NCBI GenBank assembly: GCA_026395755.1
Contig: JAPLYC010000073.1
Coordinates: 1 to 46,960 of the forward strand
Source of the DNA: Candidatus Parcubacteria bacterium
Lineage (GTDB): Bacteria > Patescibacteriota > Patescibacteriia > CAIXNZ01
DNA: 46,960 nt
Reading direction: 5' to 3'
Part shown: one piece after another, positions 1 through 46,960 of the stretch
Layout: the number at the start of each line of letters is the position of its first letter
Numbering within the stretch: the first letter of the stretch is position 1
Position numbers and translations under genes: made by a program
The notes under the pieces: model-generated
The model's input: only the letters and a program-made list of their open reading frames with translations
Told to the model about the DNA's origin: nothing
The model's database searches: none

Positions 1-64
1 CTTTTCTTTTCCTATATCGGAAAAAAGTTATAGAGCGACATCGACCCTGCTGTTGATTAATCAT
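1..64 (-). CDS. 5' end of an orphan CDS running off the window (MINQQQGRCRSITFFRYRKRK...)
   Basis: AAGGAG SD (71-76, minus strand) 6 nt before the ATG at 64; frame open to position 1; TGc-TATACT extended -10 at ~122-130. Confidence 0.45.
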   Translation of the reverse strand, partial: MINQQQGRCRSITFFRYRKRK

Positions 65-235
65 TTTTGTCTCCTTTCACCGTTTGATTCCATTTTAATG
101 AACGATCAGGTTGTTACCTATAGTATAGCAAATTTTTGTCAAATTAAGATGTGGATAAAAGCAGCCTTGGCGCCTCTTTGTCAGAACAGAAATATTTTGA
201 TATAATATAATCAGTAAATATAGCTATTTTATACT

Positions 236-715
236 ATGGACGAACAAACGCCCGTGTTTTTTACGAGTTTCGACGAATTAAAGGAAAATTTGGAAAACGG
301 CCATGGCGCTGACCGTTCTCTTTTGAATTTCGAGGGCCAGTCTCTGAAAAATCGGGACCAGGAAAATTGGTTTAATGAGGATTTTGAGGGAGAATTATCA
401 GTTGACGTTTATCAGAGCAGTAATAATATTATTGTTAAATCCACGATTGCCGGAGTCAAGCCCGAAGATCTGGAAATTTATGTCCATAATGATTTGCTGA
501 CCATCAGAGGCAAAAGGGAAAGCGAACGCGAAGAAGACAGCTCTGATTATTTTTTTAAAGAATGCTATTGGGGTGGTTTTTCCCGCTCAATTATTCTGCC
601 GGTGGAAGTGCAGGTCGATAATATCGAAGCGACTTTAAAAAATGGCATTTTAAAAATTGTCCTGCCGATTTCCCAAAAATCAAAATTAATTAATGTCCAG
701 GTAAAACACGATTAA
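236..715 (+). CDS. Small heat-shock protein (Hsp20/alpha-crystallin family)
   Basis: VDVYQ...GVKPEDLEI...LTIRGKR...ECYWGGFSRSIILP...ATLKNGILKIVLP alpha-crystallin signature. Confidence 0.93.
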   Translation: MDEQTPVFFTSFDELKENLENGHGADRSLLNFEGQSLKNRDQENWFNEDFEGELSVDVYQSSNNIIVKSTIAGVKPEDLEIYVHNDLLTIRGKRESEREEDSSDYFFKECYWGGFSRSIILPVEVQVDNIEATLKNGILKIVLPISQKSKLINVQVKHD

Positions 716-717
716 GC

Positions 718-951
718 ATGTCAGGTTCTTACTCCACAATTGATCGTTTCGAAGGCGACAAAGCAGTCTTGATTTTTCCCGACAGAAAGACAATGATCGT
801 TGCTAGGGGCAAATTGCCAGCCGGGGCAAAAGAAGGCGACTTGGTTGAGATAAATTTTTCCGTTAATCAGGCCAAGACCAAAAAGGCAAAAACATTAATC
901 AATAAATTATTAAGTAAGTTATTAAAAAGCCAACGTCATGAAAATACTTGA
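718..951 (+). CDS. DUF3006-like small protein
   Basis: TIDRFEGDKAVL...LPAGAKEGD pattern typical of DUF3006. Confidence 0.75.
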   Translation: MSGSYSTIDRFEGDKAVLIFPDRKTMIVARGKLPAGAKEGDLVEINFSVNQAKTKKAKTLINKLLSKLLKSQRHENT

Positions 952-2092
952 AATTTTAGGCATTCAAAAAAAAGAGGAAAAACCCAAGAAAAGGTTAATG
1001 ATTGAATTAACCGTTTTTTTTATTTTGCTGATAATTATTGTTTTTGTCGCTACGCCGGTGATTGCTTATGAAAGTATTTACAAAAATAAAATTTATTCCG
1101 GGGTTTATATTGACGGCGTAAATGTCGGCGGGCTGATCAAAAGCCAGGCCATTGAAGAAATAAACCGTAATTATGACAGTATCAGGAATAATGGCTTGAA
1201 TTTTATTTTTAATAATCAAAATTATAATCTGCCGATTACCGCGGTTTCACCCACTGATCCTGACTTGGCCTTTGAAATTTTACGCTTTAAAGTGGATGAA
1301 ATGGTGGATACAGCCTATCAATACGGGCGCTCTGGCCGCTGGGATGAGAAATTCGGGCAGCAGCTGGCAGCCTTATTAAACAAAGCTGAGCTTCCGCTGC
1401 AATATGATTTAAATAATGAGGAATTGATAAAGGCTTTGACGGAAAAATTCAGCCAATTTGAAAATCCGGCTCAGGACGCCAGAATTTCCTTTGCTGATAA
1501 TGGCGAAACAAAAATTTTACCTGATAATGACGGTTTTATCATTGATTATGAGCAGGCCTTAACTGATTTGAAAAACAATATTAATTTAATCGCCATTAAT
1601 AGCATCCAGCTGAAAACCAAGCCGGCCATTGCTCAGGTGCGTCAGGCCGAGGCTACCGTTCTTTTACCCAAAGTACAGGAAATTATTGCCTTGGATAAAT
1701 TGGTCTTTAAATATCAGCCATTGGTTGATAAGGAGAAAATTTGGGAAATAGGCAGCGCAGAATACCGCAATTGGCTGGCCTTCAAAAAAGTTGACAATAT
1801 AGTTTCAGTGGAATTCAATGCCGCTTTAATTGCTCCAAAATTTGATGCCATTGGCCAGGAGATCAATGTTCCGCCGCAGGATGCCAAGTTTCAGATGACT
1901 GACGGCAAGGTTACGGAATTTAAACCGGCTCTGCCGGGGCTGGAATTGGATAGAGAAACAAGTTTGACTCAGTTAAATCAGGAATTCATTGCCAATAAGA
2001 ATAAGGAAGTTACTTTGGCGGTCAAAGAATCTGAACCCAATAATAAAACAGAAGATTCATCATTTGAACGGACTGATTATTCCGCCCGGTGA
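938..2092 (+). pseudogene. VanW-like cell-envelope protein, N-terminal part (TM anchor + PG_binding_4-like repeats), out of frame after ~2057
   Basis: N-terminal TM helix; IYSGVYIDGVNVGGL and two P.DA.i.f motifs; the VanW domain continues in a different frame. Confidence 0.75.
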
Positions 2093-2777
2093 ATTTTCAA
2101 CCGTTGACGCTATAGGTGAAGTTAACGCGGCCACCGGATATTTTCAGGAATACGTGATTAAAGGAGACCGAACTATTCCTGAATATGGAGGCGGCCTCTG
2201 TCAGATTGGCACGACTATGTTCCGCGTGGCCCTATACAGCGGTTTGCCGATAACCGAAAGAAGACCGCACTCCTATATCGTAAGTTACTATAATCCTTTG
2301 GGCATGGACGCTACAATTTACGGGCCGCATCCGGATTTAAGATTTAATAATGACACGGGCTATAATATTTTATTACAGATAAAAATAGACGGCACAGAAT
2401 TAACTTTTGAATTTTGGGGCACCAGTGACGGACGCAAAACAGAAATTACCGACCCCGTACTATATAATTGGACAGGTATTCCCGCAGATAAGCTGATTGA
2501 AAATATCAAATTAAAACCGGGTGAAAAGAAAAAAATGGAAACCGGCCGCCGCGGCGCTGATTCCCATTTTTACCGTTATATTACCAAGGCTGACGGCGTC
2601 AAAGCCGAAGAAATTTTCCGCAGTCATTATGTGGCCTGGCCCAATATCTATGAAGTCGGCGTTACTCCCAAACCCGAAGTCCCCGCAACTGACAGTATTT
2701 CTGAACCGAGTACCTCCAATAGCGCAGCTGCCGGTGAAAGCGGTACAACCAATACAAATACCAATAGTACGCAATAG
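2058..2777 (+). pseudogene. VanW domain, C-terminal part of the split VanW-like gene
   Basis: LNGLIIPPGEFS...GGGLCQIGTTMFRVALYSGLPITERRPHSY...GMDATIY...DLRFNNDTG VanW signature; no credible start of its own. Confidence 0.85.
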
Positions 2778-2783
2778 AATAAT

Positions 2784-2820
2784 AAAAAATTCCTCCGCGA
2801 CTCGGAGGAGTTTTTTTATT
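2784..2820. terminator. Bidirectional intrinsic terminator
   Basis: A6-TTCCTCCG-cgact-CGGAGGAG-T7 between convergent genes. Confidence 0.85.
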
Positions 2821-3596
2821 TAAGTATTTCTTTCATATTCTTTTGACGCCAGCCACAATCCTTCGAACATGGCGTTGAAGAGGTCGTGTATTTCCGGCGA
2901 TTGAATCAAAATGGCAGATAATTCATCGAGTGAAGAAATAATGGCCACTTTATCATCAAAGATAATCATGACTGATTTGAAATGGCCTTCCATCACCTGG
3001 GGCAGATAGCGGGGATTGCGGTCTTTGATTTCTTCCGGGGTTAAAGAGCGGCGGCCGGGATTGTTTTCCCACAGGGATCGGGCTGTGATTTGTCGATCCT
3101 GGCGGGTTTGGATAAAATAGTCAGCATATTTTTTATCAAATTCAGAAAAGAAATTTTTGTTGGGCGCAATAATATCCCAATGTCTGGATTTACAGTATAA
3201 GGCCTGTTCCACTACCAGCTTAATGCCGGCAATGCCTTCATAATGTAATATATTTGATTGGGTCAATTGCTTGGCATTTTTTGGTTGCAGTAAAGGCAAA
3301 ATTTCATCCAGTTCTTTTTGTTGGTCTTCAAGCACATGGATTTGGCTGACGATTAATCGCTTGATATCTTTGGGATTGGTCATGATGAAGGCCAGGCGAG
3401 TGGCTGTGCCTTTATTGGCGACCAGGCCTTTTTGCATCAGGGTGTTTAAGGCATGATAAATCGTGGTGCGTTTAATGCCGGTTATCTTTTCCAGTTCTTT
3501 GACCCCGATACTCGGAAAATCCAAACCGGCTAAGTAAATAGCGGTTTCCGTGGCTGTCAGGCCAATGTTCTTTAAAATGGTTTTGATTTGTTCCAT
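2820..3596 (-). CDS. TrmB-family HTH transcriptional regulator
   Basis: LKNIGLTATETAIYLA...ITGIKRTTIYHALNTLMQKGLV N-terminal HTH; YEGIAGIK and IFDDKVAIIS C-terminal motifs. Confidence 0.85.
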   Translation of the reverse strand: MEQIKTILKNIGLTATETAIYLAGLDFPSIGVKELEKITGIKRTTIYHALNTLMQKGLVANKGTATRLAFIMTNPKDIKRLIVSQIHVLEDQQKELDEILPLLQPKNAKQLTQSNILHYEGIAGIKLVVEQALYCKSRHWDIIAPNKNFFSEFDKKYADYFIQTRQDRQITARSLWENNPGRRSLTPEEIKDRNPRYLPQVMEGHFKSVMIIFDDKVAIISSLDELSAILIQSPEIHDLFNAMFEGLWLASKEYERNT

Positions 3597-3602
3597 GATT
3601 TA

Positions 3603-3631
3603 AATTTAGCGCTTTTAAAGTAATTTGTCAA
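3603..3631 (-). promoter_or_regulatory. Sigma70 promoter of the TrmB-like gene (probably leaderless)
   Basis: TTGACA-N17-TAAATT ending 6 nt before the ATG at 3596. Confidence 0.65.
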
Positions 3632-3753
3632 TAGCATTTTGAAATATAAATATGCTAATTATAGCCATTAATTACCTTTGTCATCCAATGGTTATAAACA
3701 CATATTGTAAGGTAAACGCTATTTTTCTATATTTTATGTATAAAGATTGCACC

Positions 3754-3782
3754 TTGACAAAGCACAGATTAATTCATAATCT
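3754..3782 (+). promoter_or_regulatory. Sigma70 promoter of the amidohydrolase-coaB-coaC operon
   Basis: TTGACA-N17-TAATCT; GGAGG SD before the ATG at 3823. Confidence 0.7.
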
Positions 3783-3822
3783 GTGAAGATAAAACAATTA
3801 CTTACTAACGGAGGAAATTACC

Positions 3823-4698
3823 ATGAGAAAGATTGATTTTCATGCCCATACTTCGGTTCATAAGCTTTGGGGCCTGCATACGCAGACTGCCACGATTTCA
3901 GATTTGGTTAAACTGGCAGCCAAACATGATTTGAAAAAAATTGTGCTTTTGGCGACTTATTTTCCCTTCAAAGGCAGCGGTCTGAAAAATCAGGAATTAC
4001 TGGATCGCATTTCCGGCAATCCGCTTTTCTGCATGTTCGCCAGTCTTGATGTTCAAAATAATTTTGAGCAGGGATTGCAGGAATTGCGGGAACTGGCCAA
4101 GCAGGGAAAAATCTGCGGTATCAAGCTGTATCCCGGTTATCAGGTATTTTCTCCGTCTGATCCCAAGGTTTTTCCGGTTTATCAACTGGCTCGGGAATTT
4201 GCTTTACCGGTTATGTTTCACGGCGGCGAACTGCACCATTGTTGTCAGGAAGAAGATCGGAAACAAGGTCGTTTCCGTTGCGGCCAAGCATGTAAAATTG
4301 ACCAGCTGGGGCATTTGGCTCAACCGGAATCTTTCGTGGGAGCCATAAAAAATTTCCCAACTGTCAATTTTATCATCAGTCATCTGGCAAATCCCTATTT
4401 TGAGGAGCTGCGACAAATCATGTCTTTATATCCCAATGTCTATACTGATATCTCCGGTCAATTTATTTCTGCAACCTCAGAGGCATATCCTGAGTATCAG
4501 CAACTGATTATCTCGGAAATCAGAAAGTTTCTGGAAATGCCGCAAGGAATTTACCGGGTGATGTTCGGCACTGATTTCCCAATTCAATCTCATGAAGATT
4601 CAGTCAGTCTGATTGAATCTCTCAACCTTAGTGCGGATGATGCGGAAAAAATTTATTTTTCCAATGCCGCCAAACTACTCAAACTCACGGAGGACTAG
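3823..4698 (+). CDS. Amidohydrolase_2 family metal-dependent hydrolase
   Basis: IDFHAH, GIKLYPGYQ, PVMFHGG, IISHLANP, NVYTDIS and VMFGTDFP motifs. Confidence 0.9.
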   Translation: MRKIDFHAHTSVHKLWGLHTQTATISDLVKLAAKHDLKKIVLLATYFPFKGSGLKNQELLDRISGNPLFCMFASLDVQNNFEQGLQELRELAKQGKICGIKLYPGYQVFSPSDPKVFPVYQLAREFALPVMFHGGELHHCCQEEDRKQGRFRCGQACKIDQLGHLAQPESFVGAIKNFPTVNFIISHLANPYFEELRQIMSLYPNVYTDISGQFISATSEAYPEYQQLIISEIRKFLEMPQGIYRVMFGTDFPIQSHEDSVSLIESLNLSADDAEKIYFSNAAKLLKLTED

Positions 4699-4700
4699 TC

Positions 4701-5366
4701 ATGAACAAAAAAGTATTGGTCACGGCCGGCTCGACCATGATCAGGATCGATCAGGTTCGGGTCATTTCCAATATCTTCAAAGGCTCAACTGGCACGCAAA
4801 TCGCCGCTTACTTTCAGAGTCAGGGCGATGAAGTCACTCTGATCACTTCCAACCCCAAACTAGCTTCAGCCCTGCAAGTTTCTAAGGTCGAGACTTACTG
4901 CACCTTTGATGAATTAGCTGATCTTATGGAGTCGGCAATCACCGGCGGCAAATATGATGTCATCATCCATTCAGCTGCTGTCAGTGATTACAAAACCGCC
5001 GGTGTCTTTACCCGGGAAGATAATGATAGGGAACTGGTCAGCCTGGATGCTTCTACCAAAATTTCTTCCGAGCATGAAGAGCTCTTTCTCAAGCTGGTAC
5101 CCACACCCAAACTCATTGACCAGATCCGCCAGCCCTGGGGTTTTCAGGGTTTGCTGGTCAAATTCAAACTGCAGGTCGGTTTGCCTGATGATTGGGCCCT
5201 GATTGATATTGCCAGACGAAGTTTGGATTTTTCCAAAGCTGATCTGATCGTGGCCAATTGCCTCGAATGGGCCAGGGAATATGCCTATTTCATCGATAAA
5301 CACAACAACGTCAAACGAACCAGCCGTGATGATTTAGCGGCTGAACTTTACAGGAGGACCAGATGA
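4701..5366 (+). CDS. coaB: CoaB-like phosphopantothenate-cysteine ligase (DFP domain)
   Basis: VLVTAGST..RIDQVRVISN, IIHSAAVSDY, LVPTPKLID, LVKFKL and ADLIVAN motifs. Confidence 0.8.
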   Translation: MNKKVLVTAGSTMIRIDQVRVISNIFKGSTGTQIAAYFQSQGDEVTLITSNPKLASALQVSKVETYCTFDELADLMESAITGGKYDVIIHSAAVSDYKTAGVFTREDNDRELVSLDASTKISSEHEELFLKLVPTPKLIDQIRQPWGFQGLLVKFKLQVGLPDDWALIDIARRSLDFSKADLIVANCLEWAREYAYFIDKHNNVKRTSRDDLAAELYRRTR

Positions 5367-7117
5367 AAATTTTGCTTGGTGTCACCGGAAGTGTGGCAGC
5401 AAAACTCACTCCCAAACTGGTAAAGCTCCTGCTCAAGCAGGGGCATGTGGTTCAGGTCGTGGCCACGGAAAAATCTCTCTATTTCTGGAACCAGGATCAG
5501 CTGGAAGTTCCGGTTGTGACTGAAGCTGATGAATGGCCGGGAATTCAGTATGATCAGGATGCTGCCATTACCCATATTGCTTTGCGGGAATGGGCAGATC
5601 TGATGCTGATTGCTCCGCTGACAGCCAACACTCTCGGCAAAATGGCCAATGGTTTGTGTGACAATCTGCTGACCAGCATTGTCCGTGCCTGGGACAGGCA
5701 AAAACCTGTTGTGGTGGCACCGGCCATGAACACCAAGATGTGGGAGCATCCGCTGACTGCTGAACATCTGAATAAATTGGGGGAGTGGTATCCACTTTCC
5801 GTTGTCCAGCCAGTTGCTAAAAAATTGGCCTGCGGTGATTACGGCCTCGGAGCCATGGCTGATTTGGACAGCATTGTTCAGTCAGTTCAGGACGCAGTCA
5901 ATTCACTTAAGCAAAAGAAGCAAGAACCCAAAAGCAACAAAAAAATTACAGTCATCGGCGGACCCATTGCTCAGGCGATTGATCCGGTGCTGAATCTGGT
6001 TCCGACCGGTAAAGGAAAATTGGCACATCAGGTTGCCTCAGAATTTTCCAAACACTTCAACGAGGTGGATCGACTGGGCAATTTTGAAGGCAGTAAAAAA
6101 TGCGACTACGTCGATCTGGAGCAGGAAGTTCTTAATTTGCAAAGTGACGTGGTAATTTTTCTGCCGCATATCGCCAATGTCCTGGTGGAAAAACAAAACG
6201 CCAAGATCCGCGTGGCTGAAGGCTGGACCGGTGAGATTAAAATTACTGGCGCGCCCAAACTGCTCAATCTGGTTAAAAAGTTTCATCCCGAAGTTCTGCT
6301 GGTTCCGTTCAAACTGGCTGAAGCTGACATGGGCAAGGCCGAGATCGTAAAGTGGATGTTGGAATCCCATGCGGCTCTGGCAGTTTATTCCCGCCTGGGA
6401 AATTCTCAGTCCTTCTGGATCATCGATGCCCTGGGTAACGAGATCCCAGTCAGCAAAAATGATTTGCCGGGTGAATTGGTTGCTCAGGTAAAAAAATATC
6501 TGCAGGCTGTCAGGCGCCGCAGCGTCAAAATCGGCGAAGCAGTGCCTGAAGTTCCGCATCTGGAAACCTGGGTAAATTTTTCCCGCAAGATGCAGCCGGC
6601 TTTTTCTCAGCTCATGGAAAGAAATGTGGCCACGGGCCGCTGGCCAGGCAATTTTTCTTTCCGTTGCACCCACGGCTTTCTGTCCGAGCGTTGCGAGCAG
6701 GGCTTTGTCATCACTAAGCGCAATGTAGCTAAAAGCGGATTGCAGCCCGATGACTTTGTTCTGGTCAATTTGGAGCTGGAAGATGATCAATTGTCTTACC
6801 AGGCCAAAGGGGAAGCCAAACCCAGCATTGATGCGCCGATCCACCGTTTGATTTATGAAAAATTAGCCTGGGTCAAAAGCATTGTGCACGGGCATTTGCA
6901 CATTGTTCTTCCCCCAGAGATTGACTTCATGCTAGAACAATGGCCTTGCGGTGCGGAAAACGAAGCTTTGGAGCTTCTGGAAATCGCGCCTCAAGAAACC
7001 GTTCCTTTATGGGTAATCAATATTTCCGGTCACGGTTTTATCGCCCTCATCGGCGCTGAAGATCCGTCTGATTCTCTGGAAGAATTGAGCCGGCTTGATT
7101 ACCGGGTTACCTATTAA
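5363..7117 (+). CDS. coaC: Fusion of CoaC/Hal3-like flavoprotein decarboxylase + degenerate CoaB-like domain + class II aldolase/adducin-like domain
   Basis: KILLGVTGSVAA, HIALREWAD, APLTANTLGK, PAMNTKMW, KKLACGDYG; then VIGGP..AIDPV...PKLL...PFKL; then GNFSFR...PSIDAPIHRLIY...IVHGH...GHG; ATGA overlap with coaB. Confidence 0.75.
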   Translation: MKILLGVTGSVAAKLTPKLVKLLLKQGHVVQVVATEKSLYFWNQDQLEVPVVTEADEWPGIQYDQDAAITHIALREWADLMLIAPLTANTLGKMANGLCDNLLTSIVRAWDRQKPVVVAPAMNTKMWEHPLTAEHLNKLGEWYPLSVVQPVAKKLACGDYGLGAMADLDSIVQSVQDAVNSLKQKKQEPKSNKKITVIGGPIAQAIDPVLNLVPTGKGKLAHQVASEFSKHFNEVDRLGNFEGSKKCDYVDLEQEVLNLQSDVVIFLPHIANVLVEKQNAKIRVAEGWTGEIKITGAPKLLNLVKKFHPEVLLVPFKLAEADMGKAEIVKWMLESHAALAVYSRLGNSQSFWIIDALGNEIPVSKNDLPGELVAQVKKYLQAVRRRSVKIGEAVPEVPHLETWVNFSRKMQPAFSQLMERNVATGRWPGNFSFRCTHGFLSERCEQGFVITKRNVAKSGLQPDDFVLVNLELEDDQLSYQAKGEAKPSIDAPIHRLIYEKLAWVKSIVHGHLHIVLPPEIDFMLEQWPCGAENEALELLEIAPQETVPLWVINISGHGFIALIGAEDPSDSLEELSRLDYRVTY

Positions 7118-7122
7118 TAACC

Positions 7123-7152
7123 AAGCCGTTCCACTATTTGGGACGGCTTTTT
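7123..7152 (+). terminator. Intrinsic terminator of the operon
   Basis: AAGCCGTTCC...GGGACGGCTT followed by a T tract. Confidence 0.8.
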
Positions 7153-7275
7153 AAATTAACGAAAACGGCTTTTACTGGTTTGACGAAGCCTTGCTTCGTT
7201 AGTCACACAGCAAGGCTGTGTTAAGCCTATCGTAGGCCGTTTTTCGCGGTTTAGGATGGTTATTTTCGCCAACTA

Positions 7276-7304
7276 TTGACAAAAAGTGAAATATATGCTA
7301 TTAT
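7276..7304 (+). promoter_or_regulatory. Sigma70 promoter of the 7374 orphan
   Basis: TTGACA-N17-TATTAT with extended TG. Confidence 0.75.
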
Positions 7305-7373
7305 TAAATGATGTGATTTTTATGGTTTATAAATGCAGAATGTTCTGTCTCATCACTACCAAGGAGGAATAAT

Positions 7374-8060
7374 ATGCCGATTTCTGAGGATAATGGCGTT
7401 GCCGTGGAAACCGTAAACGACGATCGTCAGCGTTTCGAAGATCCGATGGGTATTTTCGCCGACTACGGCGAATACGACGATCGTTACACGGAAGAAGACT
7501 GGTGCGATGAAGATGATCGGCAACGGGATGAAGATCCGATGGGGATTTTCGCCGGTTACGGTGAATGCGACGATCGCTACTTCGCCGAGCCGCCGATGTG
7601 CAAATGGGAAGACGGCGACGATTTCCGGGACGAATGGCTGTACGGCGACGATTTCCCGACCCCGTTCAAGTTTGAAGGACTGGCAGTTCCCCCGCCCAAG
7701 CCCAAGCACGGTCTTACGGACATCGAGGAACTGGAGCATTCGCGGTATACCATGTACAAAAAGCGCTGCCGCGGCCAGAAGCCCAAGTATAAGGAGCAGC
7801 GCCGGAACCAGCGGTTCTCCACCATCCTGCATGTTCACGTCGAGCTGACCAGAGCGGAATGGTTTTTCTATGATCAGCGGAACGAGCAGCAGTACCGGCA
7901 ACAGCAGGATCGCGACATCGCGCTTTTTGAGCTCGAAGAGGCAATGGCGGCGACCGAGGAATATCTCCAGGATTGCTGCCACCCCGACGAACAGCTCGAA
8001 CTGGAGATCAGTCTTCACGAGCTGGAAATGCGTTACCGTCAGCTGGCCAAAGCCGCTTGA
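7374..8060 (+). CDS. Orphan acidic protein with a 31-aa internal tandem duplication
   Basis: AAGGAGG SD, own promoter and terminator, GC-rich codon usage; DDRQRxEDPMGIFAxYGExDDRY occurs twice. Confidence 0.75.
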   Translation: MPISEDNGVAVETVNDDRQRFEDPMGIFADYGEYDDRYTEEDWCDEDDRQRDEDPMGIFAGYGECDDRYFAEPPMCKWEDGDDFRDEWLYGDDFPTPFKFEGLAVPPPKPKHGLTDIEELEHSRYTMYKKRCRGQKPKYKEQRRNQRFSTILHVHVELTRAEWFFYDQRNEQQYRQQQDRDIALFELEEAMAATEEYLQDCCHPDEQLELEISLHELEMRYRQLAKAA

Positions 8061-8080
8061 CCAAAATTCCACAACCCAAC

Positions 8081-8111
8081 CCCCCGGGACTTTTACCGGG
8101 GGTCTTTTTTT
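8081..8111 (+). terminator. Intrinsic terminator
   Basis: CCCCCGG-loop-CCGGGGG-tc-T7. Confidence 0.85.
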
Positions 8112-8115
8112 ATAC

Positions 8116-8348
8116 AAAAAAACACTCCGCGAACGAAGTGTCTTCTTTCCAAAATCTGCAGACAAGAATATCTGAAGAAGGAATAATCTAGCCGGAGCCG
8201 GATTGAAACCTTTTTCGGACACCCATGCTTATCGTGCCTGCAGATTTTGAAAAACAATTAGATTCAATTGCTTCCCCAAAGTCGCCCAAAATGATGGTCA
8301 TGCTGTTTTCAGGGGGAATAGAAACAGCTCTAACCGCCAATTGGACGA
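8116..8348 (-). ncRNA. Candidate stand-alone ~230-nt structured RNA
   Basis: Minus-strand TTGACA(8383-8378)-N17-TAAGTT(8360-8355) promoter with extended TG, two long stems with G-U pairs in the minus sense, terminator ACACTTCG-TTCG-CGGAGTGT-T6. Confidence 0.55.
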
Positions 8349-8364
8349 TACTTAAACTTATCAT

Positions 8365-8406
8365 AACTTAGAAAACTTGTCAAGAGAATGACAAGTTTTC
8401 TAGGTT
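8365..8406. terminator. Long inverted repeat downstream of clpP, overlapping the -35 of the ncRNA promoter
   Basis: AACTTAGAAAACTTGTCA-agagaa-TGACAAGTTTTCTAGGTT. Confidence 0.6.
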
Positions 8407-8432
8407 TTTGGCTTAGATTAGAAGAAATTTGT

Positions 8433-9038
8433 TTATTTGATGATTTTATCTACTAAGTGGTATTTTACCGCTTCTTCAGCGCTCATAAAAAAGTCACGAT
8501 CGGTGTCTTTTTCGATTTTGGCAATTGGTTGGTCCGTATGGTTAGCCAAAATAACATTTAATTTATCCTTAATTTTCAGGATATGCTCAGCCCGTATTCT
8601 AATATCAGATGCCTGGCCCTCGGCTCCGCCCATTACCTGATGGATCATGACTTCGGCATTGGGTAAAATCAGCCTCTTACCCTTGGCTCCGGCTGCCAAA
8701 AGCACGGCACCCATGGAAGCGGCAATACCCAGGCAGATAGTAGAAACATCAGCTTTAACAAATTGCATGGTGTCGTAAATGGCCAAACCGGAAGTGACTG
8801 AACCGCCGGGAGTATTGATATAAAGTTTAATATCTTTTTTAGAATCTTCACTGTCCAAAAAAAGCATCTGGGCAATTACAGTATTGGCCACGGCATCATT
8901 GATCGGCGAACCCAGAAAAATAATGCGTTCTTTTAATAAGCGGGAATAAATATCATACGCCCGTTCGCCCATAGATGATTTTTCAACTACAGTGGGAATT
9001 AAGTAGTTTTGAGTTTCATTATTTTTTGATTTTGGCAT
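8433..9038 (-). CDS. clpP: ATP-dependent Clp protease proteolytic subunit
   Basis: [50 protein letters not shown]. Confidence 0.97.
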
Positions 9039-9061
9039 AAGTTTAGATTTAAGTATAAAGC

Positions 9062-9111
9062 TCGAAGTCCGAAGTCCGAATTTCGGCCTTCTGACTTCAG
9101 ACTTCGGACTT
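9062..9111. repeat. Heptamer-periodic inverted repeat (GAAGTCC/GACTTCx)
   Basis: cGAAGTCcGAAGTCcGAA...ttctGACTTCaGACTTCgGACTTC, overlapping the stop of the DHH gene. Confidence 0.7.
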
Positions 9112-10110
9112 CTTTAGTTTAGTTATTATAGCATTTATAATGTAATTTTTCCAATCAATTTCCTCGGTAATCATGTTCCTTGCAACTTTGAAGCCCGAGG
9201 CTTTTTTGTGGCCGCCGCCATTGAACAAACTAGCGATTTGAGAAACATCGACGCTGTCTTTGGTTGTACGCAGACTGCCTTTGATCGTATCCTGATCGCG
9301 TTCGGTTAAAACAGCAATAAAGTCAATATCTTCCAGCGTCGACAGGAAATTGGATAAGCCGTCGCTGGCCTCATCTGCTGTCATCTGATATTCAATTAAG
9401 TCAGCTTGAGCAATAACGGTATAAACAAAATTAAATTCCTGATTATATTCCAGCCGGGAAAAAACTTTGCCCCAGAGTTTTAGACCAAGCAGGTTTTTGT
9501 TTTGGTTTAAGCTGCCGATGATTTGATTGGTCCGGGCTCCGTTAGTAAGTAATTTTGAGGCTATTTCCATGCAGTCTTGCGTCGTGCCCGCATTAGTAAA
9601 ATTCATGGTATCAGTGATAATTCCGGTCAGCAGGCTGGTGGCCATATACTTATCGAGTTCAATTTTATTAATTGCAAAAAATTTATATAAAATTTCACAG
9701 GTTGAAGATGCGTTGGGAACAACCAGGTTTAGATGGCCGTAATGGTCATTGGTCTGATGATGGTCAATATTGATTATTTTTAGCCGGTCTTTTTGTCCGA
9801 GTAAATCTTGGCCAATGCCGGTTCTCTGGATATTGCCGCAATCTATAATTATAACCAAATCATGATCAGCCAAATTGATCTGCTTATAATCAGTAATAAT
9901 TTTTTCTATCTTGGGCAGGTAATTGAAGTAGTCAGGCGGGGTATCAATGCAAAAATGTTTATGAGGTTTATTGTTTTTATGAAAATAATGAGCCAGAGCT
10001 AAAGAGGCGCCGAGGGTATCGCCATCGGGCTTTTCATGCGAAATCAGCAGGGGATGATTGGCATTCTGAATAGCATTCATTATTTTCGGGGCTGTTTGGC
10101 GGTAAATCAT
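9097..10110 (-). CDS. nrnA: DHH/DHHA1 phosphoesterase (NrnA-like oligoribonuclease/pAp phosphatase)
   Basis: [40 protein letters not shown]. Confidence 0.9.
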
Positions 10111-10160
10111 CGTTATTTCGTATGGTTAATTAATAGCGATAAGCGGGATTTTTAAAAGTA

Positions 10161-10499
10161 TCATTCCTGGCGGATTTCGTCAAGAATACGGTCAATTTTA
10201 TTGGCATAGACTTCCTGATCGTCAATTAAAAAATTGAAATTGGGAACAATTTTATTTTCAATTTCGGTCTTGAGTAATTCATGCAAATGGCGGTTGTTTT
10301 TCCTTAAAAGCTCTAAAATAGTGCCGCGCAGATTGTCAGGTAAAATCGTGACGTAAACTTTGGCGTTTTTCATATCCGGTGTGGTTTCCACTCTGGTTAT
10401 GGTCACCAGGCTGTTTTCGGGCAGTTCAACTTCTCTCATAATAAAACGGCCCAGTTCCTGCCTGACCAGTTCGTTAATGCGTTCGATGCGTTGAGACAT
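10161..10499 (-). CDS. rbfA: Ribosome-binding factor A
   Basis: MSQRIERINELVRQEL...VTITRVETTPDMKNAKVYV...IVPNFNFLID; start trimmed to the ATG at 10499. Confidence 0.92.
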   Translation of the reverse strand: MSQRIERINELVRQELGRFIMREVELPENSLVTITRVETTPDMKNAKVYVTILPDNLRGTILELLRKNNRHLHELLKTEIENKIVPNFNFLIDDQEVYANKIDRILDEIRQE

Positions 10500-10682
10500 A
10501 TGTATTTTGGTTAGTGATTTATTGGTGAATGGGTTAGGATGCTGGTTTGGTGAATAGTGTATAGTGTAAAGTGTATAAACCTTAACACCTGGCACATAAC
10601 GCCATACTAACTTCTTTACCTATTCACATTTCACCTGTGGATGGTAAATAGGGTTAACGGTAACAAAGCGTATAACTTTGGG

Positions 10683-10769
10683 CGTGATTCGTTATCCGGT
10701 ATCGTTTGGCGTTTCGTTTTACGTTTGTCGTTTGTCGAAACGTAACCCGAAACCGAAAAACGATAAACG
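10683..10769. repeat. CG-ladder element copy 1 (14/14 CG)
   Basis: CG at offsets 0,7,14,20,27,32,39,46,53,58,65,71,78,85; CGTTTCG/CGAAACG cores. Confidence 0.9.
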
Positions 10770-10860
10770 AGGTGCTTCTAAGCTAATTTCGCTAAAGTTA
10801 GTATTTTTTATATACTGACGATTTAACCCTACATATATACACTATATTAAATAATCCCGC

Positions 10861-10889
10861 TTGACAACCCCCAGATGGTTTGTTACTAT
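10861..10889 (+). promoter_or_regulatory. rpoB promoter
   Basis: TTGACA-N17-TACTAT with extended TG. Confidence 0.75.
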
Positions 10890-11019
10890 TATAACACTAG
10901 AGAGTTCCCGCTATAGTTTTATAAACTAAGTTGCAAAATAGTGGGGTTTATTTTCACTTCTTAATTAAATATTATTCTTAATAAAACTCGCCCAACAAGT
11001 GGGAGGCGGGCTATTTTTT

Positions 11020-14000
11020 ATGTCTAGCAAAAAAAATACCATTCAAGTTCAATCAGCGGTTCAAACTAAGTTGGAAAAAAGAAGATTTTTCAGCAAAGAA
11101 CATGAGGCCATGGAAGTGCCTGATTTGGTTGAAGTTCAGAAAAATTCTTACAATTGGTTTATCAGAGAAGGCTTGCGCGAGCTTTTTGATGAAATAACGC
11201 CGATTAAGGATTTTGGCGGACGCAATCTGGAATTAGCGTTTAAAGATTATTATCTGGATGAGCCAAAATTTGATGAAAAAACATCTCGAGCTAAAAACAT
11301 TACTTACGAAGCTTCCTTGCGAGTCAAAGCGGCTTTGGTCAATAAGAAGGATGATATGAAAAAAGAGCAGGAAATTTACCTGGGTGATTTTCCGGTGATG
11401 ACCGACCGCGGTACTTTTATTATCAATGGCATTGAAAGAACGGTTATTTCCCAGATTATCAGATCAGCCGGTGTATTTTTTACATCCAATTATCTTCGAG
11501 GCCACCGCTATTACGGCGCCAAGATCATTCCAAACCGCGGTGCCTGGCTGGAAATAGAAACTGATGCCAATAATATTTTATGGGTTAAAATTGACCGCAA
11601 AAGAAAAGTCGCTTTGACTTCCTTGCTGCGCGCTTTTGGCTATTCCTCTAATGAAGAAATTTTAGCTTTATTTAAGGAGGCTGACAGCAATCTTGGCATT
11701 AAATATATCCAAAATACTTTGACTAAAGATATTGCCAAAAATATGGATGAAGGTTTGATTGAAGTATATAAAAGAATCAGACCGGGCGATATGGCTACGG
11801 CAGATAATGCCAAGTCTTTGATTTATTCTATGTTTTTCAGATTTGAACGTTATGATTTGGGCAAGGTCGGCCGCTACAAAATTAATCAGCGTTTTAATTT
11901 AAATCTGGCAAATGTACCGGATAACAGGATTTTACGCAAAGAAGATTTATTGGAAATTATTAAGGAAATTATCCGCTTGAATATTGCGCAGGTTGATTCT
12001 GACGATGTTGATCATTTGTCCAACCGCCGCATCAGGTCAGTGGGTGAATTGATTCAGAATCGTTTCCGCATCGGTTTGGCTCGTATGGAAAGAATCGTCA
12101 GGGACAAAATGAGCACGGTTGATATTGAATCAATGACTCCCAGCAAATTAGTCAATGCCAAGCCTGTCATGGGCGTGGTCAAAGAATTTTTCATGTCTTC
12201 CCAATTGTCGCAGTTTATGGATCAGGTAAATCCTTTAGCGGAATTGGAACATAAGCGCAGAATTTCTGCCATGGGCCCGGGCGGTTTATCCAGAGAACGA
12301 GCAGGTTTTGAAGTTCGTGACGTGCATACCACTCACTATGGCAGAATTTGTCCGATTTCTACGCCAGAAGGCCCAAATATCGGGTTGGTCGGGCAACTGG
12401 CAAGCTATGCCAAAGTTAATGAATATGGTTTTATAGAAACTCCTTATCGCGTGATAGAAAGAATTGCCCTGGAAGATATTAAGGATCCGGAAACTAATAA
12501 AGTGGCAATTAAAAAAGGACAAAAAGTCCCTAAAGAATTAATTGATAAGTTAAGAGCAAAAAATTTAAATTATAGCGTTAAATCCAGAGTAACTGATGAA
12601 GTTATTTATTTAAATGCTTTGGCAGAAGAAAGGTCAGTTACCACCGCGGCGACTACACCACTTGATGAAAATGGCCATTTTGTTAATGCTAAAGCCGAAG
12701 TCAGAAAATTCGGCAAGCCGGATATTTCTCCGGTAGAACAGCTTGATTATATGGATGTGGCTTCCAATCAGATCGTCAGTATTTCCACTTCTTGCATTCC
12801 ATTCTTGGAACATGATGATGCGGTTAGAGCTTTGATGGGCACCAATATGCAGCGCCAAGCAGTACCTTGCATTCGGCCGGTTCCGCCATTGGTGGGCACA
12901 GGCATGGAAAGTAAGGCGGCTTTATATTCAGGCTATTTAGCTATCAGCAAAGCAGACGGCAAAGTCGTTAATGTTGACGGTAGCGGCATTGAAGTTTTAG
13001 AAGACAAAGGCGATTTGAAATTTTATGATTTAAATAAATTTGAGAGATCTAATGCTTCAACCTGCATTAACCAGCATCCGACAGTCCAGAAAAACGAACG
13101 AGTTAAAAAAGGACAGATAATGTCTGATGGCCCTTCAATTGCGGAAGCGGAATTAGCATTGGGACAGAATGTGCTGGTCGCTTTCATGGCTTGGGGCGGT
13201 TACAATTATGAAGACGCCGTTATTATAAATGAAAGGGTAGTGCAGAAAGATTATTTTACTTCTATTCATATAGAAAATTATCAGGTGGAAGTTCGGGAAA
13301 CAAAGCTGGGGCCTGAAATCGTCACTTCGGATATACCAAATATTGCCGAAGAAAAACTGAAAAATTTAGATGAAAATGGGGTGGTCAGAATCGGCGCCGA
13401 AGTTTCTTCAGGCGATATTTTGGTCGGCAAAATTACTCCCAAAGGTGAAACCGAGCTTTCAGCTGAAGAAAAATTATTGCGTGCCATTTTCGGTGAAAAA
13501 GCCCGAGATGTGCGCGACAGCTCTTTATACCTGGAACATGGCGATCACGGCAAAGTTATTGATATTAAAATTTTTACTCAAGAACACGGTGATAAATTAT
13601 CTCCGGGCGTAACTCAAATGGTTCAGGTGGCAGTAGCTGATTTACGAAAAATCCAGATTGGTGATAAAATCGCCGGCCGTCACGGCAATAAAGGCATTAT
13701 TTCTAATGTTGTGCCTGCCGAGGATATGCCGTTTTTAGCCAATGGTACCCCGATTGATTTTATTTTGAGTCCCTTGGGTGTGATTTCCCGTATGAATTTA
13801 GGACAAATATTAGAAACTCATTTGGGTCTGGCTGTTCATACATTAGGATTTAAAGTAGCCACCCCGGTTTTTTACGGTGTCAGCGAGGAAAAAATTAAAG
13901 AATTGTTAAAGCAAGCCGGTTTTCCGGAAAATGGCAAACTGACATTATATGACGGCCGCACCGGCGATGCTTTTAGCAATAAGGTAACTGTCGGTTATAA

Positions 14001-14388
14001 ATATATTTTGAAACTGAATCATATGGTGGAAGATAAGATTCATCAAAGGTCAATCGGCCCATATTCATTGATTACTCAGCAGCCTTTGGGCGGTAAAGCG
14101 CAATTTGGAGGCCAAAGATTTGGTGAAATGGAAGTCTGGGCTCTGGAAGGTTATGGCGCCGCTCATACTTTGCAGGAAATTTTGACCATTAAATCAGATG
14201 ATGTGCCGGGCCGCGCCAAAGCTTATGAATCTATTATTAAGGGCGAACCGATCAGAAAATTAAATATTCCGGAATCATTTAATGTCTTGGTTCGCGAACT
14301 TAAAGGCCTTTGTTTAGATGTGGAATTATTGGACGGTAAGAATGTGCTTGATGACACAACCAAGGAAGATTCCAAGAAGATCAGGTAA
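11020..14388 (+). CDS. rpoB: RNA polymerase beta subunit
   Basis: GRICPISTPEGPNIG, GDKIAGRHGNKG, GGQRFGEMEVWALE; start set at ATG 11020 rather than GTG 10999. Confidence 0.99.
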   Translation: MSSKKNTIQVQSAVQTKLEKRRFFSKEHEAMEVPDLVEVQKNSYNWFIREGLRELFDEITPIKDFGGRNLELAFKDYYLDEPKFDEKTSRAKNITYEASLRVKAALVNKKDDMKKEQEIYLGDFPVMTDRGTFIINGIERTVISQIIRSAGVFFTSNYLRGHRYYGAKIIPNRGAWLEIETDANNILWVKIDRKRKVALTSLLRAFGYSSNEEILALFKEADSNLGIKYIQNTLTKDIAKNMDEGLIEVYKRIRPGDMATADNAKSLIYSMFFRFERYDLGKVGRYKINQRFNLNLANVPDNRILRKEDLLEIIKEIIRLNIAQVDSDDVDHLSNRRIRSVGELIQNRFRIGLARMERIVRDKMSTVDIESMTPSKLVNAKPVMGVVKEFFMSSQLSQFMDQVNPLAELEHKRRISAMGPGGLSRERAGFEVRDVHTTHYGRICPISTPEGPNIGLVGQLASYAKVNEYGFIETPYRVIERIALEDIKDPETNKVAIKKGQKVPKELIDKLRAKNLNYSVKSRVTDEVIYLNALAEERSVTTAATTPLDENGHFVNAKAEVRKFGKPDISPVEQLDYMDVASNQIVSISTSCIPFLEHDDAVRALMGTNMQRQAVPCIRPVPPLVGTGMESKAALYSGYLAISKADGKVVNVDGSGIEVLEDKGDLKFYDLNKFERSNASTCINQHPTVQKNERVKKGQIMSDGPSIAEAELALGQNVLVAFMAWGGYNYEDAVIINERVVQKDYFTSIHIENYQVEVRETKLGPEIVTSDIPNIAEEKLKNLDENGVVRIGAEVSSGDILVGKITPKGETELSAEEKLLRAIFGEKARDVRDSSLYLEHGDHGKVIDIKIFTQEHGDKLSPGVTQMVQVAVADLRKIQIGDKIAGRHGNKGIISNVVPAEDMPFLANGTPIDFILSPLGVISRMNLGQILETHLGLAVHTLGFKVATPVFYGVSEEKIKELLKQAGFPENGKLTLYDGRTGDAFSNKVTVGYKYILKLNHMVEDKIHQRSIGPYSLITQQPLGGKAQFGGQRFGEMEVWALEGYGAAHTLQEILTIKSDDVPGRAKAYESIIKGEPIRKLNIPESFNVLVRELKGLCLDVELLDGKNVLDDTTKEDSKKIR

Positions 14389-14435
14389 AAAACATCGATT
14401 TATTTATTTTATCATTTAATATTTAATAATTTTAT

Positions 14436-17400
14436 ATGATTTTCAATCAAGCCAAGCCATTAGAATTTGACGGCATCAGATTAAAGCTAGCTTCTCCCGA
14501 AGTAATTAGAATCTGGTCGCACGGCGAAGTTACCAAGCCGGAAACGATTAATTATCGGACGCAAAAACCGGAAAAAGACGGCTTATTCTGCGAGAAAATT
14601 TTCGGGCCGTCTAAAGATTGGGAATGCTACTGCGGCAAATATAAAAAGATCAGGTATAAGGGGATTATTTGCGATAAGTGCGGCGTGGAAGTTACTCATT
14701 CCATGGTCAGACGCGAACGCATGGGGCATATTGAATTATGCTCGCCGGTTTCGCACATCTGGTTTTTACGCGGCGTGCCTTCACGCCTAGGTTTAGTTTT
14801 GGATATTTCCGTGCAAAGCCTGGAAAAGGTGATTTATTTTGCCAGCTTCATAATTACTAAAGTTAATCAGGAGCTGAAAGCCCAGGCAATGGAGCAGCTG
14901 AAGGAAGAATACAAAACTAAGAAAAAGCAGATAGAGGCTAATTTTAAAAACCGTGTCAATCAGATTAAAACCAATAAAAGTCTCAAGGAAAAAGAGCAGG
15001 ATAAAAAAATAATTGAATTAAACAAGGAAAGAGATCTGGAAGCAGCGGAATTCGAAAAAGAATATGTTAAAACCGAGACTGATTTAAAGGATCTAAAAAT
15101 AAAAAAAATTATTTCCGAGGATCAATATCAGGATTTGTCTCTTAAATTCGGCCATATTTTTGAAGTGGCCATCGGCGCTGAAGCGGTCAGAAAATTATTG
15201 GAGGTAATTGATCTGGAAAAATTAGTAAAAAGCTTGGACGCGGAATTAGAAGAGGCAATCGGCACCAAAAGAGAAAGAGCTGTTAAACGTATCAAGCTGG
15301 TTAAAAACTTGGTTAAAAATAAAATCAGGCCTGAATGGATGATTTTGAATATGATCCCCGTTATCCCGCCCGATTTAAGGCCAATGGTGCCTTTAGACGG
15401 CGGTCGTTTTGCCACCTCTGATTTAAATGATTTATATCGTCGCGTCATCAATAGAAATAACCGTTTGAAAAAACTGAAGGAATTAAATGCCCCGGAAGTT
15501 ATTATCCGCAATGAAAAAAGAATGCTTCAGGAAGCTGTTGATGCTTTGTTGGATAACAGCGCCAGACACTCAAAAACAACTACGGCTTCTACCGGCCAAA
15601 AAAGACAGTTGAAATCCATTGCTGATATTTTAAAAGGCAAGCAAGGCCGCTTCAGACAGAATTTACTGGGTAAACGTACTGATTATTCAGGCCGCAGCGT
15701 TATTGTCGTCGGTCCGAATTTGAAGTTGCACCAATGCGGTTTGCCCAAGCGCATGGCCTTGGAATTATTTAAGCCGTTTGTCATCAGTCAGCTCATTAAA
15801 CGTGAATTTGTCCATAATATCAGAAGCGCCAATAGGTTTATTGAAAGCAATCGTCCGGAAATCTGGGATATTTTGGAAGAAATAGTTAAAGACGCTCATG
15901 TCTTATTGAATCGCGCTCCGACTTTGCACCGTTTGGGCATCCAAGCTTTTAAGCCGATTTTAATTGAAGGTAAAGCTATTCACTTGCATCCTTTGGTTTG
16001 CGCTGCTTTTAATGCCGATTTTGACGGCGATCAGATGGCTGTTCATGTGCCTTTGACGGAACAAGCTAAAAACGAGGCCAAAGAATTGATGCTATCATCT
16101 AAAAATTTATTAAAGCCGGCAACAGGAAATCCTATCACCACTCCAAGAATGGATATTGTCTGGGGCTGCTATTATATAACGGAATTAAAGAGGTTGCGGG
16201 AAAAACCTCGATCTTTTGGTTCCTTTGAAGAAGCTGTTTTAGCTTATAACTCAAAGATCATTACTGTTTCTGAAGAAATTGAAGCCCGTGATATTTTACC
16301 GGGAAAAAAGAAACCGGAAAGAATTATTACCAATGTCGGCCGCATCTTATTTAACCGTTTATTACCTTCGGAAATAGGATTTTATAATGAACAGATAACC
16401 ACTAAAAATCTGGGTGATTTGATTAAATTTTCCCTGGAAAAAATGGGTAAGGATAGGACGGCCAGATTGCTTGATGACATTAAAGATCTTGGCTTTAAGT
16501 TTTTAACCCTAAGCGGTTATTCCTGGGGTATGGATGATTTGCCGGATTTAGTAGGTAAAAAGGAAATTGTAGATACCGGCGATCTCCAGATTGATGAAGT
16601 TAACGATCAGTTTCAGCAGGGTTTACTGACCAAGAGCGAGCGTCATTCAAAAATTATTGAAATTTGGACAGCAATTAAGGATAAAATCGTGCAGCTGGGC
16701 AAAGATTCATTGAATAAAGAAGGCCCGGTATATTCCATGGTAACTTCAGGGGCTCGCGGTTCCTGGACTCAGGTGACGCAGATGGTCGGGATGAAAGGCT
16801 TAGTGGCCAATCCGGCCGGTGAAATTATTGAACTGCCTGTCAAAGCCAGTTTCAAAGAAGGCTTTGATGTTTTGGAATATTTTATTTCTACTCATGGTTC
16901 CAGAAAAGGCTTATCAGATACTGCTTTAAGAACCGCCAATGCCGGTTATTTAACCCGTCGTTTAGTTGACGTTTCTCAGGACGTGGTAGTTCGTGAGGAA
17001 GATTGTGGCGATAAAAAAGGCATGCTTTATACTAAAAAAGATAGCGATGAAATCGGCGTTAATTTATTGGAGCGCGTCTGGGGCAGGGTTTGTCTGGAAA
17101 AAATTACCGATCCTAAAACAGGTGAAGTTGTCGTTGATAAAGATCAATTGATTACTGAAGCAGTAGTGCGCAAATTACAGCCCTTGAATCTGGAGCAGCT
17201 TACTGTCCGATCAGTTTTAACCTGCAAAATGACCAAAGGCCTTTGCACTAAATGTTATGGCTATGACCTGGGTTATAATGAAATGGTTAAATTGGGCGTA
17301 GCTGTAGGTATTATCGCGGCTCAAAGTATTGGTGAACCAGGCACCCAGCTGACCATGAGAACTTTCCATACTGGCGGTGTGGCCGGCACTGATATCACCC

Positions 17401-18323
17401 AAGGTTTGCCTCGCGTGGAAGAACTTTTTGAAGCTCGTCCGCCCAAACGCAAAGCAATTCTGGCTGAAGAAGACGGCCTAGCCACAATTTCTGATGCGCC
17501 GAAGAAAATTGAAGATGAAAAAGGCCGTGTCTTATTCAGCACTACCCATGGCCAAAAGATATTAAAGATAAAATTTGATGATGTGGAAGAGGACACCTAT
17601 TCTTTTAAAGGCCAATCCCCGACGCTGAAAGTCAAAGAAGGGGATAAGGTTTCTAAAGATGAAATCTTGTTTAAATTAGGCAAAACAGAAATGAAAGTTA
17701 AAAGACCAGGCGTGGTTAAAGTTACTGAAAAAACCGTAAAAGTAATCAGCAACGTTGAAAAGGAAAAAGAATATCTGATCCCGCAGGGCTATCGTTTATG
17801 GATCAATGACGGAGATTTTGTTAAAAAAGGCGATCAATTGACTGAAGGCAGTTTAGATTTACATCAATTATATAAGCTTAAAGGCCGCGATGAAGTCAAG
17901 CGTTATGTGGTTAAAGAAATCCAGTATATTTACGCTTCTCAAGGACAGCGTTTGAATGAAAAGCATATCGAAGTCATTATTAAGCAATTATTCAGCCGTG
18001 TCTTAATTAAAGATGCCGGGGATACCAATTTATTGCCCGGTGAAATCGTGGAAAAAGCTGAGATGGATGAAGCTAATATCGAGATTGATAAAACCGATGG
18101 CAAACACGCTACTTCTGAGGAATTATTTCTGGGCATTACCAAGGTTTCTCTGACCACCCGCAGTTTCTTATCGGCTGCTTCTTTTCAGGAAACTTCCCGT
18201 GTGCTGATTAATGCGGCTTTAACCGGTAAGATTGATAAGCTGGAAGGCTTGAAGGAAAATGTCATTATTGGCCGTTTGATTCCGGCCGGCACAGGTTTTA
18301 AAAGGAAGCCAAAGGAAGAATAG
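14436..18323 (+). CDS. rpoC: RNA polymerase beta' subunit
   Basis: Zn finger CYCGKYK...CDKC, NADFDGDQMAVH catalytic motif, GEPGTQLTMRTFH. Confidence 0.99.
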   Translation: MIFNQAKPLEFDGIRLKLASPEVIRIWSHGEVTKPETINYRTQKPEKDGLFCEKIFGPSKDWECYCGKYKKIRYKGIICDKCGVEVTHSMVRRERMGHIELCSPVSHIWFLRGVPSRLGLVLDISVQSLEKVIYFASFIITKVNQELKAQAMEQLKEEYKTKKKQIEANFKNRVNQIKTNKSLKEKEQDKKIIELNKERDLEAAEFEKEYVKTETDLKDLKIKKIISEDQYQDLSLKFGHIFEVAIGAEAVRKLLEVIDLEKLVKSLDAELEEAIGTKRERAVKRIKLVKNLVKNKIRPEWMILNMIPVIPPDLRPMVPLDGGRFATSDLNDLYRRVINRNNRLKKLKELNAPEVIIRNEKRMLQEAVDALLDNSARHSKTTTASTGQKRQLKSIADILKGKQGRFRQNLLGKRTDYSGRSVIVVGPNLKLHQCGLPKRMALELFKPFVISQLIKREFVHNIRSANRFIESNRPEIWDILEEIVKDAHVLLNRAPTLHRLGIQAFKPILIEGKAIHLHPLVCAAFNADFDGDQMAVHVPLTEQAKNEAKELMLSSKNLLKPATGNPITTPRMDIVWGCYYITELKRLREKPRSFGSFEEAVLAYNSKIITVSEEIEARDILPGKKKPERIITNVGRILFNRLLPSEIGFYNEQITTKNLGDLIKFSLEKMGKDRTARLLDDIKDLGFKFLTLSGYSWGMDDLPDLVGKKEIVDTGDLQIDEVNDQFQQGLLTKSERHSKIIEIWTAIKDKIVQLGKDSLNKEGPVYSMVTSGARGSWTQVTQMVGMKGLVANPAGEIIELPVKASFKEGFDVLEYFISTHGSRKGLSDTALRTANAGYLTRRLVDVSQDVVVREEDCGDKKGMLYTKKDSDEIGVNLLERVWGRVCLEKITDPKTGEVVVDKDQLITEAVVRKLQPLNLEQLTVRSVLTCKMTKGLCTKCYGYDLGYNEMVKLGVAVGIIAAQSIGEPGTQLTMRTFHTGGVAGTDITQGLPRVEELFEARPPKRKAILAEEDGLATISDAPKKIEDEKGRVLFSTTHGQKILKIKFDDVEEDTYSFKGQSPTLKVKEGDKVSKDEILFKLGKTEMKVKRPGVVKVTEKTVKVISNVEKEKEYLIPQGYRLWINDGDFVKKGDQLTEGSLDLHQLYKLKGRDEVKRYVVKEIQYIYASQGQRLNEKHIEVIIKQLFSRVLIKDAGDTNLLPGEIVEKAEMDEANIEIDKTDGKHATSEELFLGITKVSLTTRSFLSAASFQETSRVLINAALTGKIDKLEGLKENVIIGRLIPAGTGFKRKPKEE

Positions 18324-18343
18324 GAAATTGTAAGTTAATATAT

Positions 18344-18379
18344 AAAAAAACACTTCTCAGAAATGAGGGGTGTTTTTTT
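18344..18379 (+). terminator. rpoBC terminator
   Basis: A7-CACTTCTCA-gaaa-TGAGGGGTG-T7. Confidence 0.85.
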
Positions 18380-18383
18380 ATTT

Positions 18384-18470
18384 CGTTTATCGTATTACGG
18401 TTTCGGTTAACGTTTCGACAGACGTATTAAGTGATACGAAACGCCAAACGAAACCGAAGAACGTCTCACG
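18384..18470. repeat. CG-ladder element copy 2 (13/14 CG)
   Basis: Same offsets as copy 1; offset 46 is AG. Confidence 0.9.
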
Positions 18471-18560
18471 AAACAGCTATTTTGGTCAAAACAGACTGAC
18501 AAAATTAGAGTTAATAGATATGAATTTATCTAATTTTAGCCAAGATGTAACCAAGGGGGC

Positions 18561-18654
18561 TTGACAAGTCTCTTTAGATATGATATTATGGCAAATCACG
18601 CTAAAAAAGGGTAGAGATGCTCCTCTTGACAAAATGATTAAAACGTGCTATACT
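18561..18654 (+). promoter_or_regulatory. Two tandem near-consensus sigma70 promoters
   Basis: TTGACA-N17-TATTAT (18561-18589) and TTGACA-N17-TATACT (18626-18654), both with extended TG. Confidence 0.8.
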
Positions 18655-18685
18655 TATAAAACATGAAATTTGAAAATTAAGCGAT

Positions 18686-18940
18686 TTAGTGACCAGCAAT
18701 ATGGGGGTAGTAGTGCATTAGGGTCAGTAGAGTTTTCCGGCCCTGCTAGAAAACTTCTACGCCTGGTGTTTAACTGATAAGGCTCTGTCCTATATCAGTC
18801 GTTCCGCTTTGCGGGACAACACCTCCATATTATTGGTCATTAAGTTCGAGATTCAGACTAAGGGCAATATAGAGTTCCATTCATTTAAATGTACTTTTAA
18901 ACAAAGCGGGACTCCTTGAGCCCTTTGTCGGGATCTTGAA
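18686..18940 (+). ncRNA. Structured leader/ncRNA: ~22-bp closing stem enclosing three hairpins, then a second long stem
   Basis: TTAGTGACCAGCAATATGGGGG pairs with CCTCCATATTATTGGTCATTAA (G-U pairs on +); 18845-18865 pairs with 18920-18940. Confidence 0.6.
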
Positions 18941-18982
18941 AACTTTTATCTGTTCTCAAAACAACAAACAAAAGGAGGGGCA

Positions 18983-19111
18983 ATGAAAGCGTATGTCATG
19001 ATGACTAAAAACAGCATTGTGCGCCTAGTTCCTCTGGGACTGGCGCGGCACTACGAAAGGGTTGGCCTCGGAATGATCGTGGCCTTCCTGATCCATGGTC
19101 AGCTGCACTAG
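18983..19111 (+). CDS. 42-aa small protein MKAYVMMTKNSIVRLVPLGLARHYERVGLGMIVAFLIHGQLH (not in ORF track)
   Basis: AAGGAGGGG SD directly before the ATG; TAG stop at 19109-19111. Confidence 0.55.
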   Translation: MKAYVMMTKNSIVRLVPLGLARHYERVGLGMIVAFLIHGQLH

Positions 19112-19302
19112 GCTGACACCAAATCAAGATTCGCAGCACGAGGGACTTACAAAAGTCCCTACTTCATCTCAAGACGGGATAGTCTCGTGTAGATTATTTT
19201 GTCTTGAGATGAGGTCTATAATGATGATCTTTCAAATTTATTGGTGGAGAAATCCACGCCCTATCAGGGAGAAATTCCTGATATAACCAAAGGAGGACTA
19301 CC

Positions 19303-20148
19303 ATGACTGATCCCAATACCACCCCGGCCACCGACACCCCGACCGAAACCGTGATCGAGCCCAAGGCTGAGGAACAGGTTTACACCTGCGCCTGCTGCGG
19401 ACACGAAGCCACGGCCGAAGACGGCGTGGTCACCGAGCAGGTGAACGGCAAGCCGAAGATCGTCGACGCGACCATGTGGGCCGCGGCCGGCGAAGTCGGA
19501 TCCGAAACCGTGCTCAAGGTCTTCTGCAAGACCTGCGCGACCGAGGGCAAAGAGGACGACGGACAGACGTTCTTCCCGCTGAAGAACGCCCTGGCCTATG
19601 CCGACCGCGTCAAACGGCACTTTCCCAAGCGCGAGCGTTTGCTCGAGCAGGCGAACGAGCCGGAGATGCGGCAGCCGCGTCCCGAGATGTTCTGCAAGCG
19701 GTGCGGAAAGCGCCACGGGCAGATCGATAACTATCGGGGCGGGGTGACCGTCATCCGCAGAGCCTACCGCGTCGACTTCAATCAGAAGCCGATCATCGCG
19801 GAGTTCCTGTGCGGTGAGTGCCTCACGGAGCTTGGGCTCGTGCCCAAGAGGAATTCCGACGGCAGCTTCACGCAGCCCGAGGGACTTTTTCCCCCGTGGA
19901 AGACGCTTCAGATCGCCCTGCATGCGGAGGACAATCGTCTCGATCGGATCGAGAGGGACAAAGCCAACAAGGCACGGCGTGAAGAACAGCGTCAGCGGGA
20001 CAAAGAACTGCGTGAGCGGGCCATGGCTCCCAAGGCCGCCCCGACCACGAAGGTCTTCCAGCGTCCCGTCAGGCACGAACCCCTGGGCAAGGCCGGCACC
20101 GGTTCCATCGGGAAACCCGCCAACCGCAAGGACGGCACTCGCGGCTAA
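19303..20148 (+). CDS. Orphan GC-rich protein with four CxxC pairs (two putative Zn fingers) and a basic/charged C-terminus
   Basis: AAGGAGG SD; CACC, CKTC, CKRC, CGEC; strong GC3 bias. Confidence 0.8.
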   Translation: MTDPNTTPATDTPTETVIEPKAEEQVYTCACCGHEATAEDGVVTEQVNGKPKIVDATMWAAAGEVGSETVLKVFCKTCATEGKEDDGQTFFPLKNALAYADRVKRHFPKRERLLEQANEPEMRQPRPEMFCKRCGKRHGQIDNYRGGVTVIRRAYRVDFNQKPIIAEFLCGECLTELGLVPKRNSDGSFTQPEGLFPPWKTLQIALHAEDNRLDRIERDKANKARREEQRQRDKELRERAMAPKAAPTTKVFQRPVRHEPLGKAGTGSIGKPANRKDGTRG

Positions 20149-20243
20149 CCGGTCGCTCTTTGGAAAAATCTTGGCTAAATGCCAAGTTGGGATAATGGTA
20201 GATATGCTACCAACCTAATCCCGTTAAACAACAGGTTACGAAC

Positions 20244-20759
20244 ATCCCAAATATTTTCAGTTAATTCTGGAATATATTGGGATACTTGGAGAGGATCCAA
20301 TCTGCGAAAGCAATGATGGTCAAAGACCATTCTATTACTTAAGCAGACATCCCGTCGGGTAGAGACATTTACTGTCCTGCCCTACTTTCTGAGACCGTAA
20401 AGCAATTTGCGGTTTGAGAAAGTGAGCCCTTGACAGAATTAATAATTCTTGCTAAGCTTGCAAAGGAATTTTCCCGAGATGCCCCGTTGGCTCTCTGAAA
20501 AGATCTTCGCCTGATGCGGAGTTTGGGCAAATGGCTGCTTTGACAGCCAACCTGGCCCTGAAAAACGAAAGGTTTTGACAACGTTCCTATTATTCCCTGG
20601 GGAATATAGAGAGGAACACATTGGAGAGGATCCAAATCTGTTGCGGCAATAATGGAAGGTTAACAACTATTCCTGCGCCAAAACAGGCAAATCTCCAGGG
20701 GCGAGACCTAGTTTCGCCCAACTTTCTGAGACCGTAAAGCAATTTGCGGTTTGAGAAAG
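20244..20759 (+). ncRNA. Two tandem copies (~337-nt period) of a structured RNA module
   Basis: Identical 39-mer ACTTTCTGAGACCGTAAAGCAATTTGCGGTTTGAGAAAG at 20384-20422 and 20721-20759; TTGGAGAGGATCCAA at 20286 and 20621; sequence-divergent but structurally equivalent hairpins between them. Confidence 0.7.
20430..20458 (+). promoter_or_regulatory. Internal sigma70 promoter between the two RNA modules
   Basis: TTGACA-N17-TAAGCT with extended TG. Confidence 0.65.
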
Positions 20760-22036
20760 ACAAAGGTTAAAAAGTTCATATAACCTTGCCACCTTATCCT
20801 AGAACGGAAAGCTTGATAAAGTAATTAAATGCTGATTCAGCAGAAAAACAAGTTTGCGTTCTTAGATAAGGAAGTATTTTGAAAATATTTTAAAAAGGAG
20901 GACGTGTGAACCGGAAGGCTTTTTTTTGCGGCAAAATCAGGGGACCGCCCCTGAGTAAGTTCGAGGAGACAGGATAAAACTCCCGATCGACGCCAAAGGA
21001 GCCAATATGCGCTGGAAATTCAAGTTGAGCGCGGGGACCTGAGACCCCGAGTACACTCAGGTACTGGTAAAGAGCAATTTTTATCAGTAAGGTAATGTAG
21101 TCGTGTCAGCCTGGATACGTGATCATCGCCCAGCTCGGGCAGATTCGCGGATCTTGACGCGGCGAGGTACTGCGCTCCAAAATCACCGGGAACCATACGG
21201 AGGTACTATGACCTTCCCAAGCGGTTTCACCTAGTTACTTAGCTCACTCACCCCGGGCCGAAGATGCCCTCTGTGAAGCTTCGGACTGTACGCTGCTGCT
21301 TACCGGCATAGGTTTGCCGGACACATCCAGGCAGCAGTCCACGGCTGGTTTGACACACTGGAACCGGGCGCCATGCCCATCGTTCAAACCAACTCACCGC
21401 TTCTCCATACCTCGGAGGACAAACAATGCCTGAATTACGGCTCTTGTCTCGGGGTTCCTGGATCCCCTGAATGCAAAAATAAAAACCAGGGACAGCCTGC
21501 TCGAAGATTTTGAGCAGCCGACAAAGAAGCCAGAACGTTTGGGTTCATAAATCTTTGGACTGTCTGCTCGATAGAGTAGGCCCCAAAGTGACTCGAACGT
21601 TTAGGCGAAAAACACTCCTTGCAGAACTCTAAAAAGGGATTAGACAGTTACGACCGGCCAAGTGCCTAACTAACTAGTCATCCCACACAAGTAAGATAAA
21701 GAGATTCTGGCAAGGAACCGACTTTAATAAAGAAGCACGCATCGCCGGACCCGGCACCGAGTTTTCGGTAGCCTTCCCGGCACGCTTTCAGGCCCACCCG
21801 ACGCCTTACCGTTGCAACGCGAAGTCGTTGACGGCCCCGCCGAACCCGGCACTTGCGCTGACTCCTTGTCGAGCGCTCCGCCGAACCGGCAGTATCCTTA
21901 CGGGTAGCGGCCAGACCAGGGGCCGGGGTGCGAGACGCTACGTTTCGCCCCCGGCCCACGCACTAGATTAATCGAGAAAACAGGAAAAAGAAACAGAGGA
22001 GACTTCTAGCCCTTTCAGTCACCTAAAGAGAAAGGG

Positions 22037-22065
22037 GCGCCAAGTGTAACAGCTTGGCGTTTTTT
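22037..22065 (+). terminator. Terminator closing the structured island
   Basis: GCGCCAAG-loop-CTTGGCGT followed by a T tract. Confidence 0.75.
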
Positions 22066-22070
22066 AATTT

Positions 22071-22157
22071 CGTCACACGATTATCGGTATCGGTTTACGT
22101 TTCGGCTAGCGGTTAACGTACAACGTAACGTTTACCTACACCGTTTAACGACAAACG
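22071..22157. repeat. CG-ladder element copy 3 (13/14 CG)
   Basis: Same offsets; offset 65 is CT. Confidence 0.9.
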
Positions 22158-22195
22158 AAAAAGCCAGCCCTTTGCGAACAAAGAGCTGGCTTTTT
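22158..22195 (-). terminator. HU terminator (bidirectional)
   Basis: A5-GCCAGCCCTTTG-cgaa-CAAAGAGCTGGC-T5. Confidence 0.85.
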
Positions 22196-22218
22196 ATATG
22201 TGGGTAGTAGTTTATAGA

Positions 22219-22515
22219 TTAAGCCGCGGGAGCTTCTTTTTTCTTCAAGGCATCTTTTAAGGCCTTGCCGGATTTAAATTTGGGAATAATAACTTCAGGA
22301 ATGTCGATTTTTTCAGAAGGTTTTTGAGGATTAACGCCTTTGCGCGCGTGTCTGATTTTGGCTGAAAAAGTGCCAAAGCCGGTTAAGACGACTTCTTCGT
22401 TTTTTTGCAAAGATTCAATGATGGAATCCAGCATGGTTTCCAAAACCTCCTCAATCTGTTTTTTTGTTAATTTTGTTTTTGAGGCTACGACCTCAATTAG
22501 AGCGGCTTTGTTCAT
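22219..22515 (-). CDS. hup: DNA-binding protein HU
   Basis: MNKAALIEVVA...LTGFGTFS...ARKGVNPQ...PKFKSGKALKDAL. Confidence 0.96.
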   Translation of the reverse strand: MNKAALIEVVASKTKLTKKQIEEVLETMLDSIIESLQKNEEVVLTGFGTFSAKIRHARKGVNPQKPSEKIDIPEVIIPKFKSGKALKDALKKKEAPAA

Positions 22516-22576
22516 ATGGGTTGGTAAGGTTAGATTAAGTTATATAAGGTTATATTAGGTTTTATAAGGTTGCTCT

Positions 22577-22660
22577 GAAATACGGATTATTTTCACTGAT
22601 TCCACGGATACATTTTAAATTATTAAAATCTGTGTTATCCGTGAACAAAATCCGTGGTTC
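22577..22660. repeat. ACGGAT/ATCCGT ~9-nt-periodic palindromic element in the HU leader
   Basis: GAAATACGGATT..TCACTGATTCCACGGAT ... ATCTGTGTTATCCGTGA..AATCCGTGGTTC. Confidence 0.7.
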
Positions 22661-22705
22661 TTTTTTAGCCAATATTACCTTAATTACATTATATACCCTA
22701 ATACT

Positions 22706-23509
22706 TTAGATTTCAACATCTATCCACACCCTCTCGATTTTGACGGCTTTTTGGGTTTTGGTATCAATTTCCAGATAAACGCCGTTAATTTGGCAGATTC
22801 CACTTTCCGGAATCTCTCCTGGGTCATTAACCTGGCTTAAAAAGTTTTTGATAATGATTCTTTTATCCAAACCAATCACAGAATTTTTAGCTCCGGTCAT
22901 GCCAACATCGGAAATATAAGCTGTGCCTTGTTCTAATATTTGGTCATCTGCAGTCTGCACATGCGTATGACTGCCAATAAAGGCGGAAATCCGGCCGTCC
23001 AGATAAAAGCCCAAAGCTCTTTTTTCGCTGGTAGCTTCGGCGTGGAAATCAACAATAATAGCGGCTAAATTCTCATGCTTATGTTTCTCAAGGATTTTAT
23101 CAACGCAGCGAAACGGGTCATCAAAATCTTCCCGAAAAAAGACGCGGCCGACTAAATTGATAATTAAAATTGATTTTAGGCCAACTTGAACCACTTTATC
23201 GCCGCTACCCGGCGTGTCCTCGGGGTAATTGGCCGGTCTAACCAGGGGAAAGTCCTTTTTACTCAGCAGAATATAGGCGTCTTTTTTATCCCAGACGTGA
23301 TTGCCGGAGGTGAAAAAATCAATGCCTGCTGCCATCATTTCCTGTGTGGTTGTTTCGGTCAGGCCTTTGCCATGAGACAGATTTTCACCATTGGCAATTA
23401 CCAAATCAGGCTCATACTTTTTCTTGAGCTTGGGCAGACCGGCAATTACAGCCTGGCGGCCGATTTTGCCAAAGATGTCGCCGAGGAATAATATTTTGAG
23501 GTTGGACAT
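22706..23509 (-). CDS. ymdB: YmdB-like (TIGR00282) metallophosphoesterase
   Basis: ILFLGDIFGKIGR, NGEN, TSGNHVWD, RPANYP, DFHAEATSEK, GSHTHVQTAD. Confidence 0.95.
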   Translation of the reverse strand: MSNLKILFLGDIFGKIGRQAVIAGLPKLKKKYEPDLVIANGENLSHGKGLTETTTQEMMAAGIDFFTSGNHVWDKKDAYILLSKKDFPLVRPANYPEDTPGSGDKVVQVGLKSILIINLVGRVFFREDFDDPFRCVDKILEKHKHENLAAIIVDFHAEATSEKRALGFYLDGRISAFIGSHTHVQTADDQILEQGTAYISDVGMTGAKNSVIGLDKRIIIKNFLSQVNDPGEIPESGICQINGVYLEIDTKTQKAVKIERVWIDVEI

Positions 23510-23515
23510 ATTTTT

Positions 23516-23602
23516 CGTATTACGTTATTCGGTATCGGTTAAGGTTTCGTTAAACGTTTAACGTATATCGAAACGAATGTCGAAACCGTAAAACGATAAA
23601 CG
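23516..23602. repeat. CG-ladder element copy 4 (13/14 CG), filling the rny-ymdB spacer
   Basis: Same offsets; offset 27 is GG. Confidence 0.9.
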
Positions 23603-23604
23603 AA

Positions 23605-25128
23605 TTAGCGTGCGTACTCAGTTACTCTCATTTCGCGAATGACATTAACTTTGATTTCACCGGGATATTTTAAATCCTCTTCTATTTTACGAGCAATGCT
23701 TTGAGCCAGTTTGGCTGCTTCCAGATCGTCAATCTGATCAGGCATGACAAAAACGCGGATTTCGCGGCCAGCCTGGATGGCATATGACTTGGAAACTCCG
23801 GGAAAGGTGTTAGCCACATTTTCCAATTCTTCCAGTCTTTGCAAATATCTTTCATAAGTATCTTTGCGGGCTCCTGGTCGGGCGCCGGAAATAGCATCAG
23901 CAACTTTGACAATAATGCCCTCCAGACTTTTGGGATTATCTTCATGATGAGCAATGCAAATATAAGCGATATCTTCAGGCATATTAAATTTCTTCATGAT
24001 GTCATAGCCTATTTCAGGATGTCCGCCCTTGACTTCATGGTCAACAGCCTTGCCAATGTCATGAAAAAGTCCGCCTTTTTTACAGATAGTGACATCAGCA
24101 CCAATTTCTTCGGCAATTAATCCGGCTAAATGCGCCACTTCCAATGAATGCAAAAGTACATTGTGGCCATAGCTGGTCCTGAATTTTAAACGGCCTAAGA
24201 TTTGAACAAGCTTGGGATCAATCCCGGTAACGCCCATTTCAAAGACAGAGTCTTCACCGGATTTTTTAATTTCCACGGCCAGTTGTTTTTTGGCTGTTTC
24301 AATGGCTTCTTCAATTTTGGTCGGATGAATACGGCCGTCTAAAATTAAAGCTTCTAAAGCGCGTTTAGCAACCTGGCGTCGAATAGGGGAAAAGGCGGAT
24401 ATGGTAATAGCCATGGGTGTATCGTCAACAACAATTTCCACACCGGTTAATTGTTCAATCGTTCTGATGTTTCTGCCTTCGCGCCCGATAATTCTGCCTT
24501 TCATTTCATCGCTGGGCAAATCAACAGTTGAAGTGGTAATTTCCTGAGCATGTGAAATAGAGCATCTTTGAATAGCTAATGCCAGAATATCGCGTGCTTT
24601 TTTGTCCAATTCTTCCTGACCTTCAGCCAGTACTTTTTTCATGCGGCCTAAAATATCCTCCTTAATCGTTTTTTCTGTATTATCCAGAAGAACCTTAGCA
24701 GCCTCGCCTTTGGTCATGTTTGCAATCTTTTCCAGCTTTTGCATCTGTTCTTCTCTGATTTTATTGATTCTTTCCTTAACATCCTCAATCTCTTTAGCAC
24801 GATCCAAAAGTTTTTGCTGTTTATTTTCCAGATCCAGCAGCTTTTGGTCAAAAGTGCTTTCGCGCTTTTCCAGCCTTTGCTGTAAATAGCTTAGTTCTTT
24901 ACGTCTTGTTTGTTCTTCACGTTTGGCATCGTCAATAATAGCTAAAGCTTTATCTTTAGCCTGCAGTAAAAACTCTTTTTGTTTATTTTTTGCTTCGGTA
25001 ATCAGATGTTCAGCCTTGGCTTCTGCGCCCTCTACTTCTTTTTTGGCTTGGTAGCGTCTGATCAGATAACCAGCGCCAAAACCAAAAATAATGGCTAAAG
25101 CTCCAATTAAAAAAATTGTCAGTTCCAT
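23605..25128 (-). CDS. rny: Ribonuclease Y
   Basis: N-terminal TM, coiled coil, KH domain (MKGRIIGREGRNIR), HD domain (LFHDIGK); start trimmed to the ATG at 25128. Confidence 0.97.
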   Translation of the reverse strand: MELTIFLIGALAIIFGFGAGYLIRRYQAKKEVEGAEAKAEHLITEAKNKQKEFLLQAKDKALAIIDDAKREEQTRRKELSYLQQRLEKRESTFDQKLLDLENKQQKLLDRAKEIEDVKERINKIREEQMQKLEKIANMTKGEAAKVLLDNTEKTIKEDILGRMKKVLAEGQEELDKKARDILALAIQRCSISHAQEITTSTVDLPSDEMKGRIIGREGRNIRTIEQLTGVEIVVDDTPMAITISAFSPIRRQVAKRALEALILDGRIHPTKIEEAIETAKKQLAVEIKKSGEDSVFEMGVTGIDPKLVQILGRLKFRTSYGHNVLLHSLEVAHLAGLIAEEIGADVTICKKGGLFHDIGKAVDHEVKGGHPEIGYDIMKKFNMPEDIAYICIAHHEDNPKSLEGIIVKVADAISGARPGARKDTYERYLQRLEELENVANTFPGVSKSYAIQAGREIRVFVMPDQIDDLEAAKLAQSIARKIEEDLKYPGEIKVNVIREMRVTEYAR

Positions 25129-25336
25129 ATTTTTAATAAGGTAAAATAGAGTCCAAGGATTATGCAAAGAACATTAAATCCAAAGCCCGATGGCTTTGTT
25201 CGAAAGAGAGGAGGTTAAAATTTTTTTATATGAGTTCATGAGTAAAAGTTAGCTGAAAGGCTAATAATAACCTAAATTGCTCTAAAATTGCTGAAAATCC
25301 TTGTAACCCTATTGGGTTTATTTATTAACTACTTTA

Positions 25337-25365
25337 AGCTTAGCATTAAAATCAATTTATGGCAA
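25337..25365 (-). promoter_or_regulatory. rny promoter
   Basis: TTGCCA-N17-TAAGCT with extended TG. Confidence 0.6.
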
Positions 25366-25463
25366 GCATTGATTATAGCTTTGGTCATAAAATTGACATT
25401 TTACGATCTCGCATGTTAAGTTGATAAAAAGTAATGTTTGAAAAATAAAAAGGAGGGAAGGCA

Positions 25464-25856
25464 ATGGAGATACCCAAAAAGTATCAAAGGTTCATTGACC
25501 AGGGAGTTAAGGTAAGAACAGACAAGAATCTTAGTCAGAAAGATGAAGTAAAATTTACCTTTCCCCACCCTAATTATGAGTTAGTGAAGGAGTTTTTACT
25601 GGTGTTGGATCCCAAGGATTTTATTGGTTATGAGGTCGCCGTTTATATCTGGGGCAAATGCCAGACCCCTGAATGTTCAGAGGAATTTGGTGCGGAATTT
25701 TCCGGGGAATTTTTAACAAAAAACATCCGGAGGACTAAAGAATTTCAAAGCAATGGGGGTATTTTATACGTCCATGTTTGTCCCTATTGTTCCTTTAAAA
25801 TGCTAGGGACATTAGGCTTTGGGGAGGAGGAATGTGGCTCGCCCCGACCAAATTGA
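25464..25856 (+). CDS. Orphan protein with CxxxxC...CxxC (putative Zn-binding)
   Basis: AAGGAGG SD, TTGACA-N18-TAAGTT promoter at 25393-25422, terminator at 25896-25920. Confidence 0.7.
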   Translation: MEIPKKYQRFIDQGVKVRTDKNLSQKDEVKFTFPHPNYELVKEFLLVLDPKDFIGYEVAVYIWGKCQTPECSEEFGAEFSGEFLTKNIRRTKEFQSNGGILYVHVCPYCSFKMLGTLGFGEEECGSPRPN

Positions 25857-25895
25857 CGCGGTCAAAAATGAATTTTTACTTTATTGTTGACCTTC

Positions 25896-25920
25896 AAGAG
25901 ACTGCTTCGGCAGTCTTTTT
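25896..25920 (+). terminator. Intrinsic terminator
   Basis: AGAGACTGC-TTCG-GCAGTC-T5. Confidence 0.85.
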
Positions 25921-25923
25921 AAA

Positions 25924-25952
25924 TTGACTTTTTATCTATTATTACGTATATT
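25924..25952 (+). promoter_or_regulatory. infB promoter
   Basis: TTGACT-N17-TATATT. Confidence 0.6.
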
Positions 25953-26000
25953 TAATAAGTAAAGGGATTTTTTAAATCCTTTTTATTATCTAAAATTATT

Positions 26001-26087
26001 CGTTATTCGTTTGTCGGTGTCGGTTAGTGTTTCGTTAGACGTTTATCGATAGACGAAACGAATGCCGAAACCGAATAACGTTTTACG
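26001..26087. repeat. CG-ladder element copy 5 (13/14 CG), in the infB 5' UTR
   Basis: Same offsets; offset 27 is TG; ends 3 nt before the infB ATG. Confidence 0.9.
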
Positions 26088-26090
26088 ACC

Positions 26091-28091
26091 ATGAATGTAA
26101 CCGAATTAGCCCGAAAATTGAAAGTCAACACCAATGAGCTTCTGGACATATTGCCGGAGTTTGGTTTTGATATTGGCAAAAGAGCAATTAAAGTTGATGA
26201 AAAAGTAGCGCAAAAAATTATTAAATTAGGCAATAAAATTCAAGACAGGCTGATTGCGCAGCAAAAAGAAAAAATGGCCAGCTTAGAAAAATTAACTGCG
26301 GTTGTGGCTGAACCAACGGAGCAGAAGGAAATTGAAATTCCCCCGGTGATTACGGTGAGGGAATTAGCCCAAGTAATAAACAGGCCGGTCAGCGAAGTTA
26401 TTAAACAGTTGATGAAAAATGGGGTTTTGGCTTCTTTAAATGAAAGGATTGACTTTGAAACCGCAGCTATTATGGCTGATGAATTTGGCCTTAAAGTCGT
26501 TCCGGCCGAATCAGGGGATACCCAGCAATTACAGGATGTAGGCTTAAGAATTAAGGAAATTTTGGCTCAGGAAAAAAAGAGCCAGTTAAAGATAAGGCCG
26601 CCCGTTGTGGTGGTGATGGGTCATGTTGACCATGGTAAAACTAAATTATTGGATACGATCAGAAAAACCAATATCATTGATACTGAATCAGGCGGTATTA
26701 CCCAGCATATCGGCGCTTATCAGGTGACTAAAAAAGGCAAGATACTTACTTTTATCGATACTCCGGGCCATGAAGCTTTTACTGCTATGCGCGCCCGCGG
26801 TGCCAAGGTAGCAGATATTGCTATTTTAGTCGTGGCAGCTAATGACAGTGTCAAACCCCAGACTTTAGAAGCGATTAAAATAATTCAGCAGGAACAGATT
26901 CCCATGATTGTCGCTATTAATAAAATTGATTTGCCGGAAGCGGATATTGAAAAAGTTAAAAAAGATTTGAGTTCTTTGAATCTGATACCTGAAGATTGGG
27001 GCGGCAAAACTATATGTCAGCCGATTTCAGCCAAAGGTAATATCGGCATTGATGATTTATTGGACACCATTATTTTAATTGCGGAAATGGAAAAAGATAA
27101 AATCGTCGCTAATCCCCAAGGCGCGGCCATTGGTACAATTATTGAAGCTCATATTGACAAGGGAGAGGGTCCTGTGGCGACTGTCTTGGTGCAGAACGGC
27201 ACTTTAAAAGTCGGGGATAATTTATGCATTAACAATAATTTTTTTGGTAAAGCCAGGGCGCTTAAGGATTTTATGAACCGTGAGGTTAATGAAGTGAGCC
27301 CGGCCATGCCCGTTAAAATAATTGGTTTAAAATATGCGCCTAAAGTCGGCGATTTGGTGGAAGTAACTTGTGACATTGAACGCAGGCATAAAAAGTTCAA
27401 AGAGCATGAGCTAACCAAAGACAGCCAGCAGCTTTCTCGGGTTACTAAAAAAGCCGAAGAAACAGGCGATGAAAGCGTTAAAAGGCTGAATTTGATTATT
27501 AAGGCTGATGTCCTGGGTTCTTTGGAAGCAATTGCCGAGTCATTGGAGAAAATTGATTCCCGGGAAGTTAAAGCGAATATTCTTTCCAAGGGATTGGGTA
27601 ATATCACTGATGCAGATATTGATTTAGCGGCTTCCAGCAATGCCATAATTTTAGGCTTTAAAGCCAAGGCTGCGCCTGTGGCCCTGGATTTGGCCCGGGA
27701 AAAGAAAGTGGAAATAAAATATTATGAGATTATCTATAAGTTAATTGAGGAAATCAAGGGTAAAATGTCTGCCCTGCTTGAGCCGGAAATTGTCAGAAAA
27801 GTTTTAGGCAAGGGCGAGGTCTTAGCCCTATTTAAATCCGAATCCAAAAAGGCAATCATTGGCGTAAAAATTTTAAGCGGTAAAATCAATAAAAACATTA
27901 AGGTGGATATTTATCATAAAAAAGAATTAGTGGACACGGCTGAAATTGAAGAAATTAAAATCGGCAAAGAAAAAGTCTCGGAAGTGGCAGAAGGACAGGA
28001 TTGCGGTGTCAGCCTGCTAACTAAGCGAGAAATTTCCGTCGGTGACAGCTTGGAATTTTATCTGGAAGAAAAGATCATTAAAAAATTGTAA
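26091..28091 (+). CDS. infB: Translation initiation factor IF-2
   Basis: [49 protein letters not shown]. Confidence 0.98.
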
Positions 28092-28092
28092 T

Positions 28093-28125
28093 AAAAAAAG
28101 GCGATTCCGTGTAGCGGAACCGCCT
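28093..28125 (-). terminator. Terminator of the minus-strand orphan
   Basis: AGGCGATTCCG...CGGAACCGCCT preceded by an A tract on +. Confidence 0.7.
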
Positions 28126-28142
28126 GGTTGAGGCGCCTTAAC

Positions 28143-28622
28143 TTAACTGTCCTGGCCCCAATAGTTTTTATTGCCACTCAGCCAGGAAATGGATTTGGCA
28201 ATGCCACCTATGCCGAAGATGGCTCCTAGCCAACAGCCAATGCAGAAAATCAGGAGGATGAGCATTCTGCTGGCCAGGTACCAGTACTCGTGACAAAAGT
28301 AGTAAAGGCCCCAGCAGATAAAGAAAGCCGGCACCCCGAGGACGAGGTACATGACGGCTTTTCGGCTGTTGCGCGCTATGATGTAAAGGACGATGACGCC
28401 GATGCAGAGTAACAAGCCGATGAGGATCTTGCCGACTATATCCCAATGTTCATGGGCAAGATACAAAATGCCCCAGCAGATCAAAGCAGTAATACTGAAC
28501 AGAACGAAATACAGCACTGCTTTGCGGAGTTTCCCCGTAATCAGGGAAAGGACGATGACGTGGAAACCGATTAGTATCCAGTAGTACGGATTAAAAACAG
28601 AATGAACGATAATGTCCCACAT
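28143..28622 (-). CDS. Orphan multi-pass membrane protein with an internal duplication
   Basis: AAGGAGGT SD; consensus TTGACA-N17-TATAAT at 28708-28680; RKAV.Y.VL......ICWG..Y..HE.W.....ILI...CIG occurs twice. Confidence 0.75.
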   Translation of the reverse strand: MWDIIVHSVFNPYYWILIGFHVIVLSLITGKLRKAVLYFVLFSITALICWGILYLAHEHWDIVGKILIGLLLCIGVIVLYIIARNSRKAVMYLVLGVPAFFICWGLYYFCHEYWYLASRMLILLIFCIGCWLGAIFGIGGIAKSISWLSGNKNYWGQDS

Positions 28623-28723
28623 AATTACCTCCTTTTTTTATGGTCAATAGGTCAAAGTGATTGGATATTTCTTATTCAAATTATAGCACAAATTAAATAT
28701 TTTGTCAATATTAAAAAATAACC

Positions 28724-29053
28724 ATGTCTTTTATGGAAATAAAGCTAAATTTAGCCAATTTTGACGAAGAAGTGTTAAAAAGTCCGTATTTGGTATTAGT
28801 TGATTTTTGGGCAGAATGGTGCGGGCCATGTAAAATGATGGGGCCTGTACTTGAAGAGCTGGCTAAAGACTTTGAAAGTAAGGGCATTAAAATTACTAAA
28901 TGTAATGTGGATGAGAATAATGAGCTGGCTCAAAAGTATGAAATTATGTCTATTCCGGCTTTTAAAGTTTTCAAAGGGGGCACTGTTGTCGACGAATGGG
29001 TGGGAGCGCAGCCAAAGGACGCGATTAAGCAGAGACTTGAAAAATTAATGTAA
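28724..29053 (+). CDS. trxA: Thioredoxin
   Basis: VDFWAEWCGPCKMM. Confidence 0.97.
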   Translation: MSFMEIKLNLANFDEEVLKSPYLVLVDFWAEWCGPCKMMGPVLEELAKDFESKGIKITKCNVDENNELAQKYEIMSIPAFKVFKGGTVVDEWVGAQPKDAIKQRLEKLM

Positions 29054-29060
29054 TTTTATT

Positions 29061-29183
29061 AAATCACCAAGCATCAATAATCAATCATCAAACAATACCT
29101 AAAAGTTAAATTCTAATAACTTTTCGTTATTAATTATTTTAATTTATAATTTGTTTGATTATTGAAAATTGGTTATTGATTAT
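29061..29183. repeat. Heptamer-periodic (nnnnCAA/TTGnnnn) palindromic skeleton element
   Basis: Left arm ..ccaa gcatcaa taatcaa tcatcaaacaa.. mirrors right arm ttgtttgatta ttgaaaa ttggtta ttgatta. Confidence 0.7.
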
Positions 29184-29195
29184 TCTTCACTTATT

Positions 29196-30155
29196 ATGTC
29201 TGAAAATATTTTCGATCTCATTATAATCGGCGGCGGTCCTGCAGGCTTAACTGCGGGGATTTATGCTTCGCGCCGTAATTTGAATAATTTAATAATTACT
29301 AAAGACATTGGCGGTCAGGCCAGCACGACCAATTTCGTGGAAAATTACCCCGGCCATGAAAAGGTCGGAGGTTTTGAATTAATGCAAAAATTTCAAAAAC
29401 AGGCTGAAGGATTTGGCAGTCAGTTTAAATATGAAGAAGTTGCCCATGTCCAAAAAACAGCAGATAAATTTATAATCGATACAGTTTCTGGTAATCAATA
29501 TTCGGCTTTAGCTTTGATCTTAACTTTCGGCAAAACCCCCAGCAATTTAAATGTTCCGGGTGAAAAGGAATTTGCCGGCCGGGGAGTGTCTTATTGCGCC
29601 ACTTGTGACGGACCGCTATTTCGTAATAAAACAGTGGCTATCGTGGGGGGCGGCAGTGCAGCTTTGGAATCCGCTGATTACCTGGCGCAAATCTGTAAAA
29701 AAGTTTTTCTGATCCATCGCCGTAATGAATTTCGCGGTGAAGAAGTTTTAGTCAATCGGGTCAAGGGCTTAAAAAACGTGGCTATAATTTTAGGCAAAGT
29801 AATTGCCAAAATTTCAGGAGAAAAATTTGTTAAAACTGTTGAAATTGAAGATGTTGATACTAAAAAGAAAGAAGAATTGGCTGTTGACGGTATTTTTATT
29901 GAAATCGGCCATAGCGTTAACGCCACGCCCATCAAAGAAATTGTTAAGGTTAATGCCAATAATGAAATTATCGTGGATGTGGACTGCCAGACCAGCGAAA
30001 CAGGGATTTTTGCGGCCGGGGATGTAACCAATATTAAATACAAACAGATAGTAATTTCTGCCGGCGAAGGCGCGAAAGCGGCTTTGTCAGCTTATAAATA
30101 TATTCAGCGAATTAAAGGGAATAAAGAGCCGATTTTTGACTGGGGGAAAAAGTAA
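29196..30155 (+). CDS. trxB: Thioredoxin-disulfide reductase
   Basis: IIGGGPAGLTA, GVSYCATCDG, VGGGSAALE, GIFAAGDV; start trimmed to the ATG at 29196. Confidence 0.96.
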   Translation: MSENIFDLIIIGGGPAGLTAGIYASRRNLNNLIITKDIGGQASTTNFVENYPGHEKVGGFELMQKFQKQAEGFGSQFKYEEVAHVQKTADKFIIDTVSGNQYSALALILTFGKTPSNLNVPGEKEFAGRGVSYCATCDGPLFRNKTVAIVGGGSAALESADYLAQICKKVFLIHRRNEFRGEEVLVNRVKGLKNVAIILGKVIAKISGEKFVKTVEIEDVDTKKKEELAVDGIFIEIGHSVNATPIKEIVKVNANNEIIVDVDCQTSETGIFAAGDVTNIKYKQIVISAGEGAKAALSAYKYIQRIKGNKEPIFDWGKK

Positions 30156-30199
30156 GGCTAAGGGCTAAAATATAAATTTTAAATGTTGGAATATTTTTT

Positions 30200-30634
30200 A
30201 TGAGGATGAAGAAAATAATAGAAGTTTGCGCCTCCGCTATCATTTATTATAAGAATCGGTTCTTAGTGCTCTATGATCATAAATACCATCATTATGTTTT
30301 TGTTCAGGGTCATCAAAAACGAGGTGAATCCTTAAAACAGACGGTTTTACGAGAAGCCAAAGAGGAAACAGGATATTTAAATTTTAAGTGTTTAAAAAAG
30401 CTAGGGAAGTTTCAGTACTCTTTTAGGAAGGGAGAGGTTTTGATTACGAAAGTAATTAATTGCTATTTGTTACTATTAATTAATAAAGAAAAAGGTCGTG
30501 TTATTAAACTAGCACATGAAGATTTTACTACGCAGTTGATGCATTTTCAAAAGGCTAATCGGTTGTTAAAATGGAACAAAGATAAACAATATTTAATCAA
30601 CTCTAGAAATTATTTGAAAAATAATGAAGTCTGA
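30200..30634 (+). CDS. Nudix hydrolase
   Basis: Nudix box GHQKRGESLKQTVLREAKEETGY. Confidence 0.9.
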   Translation: MRMKKIIEVCASAIIYYKNRFLVLYDHKYHHYVFVQGHQKRGESLKQTVLREAKEETGYLNFKCLKKLGKFQYSFRKGEVLITKVINCYLLLLINKEKGRVIKLAHEDFTTQLMHFQKANRLLKWNKDKQYLINSRNYLKNNEV

Positions 30635-30645
30635 AGTTTGAAGTC

Positions 30646-31179
30646 CCAGCCTTCGCTCTGCGGAGCTACGGCCGACAGGCGAAGTTTGAAGGTTGAATAT
30701 AAAGTAAAATGGGGCTAAACGCCCTTTTTTATTTTATGAAAAACCGCCCCGTACCATCTTGTACAGGGCGTGAGCGTTTAGGGCGAAGCTCTTGGGATAG
30801 CGCATTATAATACGATGAATAAATAAAAATCGTTTATTAAAGAAAAAGCTTTTGAACTAAAATTCAATAACTTCCGCCTTCGGCGACTTACTTTTTTATA
30901 ACTGAAAAAGTAAGCAAAAAAGTTTTGGGGGCCCTCAATGCGCTAGTGCATATGGGTTTGTTCGTAGCATTGATAGCGACGCTTATTCGGCCCCCCAAAC
31001 CCCCAGGGAGGGTTGAAAAACGGTAATTGCGATAATATTAATTAAAACGTAACGCGGGCGTAGCCTACAAGATAACTACCGCCGGCTATTTTGCCGGCGG
31101 TAGTTTGTTTGGACTTTTTTTAATTATAAGATAAAATGGAATTAAGGAATTCCGCCAAAGGCGGATCAGCCTTCGGCTG
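30646..31179. repeat. Cluster of REP-like hairpins
   Basis: CCTTCGCTCTGCGGAGCTACGG (related copy at ~31607-31648); CTTACTTTTT/AAAAAGTAAG; TTTGGGGGCC/GGCCCCCCAAA; AACTACCGCCGGC/GCCGGCGGTAGTT; TCCGCC-aaa-GGCGGA next to TCAGCC-TTC-GGCTGA. Confidence 0.6.
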
Positions 31180-31197
31180 AAAGGATTAAGCAAAAAT

Positions 31198-31596
31198 ATG
31201 ACTGAGGATAAATCGCAGGAATTTATTAATAGGGATTTTATTTATGCCATTGTGGGCGCCACCAATAATCAGGAGAAATATGGTTATAAGGTTTTGGTTG
31301 ATTTGAAACAAAAGGGGTACAAGGTGGTGCCTATTAATCCTAAATATCAGGAGGTGGCAGGCTTGATCTGTTATCCCGCTTTAGTTTCATTGGATGAAAG
31401 GCCTGATGTTGTGGTATTAGTATTAGGTGAGGCCAATGCCCTAAAAATTGTGCAGAATTGCATTGATTCTGCTTTAAATAAACTTTGGTTTCAACCCGGA
31501 TCTGAATATGACGAGGCAGTTAGCCTCGCTAAATCAGCCGGATTAGATATAATCACGGGTAAGTGCATCATGGAAGAGACAGATAAGACTACCTAA
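31198..31596 (+). CDS. CoA-binding domain protein (YccU-like)
   Basis: YAIVGATNNQEKYGY...VVPINP...LWFQPG...CIM. Confidence 0.9.
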   Translation: MTEDKSQEFINRDFIYAIVGATNNQEKYGYKVLVDLKQKGYKVVPINPKYQEVAGLICYPALVSLDERPDVVVLVLGEANALKIVQNCIDSALNKLWFQPGSEYDEAVSLAKSAGLDIITGKCIMEETDKTT

Positions 31597-31655
31597 AAAG
31601 ATGAAAGCCTGCCTACGTTCATCTTCGATGAGCTACGGAGGGCAAGGAGGGGAAA

Positions 31656-32162
31656 ATGGATGCAACAAAGCATTGCTTTGTGGTGCAGGGCAGGGTCTGT
31701 TTTCCCTCCGGGGAAATTGATCCTGACAATTGTACCTTGGCTGACTTTCGATCTATTGTCGGCCGAGGTCCGCTGACATTTTCAGGGGAAAGATCAAATC
31801 AACTGATATTTCCTCATGTGCTGGGCAATTTAAGTCTTTTTTTCCTGCCTGATGAGGAAATAGACGAACAGGCTAAAGTGCAGATGTTCTGGATTCAGCT
31901 TAAGGAAAAAATTCCCCTGGGGCAATTAATCAGGCAGTATAAAATACAGCCCAAGTTAATTGTCCAGGAAGTCGATGACGGCAGCGGCGGATCAGAAATG
32001 GTTTACACTGCCTTATTCAGCCCGACTTTCGGGGTGGAATTTGATCTGCAGACAAAGCTGGTCAGCACGTATGTCTTTGCCAATATGAGTCATGTGCTAA
32101 ATTGTCCCTGCCCTAGTTGCACTTTGGTCAGGCAGCAATTTGGCCTGCCTCATACGGCTTAA
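31656..32162 (+). CDS. Orphan protein with a C-terminal CPCPSC motif
   Basis: AAGGAGGGG SD; terminator-like hairpin at 32170-32197. Confidence 0.65.
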   Translation: MDATKHCFVVQGRVCFPSGEIDPDNCTLADFRSIVGRGPLTFSGERSNQLIFPHVLGNLSLFFLPDEEIDEQAKVQMFWIQLKEKIPLGQLIRQYKIQPKLIVQEVDDGSGGSEMVYTALFSPTFGVEFDLQTKLVSTYVFANMSHVLNCPCPSCTLVRQQFGLPHTA

Positions 32163-32305
32163 ACAAACTAATCACCCTTGCACTGCGAGGGTGATTTAAA
32201 TTTGAAAAAAATACTGATTTGATGTAAGATTAAAGCAAATTTAAAGTAAAATTAGCTAATAGCATATGGCGTAAGTCATATAGCTATTGGCCATAAGTAA
32301 AAAAT

Positions 32306-34729
32306 ATGAAGACATACAACCCGGGGGAAATTGAACCCAAGTGGCAAAAATACTGGGAGGATAATAAATTACACCAGGCCGAGGACTTTTCCAAGAAGCC
32401 CAAGTATTTTTGTATGATTGAATTTCCATATCCGTCAGGCGAGGGCTTGCATGTGGGGCATCCGCGTCCTTATATTGCCTTGGATATTTTAGCGCATAAA
32501 AGGAGGATGCAGGGCTTTAATGTTTTATATCCGATCGGCTGGGACGCGTTTGGTTTGCCGGCGGAAAATTATGCGATTAAGACCCAGACTCACCCCAAAA
32601 TTTCCACGGCTAAAAATATTGCCAATTTTACCAGGCAGATAAAATCCCTGGGATTGTCTTTTGATTGGACGCGGGAAATTAATACTACAGACCCCGGGTA
32701 TTATAAATGGACCCAATGGATTTTTTTGCAATTATATAAAAAAAATCTGGCGTATAAATCAAAAATGGATATTAATTGGTGCCCCAAATGTAATATCGGC
32801 TTGGCTAACGAGGAAGTGGTCAACGGCAAATGCGAGCGTTGCGGCGGGGAGGTCATCCGTAAAGAAAGGGAACAGTGGATGCTGAAAATTACCGAATACG
32901 CCGATCGCTTAATAGCTGATTTGGATACGGTAGATTATTTGCCTAAAATAAAAAAACAGCAAATTGACTGGATCGGAAAAAGCTATGGCGCCCAGGTTGT
33001 TTTTAAAATTAAAAGTAAAACCATGCTTAAAGGCGAACACATGTATGATTTGGCGGTCTATACGACCAGGCCTGATACTTTATTCGGCTGTACTTATATG
33101 TGTGTGGCGCCGGAGCATGAATTGATTGATAAATTTAGAGATCAAATTGATAATTATAACGATGTCTTGGATTATCGCGAACAGACTAAGCACAAAACAG
33201 AATTCGAAAGGTCAAATTTGGAAAAAACCAAAACCGGCATTGAATTAGCTGGTTTAAAAGCTATTAATCCGGTTAGTGGCGAGGAAATTCCGATATTTTC
33301 CGCTGATTATGTTTTGGCTTCTTATGGCACCGGCGCCATTATGGCGGTACCGGCTCATGATCAGCGCGATTATGATTTTGCTAAAAAATTTGATTTGGTG
33401 GTCAAGGAAGTAATTTCCGGCGGGGATATCAGTAAAGAAGCCTGGATCGGTGAGGGCGAATTAGTAAATTCAAATTTTCTTAACGGGTTAGAAGTTGCTC
33501 AGGCCACCGGTAAAATTATCTCCTGGCTGGAACAAAAAAAAGTTGGTTTCGGCACAACCAATTATCATTTACGTGACTGGATTTTCTCCCGTCAGCATTA
33601 TTGGGGGGAACCAATACCGATTATTATTTGTCCGCATTGCGGTCAGGTTCCGGTTGATGAAAAAGATTTACCCGTGCTTTTACCTGAAGTTGAAAATTAT
33701 CACCCGACTGATACCGGCGATTCTCCTTTGGCTTTAATTTCCGACTGGGTTAACGTACCTTGTCCCAAATGCGGGGAAGATGCCAGGCGCGAAACCGATA
33801 CTATGCCTCAATGGGCAGGCTCATCCTGGTATTTTTTGCGTTACCTTGATCCGCATAACGACAAGGCTTTGGCTGATCCGAAAAAATTAAAATACTGGAC
33901 TCCTGTTGATTGGTACAATGGCGGTATGGAACATACAACTTTGCATTTATTGTATTCCCGTTTTTGGCACAAATTTTTATATGACATTAAAGTCGTACCG
34001 ACTTCTGAACCCTATGCGAAACGCACTTCTCACGGTTTAATTTTAGGTGAAGACGGCGAGAAAATGTCAAAGTCACGTGGCAATGTGGTTAATCCTGACA
34101 GCGTAGTCAAAGAATATGGCGCTGATTCATTGCGCGTATATGAAATGTTTATCGGTCCCTTTGATCAGCCGACACCCTGGAGCACCCAAGGGGTGGTTGG
34201 CGTGCGCCGGTTTATAGAAAAAGTCTGGCAGATTGGTACTAATTTGGATAAAATAGCCAGAACCGACGACGACGATTTGGTCAGGTTGTTTCATAAAACT
34301 ATCAAGCAGGTGACTGAACAAATTGAATCTTTGGATTTGAATACTTGCGTGTCTTCGTTTATGATTTTGGCCAATAAATTTAGCGAAGAAGGCTGTAATC
34401 AGGAAATTTTTGAACAATTTTTAAAAATATTTGCGCCGTTTGCTCCGCATTTTTGCGAAGAGCTCTGGCATAATTTGGATCATAAAAAATCTATTTTTCT
34501 GGAAAAGTGGCCCGAGTATAATGCCGAGCTGATTAGAATGTCAGCCATTGAAATCGGCGTGCAAATAAATGGTAAAATGCGCTCCAAGATTTTTGTGACT
34601 GAAGATATGAATGAGGCTGAAATAAAAAAAGTTGTTTTAGCTGATGAAAAAGTTAGAAAATGGATGGAAGGTTCTGAAGTTAAAAAATTCATTTACGTGC
34701 CGGGGAAAATTGTGAACATTGTGATATGA
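32306..34729 (+). CDS. leuS: Leucyl-tRNA synthetase
   Basis: FPYPSGEGLHVGH (HIGH), YTTRPDTLFG editing domain, KMSKS. Confidence 0.98.
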   Translation: MKTYNPGEIEPKWQKYWEDNKLHQAEDFSKKPKYFCMIEFPYPSGEGLHVGHPRPYIALDILAHKRRMQGFNVLYPIGWDAFGLPAENYAIKTQTHPKISTAKNIANFTRQIKSLGLSFDWTREINTTDPGYYKWTQWIFLQLYKKNLAYKSKMDINWCPKCNIGLANEEVVNGKCERCGGEVIRKEREQWMLKITEYADRLIADLDTVDYLPKIKKQQIDWIGKSYGAQVVFKIKSKTMLKGEHMYDLAVYTTRPDTLFGCTYMCVAPEHELIDKFRDQIDNYNDVLDYREQTKHKTEFERSNLEKTKTGIELAGLKAINPVSGEEIPIFSADYVLASYGTGAIMAVPAHDQRDYDFAKKFDLVVKEVISGGDISKEAWIGEGELVNSNFLNGLEVAQATGKIISWLEQKKVGFGTTNYHLRDWIFSRQHYWGEPIPIIICPHCGQVPVDEKDLPVLLPEVENYHPTDTGDSPLALISDWVNVPCPKCGEDARRETDTMPQWAGSSWYFLRYLDPHNDKALADPKKLKYWTPVDWYNGGMEHTTLHLLYSRFWHKFLYDIKVVPTSEPYAKRTSHGLILGEDGEKMSKSRGNVVNPDSVVKEYGADSLRVYEMFIGPFDQPTPWSTQGVVGVRRFIEKVWQIGTNLDKIARTDDDDLVRLFHKTIKQVTEQIESLDLNTCVSSFMILANKFSEEGCNQEIFEQFLKIFAPFAPHFCEELWHNLDHKKSIFLEKWPEYNAELIRMSAIEIGVQINGKMRSKIFVTEDMNEAEIKKVVLADEKVRKWMEGSEVKKFIYVPGKIVNIVI

Positions 34730-35010
34730 GGCTGAGCTGCAAAGCGACATCCTGCAATGTGGAAAACCCGATGTCCGATTGTTTAAAATTTAGTCTGATT
34801 ATAAATAAAAATCCTTCGTGAAATGGGTTTTTATTTTTGGCATTTTTGGAAGTAGCTTTTTTTAGCTAAATTCGTTACAATATAACCAGATTAAGCTTAA
34901 AAGCCTGGCGCATGTTAAGACAAGGTTCAACTATTATTTTAATTACAATTTCTATATTCTAGAAACGTTTTTGACGTTTCTTTTTTTAATAATAAATCTA
35001 TGGAAAAAAT

Positions 35011-38000
35011 ATGGATTTAAAGCTTAAAAATACCCGTTGCTGGCACGAATTAATTAATAAAAAATTTGTAGCGGTTTATATTGCTTTGGTCCTGGTGTTA
35101 TTAATTAACCAGGTGGTGTTCACTGTCTTATTAAAGGATAGGGAGACGGCAAAAGCTGCAACTCCGCCTGCGTTTACTTTAAAGGTAAAGCAACTTAATG
35201 GTGTCGGAGCCAACGCCAAAATAATGGTTGATTTTGATCAGAATGTTTATACTACTTTCGGCTCAAGCGGAGCTTTGAATAATGTTGATCCTGACATGGT
35301 GGAAGGTGGCGGTAGTGCTGGACTATCAATTATTGCAATTGATCATATAGCTGGTACCAGGGTGGCGATTTTAACTACAAGTGCAGATTTAAATGTAACG
35401 GTTCCTAATCAAGTTTTGATATCATGTAATGCTGATCAGGTTTATAATTCTTCTAACCAAAAATGTTTTCAGACAGGAACAGATGTTAACGCTGCCGCAA
35501 CTGATCTTATAGCGCCGACCTTAAGTAATTGGGACTTAGATATGAATGCCGGCACTTTAGCATTAAATTTTTCAGAACCAATGGATTTTACATTTGATTT
35601 TGATGAAACACTATTAACAATCGAGGATGCGACTGCGGCTACTTTCTATACTTTAACGGATAGCATTGGCAGCTGGACTGCTCCCGGTGTTTTTACGGTA
35701 ACTTTATCTCCCGCTGATATTAATCAGATTAAAGCCATTAGTGGATTAGCTGAAAATATGGGTAATTCATATTTAACAATTACTGATATAAGCGGTCTTA
35801 AGGATGCTGTACAAAATGACATGGTAGCCGGAGTAAATGGCGTTCAAGTTAATATTTATACAGCAGACACAACACTGCCGACAGTTAGTGGCAATAATTT
35901 ACACACAGATTTTTCAGGCTGCACAGCGCCTAATTTATGTTTGGCAACTGAAGCCATAATTTTTACTTGGGATAATGGTGCCGGAGGAGATAATCCTACC
36001 GGTTATAATGGAGACCTTTCTTCAGTTTCCGCCGAGCTAAACCATTTTAGCGGTAGCGCTTCGCAATCGTTTTATGATGATGGTACTCACGGCGATTTAG
36101 CGGCAGGAGATGGCATTTGGTCGTATGCTCTAGCTGTTTCTTCAACTGGTGACTATAGCGATATTTTATTTTATATCAGGGTCGCTGACTATGCTGGCAA
36201 TTTAAGCCTCCCCCAATGCGGCAGGGAAATAGTTTGCGCCTGCGGCGACAAGGTGATAGCGGATTACACTTTTGGCGCTGACCTTGACTGTCTAACGGGC
36301 GGTGATGGATTAGTCATAGATAAAGACGGGATCACTATTGATGGCGGTAATCATACAATTACCGGCACATATGCCACCCCTGGTACGGATTTAATAACGG
36401 GGCAGCATGGCATTATAAATATTGACCATAGCAATATCACTATCAGGAATTTAATAATTAAGGACTTTTTCTACGGCATTGCCGAAGGCGGTCTTACGGG
36501 GGCGTTATCTAATATTACTATTCAGGATAGCAGTGTAATCAATACCACAAAATATGCAATTTCTTTCATATTTCCAATCGGGATTGTTATTGCTAACAGC
36601 GATACAAATATAATTTCAGGGACTACTGTGACTGGCTATTCCACTGCAATAGGTATGCTGGCTACCGCAAACAATAATATTTCCTCGAATATTGTTAGTA
36701 CCAACGGTATTGGCATCGATTTATCCGGAGGTATTTTACCTGGTGCTCTTTCGTTTAATTCAACCATTGCTAATAATACTATTAAGCTGTCTAATACATC
36801 GGCATTAAAAATTCCGCAGATTGTAGCTGACTCGACTGTTACTATTTCAGGCAACACTTTTTTATACAATCGACTTGATATAGAAAACGCTGTGGATGGT
36901 GCTGGTGTGAGTTATAATTATTCTAATAACCATTCTTCACACAATATTAATAACAGAATGATAAATTTTGCCGCAGAACCGGTCACTAATTTACAGCTGG
37001 GTGTGGATACTGCCAATTTTGTTTTTGATATGAGAGACGAGGCCGGCCTTGCCTGCCCCGCTCCCGGTTGCACATATAATATTGTAACCAGCCCGTCGGA
37101 AGTAATTACAATTACTCCTGCCGGCAGTTCTATCTCCGGCAGTTTTACGCCGACAAAATACGGCATTTATACTTTACAGATTACAGTTACTGATAGTAAT
37201 GGAAATGTTGGGAAAAGAAATATACCATTTTATGTATATTCCGTGGGCGGAGCAAACGATTTGGCAACAGCAGAAACTACTTATTATTTTAGACCGGGAG
37301 TTGATTCGACTCATGGTCAATCTAAAGGAGCAGACGCACGTTCATTGTTGCTTACTCCGCCGACAGCAATTGAAACAGAACAATGCTCTCAGTGGGTAAT
37401 AAATTTTATTGATGAGCTTCCCGACTATCCGTTTGGCGCAATTACTCAGCAAGATTTTAATTTCTGGGGCAAATCGGCAGGACATTCTTTTTCTTATTTA
37501 TTTAGATTCTGGAATTCAAATCAGTATGTACAGAATGATATTGGTGCTTATGGAGCTTATACATATCTAGACACAAATTTTAGCGGTTTAACTTGGAATA
37601 TGGAATATCCTTATTCGTGGTATCATTCGGTTTTTGAATATGGCAAGCCTTTTCTTACAAATAATAACCCCTATATTACGTCACAAGTGACTCAAGTGCC
37701 TCCCGATCCGTTTAGCACCGCCACGATTACTCACACTTATACCACTACTCCTGCGGTTAAATATTTTTCCAATTCTGATGTCTTGCTTCTGGCAGCCAAT
37801 CCCTCTGCGCCTGGTTCAGCGTTGGCCACCCTTGTTTTAGACGGCACATATGCTTCAGACAATTCAATTAATGTAACTTTGGCTAACTATAAGTATCCCT
37901 TTAGTGCTGAAATAACCAGAATAGATTCTGACGGCACAGCTACCCTAATGGCAAGTAACGTTACCACTATAACCACTTTTAATTCAGTTAATATGGAGTT

Positions 38001-39240
38001 GACGCCTAACAGCGGTTATGTTGACGTTGATATAGATACCTGGCAGTTAGCCGGTGATTTTTACAAGAAATGGACTGAAACTGGTAGTATTCCGCTGATA
38101 ACTGTAAATCATACAGTTGGTGATCTGTTGCCAAATACCTTATATTCGGCAACAGTTAATGGTGCAGTTGTTAGTTCTGGCTATTCAAATGGTGCTGGTA
38201 AATTCAATTTTAATTATTCTAGTAATAGCTACAATTCATTAAAGACATTTGAAGTTGGCAAGGCTTTTACTGCCGGTTCGCTGCCGCATGTAGACTCCCC
38301 AAGTGTTATTACAAATTTATCGGTAAAAGCTGATTCCACGGGCAGAGTTACGATAACCTGGCTGGATCCTACGGATGCAGACCTGAAAGAAATTGTAATT
38401 ACAGAAACTTCGGCAAACAACCAGACTCAAACTATTGTTATTGCAGCCGGCAAAGAGTCCGCAGTTCTTACCGGCAGAGCAGTCGGTTCCGAATATAAAT
38501 ATTTTATCAGAGCTGTAGATATTAGCGGTTTGGCAAGTACTGGAGTTACAATTACCATTACTATTCCCCGACAAGGTGAAACTCAGTCCGGTGAATCAGT
38601 TTTGTCTGCTCCTGAAGAACCATCAGGGTTAACTTTGCCGGATGGCGTCAATGTGGGAGATTCGATAAAAGTTTCAAATTCAACAACAGTTTATTTTGTT
38701 GATACTGATAAACGTCGCCATACTTTCCCGAATGAAACAACATATTTTAGCTATTTTTCAAGCTTCAACGGCATTAAAACTATATCTTTAAGCACTCTGG
38801 CTCGGATTACCCTTGGTAAAAATGTTACGGTCCGGCCCGGAACCTGGCTGGTAAAAATTCAGTCTGACCCCAAAGTCTACGCGGTTGAACCCTATGGTGT
38901 CTTAAGGTCGATTTCCAGTCAAGCAGTTGCCGCCGCTCTTTATGGGGCTGATTGGAACTCCAAAATTGCGGATATATCGCCGGCGTTTTTCGTGGATTAT
39001 CAGATTGGCTTAGACGTTTCGACCGCTGTTCATCCCACAGGTGTCGCTTTCTCTTATCAAAACGATTCTAAGGTTTATTACGTTGAGCAGAATAATAAAA
39101 GATATATTTCGACCGAGGTATTTATCAATAATAAATTTCGGGACATGTTTATAATAAGAAAAGTATCTCCTGATATTGCTTATGCGAACGGTACTGATTT
39201 ACCCAACCTGAATATAGAAGAAATAGTTACCACACGATAA
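35011..39240 (+). CDS. Large secreted/surface protein (Ig-like + beta-helix + FN3-like + conserved C-terminal repeat domain)
   Basis: N-terminal TM/AxA, YDDGTHGDLAAGDGIWS motif, beta-helix repeats after CGDKV..DLDC, VTITWLDP FN3-like region, RPGTWLVKIQSDPKVYAVEP C-terminus. Confidence 0.8.
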   Translation: MDLKLKNTRCWHELINKKFVAVYIALVLVLLINQVVFTVLLKDRETAKAATPPAFTLKVKQLNGVGANAKIMVDFDQNVYTTFGSSGALNNVDPDMVEGGGSAGLSIIAIDHIAGTRVAILTTSADLNVTVPNQVLISCNADQVYNSSNQKCFQTGTDVNAAATDLIAPTLSNWDLDMNAGTLALNFSEPMDFTFDFDETLLTIEDATAATFYTLTDSIGSWTAPGVFTVTLSPADINQIKAISGLAENMGNSYLTITDISGLKDAVQNDMVAGVNGVQVNIYTADTTLPTVSGNNLHTDFSGCTAPNLCLATEAIIFTWDNGAGGDNPTGYNGDLSSVSAELNHFSGSASQSFYDDGTHGDLAAGDGIWSYALAVSSTGDYSDILFYIRVADYAGNLSLPQCGREIVCACGDKVIADYTFGADLDCLTGGDGLVIDKDGITIDGGNHTITGTYATPGTDLITGQHGIINIDHSNITIRNLIIKDFFYGIAEGGLTGALSNITIQDSSVINTTKYAISFIFPIGIVIANSDTNIISGTTVTGYSTAIGMLATANNNISSNIVSTNGIGIDLSGGILPGALSFNSTIANNTIKLSNTSALKIPQIVADSTVTISGNTFLYNRLDIENAVDGAGVSYNYSNNHSSHNINNRMINFAAEPVTNLQLGVDTANFVFDMRDEAGLACPAPGCTYNIVTSPSEVITITPAGSSISGSFTPTKYGIYTLQITVTDSNGNVGKRNIPFYVYSVGGANDLATAETTYYFRPGVDSTHGQSKGADARSLLLTPPTAIETEQCSQWVINFIDELPDYPFGAITQQDFNFWGKSAGHSFSYLFRFWNSNQYVQNDIGAYGAYTYLDTNFSGLTWNMEYPYSWYHSVFEYGKPFLTNNNPYITSQVTQVPPDPFSTATITHTYTTTPAVKYFSNSDVLLLAANPSAPGSALATLVLDGTYASDNSINVTLANYKYPFSAEITRIDSDGTATLMASNVTTITTFNSVNMELTPNSGYVDVDIDTWQLAGDFYKKWTETGSIPLITVNHTVGDLLPNTLYSATVNGAVVSSGYSNGAGKFNFNYSSNSYNSLKTFEVGKAFTAGSLPHVDSPSVITNLSVKADSTGRVTITWLDPTDADLKEIVITETSANNQTQTIVIAAGKESAVLTGRAVGSEYKYFIRAVDISGLASTGVTITITIPRQGETQSGESVLSAPEEPSGLTLPDGVNVGDSIKVSNSTTVYFVDTDKRRHTFPNETTYFSYFSSFNGIKTISLSTLARITLGKNVTVRPGTWLVKIQSDPKVYAVEPYGVLRSISSQAVAAALYGADWNSKIADISPAFFVDYQIGLDVSTAVHPTGVAFSYQNDSKVYYVEQNNKRYISTEVFINNKFRDMFIIRKVSPDIAYANGTDLPNLNIEEIVTTR

Positions 39241-39253
39241 AATAGTAAAATAT

Positions 39254-39291
39254 AAAAAAGCCCCGTGTCTTTAGGACTGCGGGGCTTTTTT
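39254..39291 (+). terminator. Intrinsic terminator
   Basis: A6-GCCCCG...CGGGGC-T6. Confidence 0.85.
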
Positions 39292-39521
39292 ATATACTTA
39301 GCATATTGCGTATGGCTATTTGCCATAAACCAAACCTGGACCGATTTTAAGGTATTGTTTTATTAGCCAGTATTTACTATAATAAAGTCATAAGAAGCAT
39401 AATAAGATAGGACATGCGAGTTTCAAGATTAGCAATCACTTCAGCTAATTACTCCTTTATATATAAAAGAGAAATTTTTGGTTTCTCTTCTTTTTTTATT
39501 AATTAAGTTTAGCTAAAATCT

Positions 39522-42500
39522 ATGAACTTAAAACCAAAATGCAAGCCAGCCTGGCACGAATTATTCCACAAGAAAATTGTGGCTATTTATATTGCCTTGG
39601 CGCTGGTCTTATTGATTAACCAGATTGTTTTCACCTATGTTTTGACAGACAGGGAAAAGGTTAAGGCCTTTGATACTACTATATCCGCTTACGCGCAGTC
39701 AATTTCCAATCTGGGCAATCAGACAGTAAGTGCCGGTACTAATGATGTGGTTTTGGCTGAATTTTTTATGCCTGATGCCATGTATTTTAATGAAAATGTC
39801 GCCTGTAATGGAAGTATGGTCGGCAACCCCTGCGTCACTATAATTGATGCCAATGGCGCTCTTGACGGCACGTCTGGCGCAGATGATGATGGTTTTAGCT
39901 ATTTTTGGCAAGTAGAACCTCAGGGCAGATTTTTTAGAAATAAAGTCCGTAAAGCTGATAAAATTTGTTATGATAATGCGGTTACCCCAACTTGTGTTTA
40001 TTATGAGCCCGATTTTGTAGCTGCCCCTGGTGGTGGTGAAAATCCACCTGAAAATTGTCCTGGTTCAGATGGTAATGAGGTGTATCTTATAGGTGCTGCT
40101 TGTGCTCTTGGTACTGACTGGGCTGGCGGGGCTGATGGCTGGTCCCATTCGGAAATTATGAATACTGATGATGCTGCAATTTATTCTTATGACTGGTGCG
40201 GCGGACCGACTGAGCCTGGTTGTGGCTCTGTTGGTCCTTTGGCTGCTTTTAATACAAATGCAGTAGGAGGAACTTTATATTTTGAAAATTCCGGGGTATG
40301 CGGAGGCACTAATGGACTTACTTTTGAGGCAGATATTGAGCCGGTTTGGGATGATGTTTTTGCCACATCTGGCTTGGGTACAGCTGCTAATTTTGATCCC
40401 GGTATTGATACGATTTATTGGGATCCGAGCCATTGTCTGACTACTAATACCACGTGTACTAGCGGCGGTTGCGCAGGAAATATCGCAAATAGCGGGGCTC
40501 CGTTCATGCCATACTTTTTAAATGATGGAACGTCTTGCGGAACAGCCAATACCAGTGACGGTGTCTGGGAATACCCAGAACCGATTTGGAATGATTTGCC
40601 TTCTGGCAATGATGGCACTTATGATACAAGTACCAGTGATGTAGCGTATTGGGACCCGAGCGGTTGTTTGTCAGACGGATCTTCAACTGGTATCCCTCTT
40701 TTAAATCCAGGACAGCTGACTGAAACTTTAAGGTTAGTTACTGCAAAATTTGATACTGAGGTTCAGCCAAAGATAGATTCAACCGCTTGTTATCATGGGG
40801 CGGATAGGGCAGTTGATTGTGATGGTAGTGATACTAACGATGTGGGATTTTGCGATTTGATCAGCAATGGCGATAGTCTGACACCTTTGAATGGAACAGA
40901 AAATTTATGTACTGACAGTTTGACTGTTCCCACCAGGGTTTTCGTACATAGCGGATATACTTCTAAATGCAATACCGCAACCGGAACTTGGGAGAGTTTA
41001 AGAAACCCGTCAATTGCCGGAAGTTATACTGATGTTGCCAGCAATTGGGCTTATTTAGAAAGTAACGGCACTCCTGGCTGGCAAATTGGCGAAGATCTTT
41101 ATAATGATTTTTATGATACCAATGGCAATCCCGGTACTGTTTATGATAGAGGTATTAATGCAACTATGAGCCAAGGAGCTGCTTTTCCGGTCTGGCCGGC
41201 AAATGCAACATATTTTGATACTGATAGCAGCGGTAATTTTGATAATGGTGAGCCGGTTGTCATTGATATGGATAGTGATGGGTTTTACAGTTTAGGCGAT
41301 ACCGATGTTTATTCTAGTGGGGCTGTTCTTGGTGACCCCTTAATTTCCTTGACTGGGGCGACTGGTCCGGCTGGTTCCTCTGTGTATTACGTTGATTATA
41401 ATAATGATTCTAGTTTTAGTTGTGCTGATTCTATTTGGGAAGATGCCGGTAATATCCAGGATGGAAATATTGATAACGGCGTTGTTGACATGCCGTATGA
41501 TTTATTTAATGCTTTAGCCTTAAATAATCTGGGGTCGGCTCAGCTGTCTTCTGATATTACTAATTTGAGGGTATATGGTGATTTTTGGTGGTGGAACGGA
41601 ATTTTTGGTTATCAATCTGACGGACGTTGTGGCCAGGCAGGCGGAATAGGCGATGAAGTATTTGCCAAAATGGGTCTTTCTGGCAGTAATACCTGGGTTA
41701 GTAATAGTTTGGATCCTAATCAGGTAGTAGCTGGTAATGTGACACCGTTTTACAGGGCTTGTCTTGTGGGTGATATTACTCCGGAAGCAATAAATGGCAG
41801 GACCATTCAATTGCAATTTCCTCAACTCTATGACCAAAATTCCAATGGCTTATATAATGTTGGAGACAAAGGCCTATTCTTTAATTCAACAAATGACGGC
41901 TTAACTGACGCTGCTTATGATCTGCCTTATACTATTACCATTCAAAGTAGCAATTATATAAGCTATGGCGGCGGTACAACTACTCCGGCAGATACAACTG
42001 CGCCCGGTATGGTGACTAATGTAGTTATCAGTGCAAATTCGAGCGGTAATGTTACAATCAGCTGGCAAGATCCGACTGATACTGATTTAAGCCAGATTTT
42101 GATTGAAGAAATGGTAAATGGACAGGTTTTGGGAGACTATATTTCTAAAGGCGTGCAAACAAAGACCTTAACCGGTCGTATTGTCGGTAAAACATATTCT
42201 TACCGTCTGAGAGCTCAGGATACCAGCGGTAATTTGGGCATTGGCTTGTATTATTATATTACCATTCCGGTTACGGGCGAAGCCCAGGCTGAAGCGCAAG
42301 CTTTGCCTGCGCCAGAAGCGCCAGGTTTGATTTTGCAGGATCCTGAGCCAGCCGGCTCTTTGCCTCAAGATGTAAAAGTCGGGGATTTAGTCAAATCCGC
42401 TCAAGCCGGTGCTATATATTTCATTGACCAGGATAACCGTCGTCATGTATTTCCCAATGATAAGGTGTATATGAGTTATTATCCTGATTTCAATAATATC

Positions 42501-42965
42501 GATACTCTTAGCGACACGACTTTGGCAGCCATACCTTTGGGCAGTAACGTGACCATGAGGCCTGGTACCTGGCTGGTTAAAATCCAGTCTGACCCTAGAG
42601 TCTATGCGGTTGAACCTTATGGCGTCTTGAGGTGGATTTCCAGCGAAGCAGTGGCTAATGCTCTTTATGGAGCTGATTGGAATAGTAAAATAATTGATGT
42701 GGAATCTACATTCTTTATTAATTATCAGACCGGCGCAGCAATTATTAGTAATGTTCATCCGACCGGAGCTGCGTTCTCATATGCGGGTGAAACGAAAATT
42801 TATTATGTTGATCAGGGTAAGAAAAAATTAATTTCCACTGACGTCTTTATCAATAATAAATTCCAGAACAAGTTTATTATCCGCAATATTGATAAGGCCA
42901 TAACTTACGAAGACGGTGACGCTTTGACCAAACTGAATATGGAGGCAATTATGACTTTGAAGTAA
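39522..42965 (+). CDS. Large Cys-rich, acidic secreted/surface protein, paralogous to 35011 at both termini
   Basis: Same leader and FN3-like + C-terminal domain; unrelated middle with many Cys and DxDxxG Ca-binding-like loops. Confidence 0.8.
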   Translation: MNLKPKCKPAWHELFHKKIVAIYIALALVLLINQIVFTYVLTDREKVKAFDTTISAYAQSISNLGNQTVSAGTNDVVLAEFFMPDAMYFNENVACNGSMVGNPCVTIIDANGALDGTSGADDDGFSYFWQVEPQGRFFRNKVRKADKICYDNAVTPTCVYYEPDFVAAPGGGENPPENCPGSDGNEVYLIGAACALGTDWAGGADGWSHSEIMNTDDAAIYSYDWCGGPTEPGCGSVGPLAAFNTNAVGGTLYFENSGVCGGTNGLTFEADIEPVWDDVFATSGLGTAANFDPGIDTIYWDPSHCLTTNTTCTSGGCAGNIANSGAPFMPYFLNDGTSCGTANTSDGVWEYPEPIWNDLPSGNDGTYDTSTSDVAYWDPSGCLSDGSSTGIPLLNPGQLTETLRLVTAKFDTEVQPKIDSTACYHGADRAVDCDGSDTNDVGFCDLISNGDSLTPLNGTENLCTDSLTVPTRVFVHSGYTSKCNTATGTWESLRNPSIAGSYTDVASNWAYLESNGTPGWQIGEDLYNDFYDTNGNPGTVYDRGINATMSQGAAFPVWPANATYFDTDSSGNFDNGEPVVIDMDSDGFYSLGDTDVYSSGAVLGDPLISLTGATGPAGSSVYYVDYNNDSSFSCADSIWEDAGNIQDGNIDNGVVDMPYDLFNALALNNLGSAQLSSDITNLRVYGDFWWWNGIFGYQSDGRCGQAGGIGDEVFAKMGLSGSNTWVSNSLDPNQVVAGNVTPFYRACLVGDITPEAINGRTIQLQFPQLYDQNSNGLYNVGDKGLFFNSTNDGLTDAAYDLPYTITIQSSNYISYGGGTTTPADTTAPGMVTNVVISANSSGNVTISWQDPTDTDLSQILIEEMVNGQVLGDYISKGVQTKTLTGRIVGKTYSYRLRAQDTSGNLGIGLYYYITIPVTGEAQAEAQALPAPEAPGLILQDPEPAGSLPQDVKVGDLVKSAQAGAIYFIDQDNRRHVFPNDKVYMSYYPDFNNIDTLSDTTLAAIPLGSNVTMRPGTWLVKIQSDPRVYAVEPYGVLRWISSEAVANALYGADWNSKIIDVESTFFINYQTGAAIISNVHPTGAAFSYAGETKIYYVDQGKKKLISTDVFINNKFQNKFIIRNIDKAITYEDGDALTKLNMEAIMTLK

Positions 42966-42979
42966 GATTGTAAGATAAT

Positions 42980-43013
42980 AAAAACCCCGTGCCTGAAAAG
43001 GTGCGGGGTTTTT
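42980..43013 (+). terminator. Intrinsic terminator
   Basis: A5-CCCCGTGCC-tgaaa-AGGTGCGGGG-T5. Confidence 0.85.
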
Positions 43014-43027
43014 GGTATAATATATAT

Positions 43028-43090
43028 AATAACCAATAATCAATATCCAATAATCAAACAAATTCAAACAATCAAATTCCAAATCCAAAA
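43028..43090 (+). repeat. Half copy of the nnnnCAA skeleton element directly upstream of comEC
   Basis: aataaccaa taatcaa tatccaa taatcaaacaa attcaaa caatcaa attccaa; same register as the 29061 element. Confidence 0.7.
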
Positions 43091-43094
43091 CAGT

Positions 43095-44594
43095 ATGAGT
43101 AAATCGAAAATATTTTTCTATTCCTGCCTCTTTTTTATAATCGGAGTTTTTATCCGTTCGGTTTGGGCGCTGGATTTTTCTGTAAGTTATTTTATTTTCC
43201 TGGTTGCGCTCCTGGCGCTAATTTTTGGTTTAAAAAATCGCAATACTTTTGTTTCGGGTATCTGGTTGCTGGCTTTATTTTTCGGTATTGTTCGTTATCA
43301 GGTTTCTTTACCGCAAACTACACCGCTGGATATCAATTATTACAATGGTTCAAAAGCCGAATTTATTGGTCTGGTAGCTAAAGAACCTGATCAGCGGGAA
43401 GATAAGGTTAAATTAGAAATTAATACTCAGACTGTAAATAGGGGAGGCCAAGAGGAAAAAGTTAAGGGTAAGGTGTTAGTGACAACTTATTTGTTTCCCG
43501 AGTATAAATACGGAGACAAATTAAAAATAGTCTGCGATTTATTGCAGCCGGAGCCGATTGAGGATTTTCGTTATGATCAATATTTGTCCCGTTATGAAAT
43601 TTATTCAGTTTGTTATTCTCCCAAAATAATTCAACTGGCTGAAAATCAGGGTAATTTCTTTTTAGCCAAAGTTTATAGCTTGAAAAATTATTTTATTAGA
43701 CGGATAAATAAAGTCTTGCCCGAGCCTCAGTCTTCATTTTTAGGCGGTCTGCTGATTGGCGCCAAACGAGCCATTCCGGCAGATTTGCAGTCTTATTTTA
43801 ATAAAACCGGCACCACTCATATTGTCGCTGTTTCCGGCTATAATATTACCATTATCGCCACTTTTTTAATGCTTATTTCCGGGCATTTAGGACTTGGACG
43901 TAAAAAATCAATTTGGCTGATTCTGGGGTTTTTAGTTGTTTTCTTAATGATAACCGGACTTCAGGCTTCAATTTTGCGGGCGGCAATTATGGGAACCATT
44001 GTTTTATTAGCCGGGTATCTTGGCCGTATGAGCAAAGTAAAAAATGTCCTGGCTTTAGCGGTGGTCATTATGCTCCTTTTTAACCCCAAACTTTTGGTTT
44101 ATGACTTGGGTTTTCAGCTGTCCTTTCTGGCGACCTTGGGATTGGTTTATTTAAACCCGGTTTTGGTTAAACTTACCAAAATTGAAAATTGTAAATTGCC
44201 AATTGTAAAATTAATCGCAGGCGATTATTTACTGACCACTTTGTCGGCCATCATCATGACCCAGCCAATAGTTTTATATCAATTTGGTAAAATCTCTTTA
44301 ATTGCCCCAGTCGCGAATATCCTGGTTTTACCGTTTATTCCGATTGCCATGCTCCTAGGTTTTATCACGGGTTTGGCAGCCATGATTTGGGCGGGTCTGG
44401 GCTGGGTGCTGGGCTGGTCAGTTTGGCTGGTTTTGAGTTACATCATTTTAGTGCTGGAAAAATTGGCCGGTTTGAATTGGGCGTATTGGGAGATCCCGAA
44501 AATCGGGGTCTGGCTGATGGCGGGAATGTATTTAATTTTGGTCGTTGTAATTTATTTAAGTTCGTCGCGTAGGAAAGACGCTGACAGAGCTTAG
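43095..44594 (+). CDS. comEC: ComEC/Rec2 competence channel (DUF4131 + Competence domain; no C-terminal MBL domain)
   Basis: TGTTHIVAVSGYNI, ASILRAAIMG, GFQLSFLAT. Confidence 0.93.
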   Translation: MSKSKIFFYSCLFFIIGVFIRSVWALDFSVSYFIFLVALLALIFGLKNRNTFVSGIWLLALFFGIVRYQVSLPQTTPLDINYYNGSKAEFIGLVAKEPDQREDKVKLEINTQTVNRGGQEEKVKGKVLVTTYLFPEYKYGDKLKIVCDLLQPEPIEDFRYDQYLSRYEIYSVCYSPKIIQLAENQGNFFLAKVYSLKNYFIRRINKVLPEPQSSFLGGLLIGAKRAIPADLQSYFNKTGTTHIVAVSGYNITIIATFLMLISGHLGLGRKKSIWLILGFLVVFLMITGLQASILRAAIMGTIVLLAGYLGRMSKVKNVLALAVVIMLLFNPKLLVYDLGFQLSFLATLGLVYLNPVLVKLTKIENCKLPIVKLIAGDYLLTTLSAIIMTQPIVLYQFGKISLIAPVANILVLPFIPIAMLLGFITGLAAMIWAGLGWVLGWSVWLVLSYIILVLEKLAGLNWAYWEIPKIGVWLMAGMYLILVVVIYLSSSRRKDADRA

Positions 44595-44622
44595 CTCACG
44601 GTACCGAGAGCTAAGCTCTGTC
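44583..44622. repeat. Perfect 15-bp hairpin overlapping the comEC stop
   Basis: GACAGAGCTTAGCTC-N10-GAGCTAAGCTCTGTC. Confidence 0.75.
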
Positions 44623-44884
44623 TTCCTCCTTTTAACAAGGCAACGTTTTTTAGTGTCATTTGCGGATAATAGTTAACAAAAAGTTAAAAACATGTTATAA
44701 TGCAATTAAAGAATAATAATCGCATCAAAATGTCTACATTTTGGGGGAATTTTTTGATTTTATTTAAGTCTTATATGATTATCAATAGGAATTAGTGTTT
44801 TGGTTGACACTATTTTTTATTTTAAGTAAAAAATTAATAATTAAATATATTAAATTTAAAGACTAGAAAATTAACAAAAAAACT

Positions 44885-46960
44885 ATGTCTCAAAAAGTCA
44901 AAAAACAATTTTTCAGGATCCTGCCCTGGTCGGTGGTGGGGTTAATGGTGATTACTTTACTTGTGGGTGTTTCAGTTAATTTATCATCTTCGGTTTTAGC
45001 GGCTGATACGATTAGTTCGGCAACTTATATTGATGCTGACGGCGATGGATCAGTGGACCATATTAAAATCACCTTTGATACAAATATCACCCAGTGTGAT
45101 TATGAAGGTGGTGATTGGGGCGTTAATACTGCAGGAGATTTTAATATTTCCATTACGGGTATTGATACCGGTGATCCCGAGGGTACCGGTGAAGGCGCTT
45201 GTGACGGTTCTGATGCGATTGTTTATGTCAGTGTAAGCGCTGATGCTTCGGAAACCGGCAGTTCGGCTGATCCTGATATTTCATATACAGATCAGGGCAG
45301 TCTTGGCGATTTGATGGATAGTGCCGCAATAACTGATAAAAATAATATTGTGGCCACAGACGCTGCTGCGCCCGTGGTAATTAATACAATTGATTATTAT
45401 TCTTCAGGTTCTGATGGTACTGTCGACAGCTTTGATGTTTATTACTCTGAAAATGTAACTTTTAACGGAGCTGATTTGACTCAATTTGCTATAGTTAACC
45501 AGGGTTTAACTGGGTTTGATAGTGACGGCAATCCGGATGCAGTCAGTGGTAGCGGTACGAGCACTTTGACTTTCACCACCAGCGGTACCACTTGGTTGAC
45601 CGGTGTTCTAGCTACGACTAATGTTGAACCAACCCTGGCCTATACCCAAGGCGTTGCTGCTAATAGGGTTCAGGATTCTGTTCTCATTCCCAATTATGCT
45701 GCGAATTTTGGGGCAACTTCAATGTATGATTATGCCCAGCCGGTACTTGATGCTTCTTCAGCAGGGAATCTTGAATATTATAATTATAATAGCACTGGTC
45801 CGGCAGATGCAGTATCATTTTATTTTACCGAACCCGTTGATTATATTTATAATGATGCTGATTGGCTAGTAACTGCAAATGCTTTAACCGGTTTAGACGT
45901 GACTAAATGCCTTGAAGCAGGAGACGGTTATTATAACGGCTGTGTGGCAGCCACCGCTAATGGCTGGGTAGAATTATTAGCCGCAGGCACTACATCTTTA
46001 ACGGGTATTTCCGGTGATGTGTTGGGTGAGCCTGATGTTACTTATAGTGGTGGTGGTATAATGGACACCAATTTGAATTCTGCGCCTGGTTTTGGGCCAT
46101 TGCCTTTAACTGACTATGCTCAACCATATCCTGTTTCTGCTGGCTATGTAGATAATAATGGCGACGGACAAATTGACGGCGCCGGCATCCAATTCAGTGA
46201 AAATGTAACTTATACTTATCTGGGTACAGACTGGAGCGCATCTACTGCAGGGGAAATAACAAATTTTGCCCTCACTGGCGTTGATCTTATTACTTGTCCG
46301 CTAGGTGTTTGTACTAATATTAATTTGGTACCATTTACTGCGACCGCAGACGCCGATATTACAGGAGCTCCCACTGGTAATAATCCTGACTTGGATTATG
46401 TTCTAGGAAATGCTATTAGCGATACATCTGCCGCTACCAATGGTGCTACTAATTTTAACCTGGCAGATATTGATGACTTAGCTGCTCCGGTTGTGACTGA
46501 TACTTATTATGAGGATTCTGATAGTAATGGTACAGTTGATCGCATAACAATGGACATGACAGTAGATGAGGGTTTAACCTGCAATTTTGCTGTAGGGGAT
46601 TATGCTTTAACCGCGGGCGATATTTTAAATGACACTACGCCTACGGGCTGCAGCGTTTCAGGTAATGAAATCTATATTGACGTTAATGGTGAGTCTAACG
46701 TGACAGGCGGTGCAACAGATCCGACAATAGCCTTTACCAATTTTGCTAATGTTTATGACAACAGTACAAATAACAATAATGTAAATGATTTTGGGCCTCT
46801 TTCTGCTTCGGATGGCGCTCGACCTTTTATTTGGGCAGTCGAGACTGACGATTCTGATGGTAATGGCATGATCGACACGATTAATATCAGTACCTCAGAA
46901 GACTTAAATGATGATTTTGGAGATATAACAGCTACCGTTGGAGCGTATACTGTTTCTAGT
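44885..46960 (+). CDS. Large secreted repeat protein, 3'-truncated by the window end (not in ORF track)
   Basis: ATG 44885 MSQKVKKQFFRILPWSVVGLMVTLLVGV...VLAADT; open frame of 692 codons with ~120-aa repeats DxAxPV...YxDxDxDGxVDxIxIxFSE. Confidence 0.85.
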   Translation, partial: MSQKVKKQFFRILPWSVVGLMVITLLVGVSVNLSSSVLAADTISSATYIDADGDGSVDHIKITFDTNITQCDYEGGDWGVNTAGDFNISITGIDTGDPEGTGEGACDGSDAIVYVSVSADASETGSSADPDISYTDQGSLGDLMDSAAITDKNNIVATDAAAPVVINTIDYYSSGSDGTVDSFDVYYSENVTFNGADLTQFAIVNQGLTGFDSDGNPDAVSGSGTSTLTFTTSGTTWLTGVLATTNVEPTLAYTQGVAANRVQDSVLIPNYAANFGATSMYDYAQPVLDASSAGNLEYYNYNSTGPADAVSFYFTEPVDYIYNDADWLVTANALTGLDVTKCLEAGDGYYNGCVAATANGWVELLAAGTTSLTGISGDVLGEPDVTYSGGGIMDTNLNSAPGFGPLPLTDYAQPYPVSAGYVDNNGDGQIDGAGIQFSENVTYTYLGTDWSASTAGEITNFALTGVDLITCPLGVCTNINLVPFTATADADITGAPTGNNPDLDYVLGNAISDTSAATNGATNFNLADIDDLAAPVVTDTYYEDSDSNGTVDRITMDMTVDEGLTCNFAVGDYALTAGDILNDTTPTGCSVSGNEIYIDVNGESNVTGGATDPTIAFTNFANVYDNSTNNNNVNDFGPLSASDGARPFIWAVETDDSDGNGMIDTINISTSEDLNDDFGDITATVGAYTVSS

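Follow-up and report, generated by a model that had tools for sequence, protein, structure and literature searches.

What kind of element is a dispersed 87-bp palindrome in which CG dinucleotides recur at fixed steps while the letters between them vary? The original prediction described five such copies and left three readings side by side: an array site for an oligomerising binding protein, a non-autonomous mobile or recombination element, and a product of A/T-biased error-prone copying. We followed these up in a 46,960-nt stretch of Candidatus Parcubacteria bacterium JAPLYC010000073.1 (the window) and in the 1,455,527-bp genome to which it belongs (G000). Aligning the five copies with 20 nt per side gave 127 columns and zero gaps, so the description of five 87-bp copies without indels stands. 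Invariant columns number 44, every one of them inside the element, whereas the flanking sequences bear no relation to one another. The 14 CG rungs are filled 14, 13, 13, 13 and 13 times, reproducing the predicted 66 of 70, with rung steps of 7-7-6-7-5-7-7-7-5-7-6-7-7. The element thus consists of two inverted arms of ~7-nt units, irregularly yet fixedly spaced, with CG(T) alone retained per unit.

Selection had been proposed to act on CG placement. Rungs do change more slowly than spacers, but conservation goes beyond CG: pooling the units gives W-W-W-C-G-T/G-T-W, with T at 64% and G at 26% directly after CG and T at 78% in the next position. The spacers are composed of 43% A, 41% T, 8% G and 8% C. 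The element as a whole is weakly asymmetric and therefore has an orientation.

All five window copies, entered without a strand, lie between protein genes, and the window holds no rRNA as strict placement of a 23S intervening sequence would have it. Copy 1 (10683-10769; 14/14 rungs) sits between the divergent genes rbfA (10161-10595, minus strand) and rpoB (10999-14388, plus strand), with a sigma-70-like promoter downstream at 10861-10889. Copy 2 (18384-18470; 13/14 rungs) begins 3 nt past the terminator-like hairpin of rpoC (18342-18381) and marks the left edge of 3.6 kb of GC-richer DNA. Copy 3 (22071-22157; 13/14 rungs) is bordered on the left by a hairpin-plus-T-run and abuts, on the right, the terminator-like hairpin belonging to the HU gene (22158-22195, minus strand). 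Copy 4 (23516-23602; 13/14 rungs) takes up the gap from the RNase Y stop to the YmdB start, 2 nt from the RNase Y gene (23605-25167, minus strand) and 6 nt from the YmdB gene (22706-23509, minus strand), and both sister species carry it in the same position. Copy 5 (26001-26087; 13/14 rungs) ends 3 nt short of the IF-2 start codon (26091), with a promoter-like site upstream at 25924-25952. We rejected a promoter reading, as a consensus scan places sigma-70-like sites outside the elements, and likewise a Shine-Dalgarno reading of the element ends, as the genome is Shine-Dalgarno-poor (196 of 1037 genes versus a 7% background).

Scanning the whole genome with the gapped pattern placed the repeat far beyond chance, as anticipated: 63 loci carry at least 10 of the 14 CG offsets and 11 carry all 14, against a maximum of 7/14 in three dinucleotide-model random genomes and 0 matches for the reversed pattern. 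A profile search returned 89 loci, or 82 once adjacent pieces were joined, five of them in the window, with copies scattered across at least 55 contigs. The invariant geometry holds across the window copies but not genome-wide, where about eight loci measure 112-114 bp owing to an additional 26-bp module (steps 7,7,7,5) and about 18 are half or truncated copies. Nearly all loci are intergenic, and in many of them a start or stop codon is no more than 12 nt away; 24 of the 82 lie this close to a start codon, 13 occupy an entire stop-to-start spacer, and 53 of the 77 loci with two neighbours fall between co-directional genes. Orientation shows no bias relative to gene direction (21 versus 19), and no common functional theme unites the flanking genes. 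A copy and its nearest neighbour agree at 60-75 of 87 positions, and the highest identity among 1770 copy pairs is 75/87 (86%); with no pair above this value, there is no sign of recent copying.

One copy, on another contig, carries a gene. At G000:C103:1095-1588, the ladder is interrupted at its apex by a PF05635/TIGR02436 four-helix-bundle gene (S23p/Avd-like): a left part with rung steps 7,7,6,7,5,7,7,7 is followed by ~385 bp and then by a right part with steps 7,7,5,7,6,7,7. The encoded protein scores above cut-off for both families (PF05635, 65.6 bits; TIGR02436, 52.3 bits), and its AlphaFold model (pLDDT 88.5) comprises four helices, with best PDB matches to 2gsc (TM 0.92), 2rld and Avd, the protein of diversity-generating retroelements (DGRs). 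The 113-bp variants share this copy's arm layout but lack the gene, such that the 113-bp, 87-bp and truncated forms make up a reduction series. It is the sole gene-bearing CG-ladder copy found, on a 5.8-kb contig in a 120-contig assembly; no four-helix-bundle gene lies within any of the 16 metagenome pieces that contain a perfect ladder, and the nearest relatives of the protein (58-60% identity, in genomes G002 and G007) are flanked by non-CG arms. PADLOC defence models run on six four-helix-bundle proteins returned nothing meaningful. With a gene between the same arms in one copy, the mobile-element option is the best supported of the three, and the 87-bp ladder is probably a gene-less miniature of a hairpin-type selfish cassette of which the C103 copy is the full-length member.

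Inverted arms are a general feature of this gene family in the genome. Each of the remaining nine PF05635 genes lies between its own inverted arrays of 7-8-nt units. Flank inverted-repeat scores for the ten genes range from 18 to 30, with 8 of 10 above the 99th percentile (22) of 1235 other genes (mean 12.4, s.d. 3.1), and arms of four other types occur without a gene at 3 to 25 additional places, depending on the arm. Across 72 PF05635-family loci of other phyla, the mean score was 20.7 versus the null of 12.4, with 18 above the null 99th percentile; 41 of their 144 arms are periodic, at lag 7 in 22, lag 8 in 18 and lag 4 in 1. CG-rung arms surround four-helix-bundle genes at four other loci, including L126 and L143, the two that were inspected. 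Our literature search, supplements aside, found no link between heptamer arrays and PF05635 genes beyond the Coxiella intervening sequence discussed below.

Sister species share few of the sites checked. Strict ladder matches number 47 in G000, 3 in the sister genome G001 and 5 in G002; among 400 other genomes from the phylum the ladder is present in 1, and viral contigs gave 0 exact matches. Among 30 orthologous stretches compared, the element was found at three sites only, and in G001 and G002 most of the G000 sites checked lack a CG ladder, some slots being occupied by another ladder type instead. Neither clean empty sites nor target duplications, both suggested as checks in the original prediction, were seen: orthologous spacers were too diverged, or contained other repeats, for an insertion boundary to be fixed, and visual inspection of 42 flank pairs revealed no direct repeat. 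Where orthologous copies do exist, rungs outlast spacers. In the three synteny-found pairs, 68 of 74 rung letters were kept versus 120 of 177 spacer letters (p 3e-5), and in seven pairs together 171 of 180 versus 312 of 413. G001 retains conserved copies, yet the C103 protein finds no closer match there than one of 29%. A copy upstream of a tRNA gene is 87/87 identical in two species, within noncoding DNA whose conservation exceeds that of the genes on either side. Such conservation of rungs over long times at gene-less sites suits a host function equally well as element biology.

We therefore weighed the cassette against a host-recruited class of sites, either a nucleoid or regulatory binding array or an operon-punctuation hairpin, into one of which a four-helix-bundle gene landed by chance. 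The preserved spacing and rung letters of old copies, the proximity to start codons, the 13 fully occupied stop-to-start spacers and the tRNA-upstream copy all suit such a role. Set against it are the absence of a theme among flanking genes, the unbiased orientation, the sister species with no element or another ladder type at most checked sites and the restriction to 1 of 400 genomes; moreover, because every PF05635 gene of the genome has its own arms, a chance landing at C103 is improbable. Overall we consider this account unlikely. Somewhat less likely still is a pure RNA hairpin, acting as an RNase III site or mRNA stabilizer within polycistronic transcripts. Its appeal lies in the prevalence of co-directional neighbours, the cleavage of intervening-sequence stems by RNase III as described in the part of PMC4990558 drawn on here, strong folding of metagenome relatives (z -2.5 to -9.4 in 6 of 6 tested) and one covarying pair, 20/68, in which G-C alternates with U-A and 0 of 19 are unpaired. 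Window copies fold only modestly (z from -0.7 to -4.3), however, and covariation is weak overall, its score being reached by 22 of 500 shuffles. Pairing is concentrated in the rungs: across 42 good copies, CG columns pair in 94.9% of cells, whereas other arm columns pair in 52.6%, less than the 60.6% of column shuffles (z -7.5), so that the claim of spacers often non-complementary between arms proved truer than stated. G-U-type combinations are not favoured over A-C mismatches on the sense strand (104 versus 92), strand bias is absent, and several copies follow a terminator and precede the next promoter, a position in which transcription should be scant.

Two further explanations invoke known enzymes. 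Mobilization of a REPIN-like element by a RAYT/IS200-like Y1 transposase would draw on the 8 PF01797 matches in G000 and on the resemblance to REPINs, described as intergenic hairpin doublets of similar size in the portion of PMC3116915 consulted. Y1 genes nevertheless occur in 13 of 13 family genomes, 11 of them without the ladder; the ladder has neither a master sequence nor near-identical copies, and a constant GTAG or CGTC end tag is absent. We rejected the RAYT link, since none of the eight PF01797 genes is ladder-flanked (a different 68-nt repeat flanks one of them), and this route is very improbable. Least credible of all, and scarcely worth entertaining, is that the variable A/T spacers result from DGR-type mutagenic reverse transcription, the error-prone copying of the original prediction. 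One reverse-transcriptase gene does adjoin a four-helix-bundle gene, on contig C57. It is the only one, on another contig than the window, and ladder copies across at least 55 contigs lie distant from it; the spacers are still 84% A/T rather than any base, and orthologous copies diverge at ordinary rates. Three copies are wholly covered by contigs from two other samples, which match them without a variant, and contigs of four DNA runs over positions 10000-27000 contained neither joints nor variants at the elements, the majority deriving from rpoB/rpoC of other organisms. A CpG methylase reading also found no support, with zero PF00145 matches in the 99%-complete genome. Of the protein families that the original prediction named for a co-occurrence test, a four-helix-bundle gene is present in one copy, and readings based on RAYT, reverse transcriptase or CpG methylase found no support.

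The proposed selfish cassette has close counterparts among known systems. The original prediction found no fit to described classes, and this holds for REP, insertion sequence (IS) ends, CRISPR and Rfam (neither the window nor 14 metagenome loci gave a gathering-score match; allowing E values as high as 1 gave four window matches, none at the elements). The build nonetheless matches that of S23p-bearing intervening sequences and paired heptamer arrays, as far as the available parts of their descriptions go. The Coxiella 23S intervening sequence carries an S23p open reading frame (ORF), an RNase III-cut stem of terminal inverted repeats and tandem heptamers (from the section of PMC4990558 used here). 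Like the S23p-encoding sequences of Coxiella burnetii and Leptospira in that account, the C103 cassette holds a small PF05635 ORF in the loop of an inverted-repeat stem, and both systems include gene-less short forms, some intervening sequences with tandem heptamers beside the ORF (PMC4990558). We read the cassette as the same kind of element as these ORF-bearing sequences. Unlike them, as described there for helix 25 or 45, the ladder lies between protein genes, beside terminators or a tRNA gene; it has ~82 copies in one genome, nearly all gene-less, and its units are degenerate except for CG(T), at irregular but fixed steps (7-7-6-7-5...).

Paired heptamer arrays, GGGAATC in Xanthomonas and GGGGAYT in Nostoc (PMC4692102) and TAACTGA in Beggiatoaceae (PMC4679880), are likewise intergenic 7-nt units, often in convergent pairs capable of forming stem-loops and often near start codons. 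As portrayed in the passages of these reports drawn on here, they are near-perfect tandem repeats of variable number, whereas the ladder has a fixed unit number and a spacing that is irregular but fixed, with variable unit sequence; those passages mention no four-helix-bundle gene such as the C103 copy carries. REP/REPIN elements with RAYTs (PMC3116915, PMC3337134, both in part) resemble the ladder as dispersed, intergenic, imperfect palindromes of ~100 bp that are vertically inherited and long-lived. They differ in their flanked RAYT gene, end tag and master-copy population structure, and in being associated with a Y1 transposase rather than a four-helix-bundle gene. A MITE shares its ends with an autonomous IS that encodes a transposase; the only gene-bearing ladder copy encodes a four-helix-bundle protein. 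That protein shares the fold of DGR Avd (PDB 4dwl, 8ub7; TM 0.77-0.83), and one paralogue matches the Avd model weakly, at 49 bits and thus below the cut-off of 80; unlike in DGRs, reverse transcriptase, template repeat and variable repeat are all absent at ladder copies.

How such a cassette might work is suggested by its layout. Each arm is a degenerate array of ~7-nt units, in which the CG(T) of one unit lies opposite the (A)CG of its mirror unit; facing one another, these yield short G-C-anchored helices with fixed internal loops between. The fixed-spacing rungs may be where the factor responsible for copying or keeping the cassette makes contact, the likeliest such factor being the cassette's own four-helix-bundle oligomer. 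The predicted array site for an oligomerising protein stays plausible, with the C103 protein, of a pentamer family, as candidate and putative binder; we infer that the ladder is bound by this encoded protein. By analogy with rRNA intervening sequences, the hairpin could render insertion between cistrons tolerable. The G000 copies appear to be old and would now be held by selection instead of fresh transposition. More tentatively, PF05635 proteins could be sequence-reading oligomeric binders of their own arrays, in which case the ladder would display the letters that they recognize, namely CG(T) in steps of fixed length.

According to the part of PMC4990558 drawn on here, no function has been assigned to S23p/PF05635 proteins or to rRNA intervening sequences, and no spreading route established, since their first description; the heptamer arrays of Xanthomonas, Nostoc and Beggiatoaceae are likewise without explanation in the corresponding parts of their reports. 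The ~80 old gene-less copies offer a natural experiment, in which spacers drifted near saturation while CG(T) rungs and their spacing stayed, therefore indicating the positions that matter. For annotation, many intergenic spacers of this small, Shine-Dalgarno-poor genome consist wholly of such elements. If PF05635 proteins do read their own arrays in this way, rRNA intervening sequences, the heptamer arrays of several phyla and the CG ladder would be one cassette system, and ~80 gene-less copies would be selectively retained as protein-bound punctuation between genes.

The five window copies of the CG ladder, a dispersed 87-bp imperfect palindrome with 14 CGs (rungs) at fixed offsets between A/T-rich spacers, begin at 10683, 18384, 22071, 23516 and 26001 and align with no gaps. 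The five-copy alignment has 44 invariant columns, every one within the 87 bp; the flanks are unrelated, and a direct count returned the predicted CG at 66 of 70 positions. We then scanned the whole assembly of the Candidatus Parcubacteria source genome (G000; 1,455,527 bp, 120 contigs with the window as contig C8, 39.8% G+C), in which CpG frequency is ordinary (observed/expected 0.97). At least 10 of the 14 CGs occupied the ladder offsets at 63 loci, and all 14 did so at 11; three random genomes with the dinucleotide content of G000 reached at most 7 of 14, upholding the element's existence against shuffled controls. A profile made from 42 good copies detected 89 loci (82 after joining adjacent pieces), a density of ~1 per 17 kb. 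The CG ladder is a real and abundant element. Rfam gave no match at the window elements, neither at gathering score nor at E up to 1, in agreement with the expectation that no described family covers them. The original observation was confirmed, although the invariant geometry it proposed does not hold genome-wide: ~8 long variants of 112–114 bp carry one added 26-bp module (steps 7,7,7,5), and ~18 loci are half or truncated ladders.

Pooled over arms, the repeating unit has an A/T-rich part ahead of CG, which is followed by T (64%) or G (26%) and a further T (78%). The proposal that selection acts on CG placement stood in that CG is kept, but not in that CG alone is kept, as the T/G and the following T are also conserved. 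Spacers are 84% A/T and, as predicted, often non-complementary between arms: CG columns pair across arms in 94.9% of cells and the remaining columns in 52.6%, fewer than the 60.6% of column shuffles (z −7.5), because conserved positions are themselves non-complementary. The family is weakly asymmetric, with 147 log-likelihood units gained by orienting copies versus 55–67 in three symmetric simulations. Folding of the five window copies was modestly above shuffles (z −0.7 to −4.3).

The same geometry occurs in metagenomes. An exact search of metagenome contigs recovered all 14 rungs in 16 pieces, 15 of them distinct; the equivalent search of viral contigs found none. Thirteen pieces are G+C-rich (0.55–0.65) and three A+T-rich, none of the 16 matched G000 by BLASTN, and no Rfam family matched in the 14 metagenome loci searched. 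The ladder geometry is therefore older and wider than the source genus. All six metagenome pieces tested folded strongly (z −2.5 to −9.4), and beside them the G000 copies resemble eroded forms of a better hairpin. When 19 copies were aligned jointly, 25 columns proved invariant and three column blocks were unpaired in most copies. Covariation was found at pair 20/68, which alternates between G-C and U-A and is never unpaired, but the overall signal is weak, its score being reached by 22 of 500 shuffles.

Within G000, only 4 of 89 ladder loci lie deep inside a frame, though crude stop-to-stop frames span 88.6% of the genome (binomial p ~1e-74). The 77 loci with two neighbours comprise 53 co-directional, 14 divergent and 10 convergent gene pairs. 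A start codon falls within 12 nt of the element edge at 24 of 82 loci, 24 of 75 gene ends are equally close to an edge, and at 13 loci the ladder fills the whole stop-to-start spacer; further copies sit just past terminator-like hairpins or just ahead of promoter-like sites. The adjoining start codons are real: 9 of 10 genes starting beside ladders have a Pfam family, with the N-terminal domain match beginning at residues 5–8 in four. That such starts lack a Shine-Dalgarno site is normal for G000, where 196 of 1037 genes have one versus a 7% background. G000 start codons are mostly preceded instead by an A-rich stretch and T at −1; the 16S 3′ end was not found in the assembly, which also lacks the 23S rRNA gene. 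Ladder neighbours share no common theme (among them rpoB, rpoC, HU, RNase Y, YmdB, IF-2, release factor, SecA, MurJ, PGI and acetate kinase).

No pair among 60 copies is identical at more than 75 of 87 letters (nearest neighbours, 60–75), and this set gives no sign of a recent burst of copying. When at most 3 of the 28 rung letters were allowed to differ, we counted 47 matches in G000, 3 and 5 in its two sister species (G001 and G002) and none in another 38 genomes of the class; of a further 400 genomes from the phylum, one had a single match at up to 2 mismatches. The sister-species ladders examined, four from pattern search and three from synteny, occupy sites orthologous to G000 copies, and most other G000 sites checked have no ladder there. 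Rungs were kept at 68 of 74 letters versus 120 of 177 for spacers in the three synteny pairs (p 3e-5), and at 171 of 180 versus 312 of 413 across seven pairs. In these alignments, rung letters are far more conserved than spacers between orthologous copies, with the caveat that partners were recognised with rung-weighting tools. One ladder upstream of a tRNA gene is identical in G001 (87/87), in a region of ~280 bp, noncoding and tRNA, whose conservation exceeds that of the genes on either side. At the place of copy 2, G001 has ~21 kb inserted after rpoC (contig C4, 325075–346465), including an IS200-type transposase gene at 345891–346247 (PF01797, 121 bits).

Other repeats occur as well. A second ladder-type palindrome (10500–10660) adjoins copy 1, with ~7-nt units containing GTG in the left arm and CAC in the right, and matches four tandem copies in G001 (C6, 241314–241780). 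The HU-ymdB spacer (22516–22705) is likewise a palindromic repeat, in which AAGGTT-type units recur every ~10 nt around a central hairpin; its part 22525–22660 has matches at several dozen sites across G001 and G002. Ladder copies border both sides of a 3.6-kb stretch (18471–22070) at 49–50% G+C (genome 40%), parts of which are 75–79% conserved in G001. Its single long ORF (19303–20148, 281 aa) had no Pfam match; the stretch also has strong sigma-70-like sites at 18561 and 18626 and a ~37-nt segment duplicated near 20385 and 20725. It may hold structured RNAs; Rfam returned nothing across it. Elsewhere in G000, a terminator, CG ladder and promoter unit occurs twice, ~980 bp apart, flanking an ORF with a CheA-P1-like motif (C119, 950–2100); G002 has one such unit there, with a ladder of different type. 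A different ~120-bp repeat at C104, 18663–18829, recurs at least 15 times on other contigs. At C91, 8623–9382, a Y1-transposase-like gene is flanked on each side by a directly repeated 68-nt sequence (the two copies being 78% alike) containing a short perfect palindrome, a REP/RAYT-like arrangement with no relation to the CG ladder.

One G000 copy (C103, 1095–1588) is split near its apex by ~385 bp holding a minus-strand protein gene. The product scores above cut-off for PF05635 (23S_rRNA_IVP, 65.6 bits) and TIGR02436 ('four helix bundle protein', 52.3 bits); four-helix-bundle proteins were among the families originally suggested for a co-occurrence test. Its model is a four-helix bundle (pLDDT 88.5), with Xcc0516 (2gsc, TM 0.92), BT_0352 (2rld) and the DGR accessory protein Avd as best structure matches; the final 23 residues, coded by the ladder arm, are modelled with low confidence. 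The arms are laid out as in the 113-bp variant, with the gene placed centrally, giving a reduction series from gene-bearing copy to 113 bp, 87 bp and halves.

All ten PF05635 genes of G000 (six intact, four broken) are flanked by inverted arrays of 7–8-nt units, the unit motif differing per gene. Their inverted-repeat scores are 18–30, eight of them above the 99th percentile (22) of a null of 1235 other genes (mean 12.4). Four other arm types are found in gene-less form at further places in G000, and in the sister species some of the exact slots that the CG ladder fills in G000 contain such other ladder types, as in one slot between a shared terminator and promoter. Of 41 genomes of the class, 34 have PF05635 genes, with 1–16 in each. 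Beyond G000, flanks of 72 loci (Bacteroidota, Acidobacteriota, Omnitrophota, Planctomycetota and others) again form inverted arrays, with a mean score of 20.7 versus the null 12.4, 18 loci above the null 99th percentile and a period of 7 or 8 in 40 of 41 periodic arms; some four-helix-bundle cassettes from other loci have CG-rung units. Parts of one published account describe, in Coxiella 23S rRNA, an S23p ORF with an RNase III-cut stem of terminal inverted repeats and tandem heptamers, and give the origin of this intervening sequence (IVS) as unknown (PMC4990558); as portrayed there, its build is the same as that of the G000 cassettes in ORF, inverted-repeat stem and heptamers. Paired heptamer arrays are also reported in Xanthomonas, in an article whose corresponding parts mention no four-helix-bundle gene with them (PMC4692102). 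Our literature search found no paper linking heptamer arrays with PF05635 genes beyond Coxiella. The sole reverse-transcriptase gene of G000 (C57, 1399–2638; PF00078, 63.9 bits) is directly followed by a four-helix-bundle gene with its own inverted ladder arms, and the two may be a DGR core.

Other explanations fared unevenly. A strand-specific RNA function is unsupported, since ladder orientation is independent of flanking-gene direction (21 same, 19 opposite), sense-strand mismatches do not favour G-U-type over A-C (104 versus 92), and several copies sit at places expected to be little transcribed; the ladder may be a hairpin that is strand-neutral, whether formed by DNA or by RNA from either strand. 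Association with HUH/RAYT transposases was suggested originally, but none of the eight Y1 genes in G000 is ladder-flanked, all genomes of the family have Y1 genes and the ladder lacks a master copy, against a RAYT/REPIN origin. DGR-type error-prone copying was likewise rejected, the lone reverse transcriptase being on a different contig from the window and the spacers remaining A/T, as was an association with CpG methylation, no C5 methyltransferase having been found in G000.

Conservation of the rungs at sites without a gene makes a class of host sites, with no relation to the four-helix-bundle gene, the main rival. We nevertheless lean towards a cassette origin: with somewhat better than even probability, the CG ladder is best read as a miniature, lacking the gene, of a hairpin cassette for a four-helix-bundle protein, representing a novel form of the rRNA-IVS type. 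Its CG(T) rungs may be read by the C103-encoded protein.

Follow-up and report, generated by a model that had tools for sequence, protein, structure and literature searches.

A family-specific island of structured RNA modules with an exchangeable protein gene between rpoC and hup in Patescibacteria

Content of the rpoC-hup island

The window analysed here, a 46,960-nt stretch of a Candidatus Parcubacteria bacterium genome, holds a gap between rpoC and hup (18324-22218) in which only two ORFs are convincing under translation table 11, one of 42 aa (18983-19111) and one of 281 aa (19303-20148). Coding sequence takes up 975 of the 3895 nt and ~75% of the gap is non-coding, close to the ~70% given in the initial annotation. 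The features of the locus are as follows.

14436-18323: rpoC, upstream neighbour of the island
18342-18381, plus: rpoC intrinsic terminator, an 18-bp stem and then a T run; 5′ boundary of the island
18384-18472, no strand assigned: ladder repeat copy, genome-wide interspersed repeat, outside the unit
18561-18589, plus: promoter P1, TTGACA, 17 nt, TATTAT, TG extension; 11 of 12 consensus positions
18626-18654, plus: promoter P2, TTGACA, 17 nt, TATACT, TG extension; 11 of 12 consensus positions
18684-18847, plus: RNA A domain 1, a multi-stem junction enclosed by a long closing stem (RNAalifold, alignments of 9 and of 23 sequences)
18845-18940, plus: RNA A domain 2, a long hairpin with an invariant AAGGGC/GCCCUU pairing (compensatory pairs in the 23-sequence alignment)
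18983-19111, plus: 42-aa ORF with SD and a weak codon-position signal
19161-19215, plus: hairpin H, an uninterrupted 24-25 bp helix capped by a CGUGU loop; the Zn-ribbon start codon lies 86 nt downstream
19303-20148, plus: double Zn-ribbon protein of 281 aa, with four invariant CxxC pairs, a long helix and a basic tail
20149-20425, plus: unit R1, ~275 nt, ending in module T (20352-20422); z -7.6
20484-20765, plus: unit R2, the second copy, ending in module T (20699-20759)
20792-20871, plus: hairpin K, with an H-like outer stem and a larger branched apex; z -5.35
20877-21110, plus: conserved non-coding block after K, ~95% identical to relative G001
21111-22035, plus: remaining ORF-free tail, GC 46-60%, partly common to G001 only
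22036-22065, plus: intrinsic terminator, a stem and then UUUUUU; z -5.65; end of the unit
22068-22160, no strand assigned: ladder repeat copy, genome-wide interspersed repeat, outside the unit
22219-22515, minus: hup (Pfam HU, 2.4e-27), downstream neighbour

Codon-position GC gives a strong signal over 19303-20148 alone; over the 42-aa ORF the signal is weak, and in 20150-22066, the tail included, there is none. Three observations mark the island outside its two genes as non-coding: convincing ORFs are missing, the codon-position signal is absent, and the sole tail ORF of at least 90 aa (93 aa, 21678-21959, minus strand) has no homologue. Plus-strand folding, scored against 20 shuffles per segment, gave z values of -8.5 (18660-18950), -7.6 (20149-20425) and -4.6 (20484-20765), and for the three parts of the tail -1.3 (21110-21400, no better folded than its shuffles), -6.9 (21400-21740) and -3.8 (21740-22066). 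With 100 shuffles, segment 20765-21240 gave -4.4 on the plus and -2.0 on the minus strand, and the minus strand of every non-coding segment folds more weakly than the plus strand. Three coding controls gave -1.2, +1.6 and +0.3. The hairpin-dense, structured character given in the initial annotation is real, with the plus strand far below its shuffles and the coding controls not. Overall the gap is supported as a plus-strand locus of non-coding RNA, conserved and structured, that includes a single real GC-rich Zn-ribbon gene.

The tandem consensus promoters proposed at 18561 and 18626 stand, and we infer from their elements that they are near-consensus promoters of sigma-70 type; the hexamers are kept in the nine-island family alignment, except that G005 lacks P1 and G008 lacks P2. 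The terminator, originally placed at 22037-22065, was seen by reading the sequence and is absent from the pattern-scan listing; its stem, U run and z value agree with the assignment. Inside the unit the plus-strand scan gave weak terminator-like sites only, with none directly behind RNA A. Because two promoters match at 11 of 12 positions, internal terminator-like sites are weak and the end terminator folds well, the locus is probably read as a single plus-strand unit of ~3.4 kb.

The two ladder copies lie on either side of the island, as first described, but this bracketing carries no special meaning, because they are two of five copies in the window and two of 90 loci in the genome (nhmmer). 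The repeat is ~90 nt long and has a CG about every 7 nt (CpG observed/expected 3.29 against 0.97 for the genome); 87 of the 90 loci were matched on both strands, as in dispersed palindromic (REP/MITE-like) elements, and the five window copies sit between large ORFs. In 273 kb of relatives' loci the ladder is present only in the same genus and never adjoins the island, while the island is syntenic in six of eight relatives' loci, which contradicts the earlier idea of a cassette mobilised between ladder sites. Among contigs from other samples, none bridges the island as an empty site would. The ladders belong to an interspersed repeat, unrelated to the island, that in this genus has settled in the intergenic DNA on either side; recognising them as a separate family removes a false lead.

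RNA modules

In RNA A the closing stem of domain 1 pairs the invariant AUAUGGGGGUAGUAGU with ACCUCCAUAU, and the loop of domain 2 carries the palindrome AAAUGUAC(A/U)UUU; loci L048, L059 and L065 have an insert of ~170 nt between the domains. RNAalifold counts 21 compensatory pairs among 64 with nine sequences and 28 among 60 with 23 sequences. The covariance model of domain 1 scores 157 bits on the plus strand against 31 on the minus strand and finds a single plus-strand copy in each of 13 of the 14 family genomes, and it matched none of 147 genomes from other families of the class. Judged from sequence and alignment, RNA A is a predicted single-copy, two-domain leader RNA of ~260 nt. Its multi-stem junction with invariant junction nucleotides stands immediately ahead of a co-oriented ORF, as in riboswitches and cis-leaders. 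No shared downstream function hints at a ligand, the small and main ORFs that follow being unrelated orphans, and because the downstream genes vary, ligand and regulatory logic are unreadable from them. There is no expression platform at the SD, which lies ~40 nt behind domain 2 and is unpaired in the consensus fold. An assignment as 6S RNA was rejected on the closing stem, multi-stem junction and separate hairpin, and on the lack of an RF00013 match in the genome, a silence that means little because the model detects only 5 of 14 well-known control genomes.

Hairpin H follows A in every island examined. In an alignment of 12 sequences 95.8% of cells are paired, 6 of 24 pairs are compensatory and none of 500 shuffles is as good; the minimum free energy fold has 25 bp, a dG of -34 kcal/mol and a z of -8.5. 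The covariance model scores 89.6 bits on the plus and 42.4 on the minus strand, an asymmetry due to the G.U pairs, and it matched all three family genomes searched and none of 147 genomes from other families; public records carrying the motif are titled as Candidatus Buchananbacteria, Parcubacteria and Falkowbacteria MAGs. Copies of H from different genera are 90-98% identical; 7 of 12 carry the same C.A mismatch, the ends read CCUCAUC ... GAUGAGG, and the loop is conserved, the centre being the most conserved part. It is confined to two loci per genome, the island and a second syntenic array (on contig C89 here) in which it heads each ORF and lies between cistrons, also preceding other unrelated small ORFs. 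Its distance to the start codon is 63-90 nt in eight of nine family islands (329 nt in G002) and 47-90 nt across loci; five metagenome loci have a tandem double H. The helix is continuous and exceeds the 20 bp expected of an RNase III site, and the genome encodes the enzyme (PF14622, 134.7 bits, an open 237-aa frame on contig C58). RNase III is known to need far less conservation for recognition than the 90-98% of H; the excess points to a partner that reads the sequence, or to copies homogenised by recombination.

Behind the main ORF lies the two-hairpin module T, here present twice within a duplicated 275-nt unit whose copies R1 and R2 are 67% identical and both also occur in G001. Across 10 sequences the T hairpin has 16 pairs, 8 of them compensatory, and a conserved loop AAAGCAAUUUG; the T part of R2 has a z of -7.3. 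Searched with the H model, the island has hairpin K as its third-best match, a weak one at 14 bits and E 0.015. The counterparts of K in G001, G002 and G009 show 80-96% identity and compensatory changes, and its candidacy as a motif rests on four sequences. In the block that follows, the stem of CCUGAG (21038-21043) with CUCAGG (21056-21061) is kept in G009 by changes on both sides, and the tiny ORFs of the block have no protein-level conservation. Outside the genus most of the tail sequence is not conserved, so much of it could be tolerated spacer and not functional RNA; all nine family genomes keep an ORF-poor tail of 0.85-2.3 kb.

Family distribution and the protein slot

No Rfam 15 family, riboswitches and small ribozymes included, reached its gathering score anywhere in the window; with the limit relaxed to E 5, three matches fall in the island, all in the rpoC terminator region and far below threshold. 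The initial annotation had suggested an Infernal/Rfam search for GOLLD, ROOL, OLE, group I/II introns, tmRNA and RNase P, and none of these families appeared; RNase P RNA and tmRNA are on other contigs of the genome. Phages, plasmids and viral contigs gave no match to the island. The statement in the initial annotation that no integrase or reverse transcriptase is visible agrees with the window ORF list, which has none adjacent, and inspection of the listed window ORFs and of those beside the C89 array found no integrase.

The gene order in the family is rpoC, A, small ORF, H, one GC3-rich ORF, T, ORF-free tail and hup. Synteny in relatives, another check proposed at the outset, is kept in six of eight fetched loci (rpoC, A, H, ORF, hup on the minus strand, ymdB on the minus strand, in G002, G006, G007, G012, G010 and G008); the locus of G005 begins at a contig end and that of G001 has another upstream neighbour. 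Among 30 metagenome loci with H, A is upstream in 23, rpoC upstream in 16 and hup downstream in 10, these flank counts referring to contigs long enough to show a flank. The rpoC-hup island is a vertically inherited chromosomal locus specific to one Patescibacteria/CPR family.

The 42-aa protein is 45% identical to its G001 counterpart (tblastn 2e-12); most relatives have a small ORF in this position, non-homologous across genera. In other genera the small ORFs are unrelated and have GGAGG, and G002 has none. The GC-rich Zn-finger gene of the initial annotation proved to be a double Zn-ribbon with a GC3 of 0.82, against 0.36-0.46 in neighbouring genes; GC3 of slot ORFs reaches 0.89, far from host codon usage, and the slot, the one sizeable protein gene of the locus, evolves fast. 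The protein is rare (three proteins in a library of 5.8 billion, 27 clusters in one of 1.84 billion) and has no Pfam or PHROG family and no fold match. The supposed role of the Zn-ribbon protein as cognate partner of the RNA is weakened, because roughly half of the relatives have an unrelated non-Zn protein (type 2) in this slot, with unchanged RNA motifs. Both types have basic tails (N- or C-terminal) and neither has a significant fold match; Pfam has no family for any H-linked protein, and neither type belongs to a known RNA-binding family. The resemblance of type 2 to MS2/Qbeta coat protein (Foldseek E 0.07-0.14; VIA-align Z 3.0-3.3 over 86-90 residues, rmsd 5.0-5.7) is below any trust level.

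Slot type requires seven changes on the 20-row RNA A tree, which matches the mean of 6.8 under shuffling, the tree being built from 310 columns of RNA A, which may itself recombine, and two labels being weak (L063 on 22% identity, L070 on CxxC motif counts). At least three changes are forced by well-supported branches, and G005 and G012, of one genus, differ in type. Because protein type is without phylogenetic pattern, the slot protein has, on this tree, evidently been exchanged between lineages by recombination within a conserved RNA scaffold.

Readings of the locus

Very few non-coding RNAs are known from CPR/Patescibacteria, whose small genomes are densely packed with genes. The present family devotes 2.4-4.9 kb beside its RNA polymerase genes to a mostly folded-RNA locus, with at least three covariation-supported motifs outside Rfam (A, H and T, with K as a fourth candidate) and a protein slot in which two unrelated orphan families alternate. 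These organisms are not yet open to genetic work, and the locus supplies testable candidates of three kinds: RNA processing signals, a regulatory RNA restricted to the family, and a recombination hot spot where conversion may be GC-biased.

We favour, at about even confidence, one long structured transcript whose RNA modules would process, stabilise or regulate a variable basic protein, acting in cis. The long duplex of H, and perhaps that of K, would be an RNase III-type processing site, feasible because the gene is present, H is a helix of 24-25 bp and H lies between cistrons in the C89 array. Cuts might then release a stable A RNA, an ORF mRNA protected by 5′ H and 3′ T, and stable tail RNAs, with RNA A as a regulatory leader or stable small RNA. 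Intercistronic hairpins of this sort are processed by RNase III in phage T7 early mRNAs and in the rplJL-rpoBC and rpsO-pnp leaders of E. coli. H would resemble them as a duplex of ~20 bp or more between cistrons of a strongly transcribed operon, in a genome with the enzyme, and hairpins remaining on the products could likewise protect them. It differs in being near-invariant across genera, in its fixed CGUGU loop, recurrent C.A mismatch and restriction to two loci per genome, and in that its cleavage is predicted.

The basic tails of both protein types, the spacing of H before the start codon and a near-invariance that would suit a sequence-specific protein site could instead indicate an RNP system in which the slot protein, whichever its type, recognises H, RNA A, T and the tail RNAs, or some of these, as an operator-repressor pair like phage coat protein and its hairpin, or as a packaging particle. 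We consider this unlikely, as two unrelated proteins share the slot while H, A and T stay unchanged, H precedes other unrelated small ORFs in the arrays, and neither protein is in a known RNA-binding family or has a significant fold match. Quite unlikely too is an independent housekeeping role of RNA A in trans, such as 6S-like regulation of RNA polymerase, with an unrelated variable region behind it. The single copy of A in 13 of 14 family genomes and its own strong tandem promoters next to rpoBC would fit, and the Rfam 6S model, having no match here, leaves that role vacant, but so weak a model says little by its silence, A is branched with a second hairpin and not a 6S rod with a central bubble, no terminator follows it, and H comes behind it in all islands examined. 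E. coli ssrS (6S RNA)-ygfA has a structured RNA transcribed from tandem promoters together with a downstream ORF, a likeness in layout that meets the same difference in fold and the same silent model. A further reading, which we regard as improbable, would make the locus a new kind of RNA-scaffolded gene slot: the A/H/T/K transcript might be processed and assembled into a family-specific RNP with either of the two swapped basic proteins as a balanced two-allele component, H being a sequence-specific operator or assembly hairpin, possibly derived from a capsid-less RNA element or coat-operator pair and used in episymbiotic life.

Exchange of the slot could also suggest site-specific cassettes, with H, perhaps together with T, as a folded single-strand recombination site like attC, and ORFs swapped behind A and the promoters. 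The variable ORF behind H, its type scattered over the tree, its foreign-looking GC3, the H + ORF arrays at a second syntenic locus and the tandem double H all lend themselves to this; indeed, as in integron cassette arrays and CALIN, a fixed promoter platform is followed by unrelated small ORFs of foreign composition and without promoters of their own, with a repeated hairpin between them. It is nonetheless improbable: no integrase, transposase or reverse transcriptase was seen in the window, the attC R''/R' core sites (RYYYAAC ... GTTRRRY) are absent from the ends of H as read in the alignment, its loop is conserved and not variable, H has only two loci per genome, and it lies 47-90 nt before each start codon and not right after a stop codon. 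The G.U pairs and the 5′ UTR position suit an RNA role, and homologous recombination via conserved flanks accounts for the swapping without a dedicated enzyme. An origin of the non-coding parts from decayed protein genes or from the remains of a prophage is scarcely credible, even with GC-rich patches in the tail like those of slot ORFs and one G005-array protein that matches a phage moron membrane family (9e-18). The ORF-poor tail is kept by all nine family genomes and is without codon-position signal, conserved blocks vary by compensatory pairs and stay conserved where the reading frame shifts, the 93-aa ORF is without homologue, and no phage, plasmid or viral contig matches.

TIGR-Tas arrays of CPR bacteria and phages place a Nop-domain Tas protein by short dual-spacer repeat units (PMC12045711). 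The island likewise has repeated structured RNA units adjoining a small protein gene in a CPR genome but differs in having no Nop-domain protein and two-copy repeats only, with no dual-spacer array; TIGR-Tas identity was rejected on these repeats and on the lack of a Pfam family for the H-linked proteins. Like the loci of the large or complex RNAs GOLLD, ROOL, OLE, raiA and HEARO, the island is a long intergenic stretch free of ORFs and richer in GC than its AT-rich genome, and its structure is supported by covariation. It differs from them in having no Rfam match, in a range of a single family, and in combining several small modules and a protein gene on one unit.

Coding content and folding of the rpoC-hup gap

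The island fills the gap between rpoC and hup (18324-22218). Its bounding genes and the mapped RNA modules are as follows.

14436-18323: rpoC
18684-18940, + strand: RNA A, two domains
19161-19215, + strand: hairpin H, an uninterrupted helix of 24-25 bp, loop CGUGU
20792-20871, + strand: hairpin K, with an H-like outer stem and a larger apex
22219-22515, minus strand: hup (Pfam HU, 2.4e-27)

Only two credible ORFs (table 11) lie in the gap, 18983-19111 (42 aa) and 19303-20148 (281 aa). Coding sequence makes up 975 of the 3895 nt, leaving ~75% non-coding. Strong three-base periodicity of codon-position GC is restricted to the 281-aa ORF (GC1/2/3 = 0.63/0.46/0.82); it is weak in the 42-aa ORF and absent over 20150-22066. 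The + strand non-coding segments folded far more stably than their dinucleotide shuffles (20 each), with z of -8.5 (18660-18950), -7.6 (20149-20425), -4.6 (20484-20765), -6.9 (21400-21740) and -3.8 (21740-22066); segment 21110-21400 reached only -1.3. Three coding controls gave -1.2, +1.6 and +0.3. With 100 shuffles, 20765-21240 gave -4.4 on the + strand versus -2.0 on the minus strand. The promoters at 18561 and 18626 each match 11 of 12 consensus positions and carry a TG extension, and the end terminator (22036-22065), unlisted by the pattern scan, is evident in the sequence and folds with z -5.65. By ORF content, codon-position GC, promoters, terminator and folding, the initial annotation was correct in describing a mostly non-coding, structured island with tandem near-consensus promoters and a terminator at its end. 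A double TTAGCTAA-like motif (18526-18543), conserved at the same place in relatives, lies immediately 5′ of the upstream promoter, in operator position.

The Rfam search that the initial annotation had proposed assigned nothing in the island to a known ncRNA family. The whole window had 0 matches at gathering thresholds, and at E up to 5 the island gave only sub-threshold matches, all on the rpoC terminator. ARAGORN detected neither a tRNA nor a tmRNA in the window; the RNase P RNA and tmRNA genes lie elsewhere in the genome. The island had no blastn match among phages and plasmids.

Synteny, distribution and the ladder repeat

Island BLAST matched each of the other 13 family genomes, and outside the family short promoter-like matches (30-50 nt) from one other family only. 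The synteny comparison suggested by the initial annotation found the order rpoB, rpoC, island, hup (minus), ymdB (minus) kept in 6 of 8 fetched loci, and the rpoC-hup gap spans 2.4-4.9 kb in the fetched genomes. The locus of family genome G005 starts at a contig end. Family genome G001 has no rpoC within 6.6 kb upstream of the island, which suggests a local rearrangement; directly 5′ of its RNA A is what we take to be an IS200-like transposase fragment (locus L020, ~6033-6260), judging from the translated sequence. The island is old and syntenic.

A scan of 185,579 species genomes for the H pattern returned 7 records, titled as Candidatus Buchananbacteria, Parcubacteria and Falkowbacteria MAGs. 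Of 30 metagenome contigs with the pattern, 23 have A upstream of H, 16 show rpoC and 10 hup; the others were short or were H arrays. Viral contigs contained neither the H pattern nor the 281-aa protein.

Two copies of a CG-periodic repeat, the ladder, bracket the island and had been proposed as the ends of a mobilised cassette. Trained on the four copies seen first, an HMM located 90 loci in the 1.46-Mb genome, ~1 per 16 kb. Besides 85 elsewhere, these are the five in the window:

10683-10769: ladder copy
18384-18472: ladder copy
22071-22160: ladder copy
23514-23602: ladder copy
25999-26087: ladder copy

The unit is ~90 nt with a CG each 6-7 nt, its CpG observed/expected ratio is 3.29 versus 0.97 for the genome, and its dyad symmetry extends over the whole length (87 of 90 loci match on both strands). 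Run over 273 kb of relatives' loci, the model had three hits; these come from G001 and G002, which belong to the same genus, and do not adjoin the island. In four other DNA runs, the contigs compared with 17000-23500 cover the island piecewise, and none has a same-strand joint that skips it. The sole ladder-to-ladder joints in these runs link opposite strands, their sides being 18-37 nt, a pattern that the other ladder copies in the genome would be expected to produce. The proposed mobilisation between ladders was thus not borne out: the ladder is a separate, recent, genus-level interspersed repeat that neither defines nor moves the island. It may represent an array of protein-binding sites, a target for methylation or an element of the MITE type.

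Conserved RNA modules and their possible roles

Domain 1 of RNA A is closed by a ~20-bp stem, with invariant AUAUGGGGGUAGUAGU paired with ACCUCCAUAU, around a three-hairpin junction; domain 2 forms one long hairpin in which AAGGGC pairs with GCCCUU and whose loop, AAAUGUAC(A/U)UUU, is palindromic. Compensatory pairs (RNAalifold) number 21 of 64 in 9 sequences and 28 of 60 in 23 sequences. The domain 1 covariance model scores 157 bits on the + strand versus 31 on the minus strand. Of 14 family genomes, 13 have a single + strand copy by this model; G009, where a contig end truncates the island, is the one without. The 147 genomes from other families in the class have none. Three metagenome loci (L048, L059, L065) have a ~170-nt insert between the domains, which are therefore separable modules.

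Across 12 copies of hairpin H, 95.8% of cells are paired and 6 pairs have changed on both sides, a result equalled in 0 of 500 shuffles; one C.A mismatch is common to 7 of the 12. The H model scores 89.6 bits on the + strand versus 42.4 on the minus strand owing to several G.U pairs, which alternate with A-U in other copies, and this asymmetry indicates an RNA or single-strand feature of the + strand. H was present in 3 of 3 family genomes versus 0 of 147 others. The source genome (G000) has four copies, the one in the island and three on another contig, C89, each 47-81 nt upstream of the start of one of three unrelated GC3-rich small ORFs. At the syntenic place in G005, beside the same membrane-protein gene, there are five H in a row. 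This second H-array locus is found at:

G000 contig C89, 7148-8345 (L036)
G005:C1, 76563-79675 (L037)
G002:C19, 330-402 (L038)

It adjoins the conserved membrane-protein gene. The ORF headed by each H is an unrelated, GC3-rich orphan, and several of these ORFs are rich in Cys. On C89 a GC-rich hairpin precedes H copies two and three. Tandem H pairs ~85-170 nt apart stand before the main ORF in L047, L059, L063, L073 and L074.

Downstream of the main ORF, 9 of 9 family islands have module T, two successive hairpins, the first GC-rich and the second with the conserved loop AAAGCAAUUUG; 8 of its 16 pairs are compensatory in 10 sequences. In the source genus T ends a duplicated 275-nt unit (20149-20425 and 20484-20765, 67% identical), and G001 also has both copies. 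An apparent -35 box at 20172 proved to be an arm of a covarying hairpin and was rejected.

Hairpin K is the third-best match of the H model, a weak one (14 bits, E 0.015), and is 80-96% identical in G001, G002 and G009. The block 3′ of K is ~95% identical to G001, and a stem behind K (21038-21043/21056-21061) is kept in G009 through a two-sided change. Two tiny ORFs with strong SD lie in this block, 20893-20977 (23 aa, GTG 20906) and 20998-21043 (11 aa, ATG 21008), and are read as RNA structure, leader peptides being the less likely alternative. A small protein with an in-frame TGA, extending the 11-aa ORF (TGG in G009), was considered and read as RNA structure instead: the base change makes up one side of a compensatory pair, and the conserved block that follows, CAGUAAGGUA, falls into different reading frames in different genera. 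What remains of the tail is common to G001 only. A GC-rich, CGCCGRACCCGGCA-like word occurs in it three times (21743-21757, 21838-21852, 21868-21887), with a similar word in G001. A 93-aa minus-strand ORF (21678-21959) had no homologue in our searches.

These modules would fit a single transcript that starts at the two promoters and ends at 22065. In it H, and possibly K, would be an RNase III-type processing site; the helix has sufficient length for this, and the genome encodes the enzyme. Processing would leave the ORF mRNA flanked by the H and T hairpins, and A may be a leader or a stable small RNA.

That H is nearly invariant speaks for a further, sequence-specific partner and so leaves room for a ribonucleoprotein reading, which we consider unlikely though worth retaining. 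A free-standing A RNA is more doubtful still, and we give little credence to a site-specific cassette system. Decayed genes, beside a tail lacking codon periodicity and modules with compensatory pairs, appear highly improbable. Processing of one transcript remains our preferred reading. Intercistronic RNase III sites in phage and ribosomal operons and the 6S-ygfA unit offer close analogies, as do orphan large ncRNAs of narrow range and integron cassette arrays, but full membership is established in none of the four. According to PMC12045711, TIGR-Tas, known from CPR, requires a Nop protein and short dual-spacer repeats; the island has neither. The literature searched, preprints by their main text, gave no description of the locus, and the main text of a preprint on prokaryotic non-coding families contains none of the CPR- or rpoC-related terms sought.

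The exchangeable protein slot

The main ORF is a protein slot, whose product we call cargo. The 281-aa cargo encoded here combines two Zn-ribbon units, which carry four invariant CxxC pairs, with a long helix and a basic tail. It had 3 relatives among 5.8 billion clustered proteins, and a profile search gave 27 clusters among 1.84 billion representatives. It belongs to no Pfam or PHROG family. Its fold had no significant match by Foldseek against PDB (best E 0.41) or by wide VIA-align (best Z 4.5, TRIM B-box/coiled-coil), and ESM Atlas gave no match ≥0.9. In G006, G007, G010 and G005 the same slot holds an unrelated 255-335-aa protein, type 2, whose ends are likewise basic. No family was found for it, and its fold matches were unusable: best E 0.03 by Foldseek against PDB (Qbeta/MS2 coats 0.07-0.14), best E 1.3e-3 at TM 0.15 in BFVD, best Z 4.9 by VIA-align (levivirus coats 3.0-3.3), and no usable match in ESM Atlas. 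Among the H-linked proteins, no Pfam family was found for 18 and no PHROGs family for 16, bar one match of a G005 array protein to phrog_944.

On the A tree (20 rows, two of the cargo labels weak, after excluding 3 of 23 rows of unknown cargo) cargo type needs 7 changes versus a shuffled-label mean of 6.8, and well-supported branches force at least 3. G005 and G012, of one genus, have different cargo types. The slot has therefore been exchanged repeatedly. Judged from sequence, we rate the locus as family-specific structured RNA motifs with a putative processing or regulatory role and an unusual swappable ORF slot.

Cargo genes have GC3 of 0.50-0.89 versus 0.36-0.46 in neighbouring genes, which could stem either from a foreign source or from a recombination hot spot with GC-biased conversion. 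The high GC3 of H-linked genes is kept across genera although their proteins diverge fast.

Follow-up and report, generated by a model that had tools for sequence, protein, structure and literature searches.

The two RNA copies in the window (the whole stretch of 46,960 nucleotides of Candidatus Parcubacteria DNA that was analysed) belong to a real, conserved and previously undescribed structured RNA family, the covariation of which is unusually clear. The core of the element was found with covariance models in 12 of the 14 genomes of one Patescibacteria family and at four metagenome loci. We read it, with a probability of about 0.42, as a sense-strand intercistronic 3′ handle that would serve processing, stability or protein binding. 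Rfam 15 gave no match at gathering score over the whole window; in the region 18300–22800, with E values up to 10, it returned unrelated weak rows only, and on eight related loci it gave no recurrent family. Full-text literature searching, including 2026 preprints, found no description of the element.

Structure and distribution of the RNA family

Both window copies lie on the plus strand, are each approximately 260 nt long and share a common architecture (Table 1). The sequence-only reading had described two copies with the same order of elements approximately 337 nt apart; a repeat search returned spacings of 335–337 nt, and all five elements that it had listed were found in place in both copies. 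A 44-nt direct repeat (20379–20422 and 20716–20759, spacing 337) is 98% identical and contains the previously described identical stretch, an exact repeat of 39 nt for which the expectation in approximately 4 kb of random sequence is approximately 1e-17 by our own arithmetic. The 15-mer TTGGAGAGGATCCAA, at 20286 and 20621 (spacing 335), is 100% identical, and GGA was placed in the loop of the mini-hairpin. Two structural details had to be corrected. The copies start approximately 80 nt further 5′ (at 20163 and 20497) than had been proposed, the added sequence holding two covarying hairpins, hp0 and hp1, and the supposed 17-bp hairpin, P5, consists of 16 standard pairs (two of them G-U) and one G-G mismatch.

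Minimum free energies were −73.7 kcal/mol for copy 1 (z = −8.82) and −68.8 kcal/mol for copy 2 (z = −6.09), with no equally stable sequence among 200 shuffles in either case and the same predicted architecture in both. That the stems diverge and yet keep their pairing, as befits a functional structured RNA, was borne out by covariation: compensatory changes were present in 15 of 64 predicted pairs among four copies from two species. A 12-copy alignment had 91.1% of its cells paired and 32 of 43 pairs compensatory; with 16 copies from 11 genomes these values were 90.0% and 30 of 36 pairs changed on both sides, the paired-cell shares being inflated because the alignments were fitted to the model's own structure. 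None of 500 shuffles reached the pairing level of the 16-copy alignment, and slid controls paired at 34–51%.

The family-wide core consists of a GC-rich hairpin, P4, which is variable in sequence and always paired, followed by 1–4 unpaired bases and then P5. The latter has a lower stem of 5–6 bp, a 1x1 purine mismatch, an upper stem of 10 bp with the conserved sequence AAGACCRUAAA ... UUUGYGGUUUU, and mostly a GNRA loop. The model of the 5′ domain (R3) matched only four copies, those of G000 (the genome of the window) and of its sister genome G001, both of one genus, so hp0, hp1 and P1 do not extend to the whole family; the 5′ domain of hp0, hp1, P1 and a long P3 would have been gained in this genus.

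Alignment of the copies and genome searches with the resulting covariance models recovered homologs with compensatory changes in most genomes of the family. Model R1 matched in 9 of 14 family genomes and R2 in 11 of 17 genomes of the order, all within the one family (f1). A diverged copy in G002 scored 23.9 bits, and in G003 and G009 the 5′ part of the operon was present at contig ends. Copies numbered one to four per operon, and the operon was syntenic across the family at the loci examined, flanked by rpoC and, at its other end, by HU, YmdB and RNase Y. G000 held two strong and two weak matches only. Weaker P4-P5-like matches outside the operon (G000:C84:434-528, 37 bits; G000:C104:38200-38380, 32 bits) indicated that the element is not strictly tied to it. 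The exact 12-mer of the P5 apex occurred only in the two window copies, and the exact 38-nt P5 had no match in the genome contig collection. The pattern TTGGAGAGGATCCAAN{1,2}CTG occurred at 39 loci in genome contigs, approximately chance level by our own arithmetic, of which the G001 record alone was genuine (the remaining loci scored approximately 12–19 bits with R1), and at no locus in the viral contig collection. Like OLE, GOLLD, ROOL and raiA, the module is GC-rich, supported by covariation, narrow in range and of unassigned role; it differs from them in having no Rfam match and in being modular and repeated within an mRNA.

The host operon in the window

The pair sits in a GC-rich operon of 3.6 kb (Table 1) that lies between rpoC and the HU gene and is bracketed by one promoter region at its head and one terminator at its end. 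Among the neighbours, rpoB, rpoC, YmdB and RNase Y were assigned by Pfam and the HU-like ORF by our own reading. No RNA run was among the 14 sequencing runs listed for this sequence, and parts of the stretch were without cover in runs X5 and X6. An assembly chimera was rejected, as contigs from two other samples bridge 17889–18586, 21702–22527 and 22008–22674. A mobile-element origin of the GC-rich island was likewise rejected, given the synteny of the locus across genera and the lack of any recombinase in it.

Table 1. Coordinates of the operon features and of the helices of both RNA copies, in window positions.
Feature	Position	Strand	Remarks
Two promoter-like sites	18561..18654	+	TTGACA-17-TATTAT and TTGACA-17-TATACT, both with TG; near-consensus sigma-70; operon head
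Leader RNA-A, conserved, non-coding	18661..18945	+	Closed by long-range helix GACCAGCAATATGGGGGT / ACCTCCATATTATTGGTC, read from sequence
First cistron, small ORF, 42 aa	18983..19111	+	C-terminal half conserved as protein in G001
Module 0	19142..19214	+	GC hairpin 19142-19159 and long hairpin 19162-19214; after first cistron, before main ORF
Main ORF, 281 aa, type A	19303..20148	+	Four CxxC motifs; matches no known family or fold
RNA copy 1	20163..20424	+	hp0 20170-20186, hp1 20189-20222
RNA copy 1, P1 and mini-hairpin	P1 20244-20283; mini-hairpin 20286-20300	+	
RNA copy 1, 3′ helices	P3 20301-20347; P4 20357-20382; P5 20385-20422	+	
Internal promoter-like site	20430..20458	+	TTGACA, 17-nt spacer, TGC-TAAGCT; read from sequence
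Remnant of lost small cistron	20459..20496	+	Only the ...GGCTCTCTGA end left
RNA copy 2	20497..20761	+	hp0 20505-20521, hp1 20525-20558
RNA copy 2, P1 and mini-hairpin	P1 20583-20617; mini-hairpin 20621-20635	+	
RNA copy 2, 3′ helices	P3 20637-20687; P4 20699-20719; P5 20722-20759	+	
Long hairpin, enlarged apex	20792..20871	+	P5-like base UUAUCCUAGAACG ... CGUUCUUAGAUAA
Micro-ORF MRWKFKLSAGT	21007..21042	+	Behind AAGGAG; read from sequence; MRWKLKLTAGT in G001
Micro-ORF MTFPSGFT	21208..21234	+	Behind GGAGG; conserved as peptide, synonymous changes between genera
Terminator-like hairpin and T-run	22036..22065	+	Operon end; read from sequence; conserved in G001
HU gene	22219-22515	-	Convergent with the terminator-like hairpin at the operon end

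The two promoter-like sites at the operon head each had 11 of 12 consensus matches in the promoter scan, and both are kept in G001. The RNA-A leader had no Rfam match; its part 18695–18850 is approximately 95% identical to G001, and leader identity to five other family genomes is 67–71%. The long hairpin of module 0 has a P5-like base (UCU.AAGAC ... GUCUU.AGA), and 19156–19214 is 90–94% identical in five other genera. Module 0 may be kin to P4-P5, which is our own reading of a weak R2 match below significance (14 bits, E = 0.02). The long hairpin behind copy 2 is identical to G001 at 76 of 80 positions and its kinship to P5 is not significant (weak R2 match, 8.1 bits, E = 0.36). Counterparts of the peptide MTFPSGFT are MTFHSGFT in G001, MFPSGFQ in G007, MSLYLSGFT in G010 and ..FFPSGFT.. 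in G006.

The main ORF had no relatives in the genome or viral contig collections and three only in a large protein collection. Pfam and PHROGs gave nothing significant for the operon ORFs, with RIG-I_C-RD (E = 0.35) and SelR (E = 0.067) below any threshold. The large ORFs in front of the core include a zinc-ribbon type (type A) and a beta-rich type (type B), both with basic tails, and the AlphaFold models of these two had pLDDT values of 65.8 and 72.3, respectively. For these two types, Foldseek against the PDB gave no match at E ≤ 0.001, the best Z scores in the VIA wide search were 5.0 and 4.8, respectively, below the level that is meaningful for the tool, and the Atlas search provided no usable lead on the operon proteins.

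One module per cistron on the sense strand

Each copy comes after an ORF stop. In each of the 17 islands or partial islands that were examined, the P5 of the first copy ended 82–350 nt past the stop codon of the large ORF, and a Shine-Dalgarno site with a start codon followed 21 of 26 copies at a distance of 11–107 nt. The metagenome locus L090 has the order ORF, copy, ORF, copy, copy, copy. Spacing between copies (130–440 nt) is set by the intervening cistrons and has no regular period. Since one module follows each ORF, the apparent tandem duplication is one module per cistron. The copies in the window form a tandem pair because the small cistron between them decayed; at the site of the remnant, the sister species still has an ORF of 46 aa with a Shine-Dalgarno site, and both window copies start with GCTCT(C/T)T(G)..AAARATCTT, which is the end of that ORF. 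The duplication predates the species split, as each window copy is closer to its G001 counterpart (identities of 0.71 for copy 1 and 0.80 for copy 2) than the two are to each other (0.66).

The module belongs to the sense strand, as judged from co-direction and G-U pairs. All modules run in the same direction as the promoters, ORFs and terminator of the operon. At two positions of P5, a G-U pair is present in 10 and in 11 of the 16 copies, respectively, and G-U pairs outnumber A-C pairs by 48 to 28. A strand test by folding energy was only weakly informative: no more than 10 of 16 copies were more stable on the plus strand, and the mean difference was −3.1 kcal/mol.

We infer co-transcription, processing or stabilisation, and protein binding. 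As members of a new structured RNA family, the copies would act on the sense transcript of a conserved polycistronic operon, where the stable double hairpin would mark cut points of the RNA or stop 3′ exonucleases. With a common 3′ handle behind each cistron, every cistron segment would get the same 3′ end, and the conserved P5 apex would be the recognition site for a putative protein. Copy 2 may also arise from its own promoter as a free RNA of approximately 290 nt. A plain stabiliser needs neither the conservation of the P5 apex nor an elaboration of 180 nt, so the module may do more than protect. Copy 1 of the window counts against the handle reading, since it has no downstream cistron left and is nevertheless intact.

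Intercistronic processing or stabiliser hairpins are represented by the RNase III sites in the early region of phage T7 and by the REP/BIME elements of enterobacteria. These resemble the module in being imperfect hairpins with mismatches, repeated between cistrons just 3′ of stops and before the next ribosome-binding site. The module differs from them in that two hairpins are combined, the apex is strongly conserved and, in the genus of the window, a 180-nt domain is added; it also stays essentially within one operon instead of being dispersed over the genome.

Alternative readings and known systems

With approximately 260 nt and seven helices, the window copies are more complex than a stabiliser needs, and the invariance of the 15-mer and of the P5 apex suggests a specific partner. 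A free trans-acting ncRNA, released from the operon and forming an RNP with the type A or type B protein, would account for this, and the adjoining ORFs match no known function; we nevertheless consider such an RNA unlikely. The core stands behind members of two or more unrelated ORF families and also behind tiny ORFs, and so is not linked to any single protein; the fold searches gave no sign that the type A or the type B protein binds RNA, and the 5′ domain is limited to two genomes of one genus. Release of copy 2 would depend on the site at 20430, which had been called a consensus promoter. Its −35 element, TTGACA, is indeed perfect and its spacer is 17 nt, but the −10 element TAAGCT, preceded by TG, matches at only three of six positions, and the consensus promoter scan did not list the site. 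The same TTGACA-N17-TAAGCT with TGC stands behind the single copy of G007, while the motif is absent from the sister genome G001. Separate transcription of copy 2, from a motif found in one other genus and not in the sister species, is plausible but unproven. OmrA/OmrB, PrrF1/PrrF2 and Qrr, which are seed-pairing sRNAs of 80–150 nt with terminators, likewise come from duplicated neighbouring genes, and their ends are identical while their middles have diverged. The module differs from these tandem sRNAs in its length of 260 nt, its high degree of structure, the lack of a U-tail and a copy number that follows the number of cistrons.

The Shine-Dalgarno sites and starts behind most copies would also fit a cis-regulatory leader, riboswitch-like or protein-responsive, with one copy governing each next small cistron. 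Two pairings are open to the invariant UUGGAGAGGAUCCAA, either within itself as a hairpin or with a pyrimidine tract (AUCCC or UCUCC) immediately 5′ of P4, and this alternative would be a possible switch. Such a leader is rather improbable in our view: sequestration of the Shine-Dalgarno site downstream is inconsistent, the distance to the next start is highly variable, window copy 1 has no ORF downstream, P5 has no terminator-like site, and the family-wide part consists of two plain hairpins with no evident ligand pocket. A known riboswitch or leader tandem, which would have undone the sequence-only reading, was not recognised, since no known aptamer class was matched in Rfam. Riboswitches are reported to occur in tandem (PMC9481103). 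Tandem riboswitches, those for glycine among others, are two similar structured domains in series, whereas the module has neither an aptamer match nor a clear expression platform, and a cistron or a promoter lies between its copies.

We give little credence to a broader reading in which each cistron of an operon with swappable cassettes would carry P4-P5 behind it as an address tag, read by a dedicated factor (perhaps encoded in the operon) that would sort, package or process the RNAs, with the tags serving also as handles for the exchange of ORFs between lineages. Recombination at the DNA level, with the hairpins as cassette boundaries like integron attC sites and the ORFs as cassettes behind a fixed strong promoter, is very unlikely. 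The likeness to integron cassette arrays lies in one structured site at each ORF 3′ end, the strong promoter pair at the head of the array, and an ORF content that varies between relatives. In genus g4, one slot holds type B in G005 and type A in G012 while the flanking RNA elements stay, and L090 has type B together with another zinc ORF. Against this, no integrase or other recognisable recombinase was found in or beside the operon, nor any Pfam-recognisable gene within it; the site is single and syntenic, with divergence like that of the flanking genes. The conserved G-U pairs favour a sense RNA, as on the other strand they would be A-C, and the attC core words (RYYYAAC and GTTRRRY) were not seen on inspection by eye.

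The guide/scaffold or processed-array RNA that the sequence-only reading had suggested, with conserved handles flanking variable guides for an RNA-guided effector, is already largely refuted and scarcely credible. The conserved 3′ hairpins and variable upstream parts recall it, and TIGR systems, which are RNA-guided tandem arrays, are present in parasitic bacteria of the same radiation according to the available part of PMC12045711. The variable parts of the module are, however, base-paired and covarying rather than single-stranded spacers; their best complementarity to the own genome was 14 nt (E = 1.1), none matched among 50,697 phage records, and no effector-like protein was found with Pfam, PHROGs or fold searches. 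TIGR, CRISPR and other guide arrays share the repetition of RNA units with the module, but have periods of 5, 18 or 60–79 nt and single-stranded spacers, as far as the available part of 10.64898/2026.10.21.760802 describes them, compared to an irregular, cistron-set period of 130–440 nt without spacers or effector in the module.

Several further candidates were rejected. The terminator scan found no intrinsic terminator at P4/P5 on the plus strand in 20357–20430 or 20699–20770, the only plus-strand terminator-like site inside a copy being the apical hairpin of P3 (20315–20331). P5 is followed by GUGAGCCC and ACAAAGG, and the tract after P4 is not U-rich in several of 16 copies (for example CAUCCACUC, CGCCUACCC and CUCUCACCC). 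Type III toxin-antitoxin RNAs are tandem repeat arrays of approximately 36 nt upstream of an endoribonuclease toxin gene, whereas the repeat unit in the window is approximately 335 nt and lies downstream of ORFs. The few matches in G000 do not fit REP-type dispersed repeats, and a CsrA sponge was dismissed since CsrA (PF02599) was not found in this 99% complete genome. Likenesses to group II intron domain V, the sarcin-ricin loop (common GAGAGGA) and the HK022 put RNAs were considered; no result supported any of them, and they are not claimed.

Candidate-phyla genomes are tiny with little to spare, yet one family keeps a 2–4 kb, GC-rich, strongly promoted operon, the content of which is mostly structured RNA, micro-ORFs and proteins without a recognisable fold, and in which the module is the repeating unit. 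The placement rule of one module per cistron is directly testable. If the module is a stabiliser only, it would still be a clean natural case of modular 3′ handles in a polycistronic mRNA. If the address-tag reading is true, one lineage of ultra-small symbiotic bacteria would have a cassette system of its own that is delimited by hairpins, does without an integrase, and is maintained beside rpoBC at high GC and behind a very strong promoter. Identifying the module's partner and how the module affects the transcript would give access to the function of the operon as a whole, and would also show whether unrelated genes swap between conserved RNA handles.

Fold and covariation of the two copies

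Alignment of the two stretches showed the same order of elements in both copies of the RNA module (about 260 nt each). A repeat scan of the window gave a 44-nt direct repeat (20379–20422 and 20716–20759; 98% identity, spacing 337) and the 15-mer TTGGAGAGGATCCAA at 20286 and 20621 (spacing 335). Folding yielded one set of helices for both copies (5' to 3': hp0, hp1, P1, a mini-hairpin, P3, P4 and P5), with −73.7 kcal/mol (z −8.82) for copy 1 and −68.8 kcal/mol (z −6.09) for copy 2; 0 of 200 shuffles were equally stable in either case. When coordinates were checked, every stem listed in the sequence-only reading was found in both copies, with amendments. The proposed 17-bp hairpin P5 is indeed a hairpin, but pairs through 16 standard pairs and one G-G mismatch, and both copies start about 80 nt more 5' than proposed, which adds the covarying hairpins hp0 and hp1. 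The promoter proposed at 20430 has a perfect −35 box, but its −10 box matches at only 3/6 positions with a TG extension, and it was absent from the consensus-scan output.

Each copy was closer to its counterpart in the sister species G001 (identity 0.71 for copy 1 and 0.80 for copy 2) than the copies of the window were to each other (only 0.66), indicating that the duplication predates the species split. RNAalifold on these four copies gave 64 pairs, with compensatory change in 15.

The family-wide core consisted of two hairpins: P4, GC-rich, 9–14 bp long and nearly unconstrained in sequence, and P5, with a lower stem of 5–6 bp, a 1x1 purine mismatch, a sequence-conserved upper stem of 10 bp and a mostly GNRA loop. 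Paired cells amounted to 91.1% in a 12-copy alignment (change on both sides in 32/43 pairs) and 90.0% in a 16-copy alignment from 11 genomes (30/36 pairs), both counts being biased toward the model's structure, to which the alignments were fitted. In the 16-copy set, none of 500 shuffles reached the observed values and slid partners paired at 34–51%; slid controls and single-sequence folds agreed with the model's pairing.

Genomic setting and placement within the operon

The window is a complete contig (46,960 bp) from a genome of 1.46 Mb with a GC content of about 40%, and both copies lie in a GC-rich stretch of it.

Features of the operon and its surroundings
Feature	Position	Strand	Remarks
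rpoB	10999–14388		upstream of operon
rpoC	14436–18323		upstream of operon
GC-rich stretch	18478–22065		3.6 kb, 47–58% GC; between rpoC and HU gene
Two near-consensus promoters	operon start	+	
Main ORF	19303–20148		281 aa, four CxxC motifs
RNA copy 1	20163–20424	+	
RNA copy 2	20497–20761	+	
Micro-ORF MRWKFKLSAGT	21007–21042		strong ribosome-binding site
Micro-ORF MTFPSGFT	21208–21234		strong ribosome-binding site
Hairpin + T-run	22036–22065		operon end, terminator
98-aa ORF	22219–22515	−	HU-like by our reading
YmdB, RNase Y	downstream of operon	−	

The stretch occupied the same syntenic place in most family genomes and was GC-rich in all of them. An assembly chimera was rejected, as contigs from two other samples spanned both borders, and so was a mobile stretch, given the synteny in the loci examined, with rpoC on one side and HU/YmdB/RNase Y on the other. 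The flanks (18381–18480 and 22066–22157) were odd low-complexity sequence of ACG/CGT words, unlike the AAGT-rich sequence on both sides of the operon in G001. In each of two samples, a single contig linked position 18434 with position 22115 of the opposite strand (side 37 nt), hinting weakly at an inversion or at palindromic flanks. Just upstream of the HU gene start, three TAAGGTTAKATT-like words in 10-bp phase (22525–22564) may form a phased A/T-rich promoter or bending region.

Besides its sole sizeable ORF, the main one, the stretch held mainly conserved non-coding blocks and micro-ORFs. A 270-aa antisense ORF (19264–20076, − strand) overlapping the main ORF was interpreted as a side effect of GC-rich coding sequence rather than a gene; GC-rich ORFs of relatives had comparable long antisense frames. 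The main ORF matched no Pfam or PHROG family, and its product had a single other relative among 5.8 billion proteins, P0003, encoded on a contig of 3558 bp, approximately the length of the whole operon. The slot of this ORF held a zinc-ribbon type A protein in G000 (the genome of the window), G001, G002, G008 and G012, type B in G004, G005, G006, G007, G010, G011 and G013, and further types in metagenome loci; G005 and G012 differed in type within one genus. None of these ORF families matched Pfam, and the modelled type A and B proteins (pLDDT 65.8 and 72.3) matched no fold or solved structure.

A leader at 18560–18945 was conserved across genera. Within it, directly behind the two promoters, a segment termed RNA-A (18661–18945) had an 18-bp long-range helix closing a multi-hairpin core, and matched nothing in Rfam; its part at 18695–18850 shared about 95% identity with G001, exceeding the conservation of the adjoining protein gene. 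Conservation within the operon peaked at a hairpin element at 19156–19214 (90–94% identical in five other genera), which preceded the main ORF regardless of its protein family; in G002 it was present in several copies, every one of them preceding an SD-ORF. The MTFPSGFT peptide recurred (as F-P-S-G-F) in four further genomes, with codons changed synonymously; translation is therefore probable, and a role as leader or arrest peptide is conceivable.

In each of the 17 whole or partial islands examined, the end of the first RNA copy lay 82–350 nt past the stop of the large ORF. Islands carried 1 to 4 copies, 21/26 copies being followed within 11–107 nt by a Shine-Dalgarno sequence and start, and at metagenome locus L090 the order was ORF, copy, ORF, copy, copy, copy. 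In G001 the copies were separated by a 46-aa ORF that has its own ribosome-binding site; only the final bases of this ORF, GGCTCTCTGA, remained in the window, where the same words also stood ahead of copy 1. The presumed tandem duplication, correct as to the two copies, therefore reflects a rule of one module for each cistron, and the cistron between the copies has been lost from the window. A filters-off scan gave two weak sense-strand matches with P5-like bases, one behind the first small ORF (19085–19213; 14 bits, E 0.02), the other past copy 2 (20794–20869; 8 bits, E 0.36); both are leads rather than findings.

Distribution among relatives

By blastn against 60 relatives, the RNA pair was found in G000 and G001 only (2/61 genomes including G000), and G001 had the entire 3.6-kb stretch; its 5' part was present in G003 and G009, at contig ends. 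A covariance model of the 3' domain (R1) matched 9/14 family genomes at E ≤ 0.001, two of them doubtfully (G012:C33 and G003:C10). Rebuilt with 12 copies (R2), it matched 11/17 genomes of the order, all within family f1, 0/3 in family f2 (genome completeness 66–85%), and 5/151 in a class sample at E ≤ 1e-4, two of these outside the family. G002 had a diverged copy (23.9 bits), and R2 confirmed 4/4 metagenome loci retrieved with a degenerate P5 pattern. A third model, R3, placed the 5' domain (hp0, hp1 and P1) in G000 and G001 only. The RNA family is narrow, being essentially that of one family of Patescibacteria. Weaker P4-P5-like matches lay outside the operon, at G000:C104:38200-38380 (32 bits) and G000:C84:434-528 (37 bits); the latter coincides in part with the 3' end of a 134-aa ORF, and its GC hairpin, with six U's behind it, resembles a terminator.

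At gathering score, no Rfam 15 family matched anywhere in the window, and 18300–22800 yielded only unrelated rows at E up to 10; no Rfam family recurred across eight related loci. ARAGORN found no tRNA or tmRNA. The element was not described in the accessible parts of papers found by full-text search and of two preprints.

Strand and possible roles of the module

Promoters, ORFs and terminator all lie on the + strand. Two P5 positions were G-U in 10/16 and 11/16 copies, and G-U pairs outnumbered A-C pairs (48 vs. 28); folding energy favoured the + strand in only 10/16 copies. Judged from these sequence features, the module likely acts as a sense RNA. Readings as a known riboswitch or leader (Rfam gave no match), a terminator, a CsrA sponge or a dispersed REP-like repeat were tested and failed, as did the guide array suggested earlier, now very improbable; what remained was an element placed between the cistrons of a polycistronic RNA.

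Our preferred reading, tentative at a probability of about 40%, is a common 3' handle, each functional step of which we infer: the stable double hairpin would define processing or exonuclease-stop points, and its conserved apex would be recognised by a putative protein. About half as probable is a released trans-acting RNA or ribonucleoprotein. Regulation in cis of the next small ORF appeared somewhat less likely again. Unrelated ORF families filled the main-ORF slot between conserved RNA elements (L052, L053, L054, L056, L068–L071, L090 and L091); a DNA-level cassette boundary was considered improbable. The probability left over belongs to roles beyond those proposed. Under the 3' handle reading, the genus of G000 and G001 would have elaborated the handle to a 260-nt domain, and copy 2 may possibly be made from its own promoter as well.
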